DNA from: a phage | Length of the DNA: 64,000 bases | Sequence record: PZ445444.1 | Reading direction: 5' to 3' (one strand) | Part shown: positions 1-64,000 of the stretch, piece after piece | How the letters are laid out: each line of letters starts with the position of its first letter | How positions within the stretch are numbered: the first letter of the stretch is position 1 | The notes under the pieces: generated by a model | Told to the model about the DNA's origin: nothing | The model's database searches: none | Seen by the model: the letters and a program-made list of their open reading frames with translations, nothing else | Position numbers and translations under genes: made by a program

Positions 1-14
1 TTCTGAGGTCAGTT

Positions 15-593
15 ATGAAATGCAAACGTTGTGGAGAGGACAAGGAGGCCTCCGACTTCTACACCAGTAACAAATCAACGTGCAAAGAGTGTTGCAAGAA
101 GGCCAGCAGGGAGGCTGACCAATTTGCTAGAGACTCTTCAGAAAAAGGTGTAATACGTGTGTTGTACAAGGCTCAAAAGTGCAACAGCAAGCAAAGAGGT
201 CACCCTCCTCCGACTTACACCAAAAAAGAGTTTAAGGAGTGGCTATACCTTAACGGTTACAAAGAGTTGTATGATCAGTGGGTAGCCAGCGGATACGACA
301 AAAGGAAAAAGCCTTCTTGTGACAGGATAGATGATTTCAAAGGGTACTCTTTTGATAATATCCGTTTAACGACTTGGGGAGAAAATAAAGACAAGCAGAC
401 AGAGGATATTCTGTTACATAGAAGCACCAGCGGTAGACGGTGCAAAAATGTAAGGAGGTTGGACATGAATGGTAACGTTCTTAAAGAATGGGTATCTCAC
501 AACTCTTGTAGCAGAGAAACCGGAATATATATTGGTTACTACATTCATGAAAAAATTCCAGCTCCAGATGGATACTTATACGAATACTTTTAA
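15..593 (+). CDS. putative HNH-type homing endonuclease with N-terminal CxxC zinc finger
   Basis: 192-aa ORF with GAGG RBS; N-terminal CxxC...CxxC resembling the zinc finger of ORF 63303-63893; nuclease-like core (CDRIDDF...DNIRL). Family assignment by eye only. Confidence 0.45.
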   Translation: MKCKRCGEDKEASDFYTSNKSTCKECCKKASREADQFARDSSEKGVIRVLYKAQKCNSKQRGHPPPTYTKKEFKEWLYLNGYKELYDQWVASGYDKRKKPSCDRIDDFKGYSFDNIRLTTWGENKDKQTEDILLHRSTSGRRCKNVRRLDMNGNVLKEWVSHNSCSRETGIYIGYYIHEKIPAPDGYLYEYF

Positions 594-655
594 CACATAA
601 CTAACATAGCCCTGCCCGAAAGGGTGGGGCATTTTTGTATAAGGAGATCTGAAAA

Positions 656-1072
656 ATGACATTAGAAGATATCATTGTTAAACCTGAGAACTATGACCAA
701 TACAACCTGTCAACTCAATCTGTAGACCTTGGATGCGCCACGGTCAGTGCGTGGCTGGTTAACGGAAAAGAGCTGGATAAATGCTTAGAAGCTCACATGT
801 CTATTAACAAGTTTCTGGATGAAAATACTCACTGGCTTGAGGGTGCAGGCGTATATGCTTCATGGTTGGAGAGTATGGGATTCGACTACCAATCTGAAGA
901 GGGGTGGTGGAGCTATTTAGCTATCTGTCCAGAGACGCTACAATGCTTCATGAAATATTCTGAAGATTTGGAGTACCGGGCGGTGGTTGATAGTGCTATT
1001 GCCCGTTATAGCCGTAAACCTTTTTCCCACGACATTAAAACTGTGGAAGAATTTGTTGAAGTTTTCTGTTGA
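656..1072 (+). CDS. hypothetical protein
   Basis: 138-aa ORF, AAGGAG RBS 8 nt upstream of ATG. Confidence 0.6.
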   Translation: MTLEDIIVKPENYDQYNLSTQSVDLGCATVSAWLVNGKELDKCLEAHMSINKFLDENTHWLEGAGVYASWLESMGFDYQSEEGWWSYLAICPETLQCFMKYSEDLEYRAVVDSAIARYSRKPFSHDIKTVEEFVEVFC

Positions 1073-1168
1073 CACAGATTGAAAGGTGTGCAATTATAAC
1101 TTCATAGAACGGGAGGACGTGATGAACGAAGAAAACTGGGATGTATAACTAACAGGAGGCCACTGCCC

Positions 1169-1366
1169 ATGATTTATCGAATCCGTGTAAGAGAAGATGC
1201 ACCAGGCTGTTACTTTGACTGGCGTGGGTGGTGGTTTATCCACCCAATGGATGGACTCACAGATAGAATGCTGGATGCTGCCCTTTATACAGATACCGAC
1301 ATAGAATATAATCTCTATCTGAAGGACGGTATAGATAACGGCCTGTTTGAAGCAATTCCTGTGTAA
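1169..1366 (+). CDS. hypothetical protein
   Basis: 65-aa ORF, AGGAGG RBS. Confidence 0.5.
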   Translation: MIYRIRVREDAPGCYFDWRGWWFIHPMDGLTDRMLDAALYTDTDIEYNLYLKDGIDNGLFEAIPV

Positions 1367-1434
1367 GAGACTGTGATAGCTATGTTTTATGATCTTCCTG
1401 TAGCACCACCACCTGTTGAACCCGGAGAACTAAG

Positions 1435-1860
1435 ATGATCTATGAAATGCCAAAACTGATTCGTGACGATGCCCAAAACGCCCACACCTTTATCATGGGC
1501 AAGCGCATGGATATTATTTGTCATAAAGATTTCTGGGAAGGTAGTTACTTCACAGAATATTTTGGTAAACTGGATAATGGTCTGCTGATCCAGTTCTACA
1601 CCGATGCGGAAAACAATATCTGCTGGGAGTTCGAAACTGAAGATATCCATAAACTTTTCACCTTCCTAGGTATTAAGGTTGAGGCCAAGTTTGAAGAAGG
1701 CGAGTGCGACGATTGTGGATTCTACGAGGTAACAGATTTCTATCTCCCAAGTGGTGAGAACCTTTACTATGAAAGCCACTTCGGCAACTCAAATATGCCA
1801 CAAGGTTGGGATGAGTTTTTTGAAATTGCGGAAGAGGAGCTGACATACCGTGATTATTGA
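1435..1860 (+). CDS. hypothetical protein
   Basis: 141-aa ORF, GGAG RBS; stop overlaps next start. Confidence 0.6.
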   Translation: MIYEMPKLIRDDAQNAHTFIMGKRMDIICHKDFWEGSYFTEYFGKLDNGLLIQFYTDAENNICWEFETEDIHKLFTFLGIKVEAKFEEGECDDCGFYEVTDFYLPSGENLYYESHFGNSNMPQGWDEFFEIAEEELTYRDY

Positions 1861-2308
1861 TACTGTAGCGGGAGATTTAATCTCCCTTTTTAAGAGCGGT
1901 GCTGGTCACCTGATCCACGGTTGTAACTGCTTTCATACAATGGGTGCAGGCATAGCGAAAGATATTGCCCGTGAGTTCCCTCAAGCACTGGCAGCCGACA
2001 AAGAGACTGCCTATGGTAATCTGGACAAGCTGGGTATGTTTTCTTGTTGGGAGCATTTTGCCAAGAACAGGGTCGTATATGGAATCAACCTGTATACCCA
2101 GTTCTACCCAGGGCCCAATGCTGAATACTTCTCAATAATGAAAGGTTTTGAGCGAGTCAACGAGGTATTCAAAGGTGTGTCATTGCCGTTCTACATTCCT
2201 AAAATTGGATGCGGTATTGGCGGTCTAAAGTGGGAACATGTAGAAGATGTAATTAATCTTGCAACCACAGATATTGATGTGGTTGTAGTAGAGTACAAAA
2301 AGTGTTGA
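1850..2308 (+). CDS. macrodomain protein, TARG1/OARD1/DarG-like ADP-ribosyl hydrolase
   Basis: 152-aa ORF (GTG start overlapping upstream stop); motifs GDL...HGCNCFHTMGAGIA...FP and IPKIGCGIGGLKWEHV match my recollection of human TARG1 (GDLF...HCISEDCRMGAGIA, PRIGCGLDRLQWENV) and the same length. Confidence 0.7.
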   Translation: MIIDTVAGDLISLFKSGAGHLIHGCNCFHTMGAGIAKDIAREFPQALAADKETAYGNLDKLGMFSCWEHFAKNRVVYGINLYTQFYPGPNAEYFSIMKGFERVNEVFKGVSLPFYIPKIGCGIGGLKWEHVEDVINLATTDIDVVVVEYKKC

Positions 2309-2559
2309 CGACCATCTTCTGAGGTGATATAGTTTCCACAACAACTAAGAGAGGAGAGCACTGTGGAGACTAAAATCTTAATTCTTGCTGTGGTAGATAC
2401 AACCGAAGGAGCTATATTCGAATCTGCAGGGGGGTATTTCTACCTACCATACGGAAAAAGAACTTCCGAGCCAAGTAAAGATTCAATCCTCAAGGTGTTC
2501 CCGTGTGCTTTCTGGCTGGAGATTTTGGTATAAGATTGCAGAGGATTTGGGAGAGAATT

Positions 2560-2754
2560 ATGAGAAACAAGAAAGAGCTTTACTCTGGTGAGTGGATCAA
2601 CGATCAACAGGTGGGAGAGGTAACCTGCTTCCGATGTTTTACCAGGTACAATCTTAAAACTGCACCAAAAAGTGTTCCAAAGACTGATGGTTATTACATA
2701 AAAGAACCTCATTGCCCAAAATGTAAATGCCGATTATACTGGAGTAACCTGTAA
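2560..2754 (+). CDS. small zinc-ribbon protein
   Basis: 64-aa ORF from internal ATG with GGGAGAG RBS; CxxC...CxxC pairs. Confidence 0.45.
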   Translation: MRNKKELYSGEWINDQQVGEVTCFRCFTRYNLKTAPKSVPKTDGYYIKEPHCPKCKCRLYWSNL

Positions 2755-2817
2755 AAGATTGACATCTGAAAACTGCAGTGTATAATATATGCATAAACTA
2801 ACAGAGAGTGATGTATT

Positions 2818-3009
2818 ATGGTAATTTTTAACCGGGATGGTATCATAGTTAGACAGCACCCCTTCCTTGAATACTATCAAATTGAGCAATGGTGCTACGG
2901 GGATTGCAGTCACTCCTATGGGCAAAGTTGGGGATATCGTACAGTTTTTGAATCCACAGACCTTGACAAAGTAAGACAGAAAGTTTTAGAACTTATTAAC
3001 AACAAGTGA
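2818..3009 (+). CDS. hypothetical protein
   Basis: 63-aa ORF. Confidence 0.4.
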   Translation: MVIFNRDGIIVRQHPFLEYYQIEQWCYGDCSHSYGQSWGYRTVFESTDLDKVRQKVLELINNK

Positions 3010-3019
3010 GCATCGTGCC

Positions 3020-3352
3020 ATGGTAACATTGGAAAGACGTAAAGCTATCGCCGCCACACTGGCAGACATCTTTTGGGATTGCAACTTAAAAGATACCCGA
3101 AATTGTGGCGCATCTGTAGATGTATTATTCCCACGGCCCACCATTGTTGCAATGGGCAACCTGCTCGATGTGGTATATGGAGCATGGGACAAGGAAGGTG
3201 GATTCTATATCTGGCAACCTGACTACGGGACCTGGAAAGAGGTTAGTGGTTCTGCGGACTTCACTCCTGCAGAGGCTAAAATGGATGGCTGGAAAATCTA
3301 TGTCGGTAACGACATGAAGCTGAAAGGCGAGATTGTTTACTGGTTACCTTAA
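3020..3352 (+). CDS. hypothetical protein
   Basis: 110-aa ORF. Confidence 0.5.
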   Translation: MVTLERRKAIAATLADIFWDCNLKDTRNCGASVDVLFPRPTIVAMGNLLDVVYGAWDKEGGFYIWQPDYGTWKEVSGSADFTPAEAKMDGWKIYVGNDMKLKGEIVYWLP

Positions 3353-3372
3353 GAGAATGCAGGAGATAAGGT

Positions 3373-3618
3373 ATGAACAAAGGGTGGACATTTGTAGACG
3401 GCGTTAAAAACATGCCTCTAGGAAAGTATATTGTAGCCATGGCAGATGAGAATGGCAAGGTGGATTTCGGAGTTTGCGAGGTTGTTCTTGCAGGATCTGG
3501 TGACTATGCTCACAAAACTGGGATAATTAACGGTCATTTCTACTTTGATTACAACCCTGTTGTGGCGTATATGGCTATGCCAGAGTTAGAGCTCCCAAAG
3601 GAGGGTGCAGATGTTTAA
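3373..3618 (+). CDS. hypothetical protein
   Basis: 81-aa ORF, AGGAG RBS. Confidence 0.55.
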   Translation: MNKGWTFVDGVKNMPLGKYIVAMADENGKVDFGVCEVVLAGSGDYAHKTGIINGHFYFDYNPVVAYMAMPELELPKEGADV

Positions 3619-3808
3619 GCTTAAATCTGCATGGAACATCGCTGTGGGGGACGAGATCCGTATCCCAGGTGGAAAGACCATTATGAAGATATCTCGTATC
3701 GAGTACGAAGGTGATCGTGTATTTCATATCTTTGCAGAGGATGGTCGAGAAATTTATATACAGGCAGGCTCTCACATCTATATTCGTAAGAAAGGGGACG
3801 ACAAATGA
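3605..3808 (+). CDS. hypothetical protein
   Basis: 67-aa ORF, AAGGAGG RBS, overlaps upstream stop. Confidence 0.5.
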   Translation: MQMFKLKSAWNIAVGDEIRIPGGKTIMKISRIEYEGDRVFHIFAEDGREIYIQAGSHIYIRKKGDDK

Positions 3809-4134
3809 CAGAGATCATCATTTCAACTGCAGGGTATGTGTTCCTGACAATCATTGCACTGACCATTCTGGTTGTGGTATATGGAATTGTTATTCTCCCT
3901 ATTCTTGAGACAATTAGTTTGTGTCGGTGTTGGAGAAAGGCTTACGGTCCACAGCCGTGGAAGGACTGGCCCCACCTTGTGCACATAGCGTTCTCTTATG
4001 CTTATGATCACGCCAGCAGTGCATGCATAACCGGGTATCACGCCCACAACTGGAGCTGGGAAGGGTTGAGGAAATGGAATGTTACAAAGACCATACCTCT
4101 GCGCATGTACAAACCTAAAAACAAAGACAGCTGA
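3805..4134 (+). CDS. hypothetical membrane protein
   Basis: 109-aa ORF, AGGGG RBS; hydrophobic segment VFLTIIALTILVVVYGIVILPIL. Confidence 0.5.
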   Translation: MTEIIISTAGYVFLTIIALTILVVVYGIVILPILETISLCRCWRKAYGPQPWKDWPHLVHIAFSYAYDHASSACITGYHAHNWSWEGLRKWNVTKTIPLRMYKPKNKDS

Positions 4135-4445
4135 TACTTGAAAATTTCTGGCATATCAAGTGTAAGGAGGATTTCTAAAATGGATTTCCTCCTTTTGATA
4201 TTTCACCGGGCTAGATATTTTAAAATTCTTAGAAAATCAGAAAATGGATCGAAAACTAAAATGGATTTTTCAGAGCAGGCACGACGAGATGAACCACTCA
4301 TCCTATCGTCTGCACCATATTCCAGACCACCATTACAGATTTCCCGCACATGCTCACATCCTTCTACTAGAACTTCCCCCACTTACCCTTGACCTTTTAT
4401 AGTAATAATCCAACCACTACCTTGAAGTTGTGGCGCAGCTTTCCA

Positions 4446-4640
4446 AGTACTCGATCTGTTTTTCGTTTCAAAGATTGAATTTTCTGAAAATTTTTCTCGA
4501 TAAATTTCTCAGTACTCGATCTGTTTTTCGTTTTCTGAATCGGATTTTCTGGAAATCGTTCCGGCTCTCGACCTGAAATTTTTGGGGACGAAATCGATTT
4601 TTCGTTTTCAGAAATGGATTTTTAAAATTTCTATATGGGA
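4446..4640. repeat. degenerate tandem direct repeats (about 65-bp unit, roughly 3 copies)
   Basis: CAGTACTCGATCTGTTTTTCGTTT occurs at 4446 and 4511; recurring TTTTCGTTTTC and GATTTTCTGGAAA-like motifs. Confidence 0.6.
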
Positions 4641-4736
4641 ATATTTTAGTGGATACTATTTTATAGGAAATTGTTACGGAGGGTAATTAGCGTGCTAATT
4701 AAATTTATTAAATGCGAGGAGTTCTCATTTAGAATT

Positions 4737-4950
4737 TTGAATGATAATCATTCTCGTTTGCAGAATAACGGGCAGGCCCGGTGATTGTCTCCCGGCCCCT
4801 ACTGCCCCGGCTTGTTATTATAGTAACACACAGGACAAAGAAAGCAAGAAGTTTTTGCATAAATTTTTAGACGATAATGATAATCGTTCTCATTTCATGC
4901 AGCGCCCATCCCCGGTGGTTGTCTCCCCCGTCACCGGTGCCTGCCGTCCT
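4737..4950. repeat. two diverged ~75-bp direct repeats, each starting with a Fur-box-like sequence and ending in a GC-rich hairpin
   Basis: aATGATAATCATTcTC near 4740 and GATAATGATAATCgTTcTC at 4873-4891 (17/19 to GATAATGATAATCATTATC), each followed by CCGGTG(A/G)TTGTCTCCC. Confidence 0.5.
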
Positions 4951-5157
4951 TTCGATAGGTATATTTTGCCACCTAGCGGGGCCGCTGTCAACACTTTTCA
5001 AAAAAAAAAAAAAATTTCTAACCTGATGCGCTGACCGCTGCAACCTGGCGGGGCCAGCCTGGCAGGGCCTAACTGACCAGGTAGGAGAGAATGAAGGCTT
5101 GCAAACCTGGTGGGCCTATGCTATAGGATAGATAACAATTGAAGAGGAGGTACAAAA

Positions 5158-5334
5158 ATGGAAGGTAATATGATCCCCCTGGAAAATGTAGCTATTAATG
5201 ACGCTGAGGCTATCGCCCTGGTTGAAAAGGCTATGGCGGGAGCGTTGGAACATAAAGAAGAGTACGAAAAAATGATGGTTAACCTGGCAGGGGCGGCGGC
5301 TGGAGAATTCTACCCAAAAAATAATTTTAACTAA
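5158..5334 (+). CDS. hypothetical small protein
   Basis: 58-aa ORF below the ORF-track cut-off; strong GAGGAGG RBS. Confidence 0.4.
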   Translation: MEGNMIPLENVAINDAEAIALVEKAMAGALEHKEEYEKMMVNLAGAAAGEFYPKNNFN

Positions 5335-5419
5335 TGGTTGACAGCTCGGACAGTTCTTGTTATTCTTATCCTCGCAAGGTGAACAACACCACACCAATTA
5401 ACAGAGAGGATAAAAAATC

Positions 5420-5617
5420 ATGAACGCCTACGGAATTAAAGTACGTCGCAACACTCGCCAGGTGGTCACCAATCAAGTGATTTGCCGGGTGGATGTAACC
5501 ATCAACAACGGGCAAGGCCTTTATAAATTTCGTCGCGGTCATAGCTATACCCTGCAACAGCTTAATCGTTGCGCCCTGACAAAAGGTCAGATCAACCACT
5601 GGTTTAATAAAAAATAA
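5420..5617 (+). CDS. hypothetical protein
   Basis: 65-aa ORF, GAGGA RBS. Confidence 0.5.
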   Translation: MNAYGIKVRRNTRQVVTNQVICRVDVTINNGQGLYKFRRGHSYTLQQLNRCALTKGQINHWFNKK

Positions 5618-5681
5618 GTATTGACATATAGTCCGACACCAAATACACTAAAAGCACAAAAGACACTAAGAGGATAAAATC

Positions 5682-6080
5682 ATGAAAACCACTACCTTTA
5701 ATTTTGATAATGCAGACTTTTCTTTTTCTGATGTCAAGAACTGCCGCCGTGATCGTGGATTTTACAAGGCTTATAATCTGGTGGGCCTGGACGATGACAA
5801 TAATTTGCACGAAGTAGCTGAGATCCGGTATTATGCCGCCGCCAGTGGTAACACTCACTACTGCGTGTTTTGGATTCACGACAACAAGAACAATAAGTAC
5901 GGTTATACTGGCGGCAAGGCGAGCGGTCACGGTTACGATAAAGCTAACGCAGCACTTGAGAGCGCATTAAATGCTATGGGGATCACTGCCGACGGCTGGA
6001 TCTACGAAGAAGAGTTTTTGTCGGCACTTGCTGACCACCTGGGCTATAAAAAGCACATTGTGACATGCGCCCACGAATAA
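5682..6080 (+). CDS. hypothetical protein
   Basis: 132-aa ORF, GAGGA RBS, promoter-like TTGACA upstream. Confidence 0.6.
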   Translation: MKTTTFNFDNADFSFSDVKNCRRDRGFYKAYNLVGLDDDNNLHEVAEIRYYAAASGNTHYCVFWIHDNKNNKYGYTGGKASGHGYDKANAALESALNAMGITADGWIYEEEFLSALADHLGYKKHIVTCAHE

Positions 6081-6163
6081 AAATCATTGACACGCTGCAA
6101 AATTTAAGTAAACTAGACACAAAAGGCGGGAATGTTTCCCGCCAGCACAAAGGAAAAAAGATC

Positions 6164-6559
6164 ATGAATAAGAACGTACGCCGCATCATGAACGAACTGG
6201 CAAACGATGAAAAAATTATTGACATGCATTTAGTCAACATTTGCCGCCGTTGTGTAACATATAACAACCGCGCCGCAAAAGCGCGTGAGATGAACGCAAA
6301 AGGCACCTTAAAGCCCTTTCAGGTGGTTGTAAAATCTATAACCAGTGCAGCAGGCCAGGCGCATGACCACAACAACGGGAGCACTAATATTGATCCGTCT
6401 TACGTAATGAAACGGATCCGGACTTGCAAGAATAAAGAGCAGGTGTATAATGTCATAGACTGGTTGGACTCTATGGGCGATGTGGTTTACAATAGGTTTT
6501 CTGCAGCTATCGAGATCCAGCTTGACAGGTTGGACGGTAAAGTACTGAAAACTTACTAA
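6164..6559 (+). CDS. hypothetical protein
   Basis: in-frame ATG with AAAGGA RBS chosen over the track start at 6065; preceded by promoter-like sequence and leader hairpin 6125-6143. Confidence 0.55.
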   Translation: MNKNVRRIMNELANDEKIIDMHLVNICRRCVTYNNRAAKAREMNAKGTLKPFQVVVKSITSAAGQAHDHNNGSTNIDPSYVMKRIRTCKNKEQVYNVIDWLDSMGDVVYNRFSAAIEIQLDRLDGKVLKTY

Positions 6560-6565
6560 GATTAT

Positions 6566-6606
6566 TTTTAGATGGCCTTGACTTCAGGGCCATCAATAAA
6601 GTAAAC
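6566..6606 (+). repeat. conserved intergenic hairpin/promoter-like element, copy 1
   Basis: TTTTTAGATGGCCTTGACTTCAGGGCCATCAATAAAGTAAAC; 7-bp stem GATGGCC/GGCCATC with TTGAC in the loop. Confidence 0.6.
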
Positions 6607-6759
6607 TAATCCCAGTTAAGCGAAAAAGGAGGCTTGAAGATGAGCACTACACGCCAACACACAAAGGTAACGATTATCGTTTGCATCATTGGTTACATCC
6701 TGGCGCAAATGTTGATGGGTAGCGCCAATGATTTCGCAAAATTTTTCTTAGACTTTTAA

Positions 6760-6787
6760 TTGACAAGCTAACTTAAATCAGTATAAT
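6760..6787 (+). promoter_or_regulatory. sigma70-like promoter
   Basis: TTGACA, 16-nt spacer, TATAAT upstream of ORF 6840. Confidence 0.5.
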
Positions 6788-6839
6788 ACTAAGCACATAA
6801 ACGGGAAAACTTCCCAGAACACCAAAAGGAGAAAACATT

Positions 6840-7190
6840 ATGAATACTTCCATCACTATGACCGCCGAAGAAAAAGCCCTGCAGATCGCCGCTCTGAAAA
6901 AACAGATTGCAGAACTTGAAGACAAGATCGACAATTTTGAAATCGACGAAGACAAGTACGACGATAAATATGATGAATGGTTAGACGAGATCTACGGCGA
7001 AATCATGATCGGAAACATTTCTTTTCTTCCGTCGCGTATCCTCAAGGAGCTAGATCCTATCGCTTACCGCTGCGGATTTAGCGACTACATCGACAGCCTG
7101 GATATTGAGGACGATGAAGAATACCAGGAATTACAGACAGAGCTCGAAGAAGTGAAAGAAGAGCTTGCAGAACTGGAAGAAAACGAGTAA
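6840..7190 (+). CDS. hypothetical acidic coiled-coil protein
   Basis: 116-aa ORF, AGGAGA RBS; D/E-rich. Confidence 0.6.
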   Translation: MNTSITMTAEEKALQIAALKKQIAELEDKIDNFEIDEDKYDDKYDEWLDEIYGEIMIGNISFLPSRILKELDPIAYRCGFSDYIDSLDIEDDEEYQELQTELEEVKEELAELEENE

Positions 7191-7195
7191 ATTTA

Positions 7196-7237
7196 TTTTT
7201 AGATGGCCTTGACCCCAGGGCCATCAATAAAGTAAAC
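7196..7237 (+). repeat. conserved intergenic hairpin/promoter-like element, copy 2
   Basis: near-identical to 6566-6606 (one or two substitutions in the loop). Confidence 0.6.
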
Positions 7238-7279
7238 TTTAGACTGTTAACACTTAACCAATACAGAGGAGTTAAAACC

Positions 7280-7525
7280 ATGGCAGCACTAATCACCAAA
7301 TATTATGCCCCTACCAACACCAAAAGCGCCCGTATCATGGTAAAAGGCTTCGGACGTAAAAAGGTGTACACCTGGGATTATGCCTTAGACACGGAAGACA
7401 ACTACACCAACGCAATGACCGATTTTATTAATGAACTAAATAAGCAGATCTTGACAAGTTATAAAGTGACCGATATTGCTTATATAGGTGAAGGCGGGAT
7501 CTGTTTTGTAGGCATTGTGAAATAG
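7280..7525 (+). CDS. hypothetical protein
   Basis: 81-aa ORF, GAGGAG RBS. Confidence 0.55.
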   Translation: MAALITKYYAPTNTKSARIMVKGFGRKKVYTWDYALDTEDNYTNAMTDFINELNKQILTSYKVTDIAYIGEGGICFVGIVK

Positions 7526-7575
7526 TTATTTTTTCGGTGGTCCTGGTTGCAGGGCCATCTATAAAGATAATTTAT
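7525..7575 (+). repeat. diverged variant of the intergenic hairpin element
   Basis: TTATTTTTTCGGTGGTCCTGGTTGCAGGGCCATCTATAAAG, same arrangement with a substituted stem. Confidence 0.4.
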
Positions 7576-7599
7576 TAACACCATGAAAGGAGAAAGTAC

Positions 7600-7953
7600 A
7601 TGATCAGCGGGGCAAGTTTTATTATTGGCGCTATTGCTACGGCTTTAATTGTAAATAAGATCCAGGATAAAAAGGAAAGAGGAAGTACCGCCCTTGCAGA
7701 ATATCCATTTTGGGCATTCAACGATAACGAAGATTATATTATAAAGTATAAAAATAAAGAAGGTGACCAAGTAACACCGCGACCGATCCCGGCTTACAAA
7801 ATGCAGGAAACACTATACCGCCTGGAGGCGGGAGGCGCAAAAATTGTAGACTTTTGGGGATACGACCACACAGATCAGGAAGTTATAAAGCGCCGTATCC
7901 GGGCTATTCAGGCCAATATTGAAGTTAGCAAGGGGGGAATATATGAAGATTAA
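7600..7953 (+). CDS. hypothetical protein with N-terminal membrane anchor
   Basis: 117-aa ORF, AGGAGA RBS; N-terminal hydrophobic helix. Confidence 0.6.
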   Translation: MISGASFIIGAIATALIVNKIQDKKERGSTALAEYPFWAFNDNEDYIIKYKNKEGDQVTPRPIPAYKMQETLYRLEAGGAKIVDFWGYDHTDQEVIKRRIRAIQANIEVSKGGIYED

Positions 7954-8140
7954 TTTTGAGAAGATTGTAAAGCGATCTCATGATTCCGAAGAGCTGCCGG
8001 AACGACGCCAGCGTAACAATAAACTGAATAAGCCAAAAAGATTTGGAAAGATCTGGCGAAATCATTATGATCGTAAATTGCCTGGCCTACTTTTGGAACG
8101 TGAACGACAGGCAGAACGATACCGCCATAAAGACAAATAA
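7943..8140 (+). CDS. hypothetical basic protein
   Basis: 65-aa ORF from ATG with GGGGGGA RBS, overlapping the upstream gene end. Confidence 0.45.
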   Translation: MKINFEKIVKRSHDSEELPERRQRNNKLNKPKRFGKIWRNHYDRKLPGLLLERERQAERYRHKDK

Positions 8141-8146
8141 CAACCA

Positions 8147-8176
8147 ACGCCCCGCCATTGTGCGGGGCTTTTTATT
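8147..8176 (+). terminator. rho-independent terminator
   Basis: GCCCCGC-cattg-GCGGGGC hairpin followed by TTTTTATTT. Confidence 0.7.
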
Positions 8177-8321
8177 TCTATCCTACAAATAGCGCCCCTG
8201 GTTGGCCCTGTAAGCGCCAAAAAGGCCCCACCTATGCAATCGCCCCCCTTTAACCTGAAAACATCGCTTAGGGCCGTTTTATGGCGTTAAAAATATCATT
8301 GACAGTGATTTTATTTAAAGC

Positions 8322-8349
8322 TTGACATCTTAAACAGGTTAGCTATACT
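8322..8349 (+). promoter_or_regulatory. sigma70-like promoter
   Basis: TTGACA, 16 nt, TATACT. Confidence 0.5.
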
Positions 8350-8381
8350 AACCACATCAAAGAGAGAAAGGAGTAAACGCC

Positions 8382-8642
8382 ATGCGTAAATTAAAAAATT
8401 TTGATAAAGTTGATGTTGTCCTGAATAATTTTTACTACTGCAACAACAAGGCCATTTGGTGGCGTGATAGTTCCACCGATAAAGTTAAAGCTCGCTTTCT
8501 CCAAGGGCACTGGCAAGGCCGTCCAGTGATTAAAATACTGGGGCAACTGGTAGCGTTTAAAAATTGCCGCCGTGTTGATGACGTTGAAGAGATCTTGAAC
8601 ATTTTACGCCACAATAATTTAAAAAATAGTGTTGACAAGTAA
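8382..8642 (+). CDS. hypothetical protein
   Basis: 86-aa ORF, AAGGAG RBS. Confidence 0.55.
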   Translation: MRKLKNFDKVDVVLNNFYYCNNKAIWWRDSSTDKVKARFLQGHWQGRPVIKILGQLVAFKNCRRVDDVEEILNILRHNNLKNSVDK

Positions 8643-8659
8643 ATCTCGATAAGTATACT
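8632..8659 (+). promoter_or_regulatory. sigma70-like promoter
   Basis: TTGACA, 16 nt, TATACT; followed by leader hairpin GGCGGGAAAACTTCCCGCC (8670-8688). Confidence 0.5.
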
Positions 8660-8716
8660 TAAACACACAGGCGGGAAAACTTCCCGCCACTAACAAAGAA
8701 AATAGGAGAAAATATC

Positions 8717-9340
8717 ATGACCACCGTTAACATTACCACAGGTTACAATTTATCTTTCGACGTGCTGACCGACGAACAAAAAGAAAAAGCTATTGAAATG
8801 GTCCGCGAAAGAGAAGAACACAGCGGGGATAATTTTTTTGCAGAAAGTGTAATTGAACACTATAAAGAATATGTCTTTCCAGAGTACGGCCTTGAAGATA
8901 CCGAAGTACGTTGGTCCGGCTTTTGGTGTCAAGGCGATGGCGCGTCAATCAGTGCTGAAAACGTGGATTTAGAAAAATTCTTGCGTAAAGTAAAGGCCCT
9001 GACCAAGTTCCGATCAATTCGTCACTTGTTCGGCACAATGCACGATGGCGAGTTATCAGCCAGTGTTGAACGTATCCCGTTTAGCCATTATCATCACGAA
9101 AACACAATAGGAGGGTGCATCGATACTAATTGGCTAGACCTGACCACCAAGCAAGAGGACAAAGTTGAAGAGCTGGAAGAGCTGATCACCGAGACGGTAC
9201 GGGAGCTATCCCGCAAGGTTTACGTAGACCTGGAGGAGGCCTATCTTGAACAGTTTACTACCGAAAACCTGATCGGCCTTATTGAAGCCAATGATTGGCG
9301 GTTTGATGTGGATGAATATGGGGAGATGAGTTTTTCATAA
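8717..9340 (+). CDS. hypothetical acidic protein
   Basis: 207-aa ORF, AGGAGA RBS. Confidence 0.65.
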   Translation: MTTVNITTGYNLSFDVLTDEQKEKAIEMVREREEHSGDNFFAESVIEHYKEYVFPEYGLEDTEVRWSGFWCQGDGASISAENVDLEKFLRKVKALTKFRSIRHLFGTMHDGELSASVERIPFSHYHHENTIGGCIDTNWLDLTTKQEDKVEELEELITETVRELSRKVYVDLEEAYLEQFTTENLIGLIEANDWRFDVDEYGEMSFS

Positions 9341-9429
9341 ATAAAGTGTTGCAATAATCTAAAAACCTGCTATATTAAAAACTCAAGGGGCGAGATGACT
9401 TGCCCCCACAAAACAAAGAGGAAAACATC

Positions 9430-9810
9430 ATGAAAAACACTACTAAAGCTATTGACACCGTTATGTTTAACCTGGTTACATTCCGTGAAGATATGAAAGA
9501 TCTTCCACGTGAAACAGTGTGCGACCATATCGAAAACTATCGCAAACTAATCAAAGAGTTGCCTTTAAAACGTGACCAGTACGCGGCTAACGCTATGCTT
9601 AACGCCATGATCAAAAAGATGATCCAGTGTGATTTAACTCTGGCCTATGATTATGCAGGCGGTCGTTTTGCAGTATACAATCAGCCCGTGCCCGGTATGA
9701 GCACCACCGAAGAATTGCACGCGTTAAATCTGAAACAAGATGTATGGGATAACATGCCCCGCGTGGTGGTGTGGGCAGAAAGCGGAAAGATTTACGGCGA
9801 TAATTTTTAA
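9430..9810 (+). CDS. hypothetical protein
   Basis: 126 aa from ATG with AGAGGAAAACATC leader, preferred over track start 9400. Confidence 0.6.
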   Translation: MKNTTKAIDTVMFNLVTFREDMKDLPRETVCDHIENYRKLIKELPLKRDQYAANAMLNAMIKKMIQCDLTLAYDYAGGRFAVYNQPVPGMSTTEELHALNLKQDVWDNMPRVVVWAESGKIYGDNF

Positions 9811-9874
9811 TCAGGTAACAGGCGGCATATTTGCCGCCTTATTGTTAAACAGAACTGCAAAAGAGGTACATAGA

Positions 9875-10246
9875 ATGGAATTTATTATTTTGGCTGTAGT
9901 AGTTGCCTTGTTCAACGCCTGGATCGCTGGCAAGATGGGTAGATCCGCTTTTTTATGGTTTATTATATCTATTTTCCTGGGGGTGGTTGCAACTATTGTA
10001 CTTGTTATCCTTGCAATTGTTGACAAGGGGAATAATAGAAAGGGTAAAGTATTTTCAGACCTGTACGACGCTCAAACATTTGTCAACGCCTACTACAGCG
10101 ATCTTCCAGTCTCCCTACGTTGCAGCCTTGCACAACAGGTTTTCGATGAAGCTAAAACCAGAGATCACGCCCATGAGATTTGTTTAACTGAGGCGGATCG
10201 CCTATTTGAGAGGAATAGAAAATATGTGGACCAGCCGTTTAAATAA
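9875..10246 (+). CDS. hypothetical membrane protein
   Basis: 123 aa from ATG with AGAGG RBS; two or three predicted TM helices at the N-terminus. Confidence 0.55.
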   Translation: MEFIILAVVVALFNAWIAGKMGRSAFLWFIISIFLGVVATIVLVILAIVDKGNNRKGKVFSDLYDAQTFVNAYYSDLPVSLRCSLAQQVFDEAKTRDHAHEICLTEADRLFERNRKYVDQPFK

Positions 10247-10465
10247 TGCCACGTTAATTAACCCCTTTAGTGAAGATTTGAAGCCAGCCGCCTGGCGGGA
10301 TGGATTCAATAACGAAAGCTTTATTTTCAGGCCTGATCTTAAGGAATTTTATAACAATGGATCGAACAACGACAGAGATAATTTTTCTTGTAATGTGCGT
10401 GGTGATAATACTCCTGGGGGCCATTGCAAACCACGTCACTGCTAACAGGAGGAAAGGGGGAGACG

Positions 10466-10585
10466 ATGACACCTAAGGATAAGCCCCGCACCGATAAGGC
10501 GCGCCGTGTTATGGTATGGCTTGAGATCATCGCCCTTGAAATATTGTTAGGCGTAGGGATGTATTTTATCGCTGTAAGTAATTGA
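10466..10585 (+). CDS. small membrane peptide
   Basis: 39-aa ORF with strong AGGAGGAAAGGGGGAG RBS; C-terminal hydrophobic helix. Confidence 0.35.
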   Translation: MTPKDKPRTDKARRVMVWLEIIALEILLGVGMYFIAVSN

Positions 10586-10588
10586 TAA

Positions 10589-10630
10589 CGGCCCCGATCC
10601 CTGGGGCCTAACTTTTCAAATTTTTTTCTC
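10589..10630 (+). terminator. rho-independent terminator
   Basis: GGCCCCGATCCCTGGGGCC hairpin followed by a T-rich tract. Confidence 0.55.
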
Positions 10631-10725
10631 CCTGAGTGTTGCAATCCGATCCAGAATATGGATAATAACAATCAACGGGGAGACACTCCCCACCGCATAG
10701 ACAAAGTTCCAAAAGGAGAAACAAA

Positions 10726-10927
10726 ATGAGCAACAATATCCGCGTTATTAACTTCAAAAAAGAAGAAAAAAATTGCCGTGCTGATTGACGGTCAAGAAAT
10801 CTTTAAAGGTGATTATGAAGATCATCAAACGGCGATTAGTATCACTCGCGTGATTGGTTACCATAATTTTTACCCTCAAGGCGCTGAGGCAGCAGTAAAA
10901 CGAATTAAAGAGATTGTAGGCCTGTAA
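10726..10927 (+). pseudogene. small ORF interrupted by a +1 frame break at an A7 tract (possible slippage site or homopolymer error)
   Basis: ATG with AAGGAGA RBS; frame 0 stops after 20 codons; removing one A from GAAAAAAATTG gives a continuous 65-codon ORF ending at 10927. Confidence 0.4.
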
Positions 10928-10934
10928 AATTTAT

Positions 10935-10975
10935 TTTTAGATGGCCTTGACTCCAGGGCCATCAATAAAGTAAAT
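10935..10975 (+). repeat. conserved intergenic hairpin/promoter-like element, copy 3
   Basis: TTTTTAGATGGCCTTGACTCCAGGGCCATCAATAAAGTAAA. Confidence 0.6.
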
Positions 10976-11018
10976 TTAAACCCTGTTAAAATAATCAGTG
11001 CAAAAAGGAGTAATGATC

Positions 11019-11318
11019 ATGTTTATCCAGGCTAATAATCTTTATTTCTTTGATGGTCAGATCGTAGACGGCGTGGAGGTGGAAATCACCGGGTGCCCTG
11101 GCGGTCAGGTTATGACTTTTCGGAATAATGCCTTTGATGATTCTCATATCGTTATGAGAATGGAAGTTAGTAAGCTGGATGACAAGAAAACACTCATTGA
11201 TTATTCCGTGAAAGATCATCCAGACTACCACATGATCTATGGTGATTTGTGCATTGTTGACCGTGACAAGGTGGGCGGCATTGTGATCGCTATTGTGAAC
11301 GATGTTTTCTCAAACTAA
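11019..11318 (+). CDS. hypothetical protein
   Basis: 99 aa from ATG 8 nt after AAGGAG. Confidence 0.55.
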   Translation: MFIQANNLYFFDGQIVDGVEVEITGCPGGQVMTFRNNAFDDSHIVMRMEVSKLDDKKTLIDYSVKDHPDYHMIYGDLCIVDRDKVGGIVIAIVNDVFSN

Positions 11319-11335
11319 TTTCAGCAGGTGATTTT

Positions 11336-11686
11336 ATGAAAGTAAAACTATATTACCTTAATGAGCTTAACCCCCTTGCCCAGGTCCGCGCCCTGGCTAA
11401 TACCTTGATTTGTGAGAAATCTGTATATTGTGTTGAGCTTAACTCCATGCGTGAACGTCTCAAAGGTGGTTACTTTGACATCCATGCTGCAATCAACGGC
11501 CTGAATATGGAATTTATCCGCTTACGTAACAGCCGCCAGAATCTGGCAAGAATGGAACAAGATCCGGCCCACCTTCGTAAGCTGGTTATTGAAAATCATC
11601 TAATGTTTAATGCCGATGGTGATTATTACCATTTTCACCGTAAACGCTGGTACCGTAGCGGCAATATAGGAAAGAATGCAAAATAA
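11336..11686 (+). CDS. hypothetical protein
   Basis: 116-aa ORF. Confidence 0.6.
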   Translation: MKVKLYYLNELNPLAQVRALANTLICEKSVYCVELNSMRERLKGGYFDIHAAINGLNMEFIRLRNSRQNLARMEQDPAHLRKLVIENHLMFNADGDYYHFHRKRWYRSGNIGKNAK

Positions 11687-11720
11687 GGCCCCTGGCAGGG
11701 CCTGCAGCGATATAATCACA

Positions 11721-11756
11721 TAAAGGCTATGCGGTTGCATAGCCTTTATTATTTTG
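11721..11756 (+). terminator. rho-independent terminator
   Basis: AAGGCTATGC-ggtt-GCATAGCCTT hairpin followed by TATTATTTT. Confidence 0.65.
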
Positions 11757-11891
11757 GCGTTACAGCGGCCCCCAAGGCGCTTAAAAAAATTTTTAAAGAA
11801 GTACTTGCATCAAGTCCTACAATATGGATAATAAAGGGTGTCGGGGGGGTGAGGCCTCCAATCATTAACCGGATAGATAGGAGTTAAAACC

Positions 11892-12176
11892 ATGGCTATT
11901 GTTACCGTTGGCGATGTAGTAGAAATGGAAGCCAAATACTTAAAAGCTGGTATGCATATCATACGGAATGATCAAGAATTGTTATTAACCATGGTTGAAT
12001 ATAATCCCGGTCAGGATTATCCAAGCACTGACTACTTTTTCCAGTATGTTGATGAAGAATTAAAAGAGGATGAGGCTTATCAGGGTGAATTTTGTAATTT
12101 CTTTTGCCCTGATGAGGTTGTAAAAGTTATCTATCAACCTGGCGTACCTTTCCCGCTGCACGCTATCAACAAATAA
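11892..12176 (+). CDS. hypothetical protein
   Basis: 94-aa ORF, AGGAG RBS. Confidence 0.6.
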   Translation: MAIVTVGDVVEMEAKYLKAGMHIIRNDQELLLTMVEYNPGQDYPSTDYFFQYVDEELKEDEAYQGEFCNFFCPDEVVKVIYQPGVPFPLHAINK

Positions 12177-12231
12177 ACCTGGCGGGGCCGAAAAGGCCCC
12201 CAATTATGAAAATAAAGAGAGGCAAATCATC

Positions 12232-12465
12232 ATGATGGAACAAATTAAACGCGCCGAGGCTATTAATGGCAACGTGATCTATTTTGTCAGCAAAAACGAA
12301 AAAGGCGTACCCTATGCGGCGGTAATAGTACAGCCTGACGGCGATTATTGGTGTACTGTGTACGGCGCTTATTCTTTTGGGCGTCCAGTGCATGATAAAA
12401 TTTTGAAAGTAGCGAACCCTACCGGGAAAAATATCACAGCAGAAAAATTTTTTGAAAATAGTTGA
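12232..12465 (+). CDS. hypothetical protein
   Basis: 77-aa ORF, AGAGAGG RBS. Confidence 0.55.
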   Translation: MMEQIKRAEAINGNVIYFVSKNEKGVPYAAVIVQPDGDYWCTVYGAYSFGRPVHDKILKVANPTGKNITAEKFFENS

Positions 12466-12489
12466 CATGACCATATAAGACTGTAGTAT
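12462..12489 (+). promoter_or_regulatory. sigma70-like promoter
   Basis: TTGACA, 16 nt, TAGTAT; then leader hairpin GGGGCAAGCCCC. Confidence 0.45.
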
Positions 12490-12536
12490 ATAAATCAAAG
12501 GGGCAAGCCCCACCAACCACAAAGAGGATAAAAATC

Positions 12537-12716
12537 ATGGCTATTATTGCAAAGACTGAGATCGTAGGCTTGGATTCTATTCTCCTCGCATATGAGGAAG
12601 CTATAGAAATGTATGTGGTTTCCTATGGTGAGTATATCCGTGAATATAAATCTATTGATCTGGCTTTTGAATGTTATATTCGCCAGGTTAATAAAGCGTA
12701 CGATGATTATCGTTAA
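12537..12716 (+). CDS. hypothetical small protein
   Basis: 59-aa ORF below track cut-off, AGAGGA RBS. Confidence 0.45.
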   Translation: MAIIAKTEIVGLDSILLAYEEAIEMYVVSYGEYIREYKSIDLAFECYIRQVNKAYDDYR

Positions 12717-12806
12717 AATAGTTTGAAAACAAACAACCATCTTACAAAGCATAATACATAAGGCGGTGGAATGGTCCGCCACCTGGAACAAGAAGAGGAA
12801 AACAAA

Positions 12807-12911
12807 ATGAAACAGAAATTAATTGATGCGGTGATCCTGGTTATTGCCCTGGGTATTGGCCTGATTGCAACCATGGCTAATGTGATCTTGTCTTCCAACG
12901 GTATCGGGTGA
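12807..12911 (+). CDS. small membrane peptide
   Basis: 34-aa ORF, AGAGGAAAAC leader; hydrophobic core. Confidence 0.35.
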   Translation: MKQKLIDAVILVIALGIGLIATMANVILSSNGIG

Positions 12912-12920
12912 GGTTGGCAA

Positions 12921-13136
12921 ATGATCACTAACAAAACAGGCAAAACGGAATTTTTACGCAACTTACAGATCGGCAAGCCTGAGATCTGGTATTGCACTAA
13001 AACACCACGTGACGAAATGAAAGACTTCACCGCCACGCTGCAACGGGTAAAGATATCCATCACGCAGAAAAAGGCCTTGATAGTGGTGGAAGGTGAGATC
13101 CCTCAAACCGTTGTTATAGTTGAGCGTACAGCATAG
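12921..13136 (+). CDS. hypothetical protein
   Basis: 71-aa ORF. Confidence 0.5.
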   Translation: MITNKTGKTEFLRNLQIGKPEIWYCTKTPRDEMKDFTATLQRVKISITQKKALIVVEGEIPQTVVIVERTA

Positions 13137-13227
13137 TTTAATTTATACCGATACCCGAAAATTAACCAACAAAGCATAAACAGGCGGTTACCGCCGCCTT
13201 AAACGTAGCAGAAAGAGGATAGACACA

Positions 13228-13512
13228 ATGAAAAAGATGATCGCAGTGGTTGCCCTGGTTGTTGGACTTAATGCGCCTGTAATGGCTAAAGAGCTGGCAA
13301 AAGAGGTTAATCTAACGGATATTCATGCCGTCAATCGAATCGGGGTTACTTATCGCTTATGCCTTGCCGCTAAAACTTTTAAGGACGGCACGACAGAGTA
13401 CTACGGATTCGAAGGTGTCCGGTGCGGTGAACTTGCTCGCGACCTTAAGGAAGATCCAGACCTGGAGGATCTGCCCATCACCGTAAACGGGAAAACTTAC
13501 GTAAACCGTTAA
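13228..13512 (+). CDS. hypothetical secreted/periplasmic protein
   Basis: 94-aa ORF, AGAGGA RBS; N-terminal signal-peptide-like MKKMIAVVALVVGLNAPVMA. Confidence 0.6.
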   Translation: MKKMIAVVALVVGLNAPVMAKELAKEVNLTDIHAVNRIGVTYRLCLAAKTFKDGTTEYYGFEGVRCGELARDLKEDPDLEDLPITVNGKTYVNR

Positions 13513-13514
13513 CC

Positions 13515-13649
13515 ATGATAAAGATAATCATCACCTTGGGGATTGTGGCGGGATCGCTGGCGCTCTTTCTCCTTATGGTTAGGTATGTGCTGATCGGTAT
13601 TGTCCTGGTAGTCAGTGATCTATTGGAAACGGTTGGCACCTTGTTTTAA
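13515..13649 (+). CDS. small membrane peptide
   Basis: 44-aa hydrophobic ORF starting 3 nt after the upstream stop. Confidence 0.3.
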   Translation: MIKIIITLGIVAGSLALFLLMVRYVLIGIVLVVSDLLETVGTLF

Positions 13650-13661
13650 AGAGCGGTAAAA

Positions 13662-13853
13662 ATGAATATCGAACAAGTTAGAAAGGTATTGGCGGTACTG
13701 CGTTATCATAATCATAGAAAGGTCATAGACGATCCTGATTATGTCGATTCAAGCCTGGAAGGGGATACACTACAAGCCATAAGTAACATGCAAGAATTGC
13801 TAAAGCGCATGACAGAGAAAAACCGACCGGACTACATAGGCGAAAAAATATAA
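13662..13853 (+). CDS. hypothetical protein
   Basis: 63-aa ORF. Confidence 0.5.
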   Translation: MNIEQVRKVLAVLRYHNHRKVIDDPDYVDSSLEGDTLQAISNMQELLKRMTEKNRPDYIGEKI

Positions 13854-14065
13854 TCCTTATAAACTACAAAACAGGGCTTGCAATGGTCCTGTTTTTTGTT
13901 ATACTTGTTTCACGGCAGGCACCTGGTGACGGGGGGAGACAATCACCGGGTGTGCCTGCTATATAAAAACTATAAAAACCGTTGACATCTGCCAGGTGGT
14001 GGGGTAGCATTTATCTCGAAGGGGGCAAAAGCGCCCACACAACAACCGGAAGAGAGGAAAACGCC

Positions 14066-14338
14066 ATGTTAAGCTGGATTAACCAAGAAGTTGAATCACG
14101 TTTCAATGCTATTTGGGATCTCATCGAAAAAGAGGACGGAACATCAAGCCCTTATCTCAATAATCTTGAATTCCATTTCGTGGAAGCGATGAACGCAGAA
14201 CATGATCACGAAGGTGGTGCGGATGAATTCGCTAAAGGATATGGCTTCAACAATGCCAACGAAATGATCGAGGCGGTTGTACTCCAGGCTGAGGAAGATT
14301 ATCAATTAAAAACGCTTGAATTCTGCCGCCGTAAGTAA
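14066..14338 (+). CDS. hypothetical acidic protein
   Basis: 90 aa from ATG with AGAGGAAAAC leader, preferred over track start 13982. Confidence 0.55.
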   Translation: MLSWINQEVESRFNAIWDLIEKEDGTSSPYLNNLEFHFVEAMNAEHDHEGGADEFAKGYGFNNANEMIEAVVLQAEEDYQLKTLEFCRRK

Positions 14339-14400
14339 TAAGATAATGACACAGGCCAAAAGGCCCACTAAACAAAAACCACATAAAGAGGAAAAACATC

Positions 14401-14664
14401 ATGAAACGCCTTGATCAGCTCAAATTAGTTCAATATATGGCTTATCGTGTTCTTGAAGTCCAGAAAGGTAGCAAAAAAGAGGTTTGCGAGAAAGCTTATA
14501 AGATCTTCACTCGCAAAAAAGATGATTGGATGTTACGCCAGACCAAAAAAGCCGATATCTTGGGGTACCTGGAAGAAGAGATCCGGCTTGAAGAGCAAGA
14601 AGAGATCCGCCGCAGTGAGGCAGATTATCAGGCAGCTTGGGAAAACTGGATGAATAACAAATAA
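14401..14664 (+). CDS. hypothetical protein
   Basis: 87-aa ORF, AGAGGAAAAACATC leader. Confidence 0.55.
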   Translation: MKRLDQLKLVQYMAYRVLEVQKGSKKEVCEKAYKIFTRKKDDWMLRQTKKADILGYLEEEIRLEEQEEIRRSEADYQAAWENWMNNK

Positions 14665-14730
14665 TACAACAAGTTACATGGTCAGGGGCAATAAAGCCCC
14701 TTGATCACATAAAAATTATGCCATCCTTGG

Positions 14731-14759
14731 TTGACAGGGATCGGCAGTTTTGCTATATT
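14731..14759 (+). promoter_or_regulatory. sigma70-like promoter
   Basis: TTGACA, 17 nt, TATATT upstream of ORF 14809. Confidence 0.5.
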
Positions 14760-14808
14760 CTTTTTTGAAGGGAAGTTGTAAGAAAATTAACTAAGAGGTA
14801 AAAACACC

Positions 14809-15228
14809 ATGAACATTAAATCTAATAATCCGGCATATAGCTTTGATAACGCTTTTTGTCACGGTCCGGCGGCGAAAGGATTCGAAATCGATGGTAAACT
14901 AGTTATTGTCAATGTTGACGGGGAAGAGGTTGCAGTATATCCGGTGGCAGACGTTAAAAGCCGTCTACAATGCCGCATCGATGTTACCGCCTACCAGCTT
15001 GATCCGGTCCGGGTAGTTGCCCTGGTCCTGGAAGAAGAAATTAAAGCAATGCACCACAGCAACAAGTTTATTGGTGACGCTCAAGATAATATGAAGGTGT
15101 GCCGCCATAAAGTTAATGAAGTGCTTAAAGAATATGGCTTTAAAGATCTGATGATCAAACGTGAGGAAAAATTCCGCTACCGTAACGACCTGGCAAATCG
15201 GATTTTTGAAATATACGAATCATTATAA
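14809..15228 (+). CDS. hypothetical protein
   Basis: 139-aa ORF, GAGG RBS; last gene of the rightward block. Confidence 0.6.
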   Translation: MNIKSNNPAYSFDNAFCHGPAAKGFEIDGKLVIVNVDGEEVAVYPVADVKSRLQCRIDVTAYQLDPVRVVALVLEEEIKAMHHSNKFIGDAQDNMKVCRHKVNEVLKEYGFKDLMIKREEKFRYRNDLANRIFEIYESL

Positions 15229-15246
15229 TTTCTTAACTGAATTATC

Positions 15247-15275
15247 AAGGGGCTTAAAGGCCCCTTTCTTTTTGT
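15247..15275 (+). terminator. rho-independent terminator
   Basis: AAGGGGC-ttaaa-GGCCCCTT hairpin followed by TCTTTTTG. Confidence 0.65.
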
Positions 15276-15879
15276 CTGCTCTTCTCCTACCATAAACGGC
15301 CCTACCTGGCAAGTGGAATAATTGACTAGCCATCAATCCCACATACTGTACAAATATACATTGAAAATAACTATTGCATAATTTTTCATTGTGTGGTAGC
15401 AGGGCCATTTTTACCCGTTTTCTCTCCCAAAAGTGCACGTAATGCCGCTATTGCACAAATTTTAACCTGATGCACATCTCCAATATCTTGTCAACAACTA
15501 AAAATCTTTATAAGTCATACACTTACACAGCATCGAAAGCGTGTTCTACGCGAAAAATAGAGTATAACTATAGCCGCCAGATCTCAGAATTCACGTACGC
15601 ACGCCATTCTATAGCCTGCAAAGTATTTATTCCAACCACAGAATAAAGGAATAGTCAATACCTGCATAAAATAATTATTCGTGTAAACTGCATAACATAA
15701 ATCAGCTCAGGTGTCAACATTTTTCGTAAACAGCCCGAAATTATCACGATGAGTTATCATAAACAGAGAAATCTTTAGTCGTCTAATGTTTACTGTACAT
15801 TACTATACTGACTGGAATCATTAGATGACTAAGAGAAAGATAAGAAATAATTAATAATGTAATTGTTTTACCTGTAACA

Positions 15880-16145
15880 ATAAGGCAACTATGCAAACGA
15901 ATGGCATGGCGCGACGGAGTCGCGACATAATATAAAAGCAGTAACCATCACCCCCGTGATAGTTTGTCTGCAAACTATTAATCAGATCATAGTTGCCTTG
16001 TATTTAGTTAATCATGACATAACAAGCAAGGCAACTATAGATCTTATAATAGTTGCCCTGCTTTTATATTATGTCATGCTAATTATAATCAGTGCGATTA
16101 TTGTCATGTATAATTATTGTCATGCAAACGAATGGCATGGCTGAT
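15880..16145. repeat. cluster of direct and inverted repeats
   Basis: GCAAACGAATGGCATGGC at about 15893 and 16125; CAAGGCAACTAT with inverted ATAGTTGCCTTG copies; ATTGTCATG repeated. Confidence 0.55.
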
Positions 16146-16153
16146 TATCGGTG

Positions 16154-16239
16154 TGTAAACAGTCAATCATGTAAATGGTTAGCATGTGAACAATCAGGAA
16201 TGTAAACAATCCAGTGTGTAAACTAATAGGTGTGTAAAA
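16154..16239 (+). repeat. iteron array: six TGT(A/G)AA(C/T/A) heptamers at a regular 15-16 bp spacing
   Basis: heptamers start at 16154, 16170, 16185, 16201, 16217, 16233. Confidence 0.65.
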
Positions 16240-17693
16240 GTGTCATGTTGTGTCAGTTAGGTCACATTATGTCAGACAAGTTTTTCTCCTCTTTGTCAAG
16301 TGCTGCATGAAAAATTTACAATCTTGTATGGTAGCATTTTTGCGGCCCTGTTTACATTCAGGAGTGTATGTATAATCCTTGGTGTGTGGGCGTTTAGACG
16401 TCTAGACGGTCAGAAGTCTGCAGGTCAATATCTAATCTATTGGCTGCTAACTATATCCCCCACAAATAATAAGAAATATAATTGTTATGTGCGTAAACAG
16501 TAACCCATGTTATCAATCCCTGTATGTATCGCCAGTGGTGCGCATAATGGGTATTATGTTAAATTGCCCGTAATGATAACTATTCTCACAATGATAGGTA
16601 TTCTCATTCACTCCCACAAGATAGGTTGCAAATGTTGTGCCATTGTGTGAACGGCCTCACCTATTAATTTGCCTCACTGCCTCGATATTTGAGAATTGTT
16701 ATAAGAATGAGAATGATTCCCATTTCGTCCGCCTAGCAGCACTCCTGTAGGACAAGCACAAAATCGTGGCATAGCTGGACCTGTTCAGATATTTCTGGCT
16801 GGCTCTTCAGGTCTGTGTGGGAAAAGCCAACCCCCTCCGGCGGCGGGGAGGGTGTCAATTAAAAAATTTACGGGGTATATGAAGCGCTCTTCAGGTAAGG
16901 CATGTACTATGGGATGAAACCCTCTTCGGGCAATGATATTTGTGGGTGTGATATTTGCTGGAAAGCCAGATATGACGGGACTCCCGGCGGGGCAGGGGTA
17001 GTACAGACAGGGAAAATATGGGGATGTAGTTGGGTGAATTGATCGGGCAGGTAGAGTATGGAATATGTTACAAGTATGTTAAATATGGAGGGTGAATATC
17101 TGCAGGATTTGTGTGTAAAATCAAAGACTTAAGTAGTGTTGTGGTATTTTCTATAAATAATTCAAGTTTAATAGGTAATATTTGTCTCTATCCACTTTGT
17201 GTGGTAAACAAATTCAAATGAGATTGGTTTACAAGTGTATACATAATATACAAATTAAAGATACAAGAAACCCCCCTCCCCCTTCGGCTACCATTCACCT
17301 TTTCCTCTGACTGGTACTTAAACACTTATTCAGACTCTTCAGGTTATCACCCATATACCATATGGCAGTGACTGGTGTCCTCCGGCCCCTCTTTCGTCAC
17401 CCGTCCGCTTCGCCATGCTAATGCCATAGCCAAATGTTCGGTTGTTCACCCTGTTCACTCAGGTGTATCTCCATACCCCTTCAAACCGAAGAGAACAGAA
17501 AACCCGAATTACTCGGTAAAAGAAAAGAGAAGAACTTAATTTTATCAGGATAGGCAAGAATGTCAAGGCATGACTGCTCACTAAACAAGCAAACAGTCAT
17601 GTGTGGGAGGTAAGTGATTGTGGTGGTAGGAAATTTAGTTGAAAGATGTGTTATAGGTGCTTCCAGCACTTTAGCCTGGCAGCTAATTGTGTG

Positions 17694-17909
17694 TCAGTCC
17701 AGCGGTTCATCCTCTACTTCACTGAAATCAATGTTCATGGTCTCTTCCCAACCATCGATCTCAGCACAAGAGTGGAGTTCTTTAGGGTTTACTCCCAAAG
17801 CCTCAGCAACAGAGTCTATATTTAACACCTCTGGCAGGTATGATTCATCGAATTCAAGGTAAATCAGGCCACGAGTGTTGTCAACTCCACCAAATATTTC
17901 TATCTTCAT
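17694..17909 (-). CDS. hypothetical acidic protein
   Basis: 71-aa ORF. Confidence 0.5.
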   Translation of the reverse strand: MKIEIFGGVDNTRGLIYLEFDESYLPEVLNIDSVAEALGVNPKELHSCAEIDGWEETMNIDFSEVEDEPLD

Positions 17910-18029
17910 GAAATCTCCTCTGGAAATGAGAGTGTGAACGGGTTTTATACGTCACAATGCACAGGAATTATGCACGTTTGCCTCTTCAGGCCATGCTTTA
18001 GCATGAGGAACCTGTGTGGGCTCGGTGCT

Positions 18030-18242
18030 TCATAGTCTACCACCCCTGAACTCTTCGTGCTCAGGCATAATAGAGAACCAGATATCTACGATGTCCTCCC
18101 ACGTCAGGTCATCAGCCTCAGGATCTGTCTGGGACGAAGATGAAGAGTCCTCAGAATCTAAGTTTTCCTCTTTAACTGGCTCATCCAAGGGACATATGGT
18201 CACTCCTTCGGATGTCTCTTCAGATGCATGTGTGTTGATCAT
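18030..18242 (-). CDS. hypothetical acidic protein
   Basis: 70-aa ORF; start overlaps stop of the upstream small ORF (ATGA). Confidence 0.45.
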   Translation of the reverse strand: MINTHASEETSEGVTICPLDEPVKEENLDSEDSSSSSQTDPEADDLTWEDIVDIWFSIMPEHEEFRGGRL

Positions 18243-18340
18243 GTTCCACCCGTGAGTATTCCGGCAACAGCCGCTATGGAAGTAATGATCATCAGGATCA
18301 CCACTAAAACTTCAGACAATGTTCTCATTGTGTATTCCAT
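18239..18340 (-). CDS. small membrane peptide
   Basis: 33-aa hydrophobic ORF (MEYTMRTLSEVLVVILMIITSIAAVAGILTGGT). Confidence 0.3.
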   Translation of the reverse strand: MEYTMRTLSEVLVVILMIITSIAAVAGILTGGT

Positions 18341-18545
18341 ATTCTCCAAACTGTGTGTGGATACTATCACGGGAGCGGTAATGTGTCAACAGCAACGCCG
18401 CGAGGGTTTGGTTAAAATCCGAGCGTATGGTGATTTGGGTCAAAACGGACGTGCGTTCTCGCTACGCTCGAAATATGGAGTTGTTTGTAGGGAGCTCTTA
18501 AACGCTCTGTAATGAGATTAACTACCCAAGGTATGCAATCGTGCA

Positions 18546-18579
18546 CCAGATAAAGAAAAGGACGCCACAGAGCGTCCTA
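18546..18579 (-). terminator. rho-independent terminator (leftward)
   Basis: on the minus strand AGGACGC-tctgtg-GCGTCCT hairpin followed by TTTTCTTTATCT. Confidence 0.55.
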
Positions 18580-18602
18580 GGTGTCTTAAATTTGATATTT
18601 TG

Positions 18603-18914
18603 CTATACCCACGAGGGCTTATCAAGGTTGGAGTAGCTGAAAGGTGTCAAAAGGTGACTGTCAAAATCTCTCAAACTATCCAAATCTTTTTCCTCGTCCT
18701 GACACCATCTGTGCCTACATTTGTTGTTGTAGTGCATGGAATGCATAGCGTTCTGCAACTTAACAGGCACAAGTGATTCAGGAGTAGATAGTATTGTTGG
18801 GTATGCCAGAACCACCTCAAACAGTGGAAACACATCGAAACTAAAGTCTACCTCTGCAGAGGTTGATGGCATATAGGAGTATTTAGCCGCCTTTGTAGAC
18901 ATAATCCACCTCAC
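18603..18914 (-). CDS. hypothetical protein
   Basis: 103-aa ORF. Confidence 0.55.
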   Translation of the reverse strand: MRWIMSTKAAKYSYMPSTSAEVDFSFDVFPLFEVVLAYPTILSTPESLVPVKLQNAMHSMHYNNKCRHRWCQDEEKDLDSLRDFDSHLLTPFSYSNLDKPSWV

Positions 18915-19288
18915 ACAGGTTTGATAATACCTTCACCGAATAACTCTTCATATCTAATCTTATCCGGATCCCACTCCTGGATAATTTCGAAGACAATATC
19001 CAACCCAGGAATAATCACTTCTCCAGTGTCAAGTTTGGCAAGAACAAAACCAGAAGGCTGAATGGTTTCCCAGTTGCGACGATTGGAATAGAAGACCTCG
19101 AAAATATCACCGACCTTGATCTGTTGATCAAGATGTTCAAGATTCTCTTTCATATAGACGCAGCGGATTTTTCGTGCAGGCCATAGACCACCTGCATCAC
19201 GTTCATTTAGCTCTTTCACAGTGATTGGCATTCTCATAGCTGGTTCCTTTTGCAAATAGTGAAAGAGGGGCCGTAGCCCCTCTGCCAT
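18911..19288 (-). CDS. hypothetical protein
   Basis: 125-aa ORF, overlapping stop/start. Confidence 0.6.
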   Translation of the reverse strand: MAEGLRPLFHYLQKEPAMRMPITVKELNERDAGGLWPARKIRCVYMKENLEHLDQQIKVGDIFEVFYSNRRNWETIQPSGFVLAKLDTGEVIIPGLDIVFEIIQEWDPDKIRYEELFGEGIIKPV

Positions 19289-19289
19289 A

Positions 19290-19595
19290 TTATTCTACAG
19301 AGCGTTTGAACAGAATGTCTGCCTCAGACATGTGCTCAACCTCTTCTTCAATCTTAGCGCGACGTTTTTCAGCTTCGTAGCGGATATCAAACTCTGTAGC
19401 CACCAAAGATTTGATGAATTTAGGAGAATACAGATGATCCTGCTTCTCAACAAGAATGATATCCTTGATGGCATCTTTCAAATCTTTAATCTGAAGCTGG
19501 AGTTCCACCAGTTCTTCAATTGTTTTGCGAAGGCGATCACGTTCTGCAGTGTCAGAAGGAAGAGAGGTGAACAGTTCAACTTTAGATTTAGCCAT
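19290..19595 (-). CDS. hypothetical coiled-coil protein
   Basis: 101-aa ORF. Confidence 0.6.
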   Translation of the reverse strand: MAKSKVELFTSLPSDTAERDRLRKTIEELVELQLQIKDLKDAIKDIILVEKQDHLYSPKFIKSLVATEFDIRYEAEKRRAKIEEEVEHMSEADILFKRSVE

Positions 19596-19623
19596 AGTAA
19601 GAGTCTCCTTATGTTGTTTTAAA

Positions 19624-19941
19624 TTAACGTTCTACAAAAATACCGTTCAGTTCAATAACCAGGAATTTCTGGTCTTCACTATCGTCACGAGCCAGCACCT
19701 CACAGACGTAACGGTCATCTCCGTCATCATCACAGTCAAATACAAGACTGAGGACTTTATCATGATAAACCTTCGCCACTACCGCCTCGTAAGTATTGCC
19801 GATTGTGAATCCAAGATAATCTCCAATGCATTTGACAACAACATGATCACCAGCATTCAAGTCAATCTTCGTCATTACTGCGCTCCTTGGGTAATAATAC
19901 TGTATGTAAAACTTTAACCAGAGATGTGAATAACGCCCCAA
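19624..19941 (-). CDS. hypothetical protein
   Basis: 105-aa ORF. Confidence 0.6.
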   Translation of the reverse strand: MGRYSHLWLKFYIQYYYPRSAVMTKIDLNAGDHVVVKCIGDYLGFTIGNTYEAVVAKVYHDKVLSLVFDCDDDGDDRYVCEVLARDDSEDQKFLVIELNGIFVER

Positions 19942-20030
19942 AACACACCGATAGCGCTAAAACAGACAAGGCCATCATTAAAGCTTCAGTAAAATCAGTC
20001 ACCCCTCACCTCTTGTTAGTCACTATACTG

Positions 20031-20294
20031 TCATTTATCCTTGCCGTCAAGAACTTTTTTAAATCTTTCAGGGATATCGCCTGTTCTTAGATAGCTCATG
20101 ACCTCACAAGGTTCCCACTTAAATTTCTTACAGAGCAGGGCGGCTGAGATTGTTTCATTGCGAAAAGAAAGGATATTAATATCCCACTCTGAGAACCCCA
20201 ACTTCCGAAGGGTAGCTACAGAAATCCTCACCGCAACCCAGCAGCAAAAACATGCAACAAACGCCACTGCTACAACCCACATCAGGATGTTCAT
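20031..20294 (-). CDS. hypothetical membrane protein
   Basis: 87-aa ORF; N-terminal TM helix with Cys cluster. Confidence 0.5.
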   Translation of the reverse strand: MNILMWVVAVAFVACFCCWVAVRISVATLRKLGFSEWDINILSFRNETISAALLCKKFKWEPCEVMSYLRTGDIPERFKKVLDGKDK

Positions 20295-20303
20295 ATAAGC
20301 ACC

Positions 20304-20387
20304 TTACTGAAATACAAGACACAGTGTTAAGGTTACTGACCAGCAAATAATTAACAGTGCCGTTGCAACCTTGGCAAGATTTATCAT
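20304..20387 (-). CDS. small membrane peptide
   Basis: 27-aa hydrophobic ORF; start overlaps upstream stop (ATGA). Confidence 0.3.
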   Translation of the reverse strand: MINLAKVATALLIICWSVTLTLCLVFQ

Positions 20388-20671
20388 AGTGCCTCTAAGA
20401 TTTCATATCCTTCGGGTCGGAATACAAGCCACTCCGTGGCTCCGTTTGGTCGATACGCTTTATACAGAACAACCTGATCTCGGCACATGCACATAGCTAC
20501 ATAGTTTTCATCCACACCTGCAGCCTGCATTGCAGCTTCTTCTCCGGCAACTGCTTTGCTTACAACTTCCTTGGTAGGCAGGTGTGCGATCAGCTCGTCA
20601 CCATCATTAATTCCAAAATGGCTGAGTTCGCCGTTGGTATCTTTAATCTTAATCTTAACCAGATCTTTCAT
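20384..20671 (-). CDS. hypothetical protein
   Basis: 95-aa ORF. Confidence 0.6.
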   Translation of the reverse strand: MKDLVKIKIKDTNGELSHFGINDGDELIAHLPTKEVVSKAVAGEEAAMQAAGVDENYVAMCMCRDQVVLYKAYRPNGATEWLVFRPEGYEILEAL

Positions 20672-21000
20672 TAGTCTTCCTCCAGGTTCAAAGGTCCTAA
20701 GATTTCATATGCCAGATTAGAAGTTACAAGAGGGTCTTCTGCGTCTTTAGTATTATACCACCCGTGAATAACCAGAGTCCCACTTTGTTTCATGTCCAAC
20801 TGGAACTCTTCTGCCGTTACCTCATCCAGCTCCAAGATTTCCATAAGGTATTTGATGTTAGGGAGGTATGCAGCTGTTACAGTCCCCTCTACCAGACCTT
20901 CAGGCCAACCTACATCTGGATGACAAGTAGGAACCAGGTTGGTCAGCTTAATGGTGTACGCTTTTTCTGCACGAGCCTTCAGTAACGGGTCAATCTTCAT
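20671..21000 (-). CDS. hypothetical acidic protein
   Basis: 109-aa ORF. Confidence 0.6.
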   Translation of the reverse strand: MKIDPLLKARAEKAYTIKLTNLVPTCHPDVGWPEGLVEGTVTAAYLPNIKYLMEILELDEVTAEEFQLDMKQSGTLVIHGWYNTKDAEDPLVTSNLAYEILGPLNLEED

Positions 21001-21350
21001 TATTCGTCCTCCTCTTCGGTACCTGCTTCCAGTAATAAGTTAAGAATATCTTCTGCACAAGGTTCATAGAACTCTTGGCCTTCATTATCGATGATTTTGT
21101 AGTCATCTCCACGAATAATCAGGGGATCACTATCAAAATTATCGAGACCTTTAACAACGACAACACGATCGATTGCCATCATTGTAAGAACTTTATCGAC
21201 ATCTTCCTCTGCTACACCATACTGCAGCAGAATGTCTTTGGTAGGAGGAACAGCATCCACCACAACGCCGTTACCAAAACCTTCTGGAAGTTTAGCTAAA
21301 ATATCTTCCGGAACCACATTCACATCAAAACCGGTAATTTCTACTTTCAT
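21000..21350 (-). CDS. hypothetical acidic protein
   Basis: 116-aa ORF. Confidence 0.6.
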   Translation of the reverse strand: MKVEITGFDVNVVPEDILAKLPEGFGNGVVVDAVPPTKDILLQYGVAEEDVDKVLTMMAIDRVVVVKGLDNFDSDPLIIRGDDYKIIDNEGQEFYEPCAEDILNLLLEAGTEEEDE

Positions 21351-21611
21351 TTACAGCACCTCTTCGTCAACTACTTCATAAAAATGGCCTGGGATTGCAA
21401 TAGCGTTATCACCTTCACCTACAAACACAGTTCCGTCAAGAATCAACATCATAAGAATTTCTGTAATATCCTCTTCCGGAACGTTGCCAAAACCTTTAAT
21501 CAGCTCGTAGGTTGGAATATTTACCTCTAAGATGTCACCATCTTTAGAACGGAAATCAACACCGTCCTGAATCTCTGCCGTTTCAAGGTTTTTCAATTTA
21601 ATCTTCATCAA
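21351..21611 (-). CDS. hypothetical acidic protein
   Basis: 86-aa ORF. Confidence 0.6.
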   Translation of the reverse strand: MMKIKLKNLETAEIQDGVDFRSKDGDILEVNIPTYELIKGFGNVPEEDITEILMMLILDGTVFVGEGDNAIAIPGHFYEVVDEEVL

Positions 21612-21687
21612 TCGGTCCCCTGTCTTGTTAAGATGAAGGTATTATTTCACACAGGGTTGGCGTTGTCAACACCTGTGTGCAAGAAAA

Positions 21688-22083
21688 TTACTGAAACAGT
21701 GCGGATAAATTACCTTCTGGTGGGAACTTATCTGCCAAAAACGGTGTTAGCACAGTAGCCTTCTGAAGATCTGGGGTCCACTCGTTGTTCAGAACATCCC
21801 AGTAGTACGCAATGTTGCTGTGTGGGTGCCGCATTACGAACTTTTTCCCTTCGTAGTCGTCTGAAACCTCTACAGAAGAAATAACAACAGAATCTTCAAG
21901 GGTTTCCTCGTAGAAAGATCCACCTTCAAATTTCCAACGAGATGCAAGAGCTCCTGCCTTGAACGCTGCAGATAACGGACTGTCGGCAAGAACATACATT
22001 TCTTGCACTCTGTCGCTGCGATCTTTGCTTCTTACATTGTATACAGTATCTGAGCTATACTCAACACGGTATAGGCTTACCAT
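21688..22083 (-). CDS. hypothetical protein, paralogue of 23890-24288
   Basis: 131 aa; shares a conserved ...HP.S....YW......WTP....AT.L... pattern with the 132-aa ORF at 23890. Confidence 0.6.
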   Translation of the reverse strand: MVSLYRVEYSSDTVYNVRSKDRSDRVQEMYVLADSPLSAAFKAGALASRWKFEGGSFYEETLEDSVVISSVEVSDDYEGKKFVMRHPHSNIAYYWDVLNNEWTPDLQKATVLTPFLADKFPPEGNLSALFQ

Positions 22084-22442
22084 TACCGCACCTCCTCAAT
22101 AACTTCCACATCTGAACCTACCACAAATGCAAAAGGACAGGTTTCATGAAAGATATCCGGATCGCCGCCAAGCTTGCTAACAATTTCTCCACCACTAATA
22201 AACACAAGCTCACCGATATTCATCAGATTGCTGAAATAGTACCCATAATGATTAAAGAATGCAGCAGGGTCAGGTAGACTAGTAGCCTCAAGCACTACAT
22301 CAGTTGAGGTTACTTTCTTATCATAACCTCTCGCCTTTTGAGATGCAAGATCTGCAGAATCCTCAGGCGACCGGAGATGCACAGGAATTGTTTCACCAAT
22401 AAAGCGTACTTTCATATTATCACCCAACAACCATAGCTTCAA
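22083..22442 (-). CDS. hypothetical protein, distant member of the MKVK small-protein family
   Basis: 119 aa; internal MKVRFIGE... and C-terminal VGSDVEVIEE resemble ORFs 24301, 24545, 28186. Confidence 0.55.
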   Translation of the reverse strand: MKLWLLGDNMKVRFIGETIPVHLRSPEDSADLASQKARGYDKKVTSTDVVLEATSLPDPAAFFNHYGYYFSNLMNIGELVFISGGEIVSKLGGDPDIFHETCPFAFVVGSDVEVIEEVR

Positions 22443-22683
22443 AAGGGGTCATGAACGAATAAACGGCATCATCATCTGCTTCAGGGAATGCTCCCAAAGA
22501 CTTCATGTCTGAGCCCTTGACAAATACAAGGTTTTGATCAAAAGCTTCTTGAGGATCAATCCGATACATATTTCGTAGAATATCGCCTACCTCCTCATCA
22601 AGAGGTGAGTATGCTGTGCACGTTTTTCCGATCAAGCTTTGAGAATCAGGGTATCCACCTGAAGTTTTAAAATAAACAATCAT
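22420..22683 (-). CDS. hypothetical protein
   Basis: 87-aa ORF. Confidence 0.55.
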   Translation of the reverse strand: MIVYFKTSGGYPDSQSLIGKTCTAYSPLDEEVGDILRNMYRIDPQEAFDQNLVFVKGSDMKSLGAFPEADDDAVYSFMTPFEAMVVG

Positions 22684-22774
22684 ATAGTATCACCTCTGGT
22701 AAGAGATTGGGATTCCTTTCCCACAAATAATTACAAACCTTCCTTATCGAGGAAGTATGCTAATCCAAGCAGGA

Positions 22775-23044
22775 TTATTCCTCTACAATCTCATACACAT
22801 CCGGAGTTACAATCAACTCTTCTCCGTTACCCGGTGCAACAAACACCACCATGCCTTCAGGTGTGTGCTTTTTAGCCATCTCGATAACATCTTCTCGCAG
22901 AGCTGGCTCCATCAGATCAAAACCTTCACCCAGGGCATCACGAACCACCTTCATATAGTCAACTGGTTGTGCTTCGACAATCATACCTTCAACCAGTCCA
23001 CAGTTTTTGTCTGCCAGCTCAGTTTTGAATAATTTAATTTTCAT
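22775..23044 (-). CDS. hypothetical acidic protein
   Basis: 89-aa ORF. Confidence 0.6.
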   Translation of the reverse strand: MKIKLFKTELADKNCGLVEGMIVEAQPVDYMKVVRDALGEGFDLMEPALREDVIEMAKKHTPEGMVVFVAPGNGEELIVTPDVYEIVEE

Positions 23045-23070
23045 TTAGAGGTCTCCTCAATTATTTGATA

Positions 23071-23172
23071 TTAATAGCCGTAACCTAACACATTAACTAC
23101 AACTGCGATTGCAAACATAATTTCAAAGCATGCAATCTCTACATTTGGGACTAATTTCTTGATCACACCCAT
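23071..23172 (-). CDS. small membrane peptide
   Basis: 33-aa ORF with GAGGTG RBS; hydrophobic. Confidence 0.35.
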   Translation of the reverse strand: MGVIKKLVPNVEIACFEIMFAIAVVVNVLGYGY

Positions 23173-23181
23173 TGTAGCACC

Positions 23182-23499
23182 TCATTCTCTAAAGTCAATC
23201 TTTACTTTGCCTTTCCCCTTACCTTTCTTTCCACCGCATTTAGCCAGTTGACGTGCTGCAACATCTACCATACGGTCAGTTGCCTCGTAAGCATCACTGC
23301 CTTTAGCTTTGGCAATAACTTCTTTTCCAGAATTGTCAAAAATGAACGCCATAACTTCCTGGTGATCATTTTCAACTTTTACACTCACACGTGCATAGTT
23401 GGCAGAGGGATGCAAACGCTCCAGCTTAGACATTTTGTGGGAAATGAAAGACACCATACCTTCAGTGATTTCTACGTTGCCAGTGATTTCAATTTGCAT
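23182..23499 (-). CDS. hpf: ribosome hibernation-promoting factor / RaiA-family homologue
   Basis: 105 aa; N-terminus MQIEITGNVEITEGM...KLE...VSVKVE...AKAKGSDAYEATD...ARQLAK aligns along its length with my recollection of E. coli HPF (MQLNITGNNVEITEAL...KLEQY...VVLKVE...ASAEGQDMYAAIDGLIDKLARQLTK); lysine/glycine-rich tail. Confidence 0.75.
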   Translation of the reverse strand: MQIEITGNVEITEGMVSFISHKMSKLERLHPSANYARVSVKVENDHQEVMAFIFDNSGKEVIAKAKGSDAYEATDRMVDVAARQLAKCGGKKGKGKGKVKIDFRE

Positions 23500-23581
23500 A
23501 ACGTGTTCCTTTTAAAGAAGAGGGAACCAAACCCTCTTTGAAAACAATGATACTAAATCTGAAGCGTTGTGTCAACAGTTT

Positions 23582-23872
23582 TTACAGATTGTTGTCGATA
23601 GTTTTTAAAATATCCACAGCAAGATCTGCCATTTTTCGAACATACTCTGCAAACTCAACAGGATCCTTGATCAAAGAATTCACAGGGTCGTACCCTAGAG
23701 CGTTCAAAATGGCTGCAGCATCTACAACCTTCTCATCATTTGCGAAGATCTCTCCATCAAACTTGTAGGTCCATTTTGAGTCAATCTTGGCAGGGAATGA
23801 TTGGTCAACGCTTGTTACACCATCCTTTTTAAACGCTCCGGTGTTATCAGTGTCTAGAACTAAATCCATCAT
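23582..23872 (-). CDS. hypothetical protein
   Basis: 96-aa ORF. Confidence 0.55.
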   Translation of the reverse strand: MMDLVLDTDNTGAFKKDGVTSVDQSFPAKIDSKWTYKFDGEIFANDEKVVDAAAILNALGYDPVNSLIKDPVEFAEYVRKMADLAVDILKTIDNNL

Positions 23873-23889
23873 GTTAGTACCTCACCGTT

Positions 23890-24288
23890 TCAGTTTAGCT
23901 TTTCTTCAACAACCCCATAGCTCGGGACAGAGTCAAGAGCTTTCTGGTTTAAAAGTGGTGTAGCAGAATCTGCAAACGGTGTCCAAGTTTTTGTTCTGGC
24001 GTTCCAGTAATGCTTCACTCTGGAATCTGGATGCACTATAACAAAAACTTTTTCACTTGTCAACACATTAATTTCTTCCACACCCCTGCTGATAATTTCT
24101 CCGTCATATCCCCCGGTCTGGTATCCTTCGTACCAGGTTCTTGCATAGGCATAGCCAGCCTGCCAGCATGCAGCCTCCTCCGAGGTGGAGACTACGTAGA
24201 AGTCTTTCTCAAATTCTGGGATACGCCCTTGCTTTACGCTCCAAGCTCCGCGAATTTTCATTGTAACTTTGAATAGTTTATTTTTCAC
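23890..24288 (-). CDS. hypothetical protein, paralogue of 21688-22083
   Basis: 132-aa ORF. Confidence 0.6.
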   Translation of the reverse strand: MKNKLFKVTMKIRGAWSVKQGRIPEFEKDFYVVSTSEEAACWQAGYAYARTWYEGYQTGGYDGEIISRGVEEINVLTSEKVFVIVHPDSRVKHYWNARTKTWTPFADSATPLLNQKALDSVPSYGVVEEKLN

Positions 24289-24300
24289 AACGGTTACCCA

Positions 24301-24555
24301 TCACAGTTCTACAATATCTGCATCTGACCCTGCCCCAAAGGCATAATAGGACTCTTCCCCGAAATAATATTCCGGTGCACCAGCAGCGATCAGGTCTGAT
24401 CCCAAAATGAATACCACGTTGTGGCCTACATAGCTGTGATTTTGCCGCACAGGATCATCCCACGGCAACCCTTCGAAGTATACCGCAGGGACGACCTTTC
24501 CTTTCAGGAAGGATTGCCCCAAGTAGACGTTAGAATCAAGAATTTTAACCTTCAT
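24301..24555 (-). CDS. hypothetical protein, MKVK small-protein family
   Basis: 84 aa, MKVKILDSNVYLGQ...GKVV...DLIAAGA. Confidence 0.6.
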   Translation of the reverse strand: MKVKILDSNVYLGQSFLKGKVVPAVYFEGLPWDDPVRQNHSYVGHNVVFILGSDLIAAGAPEYYFGEESYYAFGAGSDADIVEL

Positions 24556-24772
24556 GATCGTCCTCCACTATCTCTACATCCTCACCTAGGGCAAAGTTGT
24601 AGGTCCACTGACTGTCAAAGCATTCCTGAGATGCACCAGCGGCAATAAGATCTGCCCCTTTTATTTTTAAAAGGTCAGGGTAATCTTCGTTAGGGACAGC
24701 AGTAAACACTTTCCCTACTAAAGGCTCCTGACCAATATAGAAGCTTGAATCTAAAACTTTAACTTTCATCAA
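24545..24772 (-). CDS. hypothetical protein, MKVK small-protein family
   Basis: 75 aa, MMKVKVLDSSFYIGQ...GKVF...DLIAAGA. Confidence 0.6.
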   Translation of the reverse strand: MMKVKVLDSSFYIGQEPLVGKVFTAVPNEDYPDLLKIKGADLIAAGASQECFDSQWTYNFALGEDVEIVEDDHEG

Positions 24773-25056
24773 CGGTCTCCATCAGGTGGTTGTGGGACGT
24801 AAACACTGTTACGAATATCGTCCGCAGTATAGTAATAAGTGTCTCCAACCCTATCTCTGGCTGCAATGTACTCTGCTATACCAATAAGTGCCATTGATTT
24901 GGTGGCGTATCTTCCCCACTCGTTAGCTCCCCAGTAGAATTTAGACCAGTAGGGAATAATACCGAACAAATATACCTTTTGACGAACTTCCCAGTAAGTG
25001 CCTTTTCCGACAAGTTTAAACTCTACTTCACTACTGTTAATCTTTTTCATTATCAA
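24769..25056 (-). CDS. hypothetical protein
   Basis: 95-aa ORF. Confidence 0.6.
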   Translation of the reverse strand: MIMKKINSSEVEFKLVGKGTYWEVRQKVYLFGIIPYWSKFYWGANEWGRYATKSMALIGIAEYIAARDRVGDTYYYTADDIRNSVYVPQPPDGDR

Positions 25057-25349
25057 TCTCCCTCTACCGTGGTCGGATTGTCAGTAAGAAATTGAGCATT
25101 GGCTGGAGGCACGCCTGACATTTTCCACACAACCATAAGTTTGTAACCAGGAACTCTATTAAGTGCAGATCGAGTAGAGTTTGTGCACGTATACTTTCGC
25201 TTTCCAAACCCGTTCTCCATCATAATCCAGTACCCAGTATCTTTGTCACCAGGTATCGGTAGACCACCTTCATCAACCCACTGAATGGACCACGGCACGA
25301 TGGCTACAGCTTTATATTTAAACTTTTTAAACCACTCAAAAAGTTTCAT
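25053..25349 (-). CDS. hypothetical protein
   Basis: 98-aa ORF. Confidence 0.6.
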   Translation of the reverse strand: MKLFEWFKKFKYKAVAIVPWSIQWVDEGGLPIPGDKDTGYWIMMENGFGKRKYTCTNSTRSALNRVPGYKLMVVWKMSGVPPANAQFLTDNPTTVEGD

Positions 25350-25352
25350 AAT

Positions 25353-25442
25353 TCAGCCTCGCATAGACATAATCACTATAAACAGGCAAACAATGAATCC
25401 GAATGCCACGCCACCCATAAACGTTAATATTGATGCAATCAT
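25353..25442 (-). CDS. small membrane peptide
   Basis: 29-aa hydrophobic ORF, GAGG RBS, ATGA overlap with upstream stop. Confidence 0.3.
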   Translation of the reverse strand: MIASILTFMGGVAFGFIVCLFIVIMSMRG

Positions 25443-25444
25443 AG

Positions 25445-25642
25445 TCAATCAGCCTCGCTTGGCAACTCTTCTACCTTAACATGCCGAAAAGTGTTACCGT
25501 AATGGTTGATCCATGACATCAGCTCGCTTTCTTGCTCTTCCTCTGGGATGAACTCTCGAATGCTGACAAGTTTTAAGAAAACCCAATCACAATCTGCACC
25601 CATTCTACCAGACAGGCAATAGTGCTTCATAAAACCCCCCAC
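25445..25642 (-). CDS. hypothetical protein
   Basis: 65-aa ORF. Confidence 0.5.
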   Translation of the reverse strand: MGGFMKHYCLSGRMGADCDWVFLKLVSIREFIPEEEQESELMSWINHYGNTFRHVKVEELPSEAD

Positions 25643-25647
25643 CTGGT

Positions 25648-25842
25648 TTAGAATATTGCTTCTTCCATTGCACCTGAGAGCAACAAAGAGGTGATCTGGC
25701 TAACATTCATCTCAGACTCTACTTCCTCCCCTTTGAAAGGTTCGCGGCAGAATAGGACTGTTTCAGGACTTTTACTTCGAACAATATAATACAAATCATT
25801 CAATGTGTTGTAGTAATAAGTGTTAAAACGTAAGTTTTTCAT
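25648..25842 (-). CDS. hypothetical protein
   Basis: 64-aa ORF. Confidence 0.5.
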   Translation of the reverse strand: MKNLRFNTYYYNTLNDLYYIVRSKSPETVLFCREPFKGEEVESEMNVSQITSLLLSGAMEEAIF

Positions 25843-26126
25843 TTTCTAGTCCCCTTCTTAGATTTTTGTGTAGAAACGCTTTCTGCAATACGAGACAAAC
25901 GTTCTTCTGAAGCCTTGCCTATTCCAGGTTTTTTGAGTGGGTTATCTTTATGACCACAATCCAATTGGATATTGGATACCTCTCCAACCTTGTAAGTCAA
26001 TTCTAGCAAAAGGTTGTCGTCCTTGTCAAATGTTCTTACGATAAATTTTTTATCGTTCTCCTGAACTTCGTATCGGGTACCCGCAGTATACAGCATGGTG
26101 CCATCCGCATAGGATATCCAGATCAT
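25839..26126 (-). CDS. hypothetical protein
   Basis: 95-aa ORF. Confidence 0.55.
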   Translation of the reverse strand: MIWISYADGTMLYTAGTRYEVQENDKKFIVRTFDKDDNLLLELTYKVGEVSNIQLDCGHKDNPLKKPGIGKASEERLSRIAESVSTQKSKKGTRK

Positions 26127-26470
26127 TGAACCTCCTTCTGCTGCAACAGCATTAACTCTTTGTTGGAGATTTTTACTGCTGTTTTTATTGTTCCATCTTC
26201 ACGAAACCACGACCAGAACTCTACAGTGTCCCCACTGTCAAGCAAAGCATACCCGTGGTAGAAGTCTTTGTCCTTAGACAGTTTCTCATCTATGTCTGCA
26301 TCGACACATTCGTGATCCATAGCATTTTGCCTGAATGCATCGGTTATACCAATGCACGCCTTGCTCTCAAGACTGGTATATCCGATATCTTTTAATTCAG
26401 TTTCCCAAGTCCAGTACCCTATAAAAGCTAAAACAGCTACCCACATTAATAACGTTTTAATCTTTGGCAT
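26123..26470 (-). CDS. hypothetical protein with N-terminal signal/anchor
   Basis: 115 aa; N-terminal hydrophobic segment LLMWVAVLAFIGYWTW. Confidence 0.55.
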   Translation of the reverse strand: MPKIKTLLMWVAVLAFIGYWTWETELKDIGYTSLESKACIGITDAFRQNAMDHECVDADIDEKLSKDKDFYHGYALLDSGDTVEFWSWFREDGTIKTAVKISNKELMLLQQKEVQ

Positions 26471-26532
26471 TCTCTCTACCTCTTTCTTAGTTTATTTCAC
26501 TATGGCACATCCTTTGTGCCATATCTCAACCA

Positions 26533-26940
26533 CTACTTAAATAGTAGTCCAAAATAGTGCAAAATTAACAGAAGTTGAACTACACCTAGTGCAACGGCGA
26601 GTATGTTAATCTTAGAATCGAAAAACTTCTTAACTTTTACTCTAAAAGGTTCCTTAATGTCCTTTACGATCCTATTTATAGATGATTTCATATCCCTGAT
26701 TACCATCCTAAACATTAGAGACGGATCTTCCTTCTCTGTAATAGAATCGAAAACATACTCTCTTCGGTCATAAGGACCTCCAGATCTGCGTATTAACCTC
26801 TCCACAGAGACCTCGTACGACACACCTGTAACGTAATCATCTATGATAAGTAGTGACGGGTCTTTATCGTCCAAGGGTATTAAAGTTATCTTTCCAGATT
26901 TTGTTAAAATTTCTCCTTTTTCAAGCAAGGTGTACCCCAA
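26533..26940 (-). CDS. hypothetical protein with C-terminal TM helix
   Basis: 135 aa; C-terminal ILAVALGVVQLLLILHYFGLLF. Confidence 0.55.
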   Translation of the reverse strand: MGYTLLEKGEILTKSGKITLIPLDDKDPSLLIIDDYVTGVSYEVSVERLIRRSGGPYDRREYVFDSITEKEDPSLMFRMVIRDMKSSINRIVKDIKEPFRVKVKKFFDSKINILAVALGVVQLLLILHYFGLLFK

Positions 26941-26992
26941 TGCTCTCTACCAAGATTGTTGAGGCACGTTTTTACATATTTAACAAACATCG

Positions 26993-27178
26993 TCACCCCT
27001 CATCGCACGTCTGATATAACCACTCTATGAAATCTTGATACCATTCGCCCTCTGAGCGCTCCGTAGGCCAATAATCTTCACCCTCTCGTGCATTAAAATC
27101 TGAGTATTCAACTTTCCACTCCTTTACCAGCTCGTGGAGAAGGTTTTCAGCCTGCTCTAAAGATTTATTTTTTGCCAT
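26993..27178 (-). CDS. hypothetical acidic protein
   Basis: 61 aa from internal ATG with AAGGAGA RBS (track start at 27196 is TTG). Confidence 0.5.
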   Translation of the reverse strand: MAKNKSLEQAENLLHELVKEWKVEYSDFNAREGEDYWPTERSEGEWYQDFIEWLYQTCDEG

Positions 27179-27272
27179 TGCTGTCTCCTTTTTCAAGATA
27201 GTTATACATCAGAACTGCACCACCTAAGATGGCTACCAGTAACAATATCCCAGATAGCATCTCAATAAACAT
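27165..27272 (-). CDS. small membrane peptide
   Basis: 35-aa ORF MFIEMLSGILLLVAILGGAVLMYNYLEKGDSNGKK. Confidence 0.3.
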   Translation of the reverse strand: MFIEMLSGILLLVAILGGAVLMYNYLEKGDSNGKK

Positions 27273-27414
27273 GGCTTGAAACACTGTAAGGTCTCCCTAA
27301 ATTAACGCACCATTTTAAATACATGCTCTTTTCCCATAAAGGTGCCTGGCTAAGATCTGCGTAGAACGCAATCTCTTTAAGAACAGTATAGATAGTTTTA
27401 GGTGCGGTCTCCAT
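27262..27414 (-). CDS. hypothetical small protein
   Basis: 50 aa from internal ATG with GAAGGAGAG RBS. Confidence 0.3.
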   Translation of the reverse strand: METAPKTIYTVLKEIAFYADLSQAPLWEKSMYLKWCVNLGRPYSVSSHVY

Positions 27415-27625
27415 CCCTACTCTCCTTCCTGATATTCTTGTAGTAATCAACTAGGCACATTATTACGATGAAGATAACAACAGGCCAAAAAGGTGCAGCA
27501 GTGATGATGGTGATAAAATCATCAAACTTCACCCTTCGTCTGGACACGATGCATACACCTGTCAAGAATACCGCTGTTATAACGGACATTACCAGGTAAC
27601 CTATTAGCACAACATTTATACTCAT
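27398..27625 (-). CDS. hypothetical membrane protein
   Basis: 75 aa, two predicted TM helices. Confidence 0.5.
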   Translation of the reverse strand: MSINVVLIGYLVMSVITAVFLTGVCIVSRRRVKFDDFITIITAAPFWPVVIFIVIMCLVDYYKNIRKESRDGDRT

Positions 27626-27655
27626 TGGTCCTCCCTTTGTAGGTTAAATTGTATA

Positions 27656-28189
27656 CTACAAATGGTCGCTGAGGGTGTCAAGAAAATTATCCCGTTCTTT
27701 CTCAGAGTTTTCATGTGTGTAGCTGAAAAACATATCGAGAATAACCTTATTGATATATTCCAGCTCCTCTGTGTTCAGATGCTTAGCAGGATCTACAATG
27801 ACATCCCAAATATCATACAGACCACACTCATGATACCCATAACGCCACTCAATTGTCAAGCTGAGCGGCAAATCTTTACCTTCACAAACAACCTTCCATC
27901 TACATATGTTGGTATCTGGTCGTACCTGTGCACGGTAAACCTGCACAAAATCCAATTTGAATTTGAGGTACTCGTCATACAATTTAAGCACAAAGCTCTC
28001 GATTTGTGGAGACACTTTTGCAGCAAACTGTGCGTATTTGTACTTGCACTGGATGATCTTTCTACGTTTTGCAGTTAAATTTTTTGCCGCCAGTTGTTCT
28101 TCAGTGTATCTCCACCTACGATCAACAAACGCAACAGGGTCTTTGTCCCCATAGAGGTCTTCCCAGTTAATCAGAAGCATACCTGTCAC
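27656..28189 (-). CDS. hypothetical protein
   Basis: 177-aa ORF. Confidence 0.6.
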   Translation of the reverse strand: MTGMLLINWEDLYGDKDPVAFVDRRWRYTEEQLAAKNLTAKRRKIIQCKYKYAQFAAKVSPQIESFVLKLYDEYLKFKLDFVQVYRAQVRPDTNICRWKVVCEGKDLPLSLTIEWRYGYHECGLYDIWDVIVDPAKHLNTEELEYINKVILDMFFSYTHENSEKERDNFLDTLSDHL

Positions 28190-28419
28190 TCCTCCACAAC
28201 TTCAAGGCCTTTACCGCCTCGCTCTGGCAGATTACTTAAAGATAGGTAATACATATAATCAGGAGAGATCCTGCCAGACTCTGCACCTGCAGCTAGTAAA
28301 TCCTTCCCTTTAACCAGGACAACATTCTCGTTTGCAGATAGCCGTTTTGCTTCCACAATTTTACCAACACAGTCAACCAAGGAAGGGTACCCTAAATCTG
28401 TAAGAAATTTAACTTTCAT
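28186..28419 (-). CDS. hypothetical protein, MKVK small-protein family
   Basis: 77 aa, MKVKFLTDLGY...GKIV...DLLAAGA. Confidence 0.6.
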   Translation of the reverse strand: MKVKFLTDLGYPSLVDCVGKIVEAKRLSANENVVLVKGKDLLAAGAESGRISPDYMYYLSLSNLPERGGKGLEVVEE

Positions 28420-28456
28420 GCTACCTCCTACCTACCGTCCCTGGTAAGATAAATTA

Positions 28457-28855
28457 TTACTGAACAGAGCGCGGTGCTGGGAAGGATAACTCTTCTAAAG
28501 AGAAGATTTCATTTCCTACCACCCAAGTTGCTGGGTCATCTGGATCAATAGGTTGGATAATCATTACCTCATCCGCCTCGCACACACGTTTCCCACCCAT
28601 AGTAGCGTCAGCCACTAACATACGCGGCTCTTCAGAAATGCACAGGTAGCCACCTCGGCCCACTGTTCCTTCCACGGGATCCTGCCCTTTGACCACAATG
28701 AATACCTTCTCTCCTGTGGCGATATTACTTTTCACACTAACAGTTTGACCAACTTTAGATGTACCGACCTTGGTGGCTTCAAACATTAAATCCCGAATTA
28801 CTGTTGCATAGTTGCCGGACACTTTCTTACCTTCTTTAGTAATCTCAATCTTCAT
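28457..28855 (-). CDS. hypothetical protein
   Basis: 132-aa ORF. Confidence 0.6.
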   Translation of the reverse strand: MKIEITKEGKKVSGNYATVIRDLMFEATKVGTSKVGQTVSVKSNIATGEKVFIVVKGQDPVEGTVGRGGYLCISEEPRMLVADATMGGKRVCEADEVMIIQPIDPDDPATWVVGNEIFSLEELSFPAPRSVQ

Positions 28856-29124
28856 AATCTAGGCTCCTTAAATGAATCTATGTAATCAATTAAATCCCAA
28901 GCATCCCTATGACCTGTCAGAGGGTATACTTCTCCAAGAGGGATCATAGCAATAAGTCTATCAAAAACCCAATCTGGACGCAACATTTTATGGTGATACT
29001 CCCACTCACCTTCTACAGACTTTTTCTGAGTGATCAGGATCTCTGTGTAGTGTTTCGCCTGTCTTGAGTAGATTGAGAATGACTTGTACATAAATGGCCC
29101 CCTCTTGTTGAAAACAAAATACAC
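28852..29124 (-). CDS. hypothetical protein
   Basis: 90-aa ORF. Confidence 0.55.
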   Translation of the reverse strand: MYFVFNKRGPFMYKSFSIYSRQAKHYTEILITQKKSVEGEWEYHHKMLRPDWVFDRLIAMIPLGEVYPLTGHRDAWDLIDYIDSFKEPRL

Positions 29125-29126
29125 TA

Positions 29127-29411
29127 CTACCAGGTCACTGTCAAGTAGGCAACTGTGTTATTTTTCTCCGGAGAGATGCCAACAACATCCACCTGCAGAC
29201 CTCCTGCCCTCAAATCCCCAACAATGTGTGGGAAGTAGTCTGAGAGGTGTGATGGGAGATTTATCGAAAATCCACATCCCAGAAAGCCTGCTAACGCTTT
29301 ATTTTGTATCTCCCCAACAATCGCATCATAAATAGAGTTAAGCTCGTCAGGAAGCGTTACAGGACGTTTTAGCGCTAACTGGTGCAACTTGTCCTTAGCA
29401 CTCATTTTCAT
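29127..29411 (-). CDS. hypothetical protein
   Basis: 94 aa from ATG overlapping the methyltransferase stop (ATGA); the longer track ORF would overlap the upstream gene by 73 nt. Confidence 0.45.
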   Translation of the reverse strand: MKMSAKDKLHQLALKRPVTLPDELNSIYDAIVGEIQNKALAGFLGCGFSINLPSHLSDYFPHIVGDLRAGGLQVDVVGISPEKNNTVAYLTVTW

Positions 29412-29941
29412 TTCAAGTCTGCCTCTGGTGGTGCCAACCACATAAATGGCGGCAAGTCTAGACGGTTTTTCTTGTCCCATACAAAATATGCATATGCCTG
29501 CCCATCCGTTCTACCATTAGATTGGAATGACGGACGCTTAGATATTGTGATCACAGTGGTAGGTGCATTATCAAGCCACCATTCAAATCTGGCCTTGCTT
29601 TCCAGAAAATTAAGACGCAAAAGCATAATAACTACGTCGGCATCTTTCAACGCCTTGTCCACAAACTCACGAGCCAGGCTGTACGGCGGGTTGGTGATAA
29701 TACAGTCAACATGGTTGTATTCTGTATTCAGATAGTCAACACCTTCTTGGATTTCTCCCCATGCAGATCCTAACGGCATACGGGAGTAGAACACACCTGA
29801 GGCACTATTCCTGCAAGGCTCTAAGTAGGTCCAGTCTTCTGGGAACGGAATAAGGTCATACAGTCCTTCTGCACACCACTCCGGTGTCACATACTCATCG
29901 TAGGCGTTACGTTGTTCATCAGGTTTTCTAGCACAAGTCAT
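29408..29941 (-). CDS. small DNA methyltransferase-like protein (NPPY motif)
   Basis: 177 aa; catalytic-type motif IITNPPY. Confidence 0.55.
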   Translation of the reverse strand: MTCARKPDEQRNAYDEYVTPEWCAEGLYDLIPFPEDWTYLEPCRNSASGVFYSRMPLGSAWGEIQEGVDYLNTEYNHVDCIITNPPYSLAREFVDKALKDADVVIMLLRLNFLESKARFEWWLDNAPTTVITISKRPSFQSNGRTDGQAYAYFVWDKKNRLDLPPFMWLAPPEADLK

Positions 29942-29992
29942 GCAAATCTCCAGATCATAAAAGCCCTCCGAAGAGGGCTTTAGAATTAATGT

Positions 29993-31042
29993 TTAAGCTT
30001 CTTCGACAATTCCTGCACCCAGGATTTTTTCATTGAGCTCTTTTGCTGTTTTAATAATATTGTCCACAAGACGCTTGCGAGTCTTATCTTTCACCTTAAC
30101 CTCTTCACCGCCGTTCAGAGTAGTCTTCAATTGAGACAGAATATCCTGAAGTTCAACGACAGAGAATCTCTGCAGATCTTCTGAAGTAATCTCACCCAGG
30201 GCAATTCGGACGGTCTCGCCACTTTCCATCTGCAGATTCAGGAACACAGTGTGAACATCACCTTTCGAACCACCCGCTTTTGCAGATTCAACAGCATGAA
30301 CTAACTCATCTAAAGATGTGCACTGATGAATCTCCGGAAGACCTGCTTCACCTAACACGCCTTCTTCATCACCTTTTGCCAGAAGCTTTTTCGGTTTTTG
30401 TCCGTTCTGGATGCGTTGTATGTTGCCTTCATCCAGAATAATAGCTCCAGTGCGTGCTGCCAACTCTTCTCCGTCCAACCACACTTCGCCACCAGCTGTG
30501 ATGGATGCGATCTCATCTTCTGTCAGCACCCCACCGTAGTATTTTTCGATCAGGTGTTCAAAATGTTTTTTCCAGTAGCTGACCTGAGTATTCATGTTAA
30601 CACCGTTACCATAAGTGCCACCTTGATAGTAGTGGAACATAAATTCTGTGTCCGGAGCCACAGTACGTTCTTTGCAACCAAGCCATAAGATTGTTCCAGC
30701 AGAGCAGCACATCCCTTCAGCATGTGCAACAACGCTTGCCTGAGACTCGCGGAATGCCTGCAGATAGGCCATTGCAATGTGCACGCAACCACCAGGGCTA
30801 TTGATGATCACACGAATGCTTTCTTCCGGCTGAGCCATACGGATCGTCTGCAGACGAGACATATGATCCTGCAGGTCCTCCAAATCGTCGATATAAAGAA
30901 CGTGGTCAACAACAGGTGTTGGGTAGCTGTATGTTTCCATGATACCGCCCGGCATACCAAACATTTTATTACTCATAGGTTCGAAACCGTTCTGTTTTTC
31001 TTTCATGCCGTGTACCATGGTGCTGCGAGGTGTTAAATTCAT
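29993..31042 (-). CDS. ClpP-like (S14 family) serine protease with C-terminal extension
   Basis: 349 aa; INSPGG oxyanion-hole motif, GMCCSAG serine motif, downstream His; AAGGA RBS. Confidence 0.7.
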   Translation of the reverse strand: MNLTPRSTMVHGMKEKQNGFEPMSNKMFGMPGGIMETYSYPTPVVDHVLYIDDLEDLQDHMSRLQTIRMAQPEESIRVIINSPGGCVHIAMAYLQAFRESQASVVAHAEGMCCSAGTILWLGCKERTVAPDTEFMFHYYQGGTYGNGVNMNTQVSYWKKHFEHLIEKYYGGVLTEDEIASITAGGEVWLDGEELAARTGAIILDEGNIQRIQNGQKPKKLLAKGDEEGVLGEAGLPEIHQCTSLDELVHAVESAKAGGSKGDVHTVFLNLQMESGETVRIALGEITSEDLQRFSVVELQDILSQLKTTLNGGEEVKVKDKTRKRLVDNIIKTAKELNEKILGAGIVEEA

Positions 31043-31102
31043 GAGAAATCCTTAATATTGGAAGTTGAAAGCTATTTATTTAAACCTGATTCACATTTAC
31101 CT

Positions 31103-31414
31103 TTATTTAGCAATCACTATGGAGTACTTACGATTGTCAGAAGCATCACAACTCAATGATTGCCAATCTACCACATACCACGTATCATTGTCAACAATTA
31201 CTTTATCGCCTGTTCTGTAGCAAGTGCTGCTTTCAATAATTCGAGACTCGATAAAGAATCTGTGTCGGCGCTCACGTAGCAACGCTAAGTTGATTATATT
31301 ACCACCGCTGTCCTTGATCCACACATTCTTGGATCCTTTATTTGCCAAAATTGTCTCGCCGTTATAGACAAACAGGCAGTATATTTTATTCAGTCTCTCT
31401 TGTATTGTAGCCAT
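31103..31414 (-). CDS. hypothetical protein
   Basis: 103-aa ORF. Confidence 0.5.
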   Translation of the reverse strand: MATIQERLNKIYCLFVYNGETILANKGSKNVWIKDSGGNIINLALLRERRHRFFIESRIIESSTCYRTGDKVIVDNDTWYVVDWQSLSCDASDNRKYSIVIAK

Positions 31415-31517
31415 ACTATCTCCTTCTCCTTGTCTTGTCCGATAATAATATCTAAAGCTTACCTGTTTGTCAACAACTGTTTTAGATATTTAAGGGTGGA
31501 ATAACCACCCTTCTGTA

Positions 31518-32306
31518 TTACTCGGAAACAGGGGTCCAAATATGATTTGCACGATCCTCAATAAGATTGAGTGCGATTTGACGACCCAACCCGGAACGAA
31601 CGACATCGTCTGGACTATCAAAGCTGATCATTCCAACCTCAGGATCTGGATGACGAGTAAAGAAATCCGTCACCCATGCAAGGCCAGATTTACCAGGGAT
31701 GTCACGTTGGCTATTATCACCCATAATTACAAGGGTGGCTTGATCAGAGATCCTTGTGATAATTGACAACATTTCTTCAGGGTTAGTTTGCTGTGCCTCG
31801 TCAATCAGGACAAAGCATCGCTCATCGAAACTACGACCACGAATGCTTTCAACTTCACAAATCTCGATACGACTGTTCTGACCGTCTCCCAGCATTGCGG
31901 CAAAAGCACCTTTGCCAACACGACGACAAATCGTGTCCATCATGCTTCGAAGATAGGGCCACAGTTTCTGCATTGCATTTCCGGGTTTAAATCCTGAAGT
32001 CTTTCCTGTCTGGACGTAAGGACGTGCAACAATGATCTTATCAATCTCGTTCTTACGCAGAAGATCACCTGCATATGCAGATGCCATAAATGTCTTACCG
32101 GATCCAAACACACCGTTTACAATAATAATCTTACGTGACCCTAGATAATCAAGATACTTTTGCTGCTTCTTATTCATTGGTCGGAGAGCTGGAGCGGTGT
32201 GCTCTCTTTCGTCAGCAAATTTCTCAGCAGCCTTACGCAGGCGATCAGATTTGCGAGCCTCTCTAGCTTCATCACGCATGCGTTTTGTTTCTTTAGCTCG
32301 ACCCAT
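31518..32306 (-). CDS. phoH: PhoH-family ATPase
   Basis: 262 aa; Walker A GVFGSGKTF, PhoH-like layout. Confidence 0.85.
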   Translation of the reverse strand: MGRAKETKRMRDEAREARKSDRLRKAAEKFADEREHTAPALRPMNKKQQKYLDYLGSRKIIIVNGVFGSGKTFMASAYAGDLLRKNEIDKIIVARPYVQTGKTSGFKPGNAMQKLWPYLRSMMDTICRRVGKGAFAAMLGDGQNSRIEICEVESIRGRSFDERCFVLIDEAQQTNPEEMLSIITRISDQATLVIMGDNSQRDIPGKSGLAWVTDFFTRHPDPEVGMISFDSPDDVVRSGLGRQIALNLIEDRANHIWTPVSE

Positions 32307-32344
32307 GTTGGGACTCCTTTCAGATTGAGATGTGCCAAGTACTT

Positions 32345-32695
32345 TTACTGCAACAGTTTTTCAATAGCCGCTTCCATGCTGCTTGCAACAGCCTGAACTC
32401 GGATATTCATCTCTTCTTGGTGGATCAGCTCCTTAAGCTCTTTAATGGTAAATTCTTTAGAGAAACCTTCCACCATAATCTTGTGTAAGTCTTCTTGCGT
32501 ATCTACTTGCAAGAACTTTTCCAGTTTGTTGGCAGAGGCTTCTAAATCAGCTCGAATACGAGGATCATCTGTGCGATTCAGCATTAGGCGTAAGCCATCA
32601 AGATTAGTAGAAATAGCGTCTGCATGTTGAGTAACTAACCGTGGCAAAATGAGATCTACAAACTTATTAGCCAAATCGATACGTTCTTGTGTCAC
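32345..32695 (-). CDS. hypothetical protein
   Basis: 116-aa ORF, GTG start overlapping upstream stop. Confidence 0.5.
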   Translation of the reverse strand: MTQERIDLANKFVDLILPRLVTQHADAISTNLDGLRLMLNRTDDPRIRADLEASANKLEKFLQVDTQEDLHKIMVEGFSKEFTIKELKELIHQEEMNIRVQAVASSMEAAIEKLLQ

Positions 32696-32805
32696 TGTTG
32701 CACCCCCTCTTCATCTTCATGATGTTTCTTTTCACGCTTGTGTTTTTTCTTAAGCTCAAGCGCAATCTCTTTCTTGTACGCCTTCTTCAAGGCTTTTTTA
32801 GCCAT
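32692..32805 (-). CDS. small lysine-rich basic protein
   Basis: 37-aa ORF MAKKALKKAYKKEIALELKKKHKREKKHHEDEEGVQQ with strong GAGGAGGTG RBS. Confidence 0.35.
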   Translation of the reverse strand: MAKKALKKAYKKEIALELKKKHKREKKHHEDEEGVQQ

Positions 32806-32867
32806 TTGGCACCTCCTCTGCTTTCATTACGACAATTATAACCGACTTAACAAAGCTTTGTCAACGA

Positions 32868-33341
32868 TTAGTCAACCTGAACCCAACCATCTGCTACCTT
32901 TTTAAACATTCTTTGGTTATCACTGCCTCTAAAGGGTTTTTTGGTGGGGTTATCTTTTTCGTACTTACCGTCCATAATGTAATCAACACTATCTTTAATG
33001 TAATCGGGGACTTCTTCAAACAAATACCCTGTGTACACCCAGATAGTTTTTGTGTTGCCGAAGCGTTCACGGATAGCGCAAATGATTGAATACATACCAT
33101 CAATATTGTAAGGCGCTAAAGGCTCTCCACCGCATAATGTAACGCCGGTAATATGGTTTGGTTCTATAGAGCTAAGTATGCTCTCGATTGTGTCATTTGT
33201 TAACGGTTCCCCTTTAGCGGGTGACCAAACACTTTTGTTTTGGCAACCAACGCAGTGATGTGGACAACCAGAACAGAACACCGTTGTCCTAATGCCTGGG
33301 CCGTCAACCATACTACACTCTATAATATTAACAACATTCAT
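32868..33341 (-). CDS. nrdG: anaerobic ribonucleotide reductase activating protein (radical SAM)
   Basis: 157 aa; N-terminal Cys cluster CSGCPHHCVGC and GGEP motif. Confidence 0.8.
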   Translation of the reverse strand: MNVVNIIECSMVDGPGIRTTVFCSGCPHHCVGCQNKSVWSPAKGEPLTNDTIESILSSIEPNHITGVTLCGGEPLAPYNIDGMYSIICAIRERFGNTKTIWVYTGYLFEEVPDYIKDSVDYIMDGKYEKDNPTKKPFRGSDNQRMFKKVADGWVQVD

Positions 33342-33573
33342 TCCTTATCCTCTTTGAGGTAGGGATATTCAGGCCACAATAAGCTCGATCTAAGAAAACA
33401 GCTTCTTCCCCTCTGGAATCGGTAGATCTATAATACCCATCACCATGGTAACTAACGAACCAGTAGCACCCATCATCGCTTTCCACTGTTGTGGCTCTGT
33501 CCGAATGAAAGATAATTTCGTAATCCTTACCGAGTGTAAACCATCTGTTAGCTTTTACACAGACACCTATCAT
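33328..33573 (-). CDS. hypothetical protein
   Basis: 81-aa ORF. Confidence 0.45.
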   Translation of the reverse strand: MIGVCVKANRWFTLGKDYEIIFHSDRATTVESDDGCYWFVSYHGDGYYRSTDSRGEEAVFLDRAYCGLNIPTSKRIRNECC

Positions 33574-33724
33574 AAGTAACCTCTCTTCTGTGGTGCGCTT
33601 CTATTCAAGATAGACCTATAAAAGTCCATTTGATGAAGCCGTATAACTTTTTATACTTACACTTCAGTGCTAACAATTTTATCTTGATTTTCTTGATAGA
33701 TTTCCGCATTTCGACCCCTTATGC

Positions 33725-33841
33725 TTATAAGTACTCCGCGTCGCATTCAGGACAATGCCAAATAAAATCGTCCAGTGCCTTGCACCAACGAAGATTGCAA
33801 CGACAACCACACTTGCAAATTTTATAAATGCCTGATGACAT
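33725..33841 (-). CDS. small Cys-rich zinc-ribbon protein
   Basis: 38-aa ORF with AAGGAGGTG RBS; CKCGCRC...CPEC. Confidence 0.4.
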   Translation of the reverse strand: MSSGIYKICKCGCRCNLRWCKALDDFIWHCPECDAEYL

Positions 33842-33889
33842 GCTGCACCTCCTTTAGTTTATACCATGTTTAAAGGTTGATATATGGCT

Positions 33890-34882
33890 CTACAGGCTAT
33901 TACCTGTCCTATGTTTACAACAAATCTCTCTATGCGCTGATTCTACCATACTGAACACTTCAGGTCTGTAGTTAAAGAATTCGGTACTACCATCAAATTT
34001 TACAGGGAAGTTTATTTTATATTTACTGAAGGCTTTGTGCACAGATTTTTCTACAGCCAGCATGTTTTCAGTTGATCCTTCCAACGTTTTCACTATGTGA
34101 AGATCGCGGATACTAGCTCCAGATCTTTGTGCACTTTTAAGTATCTGGTCTCTTCGCTTACTTTCATTATGACTGACCCCTATTTTCATAAATGTAGGCA
34201 CTTCTGGATCATCAACCATAATGTAGAGTTTTCCGTTATCGTGTGATAAAAATCCTGTTTTAGCACATCTAGGGCAAGCATGTCCCTGCTTAAGACTGCT
34301 TGGTACGGTTAACCATGTGTGGCTACAATTTTTACAGCAGCACAGGACTTTCTTATCCCACCTAATAATTTCTTCCAATATCTCAACATAAGGATTTCTA
34401 CTTCTTATGGACTCAACCCACTTTTCGTGTGGTGATGTTTTACTTTGTGAGATTCTTGACCCCTTACAAACTGGACAACCTCTTTTCAAATTTATATGGT
34501 TATCAGGTGTCTGTGTAAAGTGATTTCCACAAGTGTTGCAGATTATTTCTACCCTGTCTTTGCAAGTCTTGTAGTATACGAGAGAGTAGTCATATTTATC
34601 TCCATGGATTTCTTTGGCCCTTTCTACAAATTTAAGACCTTTATTACACTTTGCAGCACGAGAAAGTTTTGCACAAAAAGGACAACCACGACCTTGCAAG
34701 TGTTTACAAGGTGCTTGCATAAAATCCCCATGGATTTGGCAGGTAATGCAAACCTTCGCATAGCAATCCACGTACACTGTTTTCGTGTAATCGTATTTAT
34801 AACCGTGAATGATTTTCGCCTTCTCTATAAACTCTTCTGTTGATAATTTAGCCATTTCTTGTTTCCTAACTTCTCTAAACAT
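33890..34882 (-). CDS. T5orf172-domain (GIY-YIG-like) protein with tandem N-terminal zinc-ribbon repeats; putative homing endonuclease
   Basis: 330 aa; two repeats of HG-KYDYS...C..C...GCP.C; C-terminal GKLYIMVDDPEVPTFMKIGVSHN...R matches my recollection of the T5orf172 domain. Confidence 0.6.
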   Translation of the reverse strand: MFREVRKQEMAKLSTEEFIEKAKIIHGYKYDYTKTVYVDCYAKVCITCQIHGDFMQAPCKHLQGRGCPFCAKLSRAAKCNKGLKFVERAKEIHGDKYDYSLVYYKTCKDRVEIICNTCGNHFTQTPDNHINLKRGCPVCKGSRISQSKTSPHEKWVESIRSRNPYVEILEEIIRWDKKVLCCCKNCSHTWLTVPSSLKQGHACPRCAKTGFLSHDNGKLYIMVDDPEVPTFMKIGVSHNESKRRDQILKSAQRSGASIRDLHIVKTLEGSTENMLAVEKSVHKAFSKYKINFPVKFDGSTEFFNYRPEVFSMVESAHREICCKHRTGNSL

Positions 34883-34919
34883 CTGTATAGTGCCACATCC
34901 TTGTGGCTTTTGTCAAGTA

Positions 34920-36164
34920 TCAGCAACTACAACTTCCATAGTGCTTAACTCGCTCGATAACTTCCGCTTGCTTACCTTTATTGTAAGGACGGGAGTTAGG
35001 ACTGGAAAGGTATCCAGACACACGTCGAATTACACTGATCGTTCCCTCTTCATGGTTTCCACACTCTGGGCATACAAAGCCTTTAGCTGTTGCACTGAAC
35101 TCACCAGAGAAACCACACTTGAGACATTTATCCACAGGTTGGTTAATACCAAAATACATAATGTGTTTATACCCGAAGTCAACAAGAGCCTCTAAAGCAT
35201 CCAGGTTGTTTTTCAGGTTGGGTGTTTCTACGTATCCGATGTTGCCACCAGAGGAGATCATAGCAAAACCTTCCTCATACTCCCACTTATCAAAAGGAGA
35301 GCTATTTATCCATACTGGCTGATGGAAACTGTTGGTGAGATATTCATGCTCGTGCTTCAACACTTCCGGATATTCACGATCCAGACAGGTTGCAGCTTTA
35401 TAGCATAGACTCTCAGAAGGAGTGCCGTACAAGCTAAATGCTAGTCTACTTTCCTTCTTGTATCGCTCACAAGCATCTCTCATGTGCTGAAGGATTCCAA
35501 GAGCTAAAGCCTTGTCACCCTCTCTGCCCAAAATCTGACAGGTTTCATACACACCGATATACCCAATACTGATGGAAGCGTACCCGTCATAGAAGAGTTT
35601 ATCAATACTCTCTTCAGGATCCAGGCGAGCAAGAGCGCCTTCACACCACATGATGGGGTTCTGCCCTGCCTTTGTTCCTTTTAGACGATTAACCCTTACA
35701 AGGTGAGCCTCGTATGCAAGATCCAAGTATTCGTCAAGAACTGCAAAGAAATCAACACCTTCAGTCTTGGCTTTTGCCGCAATCATTGGCAGGTTAAGGC
35801 TAACAACGCCTAAGTTAAATCTGCCAAGGTATTTCTCCTCGCCTGTTTCCAAGTCATTGTATTTGCTAAGAAAACTCCTGCAACCCATGCTAGTTACTTT
35901 GCCATCTGTCGAGCCTGTCACTTTTCTATTTAGTGGTACAGATACGAAGTCAGGATAGATACGTTCTGCACAGCATTCCAGAGCTAATCGTTTCAAATCA
36001 TAGTTAGGATCCCCAGGGTTCATGTTGACACCCTCTTCCAGGAAGAACAGCACTTTAGGGAACACAGGTGTGATACGTTCTTCACCAAGACCCATTTTGT
36101 GGACTTTCAGGTAGTTTTTGGTAATCATTCTACCAAAGACCGAGGTATCCAGTCCTAAACTCAA
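34920..36164 (-). CDS. nrdD: anaerobic ribonucleoside-triphosphate reductase, C-terminal part
   Basis: 414 aa; NLGVVSLNLP motif, C-terminal zinc site CLKCG...CPECG and glycyl-radical motif RRVSGYL. Confidence 0.8.
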   Translation of the reverse strand: MSLGLDTSVFGRMITKNYLKVHKMGLGEERITPVFPKVLFFLEEGVNMNPGDPNYDLKRLALECCAERIYPDFVSVPLNRKVTGSTDGKVTSMGCRSFLSKYNDLETGEEKYLGRFNLGVVSLNLPMIAAKAKTEGVDFFAVLDEYLDLAYEAHLVRVNRLKGTKAGQNPIMWCEGALARLDPEESIDKLFYDGYASISIGYIGVYETCQILGREGDKALALGILQHMRDACERYKKESRLAFSLYGTPSESLCYKAATCLDREYPEVLKHEHEYLTNSFHQPVWINSSPFDKWEYEEGFAMISSGGNIGYVETPNLKNNLDALEALVDFGYKHIMYFGINQPVDKCLKCGFSGEFSATAKGFVCPECGNHEEGTISVIRRVSGYLSSPNSRPYNKGKQAEVIERVKHYGSCSC

Positions 36165-36976
36165 TGTGATGAATGGAGTCTGCTGTCTCCTCCCTGTGTT
36201 TCCACAGGGCCAGACTATCTCTTACTCTACTTCAATAAGATAATAACCCTTTATTGTGAGATGCTTACCTTCGGCATTTCCTTCGATAGCCCTATGAACG
36301 TTACCTACGTTCAAATTTAAGGCTTTTGCACAGGCATAGAGTGAAGGATATTCACCCACCAAGGTTTTCCCTTTGTATGCCTGCACTTTCCTATAGCACT
36401 TACCTGGACAAAGTCCTGTTCGGAAAGCATGTCTCTTATTATCTTCCGGCAAAACCCACTCTAGGTTAGACGGATGATCATTCAATGTATTGCCATCTTT
36501 ATGATTCACTTCCCAGTTTTCAGGGTCTTCTGGGACATCCGGCAAACAATACAAGGCAACAATCCTTGAGGTTTGGATTCGAATCTTTTTACCTTTGTGG
36601 TTGAAAGAGTACATATAACGGCGTTTAACATGCTTGTTACCTTTTCCATAACCTCCCCACAATATTGGGTGTAGCATTCCACGTTTTCCGTATACGTTTC
36701 CAACCTCATCAATCACATAGTTTGATTCTTCACCATTAAGAATGATCTTTTTCATAGAGCCTCTCCATTTCGAAGTTAGTATTTCAACTAACCCCTACAC
36801 TACTTGGTTCAGAAATGTTTGTCAAGCATCTCTGCCTTTCGTTAGTCGTTACAACCGTTCCAACTCCTGTAAGAACTAGTCACGGGATTGGCATAGCTTT
36901 CGCCTTAGCGTTCCCCGTTAGCCGGATTTACCGACCCCTCTTATGAGGTTAGGAGAGTTTTACAACGGCCAGTTTG
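36165..36976 (-). mobile_element. insertion splitting nrdD: probable group I intron carrying an HNH homing-endonuclease ORF
   Basis: about 810 bp between the two nrdD ORFs; flanks are non-AT-rich and non-coding. Confidence 0.5.
36222..36755 (-). CDS. HNH homing endonuclease
   Basis: 177 aa; HNH motif region NHKDGNTLNDHPSNLEW. Confidence 0.75.
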   Translation of the reverse strand: MKKIILNGEESNYVIDEVGNVYGKRGMLHPILWGGYGKGNKHVKRRYMYSFNHKGKKIRIQTSRIVALYCLPDVPEDPENWEVNHKDGNTLNDHPSNLEWVLPEDNKRHAFRTGLCPGKCYRKVQAYKGKTLVGEYPSLYACAKALNLNVGNVHRAIEGNAEGKHLTIKGYYLIEVE

Positions 36977-37840
36977 TTAACCGTTGACAGAAGTTAACGT
37001 ATTGATTTGATAGAGCAAAGTCTGCATGCTGTCAAATACGTCTTTATCTGTCATTTGCATTGCAACAGTCTCAGCATCTGGCAACCAATGTTCCTGGCAA
37101 AATTTAAGGTTCTTCTCATAGGTCGCTTCAGCATACTGTGCCAGATAATGATCAATATGGCTCATAGTCTGACCCCCATATTGAGCACTAGCTACTGCAC
37201 TAGAGATTTGGCTAAGGATTGTTGTTGCAACCCCTATTGACTTAGGCTTACTGACATGGGCGTTACCAATGTTGAATCCGTTTTCCAACATATCTGGATA
37301 ATTTACCAAACAACAGTTTGTTAACGGACTGATCAAGTAGTCAAGATCATGCACATGGATGAAGCCTCTATTGTGCTCTTCTGAGACACGGTCTGGCAGG
37401 ATCTGTGTTGATGCAAGGTGTTTGCTAAGAATGCCTGCAAGCAGGTCACGATGAGTGTGTACATGATTGGTAGGCTTATTTGCGTTTTCTTTTGTAAATT
37501 CATCACAAGTGCGATCCAAGAAGCCACTAATATCTGCAAGCAGTTTTCCACCTGCCTCTCTGTTATTATCTCTTGTCTGCCTATACTGGATGTATTCTCT
37601 GGCTGCACATTTTAAACCCATATCCATAAGAGCGTCTTCAACAAGGATATGGATATTTTTTACAGAGATCGTGCACTGGTCGGTTGGTAGATTGTTAGCA
37701 ACAACTTCATTAACCGCGCAGGCGATCCGGTAAGCTTCTTCTTCAGTATGTCCAGACTCAAGTAAGGCGGACTCTGCCGCCTTGATCACCTTAATTCCGT
37801 TATAGACCTCTTCTCTACCGTCCCGTTTTACAACTTTCAC
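36977..37840 (-). CDS. nrdD: anaerobic ribonucleoside-triphosphate reductase, N-terminal part (ATP-cone)
   Basis: 287 aa; N-terminal ATP-cone-like VVKRDGREEVYNGIKVIKA. Confidence 0.75.
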   Translation of the reverse strand: MKVVKRDGREEVYNGIKVIKAAESALLESGHTEEEAYRIACAVNEVVANNLPTDQCTISVKNIHILVEDALMDMGLKCAAREYIQYRQTRDNNREAGGKLLADISGFLDRTCDEFTKENANKPTNHVHTHRDLLAGILSKHLASTQILPDRVSEEHNRGFIHVHDLDYLISPLTNCCLVNYPDMLENGFNIGNAHVSKPKSIGVATTILSQISSAVASAQYGGQTMSHIDHYLAQYAEATYEKNLKFCQEHWLPDAETVAMQMTDKDVFDSMQTLLYQINTLTSVNG

Positions 37841-38115
37841 TTTTTCTCTCCAAAACCATTCTTAACAAAAGAGATGAAATCGTCGGCACCGCCTATATGG
37901 ACACTTTCAAGATTACTTTCTAAGAAGATCTGCGGCAACGTTCTGGGTACGATTGGACTGCACTTCTCAATAAGCTCTTCTTTTGTGTAACCCTCGCCAA
38001 GTGTCTTATATACAAAAGGCAGACCCTTACTGACTGCAAATTCTTTTGCTCTTACACAATGTGGGCAGTTATCTTTACCGTAAATAATAAAGAAAAAAGA
38101 TTTTTCACAGCTCAT
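37837..38115 (-). CDS. glutaredoxin-like protein
   Basis: 92 aa; CPHC active-site motif near N-terminus. Confidence 0.7.
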   Translation of the reverse strand: MSCEKSFFFIIYGKDNCPHCVRAKEFAVSKGLPFVYKTLGEGYTKEELIEKCSPIVPRTLPQIFLESNLESVHIGGADDFISFVKNGFGEKK

Positions 38116-38118
38116 GTA

Positions 38119-39207
38119 TTAAAACTCCCAAATTTCTTCTTCAGCGTCGTTAACAGTTGTGTTGACGCGGTAGTCAGTGTTCGACATTTCTTGGTTCGCC
38201 GTCTGTTGCAATGAAGGTTTCATCCACACCTGCATAAACGGTAGCGGGTCCTTTGTTGGCGGCACAAAGTCTTTGTCGATATCGTAGTAATCATAAATCG
38301 GTGAGCAGTTATAGTCAACCCATTCTTTAAGCAACGGTGAGTTAAGGCCTATAATCGCTCTTCCTTCGCTGAAAATATAGTCGCTCCAACCGTACTCCTT
38401 GGTTCGTACTTCATCAAGAATCTCTTTTAACTCCCCTTTTATCTCCAGGAAGCTTTTCTCCCATGCTGGATCGTTAAGCAGGATATCAATGATGGCAAAA
38501 TCACCTTTCGAATGTAGCATTTCGTCAAGCATGATTTTTTGAACAAGCTGTGCCACCTGAACAAAAATACCCTGTTCAGCTACTGCGAAAGTGCATGCAA
38601 AACTTGCAATAAACTCAATACTTTCCAGAGCTAAAAGTGCAAAAAGCGCTCTAAGAATGCATTTCCGCACAACATCTTCTTCAACACTAGAAGGATCCAG
38701 TCGGTATTTTGCACCAATAACCTCAAGCTCTTGCATGTATTTGACAATAACGCCGGATCTGCTCAGAACGTTTTGGTTTTCCTGAATCTCTTCTATAATC
38801 TCACGGGCATTGGGGAGGCATTGTCTAACAATCTCTGAGTAAGTTAGTGCGTGAAGAACTTCAATCTCTGACTGTTTCATCAATAGAGTGAAAAGCTCAC
38901 TATTGGTGATAAATGGTGAAAACAGACAAATGATAGATCTTGCCGCAACGCTATCAGCCTCCCATTGCCACATCAAGGTCTGCACCATCACGTCATAAGT
39001 TGACTTTGAGCATGTTACAAAATCTGAAATAGATTGCGACAAATCCACTTCATCCTCTGCCCAGTCTTGTTCTTTTTGTTTTTTGTATAGTTCAAACAGT
39101 TGTGGATATTTTTTGTTGATAGAGTCGTACATACCCATTTGCTGTCCTAGAAACAGCGGATAGTCACCAGTTTTATGAGCGGTGTTCTCAGCATTAAATA
39201 CAGCCAT
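38119..39207 (-). CDS. nrdB: ribonucleotide reductase class I beta subunit
   Basis: 362 aa; adjacent to nrdA; NrdB-like sequence, size and position. Confidence 0.9.
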   Translation of the reverse strand: MAVFNAENTAHKTGDYPLFLGQQMGMYDSINKKYPQLFELYKKQKEQDWAEDEVDLSQSISDFVTCSKSTYDVMVQTLMWQWEADSVAARSIICLFSPFITNSELFTLLMKQSEIEVLHALTYSEIVRQCLPNAREIIEEIQENQNVLSRSGVIVKYMQELEVIGAKYRLDPSSVEEDVVRKCILRALFALLALESIEFIASFACTFAVAEQGIFVQVAQLVQKIMLDEMLHSKGDFAIIDILLNDPAWEKSFLEIKGELKEILDEVRTKEYGWSDYIFSEGRAIIGLNSPLLKEWVDYNCSPIYDYYDIDKDFVPPTKDPLPFMQVWMKPSLQQTANQEMSNTDYRVNTTVNDAEEEIWEF

Positions 39208-39246
39208 TATTCTAACCTCTAAAATGGGGCCGAAGCCCCTTTAAAA

Positions 39247-41562
39247 TTATAGTGCACAACTTTCACAATACTGATCTTCAACTGAACTATCTGCATTCAA
39301 AGGATAGTTCTTTCTGGTTTCATCTTCAGCCTGTTTCTTGGCATGAAGTTCCTCTGCCAAGGAGTCGCCAGCACCAACCCTAGAGTTTAAATAATACCAT
39401 GTCTTCATTCCGAATTTAGTGGCACGGATAAGGTACCCTAGCTGCTCCTTCATTGAAATTTTACCATCTTTCAACTTGGTGTAGTCTATGTACAAATCCG
39501 CGCTGATTGCCTGACCTGTGAATTTTTGAATCACAGCATACATATCGATCATGTCGTTAGTATCAACGTCCCAAGCCGAAGTGTAATACTCTTTCAACTC
39601 ATCATAGTCAGGAACGATAAACAGCACCTGCCCTTGTGGCGACTTTTTAAAGATAATGTGCTCACGGACAGGATAGACCCCGTTAGTGGTGTTTGTTGCC
39701 AGCGAAGAGCTTTCATTAGGCATATATGCTTCAAGAACGCTATTACGTAGCCCACCATTTTCAATGATTTCTTTACGTAACCCTTCCCAATCCTGTTTAA
39801 GAGAAGGATCTTTCACCACGCTATCGACCTCTTTGTTATAGGTGTCGATTGGTAACCAACCTTCTGGATATTTTGTCTTATGCATCCACTCGCAGACACC
39901 ACGCTCTTTTGCCAACCGTAAACTTGCCTTATGCAAGCTGTAGCTGTGAAGTTCTGCAAGATCGTGAACAAGCTGTTTACTTTCAGGAGATCCGTAAGTA
40001 ACCTTGTGGCTGGCAATAAAATGTGCAACATTGGTAAGGCCAACCCCGATGGATCTGCGTTTTTTAACAGTACTCTCCATATTTTCATACGGATATGTCA
40101 TGATTTCCATAACATTGTCAATCATAAGCACCGTGTAGTATGCAACATCCTCATACTCCTCTGGGGTAACCCTTCCAGCTACAAGGGATGACAGGAAGCA
40201 CAATGCAACCTCACCATCATCAACATCGTACTTGAAGATATTACGCATATCTGAATAGCCTTTTGTCGGGAGAGCTATTTCTGCACACAGGTTACTTGAA
40301 TAGATCACATCTTTAAAAGGTGTATGTCTATTCATCTCATCTGTCCAGTATACGTACAGTCTTCCCACCTCGGTACGCTGCGTGATCAGCTCAACAGCAA
40401 GATCTCTAGCTCGGATCCATGTTTTAGGAATACTGTCATCTTTAGCGATACGATCAACCTCTGCATCAAACTCCTCCATAGACATGGTGAAGATACCTTC
40501 ATGCAGTTGAGGCGCGTGCTTATAAGAAACAAGCATCCAATCTAAATTCTTAGCCACACGGTTGATAAACGACCTATTAATACCTATGGAGTAGTCCATG
40601 GTGTTGATTCTTTTTGAAGCAACAGTCATAGGGTTTCTCAAACGGATTAGCTCATCAATCTGCGGGTCTAGTGCAAGGAATGATACTGTTGCAGAACCGC
40701 CACGTGATTGTTGTCTGTTCTCCTTAACCCCAGCATCAATACCTCGATAATATGGAATCTTACCCATATGTTTAATAGTGTTACCACGAACACCATCGCC
40801 TGCAGATCTTGAGGATAAGTAGTAGCCGATACCTGCTTGGTTAACCGTCATTGTGTACGCAACTTCACGTGCCACACCAATCGATTTTGCTGTATCATCA
40901 GCTTTTATTACACAACAAGATGCATACCCTGTCTTACCTGTGCGCAGCCCGTTTAAGTATGGTGTCGGGGCATTGATCTTTAAGTCGGACAGATAAGTGT
41001 ATAATTTTACAACATCGTTGATACGACGTTCTTTCGGCATATTCTTCATGACAGCCATTGCTATCCCCATAAACATCATCTGGGGAGATTCAAACAGGGT
41101 GTCTTTAAGAGTATCCTTGATCCCGTATTTGTCGCGAAACTGTTTAAGGACTGCATAGCCATAACCGAGATCTTTACTGTGGTCAATAACAGCGTCTAAA
41201 GTGTTTAGCTCGGTAAAGCTATAACCCATATCCTCCCAATAACCTTTCTCAACCATGGTATTGTAAAAGGATGGTAAGGAAGGGATCTTTGTAAACCCTC
41301 CAAAAGCCTCTTTATAAATCTGACCAATAAGAACACGACCAGCCATACGGGAATGTGCTTCGTCTTTACGGCTAACACAGGAGTCTATGATAGCTTGGTT
41401 AACTTCTTTGGTTGTACATCTATCATACAGTCGTTTGTATGCATCCAGTGCAATGTGTGACCAATTGCCGTTACCGTCGTCACCGAAAATAGCTGCCTTA
41501 TTTAAACGTTCTGGATCGAATGCCACTTCACATCCGTTGCTTTTAATTACCTTGGTGATCAA
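39247..41562 (-). CDS. nrdA: ribonucleotide reductase class I alpha subunit
   Basis: 771 aa; N-terminal ATP cone, active-site NLCAEI motif; TTG start with GGAGG RBS. Confidence 0.9.
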   Translation of the reverse strand: MITKVIKSNGCEVAFDPERLNKAAIFGDDGNGNWSHIALDAYKRLYDRCTTKEVNQAIIDSCVSRKDEAHSRMAGRVLIGQIYKEAFGGFTKIPSLPSFYNTMVEKGYWEDMGYSFTELNTLDAVIDHSKDLGYGYAVLKQFRDKYGIKDTLKDTLFESPQMMFMGIAMAVMKNMPKERRINDVVKLYTYLSDLKINAPTPYLNGLRTGKTGYASCCVIKADDTAKSIGVAREVAYTMTVNQAGIGYYLSSRSAGDGVRGNTIKHMGKIPYYRGIDAGVKENRQQSRGGSATVSFLALDPQIDELIRLRNPMTVASKRINTMDYSIGINRSFINRVAKNLDWMLVSYKHAPQLHEGIFTMSMEEFDAEVDRIAKDDSIPKTWIRARDLAVELITQRTEVGRLYVYWTDEMNRHTPFKDVIYSSNLCAEIALPTKGYSDMRNIFKYDVDDGEVALCFLSSLVAGRVTPEEYEDVAYYTVLMIDNVMEIMTYPYENMESTVKKRRSIGVGLTNVAHFIASHKVTYGSPESKQLVHDLAELHSYSLHKASLRLAKERGVCEWMHKTKYPEGWLPIDTYNKEVDSVVKDPSLKQDWEGLRKEIIENGGLRNSVLEAYMPNESSSLATNTTNGVYPVREHIIFKKSPQGQVLFIVPDYDELKEYYTSAWDVDTNDMIDMYAVIQKFTGQAISADLYIDYTKLKDGKISMKEQLGYLIRATKFGMKTWYYLNSRVGAGDSLAEELHAKKQAEDETRKNYPLNADSSVEDQYCESCAL

Positions 41563-41810
41563 TTTGCTTCCTCCACTTCATTAACGTATTTATCAAGGCA
41601 GGTATCAGTATCTTGCTGGACAAAGGTATCCTCTTCTACAGAGATATTTATAATTTTACCTGTATACTCGTCATAATAAACATCATCATACATTTTAATA
41701 TCGTTTGTCAGGCCGTTGAACCAAAGCCAGCCAACATATTCTGCCCGACTTGCAAAACCAAGATCCTTCCACTTGGAGTTATGACTCATCTTCACCACCT
41801 TAGCTTTCAA
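41559..41810 (-). CDS. hypothetical protein
   Basis: 83-aa ORF. Confidence 0.5.
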   Translation of the reverse strand: MKAKVVKMSHNSKWKDLGFASRAEYVGWLWFNGLTNDIKMYDDVYYDEYTGKIINISVEEDTFVQQDTDTCLDKYVNEVEEAN

Positions 41811-42300
41811 TACCGAATAATTTTTCTAGGCGATGCAGATCTTCAAAATTGAAAGGTTCATCAACAATATGAATATCTTCAGCCTTTTCAGATTGTTTTG
41901 TATACTTTCTTACATTAACACGATCCTCTACAGGGATATCATACGGAAGATCTTGAACAAGCATTGCCTCACCAGGTGCTTTATCTACATCTAAAATATC
42001 TACACCGTTATACATTTGTGGGTATCTAAAGTCTGCACGCATGACACCAGCAAATACATCTGCCTTTCGATAATGGGTTGGCTTATTTTTGCATCTAACG
42101 TTTTTTCCACGAAGAACATCAATATTTTTTAAATCAAACCCTACGGCGAAGAGTGCAGCTCGGAGACCGTTTCGTGTGCGAACGTTAAACCCAGGGACGG
42201 TAGCTAGGAAATCTAAAGTAACTGAAATAAATGTCTTTTTAGGAATCATAACATTACTCATATCTGTCTCCATTTCTGGCTCACCAACAAAGTGAGCCAT
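41800..42300 (-). CDS. hypothetical protein, possibly dUTPase/dCTP-deaminase-like
   Basis: 166 aa; weak motif resemblance (AVGFDL, RTRNG, GVMRADFRY); sits in the nucleotide-metabolism cluster. Confidence 0.3.
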   Translation of the reverse strand: MAHFVGEPEMETDMSNVMIPKKTFISVTLDFLATVPGFNVRTRNGLRAALFAVGFDLKNIDVLRGKNVRCKNKPTHYRKADVFAGVMRADFRYPQMYNGVDILDVDKAPGEAMLVQDLPYDIPVEDRVNVRKYTKQSEKAEDIHIVDEPFNFEDLHRLEKLFGIES

Positions 42301-42359
42301 TATTATAGATTATCTGATACTATTAGTCAACACAAAAGTTACCTATCGCTGTGATAGGA

Positions 42360-43343
42360 TTAACCTTTCACGAAGTGGTTATTAAGCAGTTGTCTGTGCT
42401 GAACCCACCCACAAAAGTTGGCAGACCAGAATTTACCATCACGGTCTTGATGGGTTACACCTTCCTGCCAAGTACTAATGTCTTGTGTGATTTCACATGA
42501 AGACAGGTAGTAGTTTAAACGTTCCATTGCGTTATCATGATCCATAGGTGTTGCCTGGTGTTCGTAAGGGCTTGCATGAATACGATCCCCACCAATCAAT
42601 TTTTTAGCCACACTGTCTGCCTTTTCAAACGTACTGTCAATATTTCGATAAGATACTTGTGCACAGCAACTAGCACTAATAGACAGAGCTTCTTTAGTAT
42701 CAAGAATGCAGAGCTTTCCTTCTGTGTCACGTACAGCGTAGTTAAACTCTCCGTCCAAATAAACGTGCTCTACATATGGAGTGTGCCATTGACCAGGTTT
42801 AAGGATTTCAGGAGTGCTATTAGTCATAGCCTCCCACATACAATTAGCCAACATATGAATCGTAGGATCTGCATCGTGCCAGCAACGGAGGTGGAAAAAA
42901 TTATTCCACTCGGTGCTTGTTACAACTGTTTTCATGCGCTGAAACGGCTCTACTAAGCGGTTACACACCTGCTTATGGTATCCAGCAAGAGCAAACTTCT
43001 CAGCGTGCCAGGCTGCATTTTTGGCAGCTTCTTTCCAGAACTCTTCAGGAGAGAACTCAAGATCAGTATACTCTACACGGATCTTCTGATCGTGATCGCC
43101 ACCATCCTCCATACCTCGCTGGTTTACACCAAAACGAACTGGCATTGCAGGATTTTCCATAACCTGCTGCAGCATTTTGTTAACAGGTACTGCACGAGAG
43201 GACATGGCGTTTCTGCTGAAAACTCGGTGTGTCATGAGTTCAGAGTGAATGATTCTAGGATACTCTAGCTCAAAAGTGGTTATACGCTTACCTTTCTCGG
43301 AAATGCTGTCAGCAATAATCTTTGCAGTGCACAGTTTTAGCAT
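42360..43343 (-). CDS. thyX: flavin-dependent thymidylate synthase ThyX-like
   Basis: 327 aa; THR-x7-S-x-R signature (ThyX RHR-x7-S with first Arg replaced by Thr). Confidence 0.6.
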   Translation of the reverse strand: MLKLCTAKIIADSISEKGKRITTFELEYPRIIHSELMTHRVFSRNAMSSRAVPVNKMLQQVMENPAMPVRFGVNQRGMEDGGDHDQKIRVEYTDLEFSPEEFWKEAAKNAAWHAEKFALAGYHKQVCNRLVEPFQRMKTVVTSTEWNNFFHLRCWHDADPTIHMLANCMWEAMTNSTPEILKPGQWHTPYVEHVYLDGEFNYAVRDTEGKLCILDTKEALSISASCCAQVSYRNIDSTFEKADSVAKKLIGGDRIHASPYEHQATPMDHDNAMERLNYYLSSCEITQDISTWQEGVTHQDRDGKFWSANFCGWVQHRQLLNNHFVKG

Positions 43344-43543
43344 TATTTAGCTCTCCTTGTTTTAATTTTGGAAATTTCGTCTGGGTTTATGTTGGCCTTA
43401 AATGCAAGGTACCTGTTAAACATGTCAGAGCACATATCCTGGGTGATCCTGGAAGCATACACTAGCTTTCCCTCCAGATTATATACCTCTAGCCAGTCTC
43501 CGTATCTGACTACAGGATCGCCACCTTTAGAACATCTGCCCAT
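43343..43543 (-). CDS. hypothetical protein
   Basis: 66-aa ORF. Confidence 0.45.
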   Translation of the reverse strand: MGRCSKGGDPVVRYGDWLEVYNLEGKLVYASRITQDMCSDMFNRYLAFKANINPDEISKIKTRRAK

Positions 43544-43544
43544 T

Positions 43545-44138
43545 TCAAATACCTTCTAAAAACTTTCCTATTTTATACCAGCTATTAGCGGTATAGTCAA
43601 TACTGACCTTTAACTCCTCGAATTGCTCATAAGGCGTATCTTTTAGGATTTTAATAACTTCAGGTCGTGAAGCGAATTGGTTCAGGTATTCATGCCTGTC
43701 GTCAATTATAACATCTACAGCCACATTTCCTTTGAAATGTGTGGCGTAGAAGCCGTGGCCCTGGGTGTGATCGTCCAGATCCATAAAATCACTGGTCCAA
43801 CGCTTTAAGAACCTTGATTTAGATGCAAGGTGGCCTTTCTTGCATACCGAGATAAATGCAAGCTTGTGACCACGAGCCACCAAATCTTTCATAACCTCAA
43901 TAGCCCCCTCTTCAGGCTTAAGGAAGTCGTAGAGGAACGGGTCACTCCAGAAATCAAAAGGCCCTATGATGTTTTCTTTGGGGCGATCAGGCCAATACTT
44001 CGACAGATCGTAATACATTAGCCCATTAGAAGGTTTAGCGACTGTCTTACTGGCTGGACCATACAAACGCTCCAACCACTCCCACCATGCTGTTCCTGAA
44101 TCTACCAGTGTCAAATCTACATCAATTCCGATTAACAT
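43545..44138 (-). CDS. HAD-family 5'(3')-deoxyribonucleotidase-like hydrolase
   Basis: 197 aa; N-terminal DxDxT motif (GIDVDLTL) and VIIDDR motif. Confidence 0.65.
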   Translation of the reverse strand: MLIGIDVDLTLVDSGTAWWEWLERLYGPASKTVAKPSNGLMYYDLSKYWPDRPKENIIGPFDFWSDPFLYDFLKPEEGAIEVMKDLVARGHKLAFISVCKKGHLASKSRFLKRWTSDFMDLDDHTQGHGFYATHFKGNVAVDVIIDDRHEYLNQFASRPEVIKILKDTPYEQFEELKVSIDYTANSWYKIGKFLEGI

Positions 44139-44746
44139 TCTTCTTGGGCCTCTTTAGCATCAATATACTTGCACACAATCTCCGATGCACACTCCCAAGG
44201 TGCACCTTCAGGGTTTACAACATCAAACTCAACCCCTTTTATTCCGTTCTTTTCCAGACTTAGATAGGTTCTGGAATCATTTCCCCAGCCATATCCTACA
44301 CGGTGAATACGGAACAACAACAGATCTCCACCTGTGCTGTATGCGTACTCGCTAAGGCATGCCAGCTCCTCTTTGAATCCACCATCGGAGTAAACAATAA
44401 CCCCTTTACTTTCAGGAAAATCTTTCTTCAAAGATGCGACTGCGGCTTTACCGAAAGCATCTTCACCAAAGATAGGTTTAATCAGATTTTCACTACAATG
44501 GATCATCCATTCTCGCGGAGAAACATGCTTGCCGTCTATCATTAAGAAAGGGCAAGGCCCTTCTTTGTAGTGGCGGTCATAAAGTGCATTCCAGAGTTGA
44601 GGAGTTACACCAGCTGCCTTAATTGCCACACTGAAGAGCATTTCCTTAACCTCACGGTGGTGTGAGTTAGGAATAGCTTCCAACAAGAGATCTGCAATGT
44701 GATCCTTACCACTGCTGGGTGGGGCGTTAAGAACAATAATATCCAT
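44132..44746 (-). CDS. P-loop nucleotide kinase, dNMP-kinase-like
   Basis: 204 aa; N-terminal P-loop-like PPSSGKD resembling the SGKD signature I recall for T4 gp1. Confidence 0.5.
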   Translation of the reverse strand: MDIIVLNAPPSSGKDHIADLLLEAIPNSHHREVKEMLFSVAIKAAGVTPQLWNALYDRHYKEGPCPFLMIDGKHVSPREWMIHCSENLIKPIFGEDAFGKAAVASLKKDFPESKGVIVYSDGGFKEELACLSEYAYSTGGDLLLFRIHRVGYGWGNDSRTYLSLEKNGIKGVEFDVVNPEGAPWECASEIVCKYIDAKEAQEEC

Positions 44747-44949
44747 TAAAAACCTCCGTGGTATTCTTCAACTGCATCAATAATACTTTTACACTTATCT
44801 ACCAGCTCGTTAGCCACTACAGCATCGTCTTCCCAAACAGCCTCCTCAATCTGATCAAGCAATGATCGCATCTTACTCATCATTTCTGGGATAAAGTTTT
44901 CTGAAAAGCTGTCTGGAATTGTTAACTCTAGTGTCATTTCGGTCTCCAA
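44746..44949 (-). CDS. hypothetical acidic protein
   Basis: 67-aa ORF. Confidence 0.45.
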   Translation of the reverse strand: METEMTLELTIPDSFSENFIPEMMSKMRSLLDQIEEAVWEDDAVVANELVDKCKSIIDAVEEYHGGF

Positions 44950-44964
44950 TCATACTATGCGTTA

Positions 44965-45423
44965 TTAGAAGTTTGTTTTTACACGTCCCTTCTCATCAAC
45001 CTCGTTGTTAGCTAAAAGCGTTACAAAGTCTGTGAAACGAACATGAAGAACCCTTTTCTTATCAAGGTATCCTAAAGCCACCCCTGAGAAATTTAGCATC
45101 AAAGGGGCTAAAGAAGCTCTGGCACTGAAATGCTGTTGTTCTACCCTTCCAACACCCTTAGTGTAGGATGGGTTAAGATTGTAAGTTCTGAATCCCAGTT
45201 TTGTTGGAGCTTTAGAATTAAAAACGACTTTATAGCGTTTCTTACTCAACTTATGCTCCAGGATAAGCATTCCCTTATCACCTTTGATAAGTTGAAAATC
45301 TGTAAAGTGCTCTTTTAAGACGAAAGGTAGTGCCAGTCCCATCGCCTGTCCTCTTTGTACCGCTGTCTCACCAAAAGCTTTTGCATCAGTAAGTTCTTTG
45401 GTCAAGTCTATGCTTTTGATCAT
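44965..45423 (-). CDS. hypothetical protein
   Basis: 152-aa ORF. Confidence 0.5.
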   Translation of the reverse strand: MIKSIDLTKELTDAKAFGETAVQRGQAMGLALPFVLKEHFTDFQLIKGDKGMLILEHKLSKKRYKVVFNSKAPTKLGFRTYNLNPSYTKGVGRVEQQHFSARASLAPLMLNFSGVALGYLDKKRVLHVRFTDFVTLLANNEVDEKGRVKTNF

Positions 45424-46234
45424 ACCTGGTCTCCAAAATGTATTGTAGTTCTTTCTTACCTATACTCTTCATTCCAGCAGTCTTACCTGCTTCTTCTTGA
45501 AAAGAAGAATAGCATTCAGCAAACACTCTGTCAACACCGTCAACTAAAGATTTTATGAAATATGTTGATTCTTCAGATTTTGGGTCATCATCCCCCAATA
45601 CTTTTCCAGCATTATACCCAACACGTCTTACACAGAAGTCGTAGTCATCTGGTGTGCTAAAAGAAAATAACTTATTCTCTCCAATCTCTACAGGATCCCT
45701 ATTGCACACCTTTTTCTCCCAAATTTGGAAAACACATGGCACGTCATAAGGTTTGCCATTAAGTAAAAACGAATTCTTAGGGCACCTTTCGCTGTAGACA
45801 AGGTGCATCGACATGTCCAGTTTGTTTGCAAAAAATATTTTTTCAAATGTCCGTGGCAAGATGAAGGCTATAGCCCCTCCAAGCTCTAGCAATGATGCAC
45901 AATGGTTAAAGAATTTGCAAGCTAAGGATGAATTCTTGCCAAATGGTGGGTTACCTATGAAGACATCTGCCTTGGGATGCACCTCCAAGAAGTTTGCCTG
46001 AATGCACGGTGTTGGTCCTTCAAATTCAGGATCTGGTACTAAATCGTACGACAGTATCTCTGAAAATAGTTTTGAAAAAGAACCCCTTCCAGCAGAAGGC
46101 TCAACGTATGCACAATTCCCATACTTATCTTTTACTTTACCAACAAGATATTCTGCATACTCAGGGTTTGTGTAGTATTTGTCGTTGGACTCTTTCTTGC
46201 TCAAAGTGCCTCCAAAAGGAAAAGGGAGGCGCAA
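45386..46234 (-). CDS. DNA N6-adenine methyltransferase-like
   Basis: 282 aa; AdoMet-binding-like EPSAGRGSF then catalytic GNPPF. Confidence 0.7.
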   Translation of the reverse strand: MRLPFPFGGTLSKKESNDKYYTNPEYAEYLVGKVKDKYGNCAYVEPSAGRGSFSKLFSEILSYDLVPDPEFEGPTPCIQANFLEVHPKADVFIGNPPFGKNSSLACKFFNHCASLLELGGAIAFILPRTFEKIFFANKLDMSMHLVYSERCPKNSFLLNGKPYDVPCVFQIWEKKVCNRDPVEIGENKLFSFSTPDDYDFCVRRVGYNAGKVLGDDDPKSEESTYFIKSLVDGVDRVFAECYSSFQEEAGKTAGMKSIGKKELQYILETRYDQKHRLDQRTY

Positions 46235-46249
46235 GCCTCCCTATAATTG

Positions 46250-47233
46250 TTAGATTATCTGAATCAGGGTATTTTTCATTTCTTCTCTGGTGCGGATGTT
46301 GTTACGGTCACGAACAACAGATCCACAACCTTCGCAGCGGTATGTTTTAAATGCACTCAGTTGAGTATACGCCAAAGCTTCTTCCTCGTGAAGGTGTTCT
46401 CCACCACAGCGTGGGCAACGAACTTTTGGCTCCTCATCCTGGTAGTACAATGACATGTTGGGGTGCTGCTTAGCAAACGGGCGAGCCAGCAAATACAGGC
46501 CTTCCAGAGATAGGATATCGCCAACATTGTACTCCCGCATCTGTTTAAACGCCTCAAGATCACCGTGAACACACTTGATCCACATTTCAAATGTGTGGTC
46601 AATCAGTTTCTGTCGGGCAAGTTGGAAGTATTTGCATGCATACTCCAAAGTGTTTGCATTCAAACGGAATGCCTTCTTGATCATTTTAAGGGTGTCAACC
46701 TCTTTGTAGGGGCTTGTTGGAGGCAATCCGTGAAATGCAAATCGTTGGTTGGCCCACCCACAGTCAAAACCTGAATTGTGGGCTACTGCGACATCACATT
46801 TATCCAGATAATACCACAAATCCTGAATCAATTCGAGATCATTGTGAATATCCTCATCCCACATTTTGTAATCAGGAAGAGCGCAGTCAACCACACTAGG
46901 ACTGTCTAACCACTTACCTGCGAAAGTTAGCATGTAGGGCATAATTTCAATACCGCAGGTTTGAATGTTGGTCTTATAGTGCCCAAAGAACCAGCCGTTT
47001 GTTGGAGATGTCTCTGTATCATACACCCAAACTTTAGCACCTTTGTGCTCTTCAAGGAAGCGCTCCGTTGCTTCTCCTACAATCTCTGACATATTCTCTT
47101 GTGCACGTTTAAGCTGTAGTCGGATCCAGCTCTCACGTGACTCACGGCCTAAAAATTCACGAGCAATTTGTCTATTAGTGTATCCCTGTTGCTTTAGTGT
47201 TAAAATTTGCTCAAGAGTTAACTTTGTCATCAT
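46250..47233 (-). CDS. DEDD-family 3'-5' exonuclease with N-terminal HTH-like region and C-terminal zinc ribbon
   Basis: 327 aa; Exo I VYDTET, Exo II HNSGFD, C-terminal CPRCGG...CEGCG. Confidence 0.65.
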   Translation of the reverse strand: MMTKLTLEQILTLKQQGYTNRQIAREFLGRESRESWIRLQLKRAQENMSEIVGEATERFLEEHKGAKVWVYDTETSPTNGWFFGHYKTNIQTCGIEIMPYMLTFAGKWLDSPSVVDCALPDYKMWDEDIHNDLELIQDLWYYLDKCDVAVAHNSGFDCGWANQRFAFHGLPPTSPYKEVDTLKMIKKAFRLNANTLEYACKYFQLARQKLIDHTFEMWIKCVHGDLEAFKQMREYNVGDILSLEGLYLLARPFAKQHPNMSLYYQDEEPKVRCPRCGGEHLHEEEALAYTQLSAFKTYRCEGCGSVVRDRNNIRTREEMKNTLIQII

Positions 47234-47245
47234 CGTTAAGATTCC

Positions 47246-47467
47246 TTAGTAAAACTGAAGAATGTCTTTTAAAGCGAAGTCACGATATTCGCCCTTGTCT
47301 ACATCGAAGGCACGCATCAACCACTGCTCTTCTTTATGATACTCTGTAGAGCCAAACCATAAATTAGGCTCAGTAACGCAGCGATCTGCAACAACACCTT
47401 TCCAGTTACGGTATTTCATCCTGATCAGAACTGAATCGCAAGGATTGAATACCTTTTTCATCCCCAT
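47246..47467 (-). CDS. hypothetical protein
   Basis: 73-aa ORF. Confidence 0.45.
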   Translation of the reverse strand: MGMKKVFNPCDSVLIRMKYRNWKGVVADRCVTEPNLWFGSTEYHKEEQWLMRAFDVDKGEYRDFALKDILQFY

Positions 47468-48011
47468 AGAAATCTCTCTCCTCAGTTTTCTTTATAAACT
47501 CCTGCATGTAGAACTCAATAGCCTCATGCTTGGTGCACTCCGGATTAATGACAAGATTGAGATCTGATTCTGCTCGTGCAATGATCGTAGCTTTAGAGCA
47601 TCTCCTCAAGAACTTTGTCATATCATCTCTGTAGTTTTTGTGGAGCGGGAAGTCGCTGTAGTCTTTCTCCAAATAGTCAGCCATCCGGCGCAACGCCTCT
47701 GATAAACTGCAATCTGTATACTCGTTACAGTATTTCATCCAGTATTTAAGCACATACCCCTCAAAGGTATTAGTGCATTGGGACAAAACACCCCTGCAAC
47801 GACCAGTCAGATGGTCATGATCCAAACAAGGCTTACGAAGTGGCTCGCACAAGATAGGATCAAGACCATCCTGCTCCTCTGACAATTCTTTTCGAAAGTT
47901 GGCTATGTCCTTAGAATCTTTTAACCACCCGTTATGAACGGGGGCTTTGACAGCTTTCTTTCTTATTTTACGCTTTGCGATAATCCCTCCAGATGCGCCC
48001 TGCCTATCCAA
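47406..48011 (-). CDS. recombination endonuclease VII-like nuclease
   Basis: 201 aa; Endo VII signature CLDHDHLTGRCRGVLSQCTN. Confidence 0.7.
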   Translation of the reverse strand: MDRQGASGGIIAKRKIRKKAVKAPVHNGWLKDSKDIANFRKELSEEQDGLDPILCEPLRKPCLDHDHLTGRCRGVLSQCTNTFEGYVLKYWMKYCNEYTDCSLSEALRRMADYLEKDYSDFPLHKNYRDDMTKFLRRCSKATIIARAESDLNLVINPECTKHEAIEFYMQEFIKKTEERDFYGDEKGIQSLRFSSDQDEIP

Positions 48012-48592
48012 TAAGCATCTGCGAGATCGGCCTTACCTTGTACCAAATTGATCCCATCTAGGAACCCAGGTTCAGATACTTCGCAGGCCTTAACCATCAA
48101 CTTTTTATCCATCGTAACAGGTTTCTTCACAGTATGCTCTTTACCTGTCTTTTTGTCAAGCTTTTTCTTCTCCTCGAAAGCAAGTTCCTCAGGAAGATGA
48201 CCACGAGCAAACTTTTTGGCAGTTGTTGGTGTCACTGTGTGGACCTTAAACAGGCCGTCATTTTCACAATCAGCTAAGGCATCCCAAAGCATAACTTCAA
48301 GACCGTAAAACAACCCAGCCAGTTCACGTGTGGCATCCCCGCGTGATCCAAAGGAAAGCCCTTCCATAACTACAGTGTCAACGCCGTGCGTGTGGATATA
48401 ATATCTGACCTGTTTGCAGATCCAGTCAATACGCTCAGCAGCTGTTGCAAAAGAAACCGTCCCTGGTTTCTTCTCTTTTGCAGATGAGCTTTGAGTTCGT
48501 AACACAACCTTATGAACAGGCTTTCCATCGTCCCATACAACGCAAGCTGTGTGTGTCAACGACTGGTCTATGGATAATAGACGCTCTCTCAT
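47963..48592 (-). CDS. RuvC-like Holliday junction resolvase
   Basis: 209 aa; N-terminal LSIDQSLTHTAC and C-terminal DAYWIGRAH patterns typical of RuvC-fold resolvases. Confidence 0.55.
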   Translation of the reverse strand: MRERLLSIDQSLTHTACVVWDDGKPVHKVVLRTQSSSAKEKKPGTVSFATAAERIDWICKQVRYYIHTHGVDTVVMEGLSFGSRGDATRELAGLFYGLEVMLWDALADCENDGLFKVHTVTPTTAKKFARGHLPEELAFEEKKKLDKKTGKEHTVKKPVTMDKKLMVKACEVSEPGFLDGINLVQGKADLADAYWIGRAHLEGLSQSVK

Positions 48593-48924
48593 GCTTCCTC
48601 ATCCTCCTCTCCTTCATCAGGAGCATAAGCCTTATCTTTGAACAATACGAGAGAGCAAAGCTTAACATCTGTTTCCACACTGGTGAACATGCATAACCGC
48701 TCGCCCTCAATCAGCTCACAATCCTCTTTTAAAACAGCAGACCATACACGGTCATCTGCGTAATCATCCGTGTACAGGATGTATGAAATGGTGTCATCTT
48801 CATACAACCGCCACATACCTGTGGCAACAACGAATGTATTTTTTGTTTTAAGTGTCCCTGTTGTGTGATCATCCTCAAAAACAGCTTCCATAATTGCGTT
48901 ATCTACAGAATTTTTAGTCATCAA
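48589..48924 (-). CDS. hypothetical protein
   Basis: 111-aa ORF. Confidence 0.5.
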   Translation of the reverse strand: MMTKNSVDNAIMEAVFEDDHTTGTLKTKNTFVVATGMWRLYEDDTISYILYTDDYADDRVWSAVLKEDCELIEGERLCMFTSVETDVKLCSLVLFKDKAYAPDEGEEDEEA

Positions 48925-50060
48925 ATTGCTCCAACATTTCTAAGAACGTTAACAAGTTTTGTTTGATCATTGAATGTTCGCTTCATATACAAACAGTCAA
49001 AAATTATACTCATCCATTGACCTACGGAGATTCTACGATCAATACCATTGAAGTCAGTATACTTAACAACACCTTTCGGGAACCACTTCTTGTACTGATC
49101 AATAATAGCCACCCACATCTCCTTTGGAGTGCTGCACTGAGACAGTAGGTAGAATGCTGAGGCATCTCCGAACTTACCCTTACCGATAAGTCCTTGATAC
49201 GGCTTGATGTTGTCAGCAGAGTCACCACACAGCATTTGGTATCCGAAGAACAGCATTCCGTAACCACCAACCTCTCCATTAGGCTTCATGAAGATGTTCC
49301 CCATACCGTTATCGATCAGCATAGGGGTTTCCCTTACAAAATCTCCCTTATCGTTTCGCATGGGATCGAACACAAGCCCCGGTAGTGTTCTTTGGTCCTT
49401 ATCAATAGAGATAATAAACTTGTTGAACTTACCTGTTTTTTGGTAGTGGTTCCAACCTTCAAATTGCTGGATAGCTAACCAGTCATCAGCCTCGATACCG
49501 TTGATCACTTGAGCATTATACTGCTTTTGGAGATACTGTCTTGCATCTCCAAGCAGCAGTGGTCGAAGAGTATTGTTACGGTTGGCTTTGTATCTTTCCG
49601 GCATTGGAAGATCTAGTCTGAAGTTACCTGTGCCTCCCAACACCCCGACACATCGCTCTTCCGGAATACCAAGATAGTTAAGAACTGCATTTGCCTTACA
49701 TTTTATTGTGTGCAAGCAGTTCTCTACAGGGTCAGGTGTTTGGATATCCAAGACATCAAAATCTTCACGTGTCCACGGAATAAACTCCTTACCAGACTTT
49801 TTACATGCGGCTTCACGGTTGGTATTCTCAGCTTTTAGCCAACCACCAACGGTGTTCTTCTGCCGCCCCCAGAACTCTGTTCGTGTTTTAAACATCTTCT
49901 TACGTCCGGAGGCTTTGTGTGTTACCTCAATTGTCCTTTTTTCACAACTTGCTGCAGCTTGATATGCAACCTGATCGAAGTCATAATAAACTATAGCGTC
50001 AGGTTCAAGAAGATCAGCCAGACAATCTATGGACTCAATAAGTGGATATTCTCTACTCAA
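48921..50060 (-). CDS. 5'-3' exonuclease / flap endonuclease (RNase H-like)
   Basis: 379 aa; GIEADDWLA motif and H3TH-like GDSADNIKPYQG. Confidence 0.75.
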   Translation of the reverse strand: MSREYPLIESIDCLADLLEPDAIVYYDFDQVAYQAAASCEKRTIEVTHKASGRKKMFKTRTEFWGRQKNTVGGWLKAENTNREAACKKSGKEFIPWTREDFDVLDIQTPDPVENCLHTIKCKANAVLNYLGIPEERCVGVLGGTGNFRLDLPMPERYKANRNNTLRPLLLGDARQYLQKQYNAQVINGIEADDWLAIQQFEGWNHYQKTGKFNKFIISIDKDQRTLPGLVFDPMRNDKGDFVRETPMLIDNGMGNIFMKPNGEVGGYGMLFFGYQMLCGDSADNIKPYQGLIGKGKFGDASAFYLLSQCSTPKEMWVAIIDQYKKWFPKGVVKYTDFNGIDRRISVGQWMSIIFDCLYMKRTFNDQTKLVNVLRNVGAI

Positions 50061-50361
50061 AGACCCTCCTGTTAGTTATTCTGCAAGATGGTTGGATGCT
50101 GTAATGGAATGCATCATCACTCTCTGCAATAAGTGACTCAACATCCCAATACTTTTCAAAAAGGAACGGATTAGACCCCCAGTGGTGGGTTATTTTCATC
50201 AAGGAGTCTGGTATCATATAACCACAGATCTTAATTACATCGCCAGGTTGAATTGTGTTTTCATGAAGGTTGCTTGCCTTCTTCAGAATCATACCTTTAT
50301 GATTCTCGTTTGCATACAACTGGACAATATCTTTATCTTCAACAATAAAAATTTTAAGCAT
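50053..50361 (-). CDS. hypothetical protein
   Basis: 102-aa ORF. Confidence 0.5.
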   Translation of the reverse strand: MLKIFIVEDKDIVQLYANENHKGMILKKASNLHENTIQPGDVIKICGYMIPDSLMKITHHWGSNPFLFEKYWDVESLIAESDDAFHYSIQPSCRITNRRVFE

Positions 50362-50420
50362 ACCTAGTTCTCCTAGTTTATAGATATCTGACCGATAATA
50401 TCAGATTAATAACACTTTTG

Positions 50421-50714
50421 TCAAGACTTTTTAGTCTTTCTTGGAGAGCTTTTTGTTGATCTTTTCCTTTTGTGGTAGATTCCAAGTGCAGCGTTTTCTT
50501 GGGCGCACGTTTTAACAGTTCTCAGACAAGAGCTTTCAGCTTTAGGCAGGTTTAACTCCCACCAACCAAGCCAGTAAAGTTCTGATTCAGACAACTGCTC
50601 AGATTCAGCCTTCCGATACAAGGCTTGCATACCCCTGATGATATCGTCCAGAGGTGTATCGAATACAAAAGCTGTCTTATCGAATTTCTCTTTTACAGAT
50701 CTCTTAGCCATCAA
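50421..50714 (-). CDS. hypothetical protein with basic C-terminus
   Basis: 97-aa ORF. Confidence 0.45.
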   Translation of the reverse strand: MMAKRSVKEKFDKTAFVFDTPLDDIIRGMQALYRKAESEQLSESELYWLGWWELNLPKAESSCLRTVKTCAQENAALGIYHKRKRSTKSSPRKTKKS

Positions 50715-51168
50715 GGTAACCCTCTATCCACGAAAAGTCAGTCTTCCATTCTGGAACTTTACTAAGCTCGCGCCACTCTGCAAAGCAGTCTCGGTAATAC
50801 GCCTCTGCCATACCTCTGGTGATCTTATTCACCTTAGCCAACTGATTAACTGCCTGAGCATACTTTCCACGGATATTTGCTAATCCAGGATGTACCGATG
50901 TGTGACAATCTGGGCACAACGCTATCAGTCCGACAAGCCGGATCACTCCCTCTTCGAAAGTGTAAAGTTCATGACACTCCACTGGATGTTTGCTGCCTTT
51001 ACCGCCGCACACCTCGCAAGTGTAGTTTGCCTCTCTGTAGCACTTCTTACGGATCTTATCCCACTCACTCTTCTTCACAGCGTTTCGGAGGTTATTATAC
51101 CAAGCTGTTTCTGGGATCAGTTGCACAATAAGCCTGCGTTCAGACCTCATTAAACGTCCGTCTTCCAC
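50704..51168 (-). CDS. putative HNH endonuclease
   Basis: 154 aa; Cys/His pattern CEVCGG...HPVECHE...CPDCH. Confidence 0.5.
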   Translation of the reverse strand: MEDGRLMRSERRLIVQLIPETAWYNNLRNAVKKSEWDKIRKKCYREANYTCEVCGGKGSKHPVECHELYTFEEGVIRLVGLIALCPDCHTSVHPGLANIRGKYAQAVNQLAKVNKITRGMAEAYYRDCFAEWRELSKVPEWKTDFSWIEGYLDG

Positions 51169-51177
51169 GTATCCCCC

Positions 51178-51384
51178 TTATTCAAAGAAATGGGTGCGAG
51201 GGCAGGAACCTGCCTCGCCTTGTTTCACAAGCTCGTAGAGCTCACCTTGGCTTGTCTCATAAAGGCAAATACGTTTACCATTGTCCCGATATACATCGAC
51301 AAGATACGCTGTTTCACCTGCAAACACTACACCACAGGCCAGACATGCCGCCATGAACAAAATTGCCAACAGAAAATCTTTCAT
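51178..51384 (-). CDS. small putative lipoprotein
   Basis: 68 aa; signal peptide with lipobox-like ...FMAACLAC; two further Cys in the mature part. Confidence 0.5.
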   Translation of the reverse strand: MKDFLLAILFMAACLACGVVFAGETAYLVDVYRDNGKRICLYETSQGELYELVKQGEAGSCPRTHFFE

Positions 51385-51447
51385 GGTTAAACCCTCTCAA
51401 ACATTTTATGAGGTGACAATACCACGTCCGTGTGGTTATGTCAATGA

Positions 51448-51918
51448 TCAATCCAGGGCAACACCGCCTGCCTTTTTAAACACCTCGATCAACTTCTCGA
51501 TCTTCTGTTCATGCTGACCATATCCAGCGCCGGGTAACGAAGCCCAGCGGGAACGGCATTTGCGGATAGCTTCGTGGATACGCCCTTCGTCAATGTCGGC
51601 GAGAGCCTTGCACTCACGGATCAGTTGCAACGCAATCTTGTCCTGACTGGCAGGGCCAAAATCTGGTAATCCTAACTGTTTCATGTAGTGTTTAGCAAAC
51701 TTCTCCAAAACCTGGTAACGACCAGCAGCGGAGGAGGTAAGTTTAGCATTTAGCTTAACGTAAACACCTGGATGCTTGCTGTAATCGCTGAACAGCTTGC
51801 CGCCGACTATGACATCGTACCCCCGATCCTTGGTAGGTTGTCTACCATTATCTGTTCCTTCCGAATATGCGATCATATCCAAGAAAGCTTTTCGTTGAAC
51901 ATTTTTATCAAGTTTCAT
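51448..51918 (-). CDS. lysozyme (lambda R-type lytic transglycosylase endolysin)
   Basis: 156 aa; QRKAFLDMIAYSEGTDNGRQ...GYDVIVGG...RWASLPGAGYGQHE closely parallels my recollection of lambda R. Confidence 0.85.
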   Translation of the reverse strand: MKLDKNVQRKAFLDMIAYSEGTDNGRQPTKDRGYDVIVGGKLFSDYSKHPGVYVKLNAKLTSSAAGRYQVLEKFAKHYMKQLGLPDFGPASQDKIALQLIRECKALADIDEGRIHEAIRKCRSRWASLPGAGYGQHEQKIEKLIEVFKKAGGVALD

Positions 51919-52042
51919 TTTTCATACTCTCCAGTTTGCTCATAACTAACCCGATCAACAACACTGCATAGTGTGGTTATGTAGGTGCCAATTGAAAAAC
52001 CATCATTCAATTGGCTACCGTTACCTACTAAACCATCCTACA

Positions 52043-53326
52043 TCATTCCAGAACCTCCCAAGTGTCTGGGTTAACATTTCGGACGCAGATACCGACAGGG
52101 AATTGGTAGTTGTTGTCTTCTGTCCTTGCTTGATATTTGAAGGTGACAAACTTGCCGATCATTTCCTGCATCCTGTCATAGCTACGCTCCTCGTGCGTGC
52201 CTTTCATCTTCATTTTAACAACAACACCTTCCTTGTCAACACAGATAAGAACACCTTCATCATTCTTATCTTTCTCAACGTCAATAACTTTCACCTCTGC
52301 GTCGTTGAACTTTTTCCATTTCAATGCTTCAGATGTTCGCTGACCATACTCATATTTACCGCAGAAGTTACGCATAATGGTACCTTCATATCCTTCAGAC
52401 ATAAATATACCAACAGACTCTTCGCACCGATCAACCGTATATGCAAGCTCTGCATCAACAACCTTAATATGATCAAGCATCAAAGAAGTAATAGCACCGT
52501 TTGCCTCCATAAGATCCTTACAGCGACCAGACTCTGTTTCAGGATCCCACCACACCTTATCGCTAGGGATATCGAAAATATGATACTCTAGGTCGTAGCT
52601 GCAGTACCCTCCGTAACGCAAATCATCACGAACAGGATCAACATCAACAGGAATATCCATCTTGTTGAAGTTTTTGTATGTTGCTAAACCTGCCTTAATC
52701 GCAGCCTGACGGCGTTTTTTATCTGCCTCGTAGTCTTTATCGATCTCGGCCTGAATTTCTTCCTGTGTGCGCCACCGTTTAGCAAGAGACACTATTTTCT
52801 GCAGAGGCAGACCATGAATATAGAGCTCTCCGTCGAGCTGTTTAATCCCGGTGGTTAGGTGGAAAGAGCGAAGTTGCTCCAGAAGCTTTCCTTGAATAGG
52901 GTAGGATTTATTACCACGGGAAATAAATTTAGGCTCACCATTCTGGAAAACAACAAGTAGACGAAGGCCATCTAACTTACGCAAGATCCAGCAAGGTAAT
53001 TTAAGTGCCTTGCCACGCTTCAGGTAGTCATGCACTAACATTGGTAAAAGATCAACACCTTGCTCACAATCTTCCATACTCTCCACGTACCCTAGTCGGA
53101 CCTGTTTTTCCCACTTACTGATCGCTTCCAGCTCGGCCTGTTGCTCAGCTGTAGTCTCATTGGCGCGACCCACGTTCTTAGGTGTGCAGATCGTCTCTTT
53201 GTATTGCAGTTTACCATCAAGCTTGCCAAACTCTACGATAACCTTATCACCATCCGTGAATACTTTCCACTGTTGGTAGCTGCCATCTTTGTTCAGTGCG
53301 TACAGTGTTGTTTTGATTTGATGCAT
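52043..53326 (-). CDS. ATP-dependent DNA ligase
   Basis: 427 aa; motif I KLDGLR, LDGELYIHG (cf. T7 ligase LDGELMVKG as I recall it), EGYEGTIMR, LKWKKF. Confidence 0.75.
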   Translation of the reverse strand: MHQIKTTLYALNKDGSYQQWKVFTDGDKVIVEFGKLDGKLQYKETICTPKNVGRANETTAEQQAELEAISKWEKQVRLGYVESMEDCEQGVDLLPMLVHDYLKRGKALKLPCWILRKLDGLRLLVVFQNGEPKFISRGNKSYPIQGKLLEQLRSFHLTTGIKQLDGELYIHGLPLQKIVSLAKRWRTQEEIQAEIDKDYEADKKRRQAAIKAGLATYKNFNKMDIPVDVDPVRDDLRYGGYCSYDLEYHIFDIPSDKVWWDPETESGRCKDLMEANGAITSLMLDHIKVVDAELAYTVDRCEESVGIFMSEGYEGTIMRNFCGKYEYGQRTSEALKWKKFNDAEVKVIDVEKDKNDEGVLICVDKEGVVVKMKMKGTHEERSYDRMQEMIGKFVTFKYQARTEDNNYQFPVGICVRNVNPDTWEVLE

Positions 53327-53595
53327 TACTCTACCTCTTCCTTAAAAATTTTAAACATCTCTTCTTTACTCATTACCAACCAGTCCCCCATAAAATCAAC
53401 AAGCCAATCACCCTGGTGCAAGACTAGGTTACCAAACGGCTCTACAAGCTCACACATACGACGAAGATCTCTGGTCCGAACAGGTGACGATGTAAACACA
53501 CCTGTATCAATCCACCGTTGCAGATCAGATACTGATGAAGAGCTTCCGTCAAACTGGTGTGCTTCTACAGGTTTAGCAAGATTAAATAACGGCAT
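53326..53595 (-). CDS. hypothetical protein
   Basis: 89-aa ORF. Confidence 0.5.
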   Translation of the reverse strand: MPLFNLAKPVEAHQFDGSSSSVSDLQRWIDTGVFTSSPVRTRDLRRMCELVEPFGNLVLHQGDWLVDFMGDWLVMSKEEMFKIFKEEVE

Positions 53596-53920
53596 TGCAG
53601 TCCTCCTTATCTAATAGGTCTTTTATCGGGTAAACAAGCAGATGTGGATCGTAATAATTTATAGTTTTATTCTGCCACACTATGAACTTAATTACAACTA
53701 AATTTACCACATCTTTATCTCCATGTAGTCCAACACACAGATTTGTCCATATTTTGTGGTTGAATACTTTGCTGTCGATGTAGATCTTAGTGTCAAACTT
53801 ATCCTCTATCCTGCCTATGAGTTTAACCAACTCTTTCATCTGATCCCCAAACACAGCATCGTTTTCAAGATCTCTAGAGTGCTTGTACATAACTATCTGC
53901 CTCACTTGCATACTTTCCAC
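53582..53920 (-). CDS. hypothetical protein
   Basis: 112-aa ORF. Confidence 0.5.
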   Translation of the reverse strand: MESMQVRQIVMYKHSRDLENDAVFGDQMKELVKLIGRIEDKFDTKIYIDSKVFNHKIWTNLCVGLHGDKDVVNLVVIKFIVWQNKTINYYDPHLLVYPIKDLLDKEDCNAVI

Positions 53921-53953
53921 AACAAGTAAAGCCGGGTAATCCCGGCTATGTTG

Positions 53954-54667
53954 TTAAATATACTCTGTTACATCCTTGAAGCTCGAAGGCTTCATGATCT
54001 TACCTTTACTGTCAAGGAATATGATAACTTTATTACCGTTGTAGAATTCTTCCTTAGCAACAAAACCTTCATATCGACCATCAAAGCGTCGCTCAAGATC
54101 TTTAATCTCCAACTCGATGAGTTGTTCAGCAGGCATATCTGCACTGGCACCGTGTGAATACCGTAGATGGTTGACCCGTGCAAACTTGCTGTCATTCGAT
54201 TTGAGAACCTTACGCATCATCCCGCACACATCGCCGCGAAGCTGGAACAGCAAAGCTGTTGACAACTCTGCTAAGCGGTAAGCGGATGCTCTTTGCCTAG
54301 AGGTGTTTTTCGCAGCGATCAGTGTATCATAGAACTCACCGATCTTGAACTTAAGACCTCGTGGATTATCAAACAGGTTTGACCACTTTTCGTGATTGTC
54401 ATTAACAAGATAAGCGGCATAACTTGTGACAACGTGAAGATCGCAGGCCTCTTTTAGCAGGTGATCTCCACCATCCCCTTTTTCCAGCTCTTCCAAAACT
54501 TCATTGAACTCTTCCTCAATGAAGCTAAGCTGTAATTCGAACGGTGTGTATGATTTTTTCACTTTAGCTGCCACACGGTTCCAGTTTTCCACCCAGTTGG
54601 CAGACCAAAGGTAGTTTTCAGGTTGGGACAGTTTTTCCAGGTTGTCAATTAATTTAGTATTCAGCAT
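53954..54667 (-). CDS. hypothetical protein, possibly MazG-like NTP pyrophosphohydrolase domain
   Basis: 237 aa; E-rich helix IEEEFNEVLEELEKGD...LLKEACDLHVV; weak. Confidence 0.3.
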   Translation of the reverse strand: MLNTKLIDNLEKLSQPENYLWSANWVENWNRVAAKVKKSYTPFELQLSFIEEEFNEVLEELEKGDGGDHLLKEACDLHVVTSYAAYLVNDNHEKWSNLFDNPRGLKFKIGEFYDTLIAAKNTSRQRASAYRLAELSTALLFQLRGDVCGMMRKVLKSNDSKFARVNHLRYSHGASADMPAEQLIELEIKDLERRFDGRYEGFVAKEEFYNGNKVIIFLDSKGKIMKPSSFKDVTEYI

Positions 54668-54680
54668 TAAAGGTCTCCTT

Positions 54681-55442
54681 TTAAAGTTCCATAAAGTTTT
54701 CTACGGTCTCAATGAATGTTTTATCAGAGAAGGCATCAACCGCACCGTTAAACCAAACTGGGATGCCGCGATCCTCATACTGGTAAATATCACTACGTGA
54801 AATGCCATTCTCCTCTAGATGCTGTGAGTCGTATTTATTAACGATCAGTAGTTTGGTTCCCTTATTGCAGGCAGGGAATAGCTCCCAGTTAAAATTGATA
54901 ACTGTGTTGGAACACCCTACAAGGATAACCATATCATTGCTTGTAAGAGAAGTCAACAGGTCATACATGTCTGTATACTTCGGAGCTACTTCTCCGAAGA
55001 ACACCACATTAGGTTTAACCCAGGTATACTTTCCTGCATCTACCTCAGAGTATCCAATGTCCTTAATGACGTCACTTCCTTCATCGTCCTCATAGACTAT
55101 TTCTGGCAAATACCCGTGAACATGTAAAATATCTTCATGTTTTACACCCGCACGCTCCAGCAAATCATCTACATTGGTGGTAAGGTTGATCACACGACCA
55201 GACCAGCGGGAATACCACTCAGCGATCCGAAGATGTGCAAGGTTAGGCTCAACACCGCCTAGAGCTACACGACGTGCATTGTAAAAGTCATGCACCTTGT
55301 AGTAGTTCTTGGCAAAGGTGTGGATGTTGCACACCTCATCGATGCTGAAATTCTCCCACATTGCAGTGCTACCAGATCGGAAAGTGGGAATACCAGATTC
55401 AGCGCTCAAACCAGCACCGGAGATAATAATCAGTCGTCGCAT
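54681..55442 (-). CDS. Sir2-family NAD-dependent deacylase / ADP-ribosyltransferase-like
   Basis: 253 aa; GAGLSAESGIPTFR NAD-binding motif, catalytic HG. Confidence 0.8.
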   Translation of the reverse strand: MRRLIIISGAGLSAESGIPTFRSGSTAMWENFSIDEVCNIHTFAKNYYKVHDFYNARRVALGGVEPNLAHLRIAEWYSRWSGRVINLTTNVDDLLERAGVKHEDILHVHGYLPEIVYEDDEGSDVIKDIGYSEVDAGKYTWVKPNVVFFGEVAPKYTDMYDLLTSLTSNDMVILVGCSNTVINFNWELFPACNKGTKLLIVNKYDSQHLEENGISRSDIYQYEDRGIPVWFNGAVDAFSDKTFIETVENFMEL

Positions 55443-55450
55443 AAGTGTCC

Positions 55451-55801
55451 TCAGTAGATGTTTTGTTTAATCTCTATTCCAAACTTTTTAAACGAGTCAG
55501 CTGCAAGCATGAATTTACGAGCCGCTGATGGGTTAGAAGTATGCACGAAAATCTTCACGTTGTCAACTACAGGGGGCTTACCAAATACAAATTTTTCCTC
55601 CAACATAGATAGGCAATCGTACCCTTCGAACACCTCTCCAAGGTCGTTGTCCATGTGCCACTCAGAAACGCGTCTGTAGAGCTTTCCCCTATCGTTAATA
55701 AAATCTATAAACTCGGAGGAATTCTTTAGCCAAATAGCGTCTGGGAGCCCATAATTTGACGGATCTCTCAAGTCATCCAGCCACACAATCAACTTCTTCA
55801 T
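55451..55801 (-). CDS. hypothetical protein
   Basis: 116-aa ORF between Sir2 and RNA ligase. Confidence 0.5.
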   Translation of the reverse strand: MKKLIVWLDDLRDPSNYGLPDAIWLKNSSEFIDFINDRGKLYRRVSEWHMDNDLGEVFEGYDCLSMLEEKFVFGKPPVVDNVKIFVHTSNPSAARKFMLAADSFKKFGIEIKQNIY

Positions 55802-56712
55802 TGCATATAGTTCTCGTTGTGGAAATAGTAATCAAGTATCTCACGGCGTTCCTGCTCCAGGAGGCAGTTCCACACATCTTCTGTGTAATTGTTACTAATG
55901 AAGTTTACCATGCCGTAAAACTCTTCGTCAACACGTTTAAAGATATCATCATCCCAAATCTTCCAAGCTTTACCCCTCATTACGGCCTTCCGTGCCAGGT
56001 AGTATGGAGACTTGATCTTCAGCTGCAGGTCATAAGGGTAGTAAGGCTTACGGATCATATACCCTTCGCCCCTTGTTTCTGCGGCTAATTCTTTTGCATA
56101 GCTGAACGGGATTTCACGCACAGTGTGAGGACGTTTTGCACCAAGGTATTTGGCAATCCCATCTAAAGCTGCTTCTGGTAGCATTATTCCAGAATCATTA
56201 TATCTGCAACCTATCAAATATGCGCCATGGTCTTCTTGAACAATATGCGGATCTGAAGGGTGACAAATTTCAAACATGAATGTCATGTTTTCATTGCCCA
56301 TAACCTTCTTGATAAGATCTAAATTACCACATTGCTCTTGGATGGTTTCCTTTGCAAGGTTACAATATGGAGAATCAAGAGACCCGGTTGTTGAGAACAA
56401 TAGGTCACCTTTATGAGATGATACCACACCAAGGAATCCGTTCTTTTTCTCTACCGCAGTCACAAGCTTATTGTCAGGCAGGTTGGTGGAGTTTTCTCCC
56501 AAGTTAAACACTTTTGTGAAGGGCCATGCCACAACATTTCCTTCATTACCTACAACAATGCCTCGGCACTCCAGTAAACGAGGGGACAAATGCCATAAAT
56601 TGTTGTAAAATACTTTTCTAGCATATTTATAGATCTTTAACCCGAGATCTGGGTAATACCTACTGGTTACAAGACCTTTGTCAACTAGGTCGTCTGCATT
56701 AAAATACTTCAT
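55798..56712 (-). CDS. RNA ligase-like nucleotidyltransferase
   Basis: about 304 aa from ATG with GAGG RBS (track start 56733 also possible); motif I-like KKNGF, motif IV EGYMIRK, motif V LKIKSP. Confidence 0.65.
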   Translation of the reverse strand: MKYFNADDLVDKGLVTSRYYPDLGLKIYKYARKVFYNNLWHLSPRLLECRGIVVGNEGNVVAWPFTKVFNLGENSTNLPDNKLVTAVEKKNGFLGVVSSHKGDLLFSTTGSLDSPYCNLAKETIQEQCGNLDLIKKVMGNENMTFMFEICHPSDPHIVQEDHGAYLIGCRYNDSGIMLPEAALDGIAKYLGAKRPHTVREIPFSYAKELAAETRGEGYMIRKPYYPYDLQLKIKSPYYLARKAVMRGKAWKIWDDDIFKRVDEEFYGMVNFISNNYTEDVWNCLLEQERREILDYYFHNENYMQ

Positions 56713-56776
56713 TATATGTTCCTCATTTATCATTTTGTCAGTCTATCCTGCCACACAAATAACCTAGTGTCAACAC

Positions 56777-56805
56777 TTGAAATTAACAAAACAGTTAGGT
56801 ATACT
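56777..56805 (+). promoter_or_regulatory. sigma70-like promoter in divergent intergenic region
   Basis: TTGAAA, 17 nt, TATACT upstream of the kinase gene. Confidence 0.45.
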
Positions 56806-56833
56806 ACCGTTGAAATTAAAACGGAGGGTCACT

Positions 56834-57244
56834 ATGTCTAAAATGCTATATATCGTGCGTGGTCTACCAGGGTCTGGCAAATCAACACTGGCAAATGCGC
56901 TATCTTTAGAGGGTCTGTATCCACATTTTGAGAACGACATGTTCTGGTATGACGATGACGGCAATTACAACTGGGATGCAAGTAAAGTAACACTCGCAGC
57001 AAAATGGTGCAAAGATAACGTAGAAGATATGATGCGTATGGGATACGACCGTATCGTGGTAAGTAATACGTTTACAAAAGAAAAACATGTGCAGGAATAT
57101 GTTGACATGGCAATCAGTCATGGGTATAGTTATACCGTGATCGTGGTTGAAAACCGCCACGGTAATAAAAGCATTCATGATGTTCCAGACAAGGTTGTGG
57201 ATCGTATGGAACGCCAGCTTAAAAACTGCATTAAACTTAAATGA
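56834..57244 (+). CDS. P-loop kinase (polynucleotide-kinase-like)
   Basis: 136 aa from ATG with GGAGGG RBS; Walker A GLPGSGKST near N-terminus. Confidence 0.65.
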   Translation: MSKMLYIVRGLPGSGKSTLANALSLEGLYPHFENDMFWYDDDGNYNWDASKVTLAAKWCKDNVEDMMRMGYDRIVVSNTFTKEKHVQEYVDMAISHGYSYTVIVVENRHGNKSIHDVPDKVVDRMERQLKNCIKLK

Positions 57245-57251
57245 GGAATGT

Positions 57252-57806
57252 ATGAAATACTTTGTAACAAGCGACACACACTTTCTCCACCAGCGGGTCA
57301 TGGAGTTTGATTCATGTCAAAAACACAGATCTCAGTATGATCACAATCTTGACAGTATGAATGCGGGAATCATCGCCGAGTGGAACTCTGTTGTGTCACC
57401 TGCAGACACTGTGTTCCACTTGGGAGATATTGCGTGCACTAATGATAAGAATATCAACAACTTACTTCCAGATATTCTAAATATGTTGAACGGACATATT
57501 ATTCTTGTTCGTGGCAACCATGACACAAGGACGACTGTCAGAATTATGAAAGAGTTCGGTCATGAGGTTGTAGATTATTACGAGCTTCGCCACAACAAGA
57601 ATTTGATCTGTATGAGCCATTACCAGTTTGCAAAGTGGAACAGAAAGCCTCACGGATCAGTCCAACTGTTCGGTCATGCTCACGGAACCACACAACAGTT
57701 GTTTGGCAGGCAGCTTGATGTCGGTTGGGATGTGTGGGGGAGACTCTTACCATTAGAAGAGGCATACCGTATTGCAATGAGTTTTGATATTGACAGCAGG
57801 GAGTAA
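57252..57806 (+). CDS. calcineurin-like metallophosphoesterase
   Basis: 184 aa from ATG with GAGGAA RBS; motifs SDTHF, GDIA, GNHD. Confidence 0.75.
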   Translation: MKYFVTSDTHFLHQRVMEFDSCQKHRSQYDHNLDSMNAGIIAEWNSVVSPADTVFHLGDIACTNDKNINNLLPDILNMLNGHIILVRGNHDTRTTVRIMKEFGHEVVDYYELRHNKNLICMSHYQFAKWNRKPHGSVQLFGHAHGTTQQLFGRQLDVGWDVWGRLLPLEEAYRIAMSFDIDSRE

Positions 57807-57853
57807 TCCCTGCTATTTTAAAGAAAATTGCCACACAAGGAGAATCAGGAGAT

Positions 57854-58204
57854 ATGAAAGATGGGGATAAGCTGCTATATCTTAAAGTCCCCCTTGAAAT
57901 ACTATCTATGTCAAAAGTTTTGAATGACACAACTGGGGAGGTTGTTGTTCTTGACTTGTATGACAAGATCGTATACTGCTACCTGCACAACTGGTATAAG
58001 CTTGGAGGAAATTCACGCTTCACACCAAGCACAAGGAAAATTGCAGCAGATGTTGGGATAAAGAAAACAAAAGCAGCAGCGTGCGTTAAAACTTTAGAAT
58101 GTGCAGGAGTGGTTGAAACATCCACACAAGGGAGAGGTAAAAGATGCACATTTTCCAAAGTTTTGCCACCAGAAGAAGTTATTCGGATGTCAACAACTGG
58201 TTAG
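57854..58204 (+). CDS. hypothetical protein, possible HTH DNA-binding
   Basis: 116 aa; helix-turn-helix-like segment STRKIAADVGIKKTKAAACVKTLECAGVV. Confidence 0.5.
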   Translation: MKDGDKLLYLKVPLEILSMSKVLNDTTGEVVVLDLYDKIVYCYLHNWYKLGGNSRFTPSTRKIAADVGIKKTKAAACVKTLECAGVVETSTQGRGKRCTFSKVLPPEEVIRMSTTG

Positions 58205-58278
58205 ACCAGTAAAAACTTAAATATCTGTACTATAAGGATTCGTATGTTTTATGTTCGTCATGGAACGGATACTATTAA

Positions 58279-58361
58279 CTGTCCGTGATACGGACACTAC
58301 TGTCCGTCACGCGGACACATCTGCCCGTAATACGGACACTAACTGTCCGTGATACGGACAC
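58279..58361 (+). repeat. four tandem ~21-bp repeats, each an inverted repeat TGTCCGT-nnn-ACGGACA
   Basis: CTGTCCGTGATACGGACACT / ACTGTCCGTCACGCGGACACAT / CTGCCCGTAATACGGACACT / CTGTCCGTGATACGGACAC. Confidence 0.7.
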
Positions 58362-58494
58362 ATAAAGAATATAACTAAAATAACTAAATAATAAAAAATA
58401 AAAGATCTAGTACTTATGGTACTAAGTACATATACTTAACTTATGTAGAATATACTAGATCCTAAGTACCATGTTTTAAATTTATTACTTACTA

Positions 58495-58745
58495 TGGGCA
58501 GTGTCGGCCCTTCATTGGCACTCGCCTACGAGGGGCGAGATGCCGGGCCTCCTTGGTGCACACAATAACAGAAGTTCATACATGCAGGTCTGTTAACATG
58601 TGTGGGAGCGAAGCGATAGCGCAGGCCAAAGGCCGAGCACTGATGTGGACCACCGACGAAAGCTTGCCAGCGCCGTAAGGAGTCGGTTGAGAGTCTCCCG
58701 CGCGAGCTTGGATGAAGTTTATGTGTGGAAACTGACAAGAAGGCC
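58495..58745 (+). ncRNA. GC-rich structured non-coding island (unassigned candidate RNA)
   Basis: local GC well above the window average; nested complementary stems such as GGCACTCGCC/GGCGAGATGCC; the only ORF here (minus, 70 aa) has a non-protein-like translation. Confidence 0.3.
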
Positions 58746-58864
58746 CCTAAATCGCTCCACAGCTATATAAACTATACCAGGTAATGCAATCGCACCAGTT
58801 TGATAGAAAAGCTCGTTACAAAGCGATACAGTGAGTTTTTCTATAACTTGAAGAGGAGGCAGCT

Positions 58865-59443
58865 ATGGGTTCACGCAAAGATGACCGTGAAAAGATTGCA
58901 AAACGTTATCAGAATGAAGAACAGATGGAGAAAACTTTCAAGTGGAAGCCCGGTTTCCAGCGTAATCATTCTAACGCTCGTGATCGTAAGCATCCGGATA
59001 AGTGGCTAACACCGCCAAATGATGGCATGCAGGTTGGGGATGAGAAGGAGATGTCGCCTGGAAAAGATGGCAACTACATTCGCACTAAGGACGCTGGTCC
59101 AAAGGATGACAGCTATCTTGTAGATAAGGTTCTTGATGGTATCAATGTAGATGTTGACACTGCACGAAACCTTTTTCTTGGGTGGTATCGCACAGGTTTT
59201 TTCGACATCAAGGCTATTCGTCGTGTTTGTGATATTAAAAAGTCTGCCTATGATGATGACTCTCTACATCGCACTCTGAGACAATACTCAGAGAGATACG
59301 GTCATCCAGTTATCACTCTTGACGATATTAACGAAGTGATGTATCATGCAGAGGTTGTTGCAGGTAGATTCGGTGATGCATATCTCGGTATTCTTTCTGC
59401 AAAAGATGAGGTAATGTTAAATAAAGTTTACTATGAACGCTGA
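58865..59443 (+). CDS. hypothetical protein
   Basis: 192-aa ORF, GAGGAGG RBS. Confidence 0.6.
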   Translation: MGSRKDDREKIAKRYQNEEQMEKTFKWKPGFQRNHSNARDRKHPDKWLTPPNDGMQVGDEKEMSPGKDGNYIRTKDAGPKDDSYLVDKVLDGINVDVDTARNLFLGWYRTGFFDIKAIRRVCDIKKSAYDDDSLHRTLRQYSERYGHPVITLDDINEVMYHAEVVAGRFGDAYLGILSAKDEVMLNKVYYER

Positions 59444-59453
59444 GGAGCGCTTA

Positions 59454-59642
59454 ATGAACAACCCGGTAGCAAAGAACTGTAATAAGTTCAACAAGTCTGC
59501 AATTCACACTGACAGGAAAAAGAGCTGGTCTCCTGACATTGACGAGGAGCTTGAGAGTTACTTTGAAGACCTGGTCACTAATGCAGATGAGGTTGCGATT
59601 AAAGAATACGCAGACAGGAAGGATAAGGCCGGAATCTGTTGA
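59454..59642 (+). CDS. hypothetical protein
   Basis: 62 aa from ATG with GAGGAG RBS. Confidence 0.45.
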   Translation: MNNPVAKNCNKFNKSAIHTDRKKSWSPDIDEELESYFEDLVTNADEVAIKEYADRKDKAGIC

Positions 59643-59718
59643 CAAAAATAGTGTTACCTGATAAGATCTGCAATATGATGTGATGCAATTTTAACTTACG
59701 AGGTCTACAGGTAATGCC

Positions 59719-59961
59719 ATGTTTAAGGTCAAGCTCGTTTTTCGTTCCATGAATGAGGATTATTTAGAAGATGAAGGTGAATTTCGTGCACTGGATGATG
59801 CAATAGATTTTGCCAACGACTTAGCTTGTATGAATACAGGTTATGGGCTATGTTGTTGGGATGGTGGTGTTCAGATCGGTGATAGCAAGATCTTCTACTT
59901 CTACCCTGAGCCTGATAACAAACAAATTAAGTATGTTTTATTTATTTGTGCTTTACAATGA
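59719..59961 (+). CDS. hypothetical protein
   Basis: 80-aa ORF. Confidence 0.45.
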   Translation: MFKVKLVFRSMNEDYLEDEGEFRALDDAIDFANDLACMNTGYGLCCWDGGVQIGDSKIFYFYPEPDNKQIKYVLFICALQ

Positions 59962-60019
59962 GGTTGTTTTCGTGTATCATGATGAATATCCAATTTAAAG
60001 ATGAATTTGATGGCTTTAT

Positions 60020-60250
60020 CTCTGGATGCTTTGAAACAGGGTTCGGAGAAGACTGAGTTCCCCTTAGAGGGCTTGATAGTGCACCACACTTAAAATGGTA
60101 GGGGCAGCCAGCACATGACGATGTGACCCCAGCCAACCTGTAACAAGGTCGAGCCGAAGCGCGGGTAATAGGCCTCTGGTAACCCACTTGTTGGGTCTTG
60201 CTGGTCCAGGACGCTGGACAAGTCGCAGGGAACACCACCCTGCGGCGAAC
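60020..60250 (+). ncRNA. GC-rich structured non-coding island (unassigned candidate RNA)
   Basis: GC-rich non-coding stretch upstream of promoter 60251-60279; overlapping minus ORF translation is low-complexity. Confidence 0.3.
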
Positions 60251-60279
60251 TTGACAATCAGTATTTGCTATGATAAAAT
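60251..60279 (+). promoter_or_regulatory. sigma70-like promoter
   Basis: TTGACA, 17 nt, TAAAAT upstream of ORF 60308. Confidence 0.5.
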
Positions 60280-60307
60280 CCACCTATCACGTGATAATGG
60301 AGGAAAC

Positions 60308-60646
60308 ATGGCGGATACAACTAAAAAGCGTCGCCGTAGAGGCAGACCTCTGAAAGAGGAGTCCAACGCCATTCAGCTAGAGAAGAACATCCTTGATATG
60401 AAGGAATCTTTTATAGCGATGGTTCCAGAAGCTCACAAAGTTTTAAGAGAGCTGATGTTGGACCCGAAAACCAAACAAAATATTCGTCAAAGCATTGCAG
60501 AGTATGTTCTTGATAAGGCAGACCGAATGCAGGAAGAATATGATGAGATGTTTGGTGAAGAGGAAGAGGTGGTAGTAGAAGAGGCTGAAAAACCAGCACC
60601 TTTTATGCCATTCACCACAGAAATACAGCCTGTTGGCAATAGTTAA
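60308..60646 (+). CDS. hypothetical protein with basic N-terminus and acidic C-terminus
   Basis: 112 aa from ATG with GGAGG RBS; N-terminal KKRRRRGRPLK. Confidence 0.55.
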   Translation: MADTTKKRRRRGRPLKEESNAIQLEKNILDMKESFIAMVPEAHKVLRELMLDPKTKQNIRQSIAEYVLDKADRMQEEYDEMFGEEEEVVVEEAEKPAPFMPFTTEIQPVGNS

Positions 60647-60742
60647 AATATTTTCTTGACAAACTTTGCTTAACAGTGTAATATTGTAAACATGGTCTCC
60701 CACCTTTTCTGGCGGCTAAGGTGTAAAAGAAAGCCACCCAGT

Positions 60743-60817
60743 GCCCTGTTAGCTTAGTGGATAAAGCAGCGGCCTTCTAAGCCGTTGACACTGGTTCGAG
60801 TCCAGTACGGGGTGCCA
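60743..60817 (+). tRNA. tRNA-Arg (anticodon TCT)
   Basis: hand-folded cloverleaf: 7-bp acceptor GCCCTGT/ACGGGGT, D stem GCTT/AAGC, anticodon loop CTTCTAA, T loop TTCGAGT, encoded CCA. Confidence 0.75.
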
Positions 60818-60821
60818 AATT

Positions 60822-60908
60822 GGGGAGTTATCCCGTAGAGGTAGCGGTGTAGACTGTAAATCTATTGTCATTGCGACTCGGGTGGTTCGACTCCACCACT
60901 CCCCACCA
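60822..60908 (+). tRNA. tRNA-Tyr (anticodon GTA), long variable arm
   Basis: acceptor GGGGAGT/ACTCCCC, anticodon stem-loop GTAGA-CTGTAAA-TCTAT, T arm GGTGG-TTCGACT-CCACC, CCA. Confidence 0.7.
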
Positions 60909-61022
60909 AATTTATATTTTTAGATGCATAAATAATACAGATAATGGCATTGATATTTATCGTCGTTTATACTAGTCACTAACTGCTCGAAAATCAGTGT
61001 CATTATCAGTATAATTTATAAA

Positions 61023-61113
61023 GGAGGGTAGGGAGCAATGGTGCTCAAGCGGTCTTGAAAACCGTCCCGTTGAGGATGACTCGATGATGGTTCGATTCCA
61101 TTACTCTCCGCCA
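61023..61113 (+). tRNA. tRNA-Ser (anticodon TGA), type II
   Basis: acceptor GGAGGGT/ACTCTCC, anticodon loop CTTGAAA, long variable arm, T loop TTCGATT, CCA. Confidence 0.6.
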
Positions 61114-61211
61114 CATTGTTGACCTTGTAATTAAGCGAAAGCCGGAAGCAGAACCGGATTATCAAATGTTACAGTCGTCATCGCCGACTAGCAACATGGT
61201 CAACATACTGA

Positions 61212-61310
61212 GCTAGGTAAGCCCTTTGGCAAGGGCGAGGATTTTTAATCCTGAAAATAGACGAGGTAGTCGTTGAATACATAGGTGGTTCGATTCCATC
61301 ACCTAGCACC
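61212..61310 (+). tRNA. tRNA-like gene, atypical (99 nt; anticodon loop TTTTTAA suggests TTT/Lys; ~28-nt variable region)
   Basis: acceptor GCTAGGT/ACCTAGC, D arm GCCC-TTTGGCAA-GGGC, 4-bp anticodon stem AGGA/TCCT, T arm GGTGG-TTCGATT-CCATC; CCA not fully encoded. Confidence 0.4.
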
Positions 61311-61315
61311 TTTTT

Positions 61316-61391
61316 GCTGATGTAGCACAATCGGTAGTGCAATTGATTTGTAATCAATAGGTTGTAGGTTCAAGTCCTGCCATCAGCACCA
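61316..61391 (+). tRNA. tRNA-Thr (anticodon TGT)
   Basis: acceptor GCTGATG/CATCAGC, D stem GCAC/GTGC, anticodon arm ATTGA-TTTGTAA-TCAAT, T loop TTCAAGT, CCA. Confidence 0.8.
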
Positions 61392-61392
61392 A

Positions 61393-61467
61393 GGCCCTGT
61401 AGCTGGAAGGTTCAAGCAAGCGACTCATAATCGCCAGACGGTGGTTCAATTCCACCCAGGGCCACCA
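61393..61467 (+). tRNA. tRNA-Met (anticodon CAT; initiator, elongator or Ile-lysidine type not resolved)
   Basis: acceptor GGCCCTG/CAGGGCC, anticodon loop CTCATAA, T arm GGTGG-TTCAATT-CCACC, CCA. Confidence 0.75.
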
Positions 61468-61478
61468 AATAATAAATA

Positions 61479-61555
61479 CTCCGCGTAGCTCAGCTTGGTA
61501 GAGCGCCTGATTTGGGATCAGGAGGTCGAGTGTTCGAATCACTCCGTGGAGACCA
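61479..61555 (+). tRNA. tRNA-Pro (anticodon TGG)
   Basis: acceptor CTCCGCG/CGTGGAG, D arm TAGCTCAGCTTGGTAGAGC, anticodon arm CCTGA-TTTGGGA-TCAGG, T arm GAGTG-TTCGAAT-CACTC, CCA. Confidence 0.8.
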
Positions 61556-61601
61556 CTTTCAGTTATACTTTAAACATATACAAACAAAAGGAACCTTTAA
61601 A

Positions 61602-61871
61602 ATGTATACACTTAAAATTGTAGAGCGTGTAAATACAACCTATACCGTAGATTTTCGTGACGATTTCAATCCTCTGGCTGTAAATCTTCGAGAGTCATAT
61701 CATGAACTCAGCTGCGATGCAGTGGTGGTCTTTTTTGAAGACAACTCTGAAGGGGCAGTAGCTTGTGTTGTTGATAGTGAGCAGAAGTTTTATATTTACA
61801 GAGATGTAGATGCATACTTGATGAATGAAAATGCAGTTACTGTTAGAATCATCCACCGAGTGCCTCGATAA
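61602..61871 (+). CDS. hypothetical protein
   Basis: 89 aa from ATG downstream of tRNA-Pro (the track start at 61512 lies inside the tRNA). Confidence 0.5.
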   Translation: MYTLKIVERVNTTYTVDFRDDFNPLAVNLRESYHELSCDAVVVFFEDNSEGAVACVVDSEQKFYIYRDVDAYLMNENAVTVRIIHRVPR

Positions 61872-61976
61872 GTATTAGTCTCCTTTTAGTTAGTTTCGAT
61901 CTATTTAGGTTACTCAATTTTAACCCGCCCCGTTAGCTGTATAGCTGCGGGGTTTTTTCGTTTCTGGAGCCTTAAA

Positions 61977-62375
61977 ATGATTTCAGGTTTAACATGGCTG
62001 AGTAGGTATAGAGGGATCATAAAAGGTTTAGTTTTTGCAGCGGCTATAGGTACAGCTTATCTTGGGGCCGTGTATTGGTTTAACTCTAAGCTTAATGAAG
62101 CCTACCAAAAAGGTGTGTTAGCAACAGAGTTGAAGTGGGAACGGATCCTTGATCAGCAACAAAAGCAGGCCGACAAAATTAAAATGGGCCACGCGGAGGA
62201 GGTTAAAAACCTTGAAAAATCCCTTTCTGATCTACAGGATAAATTAAATATAGCTGAGAGGGCAGGTAGAGAAAAGCAGATTATCTACCTCCAATCACCT
62301 GAAGGTAAGAAGTCAACACTTCCTGATCAGCTTATAGATATTTATAATGAGAGTATCAATCAGGAGGATCGATGA
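61977..62375 (+). CDS. putative i-spanin (Rz-like)
   Basis: 132 aa; N-terminal TM helix then charged coiled-coil region; immediately followed by a lipoprotein ORF. Confidence 0.55.
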   Translation: MISGLTWLSRYRGIIKGLVFAAAIGTAYLGAVYWFNSKLNEAYQKGVLATELKWERILDQQQKQADKIKMGHAEEVKNLEKSLSDLQDKLNIAERAGREKQIIYLQSPEGKKSTLPDQLIDIYNESINQEDR

Positions 62376-62659
62376 GAGTTGCCACACTGTTTATTGCGTG
62401 CTTGTTATTATGTGGGTGTGCAACCAGCGTTGAGAGAGAATACAAGATTGACCCTCCGGATGTAGGAAGGTTGATTGTTAAACCCCCAGAAGGTGCCATG
62501 AAACCACCTGCTAAAGCTATGCCTTTGAAGAAAGGTGCGCCAGATGCAGTGAATTCTGGCATTATGAGGGATAATAATCTGTCTTGTAGCAATGATAGAG
62601 CTAAATTGATCATTTTGCAAGACTATATTAGAACACTGTTTCCAAAGGAGAGAGGTTAA
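62372..62659 (+). CDS. putative o-spanin (Rz1-like lipoprotein)
   Basis: 95 aa; signal peptide with Cys-containing lipobox-like LLLCGC; proline-rich mature region; overlaps upstream stop by 4 nt. Confidence 0.55.
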   Translation: MRVATLFIACLLLCGCATSVEREYKIDPPDVGRLIVKPPEGAMKPPAKAMPLKKGAPDAVNSGIMRDNNLSCSNDRAKLIILQDYIRTLFPKERG

Positions 62660-63087
62660 TGTCTAAGATTTACGGACCGTGTTCTGAAAAGCAGAAGATG
62701 ATCCTCGAAAACGATGCAGATATCTTGGTAATCGGCGGTGCCGCAGGGTCTGGCAAGTCGTTCCTCTTGCAGTTGATGCCACTTAAAATTATTGATGACC
62801 CCCACAGCTCTGTGGTTATGTTCCGAAGAACAACCCCACAGTTGGAAGGTGAGGGTGGATTATGGCCTAAAGCAGTAGCTATTTATAGTGATCTGCCTGA
62901 AAACATTAAGCCAAAGTTTAGAGAGAAGGATCATAAGTTCATTTTTCCACGGTTTGATCCGAACACTGGCAAGTGGGATAGAAGCAAAAAGGGAGCTGTT
63001 GTAAAATACTGCCACATGGAGTATGTACAAGATAAGCTTAACCATCAGGGGCTTGAGTACACCATGGTTTGCTTCGATGAGGGTTAA
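62659..63087 (+). CDS. terminase large subunit, N-terminal ATPase part (exon 1 or split-gene fragment)
   Basis: 142 aa; Walker A VIGGAAGSGKSF, ORF ends right after Walker-B-like MVCFDEG. Confidence 0.65.
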   Translation: MSKIYGPCSEKQKMILENDADILVIGGAAGSGKSFLLQLMPLKIIDDPHSSVVMFRRTTPQLEGEGGLWPKAVAIYSDLPENIKPKFREKDHKFIFPRFDPNTGKWDRSKKGAVVKYCHMEYVQDKLNHQGLEYTMVCFDEG

Positions 63088-64000
63088 TTTGTAGCTCTCG
63101 TAAAACCTCCCTAATTGCGGGGAAATCTTTATTATTGACACCACCAACCTGTCATGGTAACATGACAGAGGCTTCGAAGAGAGATCGAAGGTATGGTAAC
63201 AGTGTGTTAATTTAGATAATCCGCAGCGAAGCATCCGAGAGGATGAACGTTCAACGACTAGTCGAAAGACGTAGAATCAAGCGATTCGAAACGGGAGGGT
63301 GAATGTGTAATACTAAAAAATGTATGGATTGCCAAAGAGTTCTACCTATTGATGATTTCTTTTTATCATCTAAGAGCAAGGATGGATACTCAGGTACATG
63401 CAAGGAATGCTATATGTACTACAGGAAGGGTGGATCTCGTAAAAACAAAAATATGGTTAAGAGAGATGATGCAGCATTGTTTATTCAAGACTTGCTGAAG
63501 AAAGGTGAACTTTTTGAATGCAAATCTTGTCATGAAAGTATGCTCGCTGATAGTTTTTACACAAAACGTGACTATGGTAAAGTATATCTGGTTACGAACA
63601 GGTGTAAGATGTGTGAAAAGTTTTATCAGATTGAGAAGAAATTTCACATAACAAAAGATGAATACTATCGTCTACTCTCAGATCAAGATCATAAGTGTGC
63701 CATTTGTAGAATATCCCTTGATGAGTATAGGACGCAAGGGTATAGAGATTTCTTTTGTGTTGATCATGACCATAAAACTGGTGCTGTAAGAGGGTTGCTT
63801 TGTGATAAATGCAACAGAGCTTTAGGTTTCTTCCAAGAGGATGAGGAAACTATTCTTAGAGCGGCAGAGTATTTACACATTCATAAGATATAGTCTGGTC
63901 TGCATGGAGACATGCAGCTGCCTGAAAATGGCGGGGCAAGACTAGCGACCTTGCCCGAACATAAACGACACAATTCGAATGGGAGCAGATAGACTACCTG
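63088..64000 (+). mobile_element. probable group I intron (partial, continues past window) with an Endo VII-type nuclease ORF
   Basis: 215-nt non-coding stretch after the truncated terminase ORF, then the nuclease ORF, then further non-coding sequence to the window end. Confidence 0.45.
63303..63893 (+). CDS. Endo VII-type (HNH-like) homing endonuclease with N-terminal zinc fingers
   Basis: 196 aa, GGGAGGG RBS; CMDCQ...CKEC and CKSC zinc-finger motifs; Endo VII signature VDHDHKTGAVRGLLCDKCN. Confidence 0.7.
   Translation: MCNTKKCMDCQRVLPIDDFFLSSKSKDGYSGTCKECYMYYRKGGSRKNKNMVKRDDAALFIQDLLKKGELFECKSCHESMLADSFYTKRDYGKVYLVTNRCKMCEKFYQIEKKFHITKDEYYRLLSDQDHKCAICRISLDEYRTQGYRDFFCVDHDHKTGAVRGLLCDKCNRALGFFQEDEETILRAAEYLHIHKI

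Follow-up and report, generated by a model that had tools for sequence, protein, structure and literature searches.

A very probable group I intron with an HNH endonuclease ORF in the nrdD gene of an rV5-like phage

Is the interrupted nrdD gene of an rV5-like (Vequintavirus) phage permanently split, or is it one gene that carries a group I intron with a homing endonuclease? We addressed this question in the window, by which we mean the whole analysed stretch of 64,000 nucleotides from record PZ445444.1. The layout first read from the letters alone was borne out: nrdD lies on the minus strand as two ORFs, 36977-37840 and 34920-36164, and the measured gap of 812 nt, previously put at about 810 bp, holds an ORF whose assignment as an HNH endonuclease is backed by a Pfam HNH_3 match of 29.3 bits (cutoff 24.8). 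The upstream ORF (287 aa) had been described as the ATP-cone part, and the Pfam ATP-cone is indeed present, but the ORF is not restricted to it, since NRDD profile positions 1-154 and thereby about 170 first residues of the catalytic domain are encoded as well. The downstream ORF (414 aa) matches NRDD positions 163-562 and Gly_radical in Pfam, in agreement with its description as the catalytic and glycyl-radical part.

The limits of these ORFs differ from the exon limits. The TAA stop of the upstream ORF (36977-36979) already belongs to the insert and supplies its initial three bases, while the true beginning of exon 2, at 36182, precedes the mechanical TTG start (36164) by 18 nt. Alignment to uninterrupted NrdD, proposed earlier as a way to locate the junction, gave an exact extent of 36183-36979 (minus strand). 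In-silico removal of these 797 nt leads to a NrdD of 707 aa, which equals the intronless protein in length and is collinear with the uninterrupted NrdD of the sister phages Murica and JES2013, with non-synonymous differences to Murica in 11 of 708 codons. From DNA comparison alone the boundaries can slide by 1 nt, as GG/U...ACA/G also gives Gly-Gln, and the choice between both options follows from group I rules only. Neither a sigma-70-like promoter nor a convincing terminator was found in the region between the exons. The gene is thus laid out as follows.

36980..37840, minus strand: nrdD exon 1; GTG start overlaps the glutaredoxin stop; ATP cone and first catalytic part; ends AAC GGU
36183..36979, minus strand: putative group I intron, 797 nt; starts UAAC (in-frame UAA stops exon 1), ends GACAG (terminal G)
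36222..36755, minus strand: intron ORF, predicted I-HmuI-like HNH homing endonuclease, 177 aa; fills the whole P8 loop
34920..36182, minus strand: nrdD exon 2; starts CAG ACU CCA (Q-T-P-F); rest of catalytic and glycyl-radical domains, stop codon included

Outside the ORF, the insert can be folded into a group I ribozyme, and all core helices could be located in four representative sequences. For the window, the predicted elements are listed in 5' to 3' direction of the transcript.

36985-36980, minus strand: P1 5' strand AACGGU, the last 6 nt of exon 1
36756..36979, minus strand: ribozyme 5' part, P1 to P8 5' strand
36969-36964, minus strand: P1 3' strand GCCGUU, then J1/3 GUAAAA
36957-36952, minus strand: P3 5' strand CUCUCC
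36921..36948, minus strand: two extra hairpins, CCUC-AUAA-GAGG and GUCGG-UAAAU-CCGGC, between P3 and J3/4
36920-36913, minus strand: J3/4 UAA and P4, then P5/P5a
36887-36882, minus strand: P4', then P6/P6a
36847-36843, minus strand: P7 5' strand GACUA
36834-36810, minus strand: P7.1
36795-36772, minus strand: P7.2
36766-36761, minus strand: P3 3' strand GGAGAG
36760-36755, minus strand: P8 5' strand GCUCUA
36183..36229, minus strand: ribozyme 3' part, P8 3' strand to terminal G
36229-36224, minus strand: P8 3' strand UAGAGU, then J8/7 AAGAGA
36217-36213, minus strand: P7 3' strand UAGUC
36209-36192, minus strand: P9 CCCUGUG-GAAA-CACAGGG
terminal G at 36183, minus strand: intron tail A-GGAG-ACAG
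36175..36190, minus strand: 3' splice-site hairpin, intron GGAG (36190-36187) paired with exon-2 CUCC (36178-36175)

P1 comprises 6 bp (AACGGU/GCCGUU) and places the U.G pair at the junction in each of the 8 distinct sequences, and the intron 3' ends ACAG, ACCG or AAUG each close with a terminal G, which in the 3' splice-site hairpin resides in the loop together with the first exon-2 bases. The J8/7-P7 strand AAGAGAUAGUC agrees with the family consensus. P10, read directly from the sequence, extends over only 2-3 bp in the window (CAG with CUG), which is weak but usual for group I introns.

The pairing is further reflected in covariation between relatives. P3 changes from CUCUCC/GGAGAG to CUCUGC/GCAGAG, P7.2 and P8 covary as well, with P8 represented by three unrelated sequences that each form a hairpin, and the 3' splice-site hairpin appears in three lineages as GGAG/CUCC, GGGG/CCCC and GGGCA/UGCCC. 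Compensatory changes are also observed in the extra hairpins between P3 and J3/4. Over 49 pairs in a MAFFT alignment, 99.2% of cells can pair compared to 28-53% with slid partners, and 8 pairs show both-sided changes compared to 0-2 when slid, a value attained by 0 of 500 shuffles; this covariation spans three independent lineages only, and the structure was derived from those same sequences. Since MAFFT, applied to ORF-deleted and ORF-less introns, misaligned the P7.1-P8 region in the nom-type rows, P3, P7.1, P7.2 and P8 were checked strand by strand by script. When an ORF-less version was folded without constraints, P1, P3, P4-P6a, P7.1, P7.2, P8a, P9 and the 3' splice-site hairpin were recovered; the z value was -4.4, and an equally good fold was seen in 0 of 200 shuffles. 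An alternative P3, formed by the strand just before J3/4 as in the Rfam alignment, was rejected, because its CCGGC has no complement at P3' in the window or in the diverged relative L012, while CUCUCC/GGAGAG pairs perfectly and covaries.

The scan with group I covariance models, also proposed earlier, was positive only in part. At Rfam gathering thresholds no intron was reported in the window; only a permissive scan found RF00028, with the 5' half of the alignment placed inside the HNH ORF. In targeted scans RF00028 is the best Rfam match, with E-values of 1e-4 (window) and 8.8e-6 (ORF-less form), and its scores of 27.7 bits for the window, 29.3-29.8 for ORF-less relatives, 41.8 for L012 and 105 for T4 nrdD compare to a curated gathering cutoff of 50 bits, which is a scoring threshold and not a biological defining property. 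Since the match is sub-threshold (27.7-29.8 bits), comparative anatomy provides the main basis for calling an intron. The low score can be traced to the two extra hairpins between P3 and P4, and the insertion of about 30 nt between P3 and J3/4 leads the Rfam model to misplace P3. The same hairpin module, with the conserved frame CC-UAA-CC(hairpin)GG-GGU(hairpin)-UAA-CGGGGAA, was found in unrelated phage introns, which interrupt other genes in metagenomic phage contigs (L011, L015, L032, L034, L035 and L036). L011, L032, L034 and L036 gave no Rfam match at E < 0.1, and those module-bearing introns that Rfam detected scored 27.7-41.8 bits, all below 50. An analogous hairpin between intron and exon at the 3' splice site could be read directly in L011 and L015. 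We tentatively raise the possibility, without considering it the probable case, that the intron belongs to a structural subclass of phage group I introns, IA2-like but so far undescribed, characterized by the lack of P2, the two hairpins between P3 and J3/4 and the hairpin at the 3' site. At least in this family and in L011/L015, the 3' splice site may be presented in the loop of the hairpin between intron tail and exon 2, and this pairing may restrict change at synonymous exon positions and, in one instance, at non-synonymous ones. If the subclass were real, its introns would score sub-threshold and thus go systematically unannotated, with their host genes called split.

Closely related genomes are polymorphic at this site, with the intron being present, absent or ORF-less. 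ORF-less introns of 257 and 279 nt occupy the same nrdD position in some 14 phage records and in one contig from a metagenome, sister phages carrying the 257-nt version at the identical site. The base at the junction reads GGT in all intron-bearing alleles read and GGG in 6 of 6 intact intronless alleles read, the latter taken from GenBank phage records; a degenerate search of IMG/VR for intronless junctions found nothing. Intron identity between phages amounts to 99.2-100%, compared to only 93-98% for the flanking exons of the same phages. Together with the polymorphism, this supports homing indirectly. In phage V18, the intron has been deleted together with 2 nt, which shifts the nrdD frame, and the annotation lists no CDS at this position. 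Between the window and nom, 63 codons of the nrdD exons differ synonymously and 9 non-synonymously, which indicates purifying selection on both exons. Taking precise excision, ribozyme core, compensatory changes and ORF-less alleles together, we arrive at the first of the two explanations offered by the sequence-only reading: in this phage, nrdD very probably harbours a T4-like, IA2-type group I intron that is mobile.

Whether the encoded protein still drives this mobility deserves separate consideration. By phmmer, the HNH ORF can be aligned along its whole length to I-HmuI from the DNA-polymerase intron of SPO1 (PDB 1U3E; residues 8-160, E = 2.7e-4), which is likewise encoded by an HNH gene in a phage group I intron and resembles it in size (174 vs 177 aa) and domain order, but differs in host gene and host phylum, and the alignment is weak. 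The equivalents of I-HmuI N96 and of the general base H75 are conserved, whereas Asn is found at the position of the metal ligand D74, so that endonuclease activity is not assured. It is therefore conceivable, if rather improbable, that the intron splices but its HNH protein lacks activity or has ceased to drive homing, with inheritance being vertical or by general recombination. In line with this would be the Asn, the I-HmuI_NUMOD-like DNA-binding match, which at 18.4 bits stays below the Pfam cutoff of 27, and the occurrence of ORF-less derivatives. On the other hand, the ORF is intact in 6 of 6 copies read with mostly synonymous differences, H75 and N96 are kept, and the intron is better conserved across phages than the exons around it, all of which argues against such a loss.

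A permanently split nrdD is unlikely, and we assign very little probability to the scenario in which a free-standing HNH gene cut the gene and the two products reassemble without RNA splicing. Precedent exists in Aeromonas phage Aeh1, where, according to the summary in PMC3653736, nrdA is split by free-standing mobE without an intron and the two polypeptides reassemble to a functional RNR. The resemblance is apparent, with an RNR gene in two ORFs and an HNH-type endonuclease gene in between; most GenBank records of these phages annotate two nrdD genes and an HNH gene, some with predicted RBSs, and purifying selection on both halves would fit as well. However, unlike in Aeh1, the intervening sequence is not free but a conserved, covarying group I fold, ORF-less versions persist at the same site without any endonuclease, and U is found at the junction exactly and only in insert-bearing alleles. 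The downstream piece is preceded by no convincing SD, and a start at the TTG or at the ATG given in annotations would leave out 6-18 conserved residues (QTPFIT...). Separate halves had been expected to show no intron-like structure and an RBS for each; instead we observe a ribozyme fold and no credible SD in front of the second half.

Hardly any weight can be given to a former group I intron that no longer splices efficiently and leaves nrdD effectively a pseudogene. Its loss might be tolerated, because the class Ia NrdAB is encoded as well. In favour of this reading, V18 provides an example of a broken nrdD, the Rfam score stays below the threshold and the unusual P3-P4 insertion could disrupt the fold. 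Yet all core helices are intact with compensatory and not disruptive changes, the extra hairpins covary and recur in other phage introns, and both exons of intron-bearing lineages display a large synonymous excess. An intein is dismissed, as exon 1 ends at a stop codon and the HNH ORF has its own SD and AUG with non-coding RNA on both sides, and a twintron was discarded from the ORF layout.

Returning to the mobile group I intron, we propose a model in which nrdD is transcribed as a single pre-mRNA and ribosomes on exon 1 would stop at the UAA seen as the first three intron bases. Based on the comparative analysis, the intron RNA should fold into P1 with its U.G pair, the P3/P7 pseudoknot core, P4-P6, P7.1/7.2, P8 and P9, and guanosine-initiated transesterification would then remove 797 nt and join AAC GGU to CAG ACU, so that the ligated junction would read AACGGU followed directly by CAGACUCC and encode the 707-aa NrdD obtained in silico. 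T4 td with I-TevI is a system in which translation and folding of an intron exclude each other. By analogy, endonuclease translation and ribozyme folding should be mutually exclusive here, because the ribosome-binding site and start codon of the endonuclease are paired in P3 and P8: the 3' strand of P3 doubles as its SD (GGAGAG), and the A of the AUG and the U of the UAA stop lie in P8. Group I introns bearing HNH genes are well-known selfish elements of phages, and I-HmuI of SPO1 displays nicking behaviour. In a mixed infection, the endonuclease would be expected to nick or cut intronless nrdD near the boundary of NG and QTPF, and recombinational repair could then copy the intron and adjacent exon bases into the cut allele.

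The closest structural counterpart is the group IA2 intron of T4 nrdD (sunY) with I-TevII, also a group I intron in the same host gene. Both lack P2 and proceed from P1 over GUAAAA to P3, in both an in-frame stop opens the intron, located either at the 5' splice site or immediately within it, and they have in common the motifs GUAAAA-P3, GACUA/UAGUC (P7), P7.1/P7.2, GUAGGG-hairpin-CGAAA-P3' and AAGAGAUAGUCUG, as well as CGAAA-N-P3' and the J8/7-P7 strand AAGA(U/G)AUAGUCUG. In contrast, the insertion site lies 32 nt downstream of that in T4, after NG and before QTPF instead of inside the Tyr codon of E-Y-EVNTLFSSNG, and the endonuclease is of the HNH type in the P8 loop, while T4 nrdD features a GIY-YIG enzyme after P9. 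The two extra P3-P4 hairpins are absent from the T4 intron, and the 3' tail is, unlike there, short and paired with the exon.

A literature search, which also covered hairpins named P3.1/P3.2 and Vequintavirus transcriptomes, found no paper describing the nrdD intron; at least one public annotation, that of the BASEL phages, already joins the nrdD exons. Correct annotation would be one spliced nrdD gene. Its intron is not flagged by a routine Rfam gathering scan, and the Vequintaviruses in question are widely used candidates for biocontrol and therapy. Current understanding of group I introns is not changed by this intron. The P3-P4 hairpins and the 3' splice-site hairpin nevertheless are structural departures from the T4 intron paradigm that can be tested, and the allelic series at one site, comprising intronless (GGG/CAA), endonuclease-intron, ORF-less-intron and imprecise-deletion alleles, renders Vequintaviruses convenient for studies of the homing cycle, of co-conversion and of the need for U at position -1.

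Related elements are found close by in phylogeny. In Certrevirus CB7, a member of the same subfamily (Vequintavirinae), HNH introns in terL, DNA polymerase, nrdA and nrdB were demonstrated to splice by means of RT-PCR (PMC7344957); by this description, HNH genes inside introns of replication and nucleotide-metabolism genes are common to both phages, but an interruption of nrdD, as present here, is not reported for CB7 in that paper. Within the genus, an intron in the terminase large-subunit gene has been reported for rV5 (PMC3606486). This intron is also present in the window, at 63075-63917. Unlike the nrdD intron, it interrupts another gene, carries a different, endonuclease VII-like ORF and is of conventional architecture, coming close to the Rfam cutoff with 48.5 bits for RF00028.

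The DNA is that of an rV5-like coliphage (Vequintavirus), 98.5% identical to Mangalyan and 94–99% identical to slur16, FFH2, FV3 and others over a 3.1-kb region; the minus-strand gene order is nrdA, nrdB, glutaredoxin gene, nrdD. The sequence-only reading had described an nrdD in pieces around an HNH ORF, and this was borne out by Pfam:

36977–37840, minus strand: upstream nrdD ORF, ATP-cone and NRDD profile positions 1–154
36222–36755, minus strand: HNH ORF, 177 aa, HNH_3 (29.3 bits, cutoff 24.8)
34920–36164, minus strand: downstream nrdD ORF, NRDD profile positions 163–562 and Gly_radical

Comparison with the unsplit, 707-aa nrdD of the sister phages Murica and JES2013 could also place the junction. 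Joining 36980 (...AAC GGT) to 36182 (CAG ACT CCA...) takes out 797 nt and leaves a 707-aa NrdD collinear with both, reading ...TLTSVNG^QTPFITLSLG... across the exons (^ marks a junction). From DNA comparison alone both boundaries may slide by 1 nt (GG^T...ACA^G); we set the limits at 36183–36979, since group I rules want a U as the last base of the 5′ exon and a G as the last base of the intron. The first three insert bases, TAA, are the stop of the upstream ORF, and the downstream ORF's TTG start is an ORF-calling artefact that lies 18 nt into exon 2. Between the exons, neither a promoter-like site nor a convincing terminator-like site was found.

The insert is very probably a splicing group I intron. 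Its insertion point is the NG^QTPF motif, which is conserved in nrdD, and its P8 accommodates the gene for an HNH homing endonuclease resembling I-HmuI. Every helix coordinate was verified on the sequence.

Helices of the window intron, 5′ to 3′, minus strand
P1: AACGGU/GCCGUU, U.G at the splice site, then GUAAAA
P3 5′ strand: CUCUCC, after GUAAAA, two hairpins next
P4: ACGGGG/UCCCGU, preceded by UAA, 3′ of the two hairpins
P5/P5a: GAAA loop, then P6/P6a
P7 5′ strand: GACUA, 3′ of P6/P6a, with P7.1 and P7.2 next
P3 3′ strand: GGAGAG, after P7.1, P7.2 and CGAAAU
P8: GCUCUA...UAGAGU, directly 3′ of the P3 3′ strand
P7 3′ strand: UAGUC, after P8 and AAGAGA
P9: GAAA loop, then a 9-nt tail ending in G

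About 14 records, among them nom, bov10K2 and CM1, hold a 257-nt ORF-less intron at the same site, and a metagenome contig (L012), whose nrdD is more diverged, has an ORF-less version of 279 nt that most resembles the window type. All helices were found in each of four representative sequences. Compensatory changes were observed in P3 (CUCUCC/GGAGAG versus CUCUGC/GCAGAG), P7.2 (A-U to G-C) and P9 (C-G to U-A twice, G-C to A-U once), while P8 is a hairpin built from three unrelated sequences. For the 49 pairs unambiguously aligned by MAFFT, 99.2% of cells pair, compared with 28–53% when partners are slid, and both-sided changes occur at 8 pairs, compared with 0–2; none of 500 shuffles matched either value. 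Unconstrained folding of the ORF-less intron RNA recovered most helices (z = −4.4). A permanently split nrdD, the other way of reading the separate ORFs, is hard to credit beside this covariation. Between the window and nom, the exons differ by 63 synonymous and 9 non-synonymous codons, pointing to purifying selection on both exons in intron-bearing lineages.

A scan with the Rfam group I model RF00028 supported the proposed intron class only in part: it is the top match, yet at 27.7 bits the window intron stays under the 50-bit gathering cutoff, as do the ORF-less forms (29.3–29.8 bits) and the L012 version (41.8 bits). In this family about 30 nt, comprising two covarying hairpins (36921–36948), separate the true P3 strand from J3/4, whereas the printed alignment forces P3 onto the strand immediately 5′ of J3/4; we therefore ascribe the low score to misplacement of P3 by the model. 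The frame CC-UAA-CC[hairpin]GG-GGU[hairpin]-UAA-CGGGGAA is found again in introns that interrupt other genes on metagenomic phage contigs (L011, L015, L032, L034, L035, L036). On L035 such an intron scores 30.6 bits against 79–88 for conventional introns of the same contig, and L011, L032, L034 and L036 gave no RF00028 match at E < 0.1. The L011 and L015 introns, in a gene that looks DnaE-like by translation alone, have P3 as CAUACC/GGUAUG and, 3′ of P4′, an ORF of GIY-YIG type that apparently lies in P6. The structural peculiarities of the window intron may define a variant class. The L011 intron spans 4785–6100 and that of L015 lies on the reverse strand, in contigs of ~150–180 kb; L035 (IMGVR_UViG_3300045988_168855) is unusually intron-dense, with seven RF00028 matches (30.6–87.8 bits) in <5 kb (7182–11879).

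Base pairing also joins the final intron bases to positions +5 to +8 of exon 2, and the loop thus formed, 6–8 nt long, contains the terminal G together with the bases that make P10.

Hairpin across the 3′ splice site
Window: GGAG/CUCC
nom type: GGGG/CCCC
L012: GGGCA/UGCCC

This pairing covaries with exon wobble positions, two of its four pairs showing both-sided change, and an analogous GAAAA.../...UUUUC hairpin can be read over the inferred 3′ splice site of L011 and L015. The hairpin could present the 3′ splice site to the ribozyme core, a role for which we found no description in the literature.

The 177-aa ORF fills the whole P8 loop and aligns end to end with I-HmuI (PDB 1U3E, E = 2.7e-4), the HNH nicking endonuclease encoded by the DNA-polymerase intron of SPO1, with H75 and N96 kept and D74 replaced by Asn. 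The P3 3′ strand doubles as its Shine-Dalgarno sequence; its AUG begins with the final base of the P8 5′ strand, and its UAA with the final base of the P8 3′ strand; the start signals are consequently paired in the folded ribozyme. In T4 td/I-TevI, pairing of the start signals makes translation of the endonuclease lag behind splicing. Copies at least 95% identical occur in ~27 records, exclusively Vequintavirus, the next relatives being <40% identical. All six copies read have an intact ORF and differ mostly by synonymous changes. The enzyme is likely still active.

Several observations speak indirectly for mobility of the intron. Among ~120 related records, about a quarter have the endonuclease-bearing intron and ~14 the ORF-less one, the rest being intronless. 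The intron is 99.2–100% identical among phages, against 93–98% for the flanking exons. Intronless alleles read GGG^CAA (6 of 6 intact alleles read; L005, L006, L028–L031), endonuclease-bearing ones GGT^...^CAG and ORF-less ones GGT^...^CAA. The wobble base for the P1 U.G pair is thus strictly linked to intron presence in the alleles read, and the U required for splicing travels with the intron, as would be expected from co-conversion. GGG at the intronless site might also influence cleavage. V18 (L027, KY683736; 121–160) has nom-type exon flanks and lacks the intron together with 2 nt at the start of exon 2 (AACGGT^AACCCC), either by imprecise DNA-level intron loss or by assembly error; its nrdD is frameshifted, with no CDS annotated. 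Some 19 'UNVERIFIED Campylobacter phage' GenBank records (MG0656xx) are near-identical Vequintaviruses at this locus, the one record opened being classified under Vequintavirus FFH2; their host label looks doubtful.

The T4 nrdD (sunY) intron (105 bits in Rfam) shares helix order and several junction motifs with the window intron. It differs in lacking the extra hairpins, in encoding I-TevII, a GIY-YIG enzyme, 3′ of P9, and in splitting a Tyr codon (...AYE-Y-EVNTLFSSNG-QTPF...) 32 nt upstream. The two ribozymes are related and both interrupt nrdD, but their sites differ and their endonucleases are unrelated, which is consistent with independent invasions. The window intron is a new member of a well-known kind of element. 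In the sister genus Certrevirus, RT-PCR demonstrated splicing of HNH-bearing introns in terL, DNA polymerase, nrdA and nrdB (PMC7344957). BASEL-collection records (e.g. EmilHeitz, MZ501062) already join the nrdD exons into one CDS and place a 'putative homing endonuclease' within it; according to their paper, comparative genomics served to set intron boundaries (PMC8594841). The rV5 genome paper describes introns in the terminase gene only (PMC3606486), the main text of a phage RNR gene survey mentions neither rV5 nor FV3 (PMC3653736), and our literature search found no paper on the structure of this Vequintavirus nrdD intron.

Some relatives (JEP1, L003, about 2330–3077; phita32; 'Campylobacter phage C2') carry a further insertion in exon 2, ~310 nt from its start and close to the active-site cysteine motif SMG^CRSF. 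In JEP1 this insertion scores 32.9 bits with RF00028 and holds a different HNH ORF. A neighbouring L012 intron (3707–3947, 75 bits) is probably its counterpart, and since the reading frame is also broken upstream, three or more introns are suggested in L012 nrdD. A 330-aa ORF (33890–34882, minus strand) between nrdD and nrdG (32868–33341), with treble-clef zinc-finger repeats (DUF4379) and T5orf172/MUG113 (GIY-YIG-like), probably represents a free-standing, homing-endonuclease-like insertion; in Murica and JES2013 its place is taken by an ORF of just 117 nt. The window's terL contains a second group I intron (RF00028 63075–63917, plus strand, 48.5 bits, slightly below the 50 cutoff), with an upstream terL ORF (62659–63087, plus) bearing Walker A/B motifs and an intronic 196-aa endonuclease VII/HNH-like ORF (63303–63893, plus); it matches the one reported for rV5 (PMC3606486), and the window stops before the next exon. 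Six tRNA genes cluster at 60743–61552 (plus strand, Rfam), with two more weak tRNA-Sec-type matches at 60822–60904 and 61023–61109.

Follow-up and report, generated by a model that had tools for sequence, protein, structure and literature searches.

RNA end healing and sealing has been described in several settings. Phage T4 counters the PrrC anticodon nuclease with Pnkp and Rnl1. Bacterial Pnkp, as in Clostridium thermocellum Pnkp and Capnocytophaga Pnkp1, is a single kinase-metallophosphoesterase-ligase polypeptide with Hen1 as its partner, and the fungal and plant tRNA splicing pathway consists of Trl1 (ligase-kinase-CPD), Tpt1, Cpd1 and Poa1. The closest described system is the type 2 sirtuin-centred NAD+-utilising RNA-repair neighbourhood of Iyer, Burroughs, Anantharaman and Aravind (2022, Viruses 14:1977, PMC9503650), whose prototype is Escherichia phage V5. 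Its gene set comprises a sirtuin, a tRNA ligase like that of T4, a cREC domain, a nucleotide kinase, a pyrophosphatase from the MazG superfamily and a calcineurin-like phosphoesterase, and the sirtuin was proposed to strip 2'-phosphates from RNA, as Tpt1/KptA does. This account is a computational prediction, and we found no biochemical or genetic tests of any of these proteins in the literature searched.

The window analysed here (the whole 64,000-nt stretch of PZ445444.1) comes from an rV5-like Vequintavirus and is 99.9% identical to phage PMBT16. It carries the identical type 2 gene set, in the same genus as the V5 prototype and with no substantive difference, and the genes already bear these names in GenBank records. 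Thus, the claim of an earlier note on this DNA that no described phage system matches does not hold. The six open reading frames that it delimited are present, and profile or structure searches bear out every family assignment. The cassette likely gives this E. coli phage an RNA repair system of the heal-and-seal kind, split over separate genes, and, judging from the sequence, it is probably a kit for repairing tRNAs cleaved by host defences. What is new here is that the ligase, kinase and phosphoesterase form a widespread core, that the sirtuin module is the clade-restricted part of the system, and that the phosphoesterase is a regular rather than an occasional core member. New too are the missing C-terminal domain of the ligase, its Trl1-like His and the absence of zinc cysteines from the sirtuin.

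The Rnl1-family ATP-dependent RNA ligase (55798..56712, minus strand) is 304 aa long when read from the ATG at 56712, while its longest possible ORF extends to 56733. The protein matches Pfam PF09511 (RNA_lig_T4_1; 1e-14, 55.4 bits, cut-off 28.3), and the family profile aligns motifs I, III, IV and V with T4 Rnl1 (2C5U, 5.5e-13). All nucleotidyltransferase motifs are kept. The invariant residues (311-aa numbering) are R57, K74, F76, K96, G99, E155, E223-G224, K239 and K241, where K96 is the adenylatable lysine of motif I (KxNG), and the catalytic residues are invariant in 80/80 homologues. With the AF2 model (pLDDT 90.3), the top Foldseek matches were all RNA ligases (about 1e-11), DNA ligases scoring 1e-2 or worse. 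Pfam, profile and Foldseek searches agree with the proposed identity as an RNA rather than a DNA ligase. The phage protein lacks the C-terminal domain of T4 Rnl1, the match to 2C5U stopping at residue 249 and the score against TIGR02308 being 38.5 bits relative to an equivalog cut-off of 242; this domain gives T4 Rnl1 its tRNA specificity (PMC11404444).

Fungal LIG domains scored level with T4 Rnl1 against the ligase model. H163, invariant in the family, aligns with His193 of yeast Trl1 (hhalign, using a Trl1 sequence whose numbering fits PMC11404444), one 2'-PO4 ligand in the fungal tRNA ligase (PMC11404444); the T4 Rnl1 residue at this position is Ile. The invariance extends to K249 and R253, which lie downstream of motif V. 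Since all three residues are invariant with or without a sirtuin at the locus, they do not link the ligase to the sirtuin. The phage C-terminal region is shorter than that of Trl1, and the hhalign alignment ends before motif V, so any equivalence to the Trl1 Arg-Arg pair lies outside the aligned part.

The stand-alone P-loop polynucleotide 5'-kinase-like protein (56834..57244, plus strand) was placed in the Pnk clade by profile searches. It matches AAA_33 (1e-10) and phrog_505, "polynucleotide kinase" (4.7e-10), and its family profile finds Pnkp1 (4XRP), PSTK (3ADB), T4 Pnk (1LY1/1LTQ), CthPnk (4GP7) and mammalian PNKP in the PDB, the best full-length relatives being polynucleotide or tRNA kinases. 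The P-loop is invariant, as is D35, which aligns with the general-base Asp of the T4 Pnk "NRDDY" motif. Kinase and ligase are fused elsewhere: single ORFs of ~430 aa with AAA_33 and RNA_lig_T4_1 were Pfam-checked in at least 3 viral contigs, and a phmmer survey gave this layout at about 10 loci. Another RNA ligase family, PF09414 with a PHA02142 OB domain, is carried by 19 kinase-anchored loci; in 4 of them Pfam confirmed it as the gene immediately downstream of the kinase. Some RNA ligase is present in 42 of the 80 kinase-anchored loci. Both the grouping and the fusions argue, in line with the earlier note, for a Pnk rather than a nucleotide kinase.

The presumed 3'-end healing enzyme is a calcineurin-type metallophosphoesterase (57252..57806, plus strand) that matches Metallophos_2, Metallophos and phrog_547 (1.5e-51). 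All metal-binding motifs expected of such an enzyme are present and invariant (D8xH10, GD59, GNH90, H123, GH142xH144). The family profile matches 1XM7 (aq_1665) at 2.4e-24, placing the protein in the uncharacterised aq_1665 family and not in the lambda-phosphatase/CthPnkp clade with known RNA 3'-end activity. In 62/80 ligase-anchored loci its gene is no more than 7 kb from the ligase gene, mostly adjoining it and on the same strand.

The families and catalytic residues of the three core enzymes are thus established, and they have three predicted chemical activities in common with T4 Pnkp and Rnl1: the ligases share family and essential motifs, and the kinases share clade and catalytic Asp. Unlike in T4 Pnkp, kinase and phosphatase are separate genes, and the phosphatase is a metallophosphoesterase rather than a HAD/DxDxT enzyme. 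Like bacterial Pnkp, the cassette combines a kinase of the Pnk type with a binuclear metallophosphoesterase and an adenylyltransferase ligase, and the kinase profile matches both Pnkp1 and CthPnk; however, the phage has three genes, an aq_1665-type rather than lambda-phosphatase-like phosphoesterase and an Rnl1-type ligase.

Metal-independent host ribonucleases (anticodon nucleases, HEPN and colicin-type enzymes) leave 2',3'-cyclic phosphate and 5'-OH ends. From gene context we infer the substrates and step order of the core: the metallophosphoesterase would act on the end that bears the cyclic phosphate, the Pnk-like kinase would add a phosphate to the 5'-OH, and the ligase would self-adenylate at its motif I lysine and close the break. 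We consider it highly likely that the three proteins carry out RNA end healing and sealing. Counting against the repair reading, the phosphoesterase falls outside the clade with known RNA 3'-end activity, and the retrons Eco2 and Kva2, both of which cleave tRNA, still restrict Vequintavirinae.

The minus-strand unit continues downstream of the ligase with three further genes. The first (55451..55801), a "small unknown ORF" in the earlier note, encodes a cyclic-phosphate-processing receiver (cREC) domain (PF20274; 1.3e-14, 55.1 bits, cut-off 27) and is labelled "cyclic-phosphate processing domain-containing protein" in OR062943. Its invariant D8, D9, D50-N51-D52, S88 and K95, with a nearly invariant T87, form a receiver-type acidic pocket. 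Next is a sirtuin (54681..55442; PF02146, 5.5e-27; phrog_2162, 3e-109), whose HVHG aligns with the HMHG of E. coli CobB (1S5P, 4e-21). Its NAD+ site and catalytic His are intact (invariant GAGxSxESG, FR, TTNVDD, H108-G109, GCS and N201), and it lacks zinc-binding cysteines, the stretch from H108 to W140 containing no Cys that is conserved. The MazG-like gene (53954..54667) encodes, as proposed, a member of the MazG/HisE superfamily, more precisely an all-alpha NTP pyrophosphohydrolase with a dimeric-dUTPase-like fold and a conserved C-terminal extension (SNDSK...GRY.G...GKIMKP); it may be a simple nucleotide-pool enzyme. Just beyond its stop codon, a GC-rich hairpin (AGCCGGG-ATTA-CCCGGCT, 53930..53947), terminator-like on both strands, is the probable 3' boundary of the unit. 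At the other end, the divergent intergenic region between the ligase and kinase genes (56713..56833) holds, upstream of the kinase gene, a sigma-70-like site on the plus strand (TTGAAA-17-TATACT, 56777-56805), assigned by consensus match only.

The reading we favour for these three proteins is that they constitute the NAD+-dependent branch of Iyer et al. (PMC9503650), in which the end would be opened to 3'-OH/2'-PO4 and then sealed with the 2'-phosphate retained. The system would then share the fungal and plant logic of sealing with a 2'-phosphate, NAD+-dependent removal and clearance of ADP-ribose cyclic phosphate, the Trl1-like His of the ligase being a common feature. The accessory folds would all be unrelated, with a sirtuin for Tpt1, cREC or the metallophosphoesterase for the 2H phosphodiesterases, and the pyrophosphatase or a macrodomain for Poa1. 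The cREC match and acidic pocket, the sirtuin NAD+ site without the zinc module, the H163 alignment and the published model speak for this branch, as does the linkage kept in related ~146-148 kb phage contigs, where the order is rearranged to Rnl-cREC-Kin-Sir2. We hold this branch only tentatively, at clearly less than an even chance. The NAD/ADP-ribose end processing suggested in the earlier note is reasonable and is reinforced by cREC; its link to a macrodomain is weak, the match being borderline and 52 kb off.

The strongest alternative, which we rate as a serious possibility short of an even chance, is that the triad performs T4-like repair, removing the cyclic phosphate fully so that a 2'-phosphate is never made, and that the sirtuin, cREC and pyrophosphatase form a separate module. 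The latter's task would be to process immune signals derived from NAD+/ADP-ribose, to alter host proteins or to clear nucleotide pools, and its proximity would reflect clustering of early and counter-defence genes. The triad is complete in 57/80 ligase-anchored loci, and 44 of these 57 have no sirtuin, cREC or pyrophosphatase; it thus appears self-sufficient, and a T4-like route without a 2'-phosphate is equally possible. The sirtuin-bearing loci all seem to belong to large phages that are related to one another (complete contigs measure ~140-150 kb), and shared ancestry alone may therefore account for the linkage. At least 7 further phage lineages instead have PRPP-synthetase-like and Nampt-like genes after the triad, the NARP1 NAD+ reconstitution layout, which suggests clustering of NAD-related counter-defence genes. 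Moreover, the pyrophosphatase fold is nearest to dimeric dUTPases, the solved structures nearest to the sirtuin, CobB and SIRT5, are protein deacylases, and the MazG-like gene does not adjoin the sirtuin in related phages. Against a separate module, cREC has been reported only from RNA-repair or cyclic ADP-ribose-phosphate contexts and lies between the ligase and kinase genes in the rearranged phages, the sirtuin lacks the zinc module of canonical sirtuins, and the ligase has the Trl1-like His. PADLOC defence models likewise matched none of the cassette proteins, the sirtuin included, apart from weak P-loop matches.

The kinase and phosphoesterase might instead heal DNA ends of the 5'-OH/3'-phosphate type, making them fit for sealing by the ATP-dependent DNA ligase of the phage (52043-53326), which lies 0.6 kb past the minus-strand end of the cassette. 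T4 Pnkp acts on DNA and RNA alike, and a DNA ligase homologue occurs within 7 kb in 33/82 ligase-anchored loci. The phosphoesterase also has a weak NCBIfam match to PdeM, which is named as a phosphoesterase of the "ligase-associated DNA damage response", but at 2.6e-4 and 20.5 bits this match is far under the cut-off of 150. Since the kinase is fused to an RNA ligase and not to a DNA ligase, and loci without the Rnl1-type ligase hold another RNA ligase family instead, we judge DNA end healing improbable.

Slightly less probable still is a role in maturing or recycling the phage's own transcripts or tRNAs, with no action against host nucleases. Seven tRNA genes (60743..61555, plus strand; Arg-TCT, Tyr-GTA, Ser-TGA, Lys-UUU-like, Thr-TGT, Met/Ile-CAT and Pro-TGG) do lie close by, with a gap of 2.9 kb that agrees with the earlier note, and the Lys-UUU-like gene has an odd structure of 97 nt. 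However, a search of 58200-61800 revealed neither a tRNA with an intron nor a self-cleaving RNA, and where a phage pairs Rnl1 with Pnk, the precedent is a counter-defence that overcomes PrrC. Finally, the best PHROG of the ligase, phrog_562, is labelled "RNA ligase and tail fiber protein attachment catalyst", a label copied in several GenBank records, but a role chiefly in tail-fibre attachment, the second activity of T4 gp63, is very improbable, since the label is inherited from gp63, every ligase catalytic residue is invariant and the neighbours are nucleic-acid enzymes rather than structural genes.

The six genes of the putative RNA-repair cassette lie within 3.9 kb of the window, and all six ORFs were found where the earlier note had placed them. 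On the minus strand, the RNA ligase gene (55798-56712 or 56733) is followed by a small ORF (55451-55801) that overlaps it by 4 bases, a Sir2 gene (54681-55442) and a MazG-like ORF (53954-54667). These four genes are tightly packed, and a GC-rich hairpin (53930-53947) comes after them. The ligase start is most likely 56712, which is favoured by a GAGGA site and by agreement with the N-termini of the homologues. On the plus strand, the kinase gene (56834-57244, with a GGAGG ribosome-binding site) and the phosphoesterase gene (57252-57806) run in the opposite direction, away from an intergenic stretch of 120 bases with a sigma-70-like site, and the phosphoesterase gene lies 2.9 kb from the downstream tRNA cluster. 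Directly after the phosphoesterase gene is an ORF for an HTH protein (57854-58204, plus strand), which matches phrog_12838 ‘replication initiation protein’ at 5e-80 and is named a transcriptional regulator in a BASEL record; it is a possible regulator of the divergent unit. Two small conserved ORFs (phrog_7684 and phrog_14585; 53326-53920, minus strand) separate the cassette from a gene for an ATP-dependent DNA ligase (52043-53326, minus strand); in related large phages, all three are found together with the cassette.

Over the 4 kb surrounding the cassette, the window shares 99.9% identity with Escherichia phage PMBT16, and 121 phage records match at 90-99% identity. Those with retrieved taxonomy belong to Vequintavirus (rV5-like myoviruses, Vequintavirinae), and several come from the BASEL collection. 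The matched records already carry the names RNA ligase, polynucleotide kinase, phosphoesterase, Sir2 deacetylase, ‘cyclic-phosphate processing domain-containing protein’ and nucleotide pyrophosphohydrolase. Moreover, the cassette belongs to the type 2 sirtuin-centred RNA-repair neighbourhoods of Iyer et al. 2022, which are defined by a sirtuin, a tRNA ligase resembling that of T4, a cREC domain, a nucleotide kinase and MazG, to which a calcineurin-like phosphoesterase may be added (PMC9503650). The earlier note had read a real cassette rightly in outline; its statement that the configuration matched no described phage system did not hold up, as the genes are annotated and the arrangement has been predicted in print with Vequintavirus as the prototype. 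Since that prediction is published, the value of the present analysis lies in confirmation and in sharper, testable details, not in discovery.

To assign the proteins we relied on family profiles, which were needed because single-sequence PDB searches with the ligase, the kinase and the MazG-like protein gave nothing useful. The ligase scored 55.4 bits against Pfam RNA_lig_T4_1 (PF09511, cut-off 28.3), and a profile of 21 homologues (41-49% identity to the window protein) matched T4 Rnl1 (2C5U) at 5.5e-13, spanning the whole nucleotidyltransferase domain. A protein search returned 1,679 homologues. Motif I (KxNG, K96-x-N-G99 in 311-residue numbering), E155, E223-G224 and K239-x-K241 are invariant in 80/80 ligase homologues, and R57, K74 and F76 are also conserved across the 80 viral loci, with Tyr in place of F76 in six. 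These residues align with those of T4 Rnl1 that are essential according to mutagenesis by the Shuman laboratory; K96/G99, E155, E223/G224 and K239/K241 correspond to T4 K99/G102, E159, E227/G228 and K240/K242. The AlphaFold (AF2) model of the ligase has a pLDDT of 90.3, and its top Foldseek neighbours are all RNA ligases, of the Rnl3, Trl1-LIG, T4 Rnl1, Rnl5 and Rnl2 types. The best group (Rnl3, fungal Trl1-LIG and T4 Rnl1) scores at about 1e-11, and DNA ligases rank far lower, with the ASFV ligase first at 2e-4 and cellular enzymes at 1e-2 or worse. The earlier note had held that a DNA-ligase score or a missing adenylatable lysine would count against its ligase; the RNA-ligase profile and fold and the motif-I lysine, K96, speak against both. 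The protein falls short of equivalog status with T4 RnlA in NCBIfam (TIGR02308), scoring 38.5 bits where 242 are required. Its alignment to 2C5U stops at residue 249 of 375, and it is 304-311 residues long compared with 374; about 65 residues follow motif V in the window ligase, in contrast to about 130 in T4 Rnl1. The C-domain of T4 Rnl1 confers tRNA specificity (PMC11404444).

The kinase matches AAA_33 and the PHROG ‘polynucleotide kinase’ family. The Walker A motif (GxPGSGKST) and D35 are invariant in its family, and Asp35 aligns with the Asp of ‘NRDDY’ in T4 Pnk. Searched against the PDB, a profile of 23 members recovered Pnkp1 (2.1e-7), PSTK (2.2e-7), T4 Pnk (2.4e-7), CthPnk (2.5e-6) and PNKP (3.4e-5). 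The best full-length solved relatives are thus polynucleotide or tRNA kinases, mammalian PNKP included, and nucleotide kinases align over the P-loop only. The full-length matches to the Pnk clade and the invariant general-base Asp uphold the earlier claim of a polynucleotide rather than a nucleotide kinase. The protein is a stand-alone kinase of 136 residues. It lacks the fusion to a HAD (DxDxT) 3′-phosphatase that characterizes T4 Pnkp; the neighbouring phosphatase in the window is instead a metallophosphoesterase.

Gene fusions and neighbourhoods bear on the kinase in the same way. In about ten metagenomic viral loci, a single ORF of ~430 residues combines the kinase as its N-terminal half with an Rnl1-type ligase as its C-terminal half (L045:6527-7822, L049:1338-2615 and L055:6530-7822; also in L037, L038, L042, L046, L051, L052, L056 and L112), and Pfam recovered both AAA_33 and RNA_lig_T4_1 in 3 of the 4 fusions checked. 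No phosphoesterase homologue was seen within 7 kb of these fusions in the ligase-anchored survey. When loci were instead anchored on the kinase, 42/80 had some RNA ligase within 6 kb. An Rnl1-type ligase was present in 28/80, and a different RNA ligase (PF09414 with a PHA02142 OB domain) in 19 of 80, directly downstream of the kinase and Pfam-confirmed in 4/4 checked; such pairs occur at L099:6393-7526, L105:6502-7629, L106:6412-7557 and L133:6384-7517. One RNA ligase family has displaced another beside the same kinase family. Since this kinase occurs next to RNA ligases of two unrelated families, and in one case as a fusion with them, it is, as judged from sequence, very probably a polynucleotide kinase. 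Two recurring proteins of ~428 and ~348 residues, without a Pfam match, adjoin kinase-phosphoesterase pairs (L084:7031-8314, L087:3252-4295 and relatives; 6 loci each); they are possibly partners of the end-healing module that have gone unnoticed.

The third core protein carries all five motifs of binuclear metallophosphoesterases (DxH / GD / GNH(D/E) / H / GHxH). The corresponding residues D8xH10, G58-D59, G88-N89-H90, H123 and G141-H142-x-H144 are invariant among 24 homologues, in line with the calcineurin-type assignment made from the sequence. The nearest PDB structure to the family is the uncharacterised Aquifex protein aq_1665 (1XM7, 2.4e-24), and the family profile matched neither lambda phosphatase nor the CthPnkp phosphatase in the PDB at E <= 0.1. 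The window protein thus lies outside the lambda-phosphatase/CthPnkp clade, which has known RNA 2′,3′-cyclic phosphodiesterase activity, and its predicted role in 3′-end healing is for this reason drawn from gene context. In 62/80 ligase-anchored loci, a phosphoesterase gene is no more than 7 kb away from the ligase and in most cases is its same-strand neighbour, and the full triad of ligase, kinase and phosphoesterase is present in 57/80.

The family memberships and catalytic residues, the layout of the operon, the gene fusions and the conservation of the neighbourhood were observed directly; from them we infer a core repair route that is very probably the function of the triad: the phosphoesterase would heal the 2′,3′-cyclic phosphate end, the kinase would phosphorylate the 5′-OH and the ligase would seal the break. 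Bacteria are now known to fight phages commonly by cleaving tRNA, and repair encoded by the phage is among the few known answers; to our knowledge, the T4 Pnkp/Rnl1 system is the only phage tRNA repair characterised experimentally. No experiments on phage sirtuins in the repair of RNA, or on Vequintavirinae challenged with anticodon nucleases, were found in the literature that we searched. In BASEL screens, Vequintavirinae are still restricted by the retrons Eco2 (TOPRIM, nicks tRNA acceptor stems) and Kva2 (HEPN, cuts tRNA and rRNA), indicating that the cassette is not a universal antidote. The rV5-type cassette is widespread, and E. coli phages in the BASEL collection that are easy to handle carry it. 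It could be used to test directly whether a sirtuin can be an RNA 2′-phosphotransferase and what the cREC domain does.

The remaining genes form an accessory sirtuin module. The Sir2 assignment stands: the protein scored 95.3 bits against PF02146 (cut-off 24), aligned with E. coli CobB at 4e-21 and has invariant GAGxS, TTNVDD and H108-G109, so that the NAD+-binding motifs and the catalytic His (HVHG) are kept. No cysteine is conserved across 11 homologues in the zinc-ribbon region (H108 to W140); the four-cysteine zinc-binding module of canonical protein deacylases is thus missing, and NCBIfam CobB-type models score far under their cut-offs (for example, 122 against 243). A defence-type Sir2 NADase was rejected, since PADLOC gave no match and depletion of NAD+ would harm the phage. 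The small ORF, which the earlier note had called unknown, is real and has an identity: it is a cREC domain by PF20274 (55.1 bits, cut-off 27), with an invariant receiver-type acidic pocket (D8, D9, D50, D52, S88 and K95, with T87 nearly so). The cREC domain was defined in 2021 by the group of Iyer et al. 2022. The MazG-like label was borne out by the EExxE...D metal-binding signature and the helical fold of all-alpha NTP pyrophosphohydrolases, but not by PF01503 (13.6 bits against a threshold of 21.3), and Pfam, NCBIfam and a single-sequence PDB search gave no match; the pyrophosphatase looks like a dUTPase. None of the six cassette ORFs matched the Tpt1/KptA family in Pfam or NCBIfam. The three accessory genes accompany the ligase in only 10-13/80 loci. 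These are mainly contigs of ~140-150 kb that share the flanking DNA-ligase block of the window, and so look like related phages. Several have the gene order Rnl-cREC-Kin-Sir2, which implies that the linkage outlasts rearrangement.

The sirtuin has been proposed to act like KptA/Tpt1 on RNA 2′-phosphates (Iyer et al. 2022, PMC9503650). Such an NAD+ branch, in which the ligase would seal with the 2′-phosphate in place and the sirtuin would then remove it, is tentative and on balance doubtful. Against it, 44/57 triad-bearing loci lack the sirtuin module, and the pyrophosphatase is dUTPase-like. A new observation favours it: ligase H163, which adjoins motif III and is invariant across the family (Ile at this position in T4 Rnl1), aligns with His193 of yeast Trl1 (hhalign probability 86.6%, E 4.5e-6). 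In the Trl1 sequence used, K114, E184, H193, E266, K284, K286, R295 and R298 are at their published numbers. In Trl1, His193, like its CthLIG counterpart His227, binds the 2′-phosphate and enforces 2′-phosphate specificity (PMC11404444). K249 and R253 are also invariant, 8 and 12 residues past the second motif-V lysine, and resemble the fungal Arg pair, which lies at +9 and +12; the hhalign alignment to Trl1 stops at motif IV, before motif V, and K249/R253 were therefore matched to Arg295/Arg298 by eye only. H163, K249 and R253 are invariant in sirtuin-less phages too.

A wider reading is that the rV5-type ligase requires or leaves a junction 2′-phosphate, like the fungal and plant tRNA ligases, and that triad-only phages use the host KptA; we consider this unlikely. 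If it were true, the cassette would fully mirror, in a bacterial virus and with unrelated folds, the eukaryal Trl1-Tpt1-Cpd1-Poa1 pathway. The zinc-less sirtuin would be the first known case of a sirtuin acting on an RNA 2′-phosphate, and triad-only phages would be a physiological source of 2′-phosphate RNA for E. coli KptA, for which we know of no natural substrate.

Genes for NAD+ metabolism adjoin the triad elsewhere. In at least 7 other lineages (L011, L017, L027, L028, L031, L035 and L047; for example, L027:3817-6266 and L035:2621-4803), the triad is directly followed by a PRPP-synthetase-like and then a Nampt/NAPRTase-like gene, the arrangement seen in the NAD+ reconstitution pathway NARP1 (Adps and Namat). 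RNA repair genes thus adjoin NAD+ genes in two forms, with the sirtuin or with NARP1-like genes, as would be expected either of a repair step that consumes NAD+ or of counter-defence genes that simply cluster. No NARP1 genes were found in the window by tblastn. The NARP1-associated ‘phage phosphatase’ (Osterman et al. 2026) was considered as the cassette metallophosphoesterase and rejected, as it is a Poa1-like macrodomain. Poa1-like macrodomains are ADP-ribose-1″-phosphate phosphatases in phage NARP1-AP operons (bioRxiv 10.64898/2026.01.28.702374). The early block of the window contains a macrodomain ORF (1850-2305, plus strand) with a borderline match to Pfam Macro (25.9 bits against 22, over the first 32 profile positions only).

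The tRNA cluster includes an odd 97-nt tRNA-like gene (61212-61308, plus strand), which scored 35.5 bits against the Rfam tRNA model (gathering score 29). ARAGORN reported it as ‘???’ with a 4-base anticodon, and it is named tRNA-Lys in phage JeffSchatz. Its predicted fold has a 7-bp acceptor stem, a 6-bp D stem, a UUU anticodon loop and a long extra arm (z-score -3.7). Since PrrC and PARIS target tRNA-Lys(UUU), the gene could encode a nuclease-resistant substitute.

Follow-up and report, generated by a model that had tools for sequence, protein, structure and literature searches.

A candidate iteron-type replication-origin module next to the gene of a stand-alone winged-helix protein in an rV5-like coliphage

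A module of about 1 kb in an rV5-like coliphage, at 57790-~58790 of the 64,000-nucleotide stretch of phage DNA analyzed here (sequence record PZ445444.1, hereafter the window), is best explained as an iteron-type replication origin served by a minimal initiator. Such an origin would be helpful to the phage but dispensable, and the probability of this reading is put at roughly 0.55. The module comprises an early promoter, a gene for a small winged-helix protein, an array of semi-palindromic repeats, an A+T-rich stretch, and a GC-rich element with two hairpins (Table 1). An earlier note on this DNA had proposed that the layout is that of iterons next to a DNA-unwinding element or of a cooperative operator array. 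The first of these proposals is supported by the initiator-related fold of the protein, by the easiest-melting DNA of the window adjoining the repeats, by the recurrence of the layout in other genera and in plasmids, and by a transposon phenotype. From these features we infer that the protein binds the array, that the DNA melts and the origin fires, and that a replisome is loaded with a contribution from the GC-rich element.

The window comes from a Vequintavirus (rV5-like coliphage). Over 3 kb surrounding the array, it shares 99.9% identity with Escherichia phages HdK5, inoa, and PMBT16 and 98-99% identity with more than 100 further Vequintavirus (rV5-like) genomes. The 116-residue ORF of the module corresponds to ORF79 of rV5, which is labeled "putative transcriptional regulator" in the rV5 record. 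The label "replication initiation protein" is present in some RefSeq records; this name for the protein is therefore already in the databases and is not new. The array is marked merely as a "repeat_region" in several related records, and a search of a library of papers for the dyad sequence gave no match. In the rV5 genome paper, the origin was sought by AT/GC skew alone, and the shifts were tied to transcription direction only (PMC3606486). The module lies 1.5 kb from a divergent strand switch and from the cumulative GC-skew minimum (~56-57 kb), a position at which skew is confounded by transcription direction (PMC3606486). Apparently new are the delineation of the cis module and the pattern of its conservation, along with the domain-less initiator and the structured element held in common with satellite-like plasmids.

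Table 1. Features of the candidate origin module (positions in the window)
Feature	Position	Strand	Remarks
Sigma-70-like early promoter, TTGACA-18-TATTTT with TG	57790-57819	+	10/12 consensus matches; a promoter is annotated at this position in rV5 as well
ORF79-like stand-alone winged-helix protein, 116 aa (bas54_0212 in Bas54)	57854-58204	+	candidate origin-binding initiator
Hypervariable 23-bp spacer	58255-58277	.	left of array; 39-65% identical among Vequintavirus lineages
Array of four semi-palindromic 21-22 bp units	58278-58361	.	TRF score 110
Dyad 1	58280-58296		perfect
Dyad 2	58301-58317		one mismatch, TGTCCGT-CAC-GCGGACA
Dyad 3	58322-58338		one mismatch, TGCCCGT-AAT-ACGGACA
Dyad 4	58344-58360		perfect
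A+T-rich candidate DNA-unwinding element, 135 bp	58362-58496	.	80% A+T; begins 1 bp past the last dyad
Short ATAACTAAA repeats	58371-58396		within the A+T-rich stretch
AGATC(T/C) sites	58403 (AGATCT), 58457 (AGATCC)		within the A+T-rich stretch
GTAC-core palindromes	58409-58429		AGTACTTATGGTACT at 58409, GTACTAAGTAC at 58419
GC-rich structured element	58497-58790	+	54-58% GC; directly follows the A+T-rich stretch
Hairpin A	58506-58549		two compensatory base pairs, phage versus plasmid copies
Hairpin B	58645-58701		three compensatory pairs in a 6-bp stem, none broken there

The repeats had been described in the earlier note as four head-to-tail inverted-repeat units about two helical turns apart. 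The spacing holds, with start-to-start distances of 21, 21, and 22 bp, but the units are not pure palindromes, their C...C flanks being asymmetric. They are semi-palindromic direct repeats, each harboring an internal 7 + 7 dyad of 17 bp, TGTCCGT-N3-ACGGACA, the center of which is N3 and not a poly-A tract. With up to two mismatches allowed, the dyad pattern occurs in only these four places in 64 kb, compared to a mean of 0.08 in shuffled sequences, and none of 100 shuffles reaches four matches. The half-site centers are 10 bp apart and the units are separated by two helical turns; by this geometry, dimers bound to all four sites would face one side of the helix. Helically phased repeats, an adjoining A+T-rich stretch, and an initiator-related gene 76 bp from the first dyad are thus all found together, as in iteron origins.

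The array is the most conserved segment of its neighborhood, with 97.6-100% identity between Vequintavirus lineages, and the A+T-rich stretch is 94-99% conserved within the genus. In one lineage, identity amounts to 97.6% in the array, 94.1% in the A+T-rich stretch, 86.6% in ORF79, 89-92% in the flanking genes, and 39% in the 23-bp spacer. The comparison suggests that the array and the A+T-rich stretch are under purifying selection. Within the array, only dyad positions 3, 7, and 11 and the central triplet carry substitutions, and the inter-unit spacers are as invariant as the dyad arms. Across units and lineages, positions 7/11 adopt all four combinations (T/A, T/G, C/G, and C/A), and position 3 of unit 3 presents a C-A mismatch on the transcribed strand. 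Therefore, hairpin formation is not what is conserved, and the pattern suggests protein recognition of TG.CCG / CGGACA as opposed to an RNA or cruciform role.

These positions also bear on a different reading, in which the four dyads are tandem RNA hairpins in the ORF79 3′ UTR acting as terminators, stabilizers, or processing sites. In its favor, every unit can fold into a 7-bp stem closed by a 3-nt loop, transcripts from the upstream promoter would reach the array without meeting a terminator, and the innermost stem position of unit 2 reads T/G, C/G, or T/A in different lineages. However, positions 7/11 and 3/15 vary with pairing kept on neither strand, and the inter-unit spacers are no less invariant than the arms. 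Moreover, no U-tract follows any unit, a terminator scan found no terminator-like site in 56600-59000, and in sister genera the equivalent repeats precede the gene and are weak, A+T-rich stems. The RNA-hairpin reading is highly improbable and was rejected on the grounds that pairing is not conserved.

The A+T-rich stretch with AGTAC/GTACT palindromes, which the earlier note had placed after the array, is confirmed. In a nearest-neighbor calculation with segments of 30, 40, 60, 100, and 135 bp, this stretch comes out every time as the lowest in duplex stability in the 64 kb. In addition to the motifs of Table 1, it holds a top-strand A-tract and interleaved repeats. No DnaA box (TTWTNCACA) occurs in 58000-59000, the nearest matches being at 49938 and 63555. 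DnaA boxes are common but not universal in iteron-type (theta) origins. A consensus scan found no sigma-70-like promoter in 58200-58900, the A+T-rich stretch included.

The HTH-like ORF that had been noticed at the left of the repeats is present on the + strand, and its product is modeled as a winged helix. The early promoter precedes the gene, and transcripts starting there would read through the array and the A+T-rich stretch. The protein matches its own family, PHROG 12838, "replication initiation protein" (5e-80), and more weakly PHROGs 8102, 428, and 270, which are longer initiator families and are always matched over their N-terminal part. Against Pfam, it scores just under the gathering thresholds of HTH_36 (24.5 versus 25 bits) and DUF6945 (27.4 versus 28 bits). 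The precomputed Pfam labels of close homologues do list PF13730. RepA_N (PF06970) is absent among its Pfam matches at E ≤ 1, and Phage_rep_O (PF04492) gives no match. When a single sequence was the query against sets of 5.8 and 1.8 billion proteins, the matches were almost exclusively members of the genus, and a scan of IMG/VR found no relatives. A search with a profile that also drew on two outgroup proteins from syntenic positions and on two weak hits retrieved 40 proteins, which fall into four groups.

Structure prediction without an alignment was unusable (pLDDT 39) and was repeated with 39 homologues, yielding an AF2 model with a winged-helix fold and a pLDDT of 81.5. The best solved relative by sequence is PDB 4RO3 (phmmer E 3e-6, 30% identity), which is also the top structural match of the model (Foldseek E 1.6e-5, TM 0.65). 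The next matches are the RepA_N N-terminal domains 4PQL, 5KBJ, and 4PT7 (E 6e-4 to 2e-3, TM ~0.55), and generic wHTH regulators rank below all of these. Winged helices are common in repressors too. The protein ends after the wing and one short helix and has no C-terminal domain for helicase/primase recruitment; related proteins of 182-217 aa do carry C-terminal tails. The model thus suggests that the ORF79 protein is the N-terminal DNA-binding domain only of a PLE-RepA / RepA_N-type initiator, with a candidate role in origin binding. The N-terminal fold and the semi-palindromic iterons of these initiators are found here; the Pfam RepA_N match and the C-terminal domain are lacking.

In a different reading, the ORF79 protein regulates transcription and has the array as its cooperative operator; this is the main rival of the origin reading, though clearly less likely. 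Four dimers bound in phase would then repress, activate, or roadblock transcription proceeding from the early promoter into a downstream block made up of ORF77-74, the essential 112-aa gene, and the tRNA cluster, and the A+T-rich stretch would supply promoter elements and not an unwinding element. Most database records label the protein "putative transcriptional regulator", and generic wHTH repressors are found among its weaker fold and sequence matches; however, its nearest characterized relatives, both in sequence and in fold, are initiators and not repressors. PhagePromoter predicts a site in the A+T-rich stretch of phage Gotham, against which stands the empty sigma-70 scan described above. 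The earlier note's suggestion of an autoregulatory site fits this phage poorly, as the array lies 3′ of the gene, 76-156 bp past its stop codon, and no dyad is found at the gene's own promoter or elsewhere in the 64 kb. Many plasmid initiators double as autorepressors, such that both roles can coexist.

Comparison with sister genera of the same subfamily is relevant to both the origin and the operator. Seunavirus 4MG and the phages of Klebsiella and Raoultella encode a divergent homologue (105-129 aa) beside an intergenic region that carries repeats of its own type. These are TAATTATTCC-N6-GGAATA, present two or three times with a 24-bp period, in the Klebsiella/Raoultella phages and (G)CTCAAATTGA(GC), present twice (23 bp), in the 4MG-like phages. 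The Klebsiella-type sites have conserved arms and variable centers, as expected of dimer-binding sites. The repeats are followed by a colinear A+T-rich stretch in the same orientation, with ACTAAC-type repeats and AAGATCT palindromes, the likeness of this stretch between genera being at the motif level only. Judging from these sequences, the layout recurs across Vequintavirinae genera, the palindromes are genus-specific, and protein and site co-vary.

In the sister genera, the homologue gene lies on the opposite strand, and the repeats of the Klebsiella- and 4MG-types occupy the gene's own divergent promoter region, an arrangement that suits autoregulation equally well. In the Klebsiella-/Raoultella-type loci, one repeat copy overlaps the ribosome-binding site of the homologue gene, and autoregulation is therefore likely there. 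Plasmid initiators commonly regulate their own genes, and autoregulation is no argument against an origin.

The origin reading gains a further component from the GC-rich element. Hairpins A and B carry two and three compensatory pairs, respectively, which stem from essentially two lineages such that each pair is to be counted as one event, and their G-U pairs occur on the + strand only. Single-sequence folding of the region is not significantly above shuffles (z -1.4 and -1.3 for the two strands). The structure is visible solely through comparison with plasmid copies. In a search with Rfam, tRNAs are the only matches at gathering thresholds, and the intergenic region with the element stays below these scores (best match rli43, 21.9 bits versus a cut-off of 100). 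No ORF spans the whole element; an 18-bp deletion in the rV5 copy spares the rV5 ORF78 call (window 58600-58770) and is not informative on coding. The element could serve as a signal for priming or for loading, or else be a structured RNA. Genome contigs were also searched for the exact 19-mer of the hairpin B core; the 19 matches, all in unrelated GC-rich bacteria, were judged to be due to chance.

Two blocks of the GC-rich element are ~85% identical to unannotated DNA of small circular E. coli plasmids (NZ_CP020521.1, CP148565.1, NZ_CP035869.1, and NZ_CP043822.1). In NZ_CP020521.1, the element follows seven 19-nt semi-palindromic iterons (23-bp spacing) and three A+T-rich 36-nt repeats and lies upstream of the gene of an HTH_36 protein of 288-303 aa. 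This protein has PHROG matches to replication initiators and DnaD-like proteins (3e-12 to 1e-5) and is related to the ORF79 family profile with an hhalign E of 1e-5. The order of iterons, A+T-rich DNA, and GC-rich element is common to plasmid and phage, and its presence at an obvious iteron origin speaks against the array being an operator.

Among the products of the 13.7-kb plasmid element are a major capsid protein, a tape measure protein, and a baseplate- or tail-fiber-like protein, on account of which it looks like a phage satellite or mini phage-plasmid. Its structural proteins have no tblastn match within the 64-kb window. A speculative and rather doubtful extension of the origin reading is that the GC hairpin element is a Vequintavirus replisome loading or priming signal that 13-kb satellites have copied behind their own iterons and initiator, thereby hijacking helper replication. 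If true, the phage origin would consist of two parts, a minimal, domain-less iteron binder that does no more than open the DNA and, apart from it, a structured cis element to which the replisome is recruited.

Fitness data are available from HIDEN-SEQ of the related phage Bas54 (phage MaxBurger), in which the ORF79 orthologue, bas54_0212, is classified as "Intermediate" with insertions in 17/20 TA sites and a mean of 13.6 reads (bioRxiv 10.1101/2025.11.20.689424). The array, called as bas54_0213, is likewise "Intermediate" (4/7 TA sites, mean 18.1 reads), and the units flanking the two are neutral, with values of 139.9, 134.9, and 139.5 (bioRxiv 10.1101/2025.11.20.689424). Relative to these flanks, insertions are depleted about tenfold in the gene and about 8- to tenfold in the array. 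A check of the Bas54 record confirmed that bas54_0213 (Bas54 132621-132722) is a small called ORF covering dyads 1-3 and most of dyad 4. Gene and array hence share a fitness phenotype that is not seen in their neighbors, and neither is essential in Bas54 (bioRxiv 10.1101/2025.11.20.689424). Insertions further downstream, in bas54_0214, 0216, and 0217, are neutral (bioRxiv 10.1101/2025.11.20.689424), which argues against polarity. The intermediate defect common to gene and array would be expected of a regulator and its operator no less than of an initiator and its iterons; however, the neutrality of the downstream insertions means that the dependence of downstream genes expected of an operator is not visible.

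Non-essentiality also weighs on the reading of the ORF79 protein as a small terminase or centromere-type protein and of the repeats as a pac or partition site. A small terminase is annotated in none of the related records examined, and the large terminase gene lies ~4.5 kb downstream. Small terminases such as lambda Nu1 bind repeated sites via a winged helix. However, a terminase subunit or pac site should be essential, whereas most TA sites of the gene and of the array tolerate insertions; there is no match to terminase or ParB/ParR families in Pfam or PHROGs, and a lytic phage has no evident need for partition. The pac and partition readings, exceedingly improbable, were rejected on the basis of non-essentiality and the lack of family matches.

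A 2.5-kb intergenic region without any insertions in Bas54 maps to about 15229-17693 of the window, where the gene blocks converge and the cumulative GC skew reaches its maximum. It is a second candidate for an essential cis element, possibly the main origin.

For the iteron-type origin, the following sequence of events is proposed. The early promoter would express the 116-aa winged-helix protein, a stand-alone N-terminal domain of the PLE-RepA / RepA_N type. ORF79 dimers would bind the four 17-bp dyads on one helix face, forming a compact nucleoprotein complex that would strain and open the adjoining A+T-rich stretch. Because the ORF79 protein is devoid of a C-terminal recruitment domain, the phage helicase-primase would, in this proposal, rely for its loading on the opened DNA and on the GC-rich element with its hairpins further downstream. 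The origin would raise fitness, but the phage could do without it, presumably by initiating replication in another way.

rV5-like phages are widely used in E. coli typing, biocontrol, and therapy, and their replication origin has never been located. A 1-kb candidate together with its cognate protein and an existing transposon phenotype renders the origin question directly testable. The candidate suggests that an initiator of the plasmid or lambda style, cut down to its DNA-binding domain, could serve a large lytic phage. The folded element is a sequence-level link between rV5-like phages and small capsid-encoding plasmids that could expose a new helper-satellite pair, and it could serve as a cis element for engineered phage-dependent replicons.

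By analogy, the module would work like ori-lambda and the PLE/RepA_N origins, while standing outside the lambda O family and having only the fold and the iterons of RepA_N. The resemblance to ori-lambda extends to four dyad iterons about two turns apart (20/24/23 bp in lambda versus 21/21/22 bp in the rV5-like phage), to A-rich DNA that melts easily and lies on the same side and strand, with further palindromes after it, and to an adjacent initiator gene with transcription crossing the origin. In contrast, lambda O is a Phage_rep_O protein (5.7e-36) with a non-significant BLASTP match to the ORF79 protein (E 0.29). The lambda iterons lie inside the O gene, whereas those of the phage lie past the ORF79 stop codon, and the C-terminal domain of lambda O recruits P-DnaB, whereas the ORF79 protein stops after its DNA-binding domain.

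Individually dispensable origins are also found in T4, a large lytic phage in which another initiation mode exists. T4 oriF and oriG have an easily melted element beside a promoter with transcription crossing it; in contrast to the present module, T4 origins have no dedicated sequence-specific initiator or iterons. The GC-rich element is reminiscent of the ssi / primosome assembly signals that adjoin plasmid origins such as those of R1, F, and ColE1, which are likewise GC-rich hairpins a short way to one side of the iterons and A+T region. The element matches no curated RNA family in Rfam; the likeness to these signals is one of placement and conserved structure.

The RepA_N initiators of the staphylococcal plasmids pSK41 and pTZ2162 bind iterons through an N-terminal winged-helix dimer with a fold similar to the ORF79 model. 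However, their origins lie within the rep gene and their hosts are mainly Firmicutes, and the ORF79 protein has neither the Pfam match nor the C-terminal domain. The top match, 4RO3, is the N-terminal domain of RepA from PLE, a Vibrio cholerae satellite of phage ICP1 (PMC7145576). PLE RepA was assigned to the RepA_N family by structure and not by sequence, and EMSA and deletion analysis show that it binds semi-palindromic iterons and replicates with the machinery of the helper phage (PMC7145576). It differs from the ORF79 protein in having a C-terminal domain and in being satellite-borne, the latter being an N-terminal domain alone encoded by a lytic phage, and the PLE iterons differ from the phage array in sequence and number. 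In both cases, a winged-helix N-terminal domain, dimeric in PLE RepA, is paired with semi-palindromic iterons in the non-coding region beside its gene, and PLE RepA replication employs a phage-encoded replisome without a helicase or primase of its own.

A second candidate cis-acting region lies at 15.2-17.7 kb, at the junction of the convergent gene blocks, and coincides with the maximum of the cumulative GC skew of the window. It harbors scattered repeats, among them the exact 20-mer ATGCAAACGAATGGCATGGC at 15891 and 16122, as well as a perfect inverted repeat of 18 nt at 15924/16058. Several of the duplexes that follow the A+T stretch in low stability within the window also fall in this region. 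In phage Bas54, the intergenic counterpart received zero transposon insertions in the published HIDEN-SEQ mapping (bioRxiv 10.1101/2025.11.20.689424). Therefore, the region is a candidate cis-essential element and a rival, for the main origin or for pac, to the module that contains the iteron array and ORF79, the winged-helix candidate initiator.

Coordinates of features in the window and at loci of distant ORF79 homologues
Feature	Position	Setting	Remark
Stretch of 2.5 kb without long ORFs	15229-17693	convergent junction of + and - gene blocks	
Hairpin AGCAGGGA-GTAA-TCCCTGCT, then ATTTT	57796-57822		read directly from sequence
Hypervariable patch, 23 bp	58255-58277	adjoins the array, which is highly conserved	lineages 39-65% identical to one another
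112-aa protein, phrog_3330	60308-60646	just upstream of tRNA cluster	orthologue of bas54_0220
tRNA-like gene, 99 nt	61212-61310		ARAGORN and Rfam
Loci of 182-217 aa ORF79 homologues	L013 2240-2520, L015 2260-2525	homologues downstream of a 500-bp intergenic region	

Within its hypervariable patch, the window copy carries the degenerate half-site ACGGATAC. On the other side of ORF79, a hairpin overlaps both the metallophosphatase stop codon and the -35/spacer region of the ORF79 promoter. From its sequence, it is a possible terminator overlapping the promoter; it is not among the reports of the terminator scan. Three independent short-read contigs from the Logan metagenome (L012, L021, and L022) end inside or just past the iteron array, presumably because tandem repeats break assembly. 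The region around the array is also ~99% identical between the E. coli rV5-like phages and 18 “Campylobacter phage” records (MG0656xx) whose listed host is Campylobacter jejuni, for which mislabelling or contamination seems likely.

Farther downstream, the phrog_3330 protein corresponds to a gene that is essential in Bas54, with 1 of 20 TA sites hit (HIDEN-SEQ, bioRxiv 10.1101/2025.11.20.689424). For the tRNA-like gene, ARAGORN returns a four-base anticodon (atcc) and no identity call, and the Rfam score is only 35.5 bits; other records label it tRNA-Lys or “tRNA-OTHER”.

The GC-rich hairpin element is common to Vequintavirus and a family of circular, non-mobilizable E. coli “plasmids” of 13.2-13.7 kb. 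The records concerned are NZ_CP020521.1, CP148565.1, NZ_CP035869.1, and NZ_CP043822.1. Besides an HTH_36 initiator-like protein, the plasmids code for three structural proteins (a major capsid protein, a tape measure, and one that is baseplate-like), and they resemble phage satellites or mini phage-plasmids. A 39.6-kb record matches in three places and, judged on size only, may be a trimer. An iteron origin built of ACCCCGGTAAATATTTCCG is present in seven copies in NZ_CP020521.1 (13.7 kb) and in six in the 39.6-kb record, with a spacing of mostly 23 bp; a motif scan finds two copies in CP148565.1 and zero in NZ_CP035869.1. Another match to the GC-rich element, the 137.6-kb PLSDB “plasmid” CP057073.1, probably represents a Vequintavirus genome.

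Beyond Vequintavirinae, the nearest homologues of ORF79 are proteins of 182-217 aa, whose acidic C-terminal tails end in PF or WE and resemble SSB tails. A family-A DNA polymerase gene lies near one of them. The intergenic region at two such loci (L013 and L015) contains four or five AGGTACA motifs, with two in tandem (22 bp) positioned after an A+T-rich stretch. These motifs are alike in their GTAC core to the four GTAC-core motifs of the window's own A+T stretch (58362-58496).
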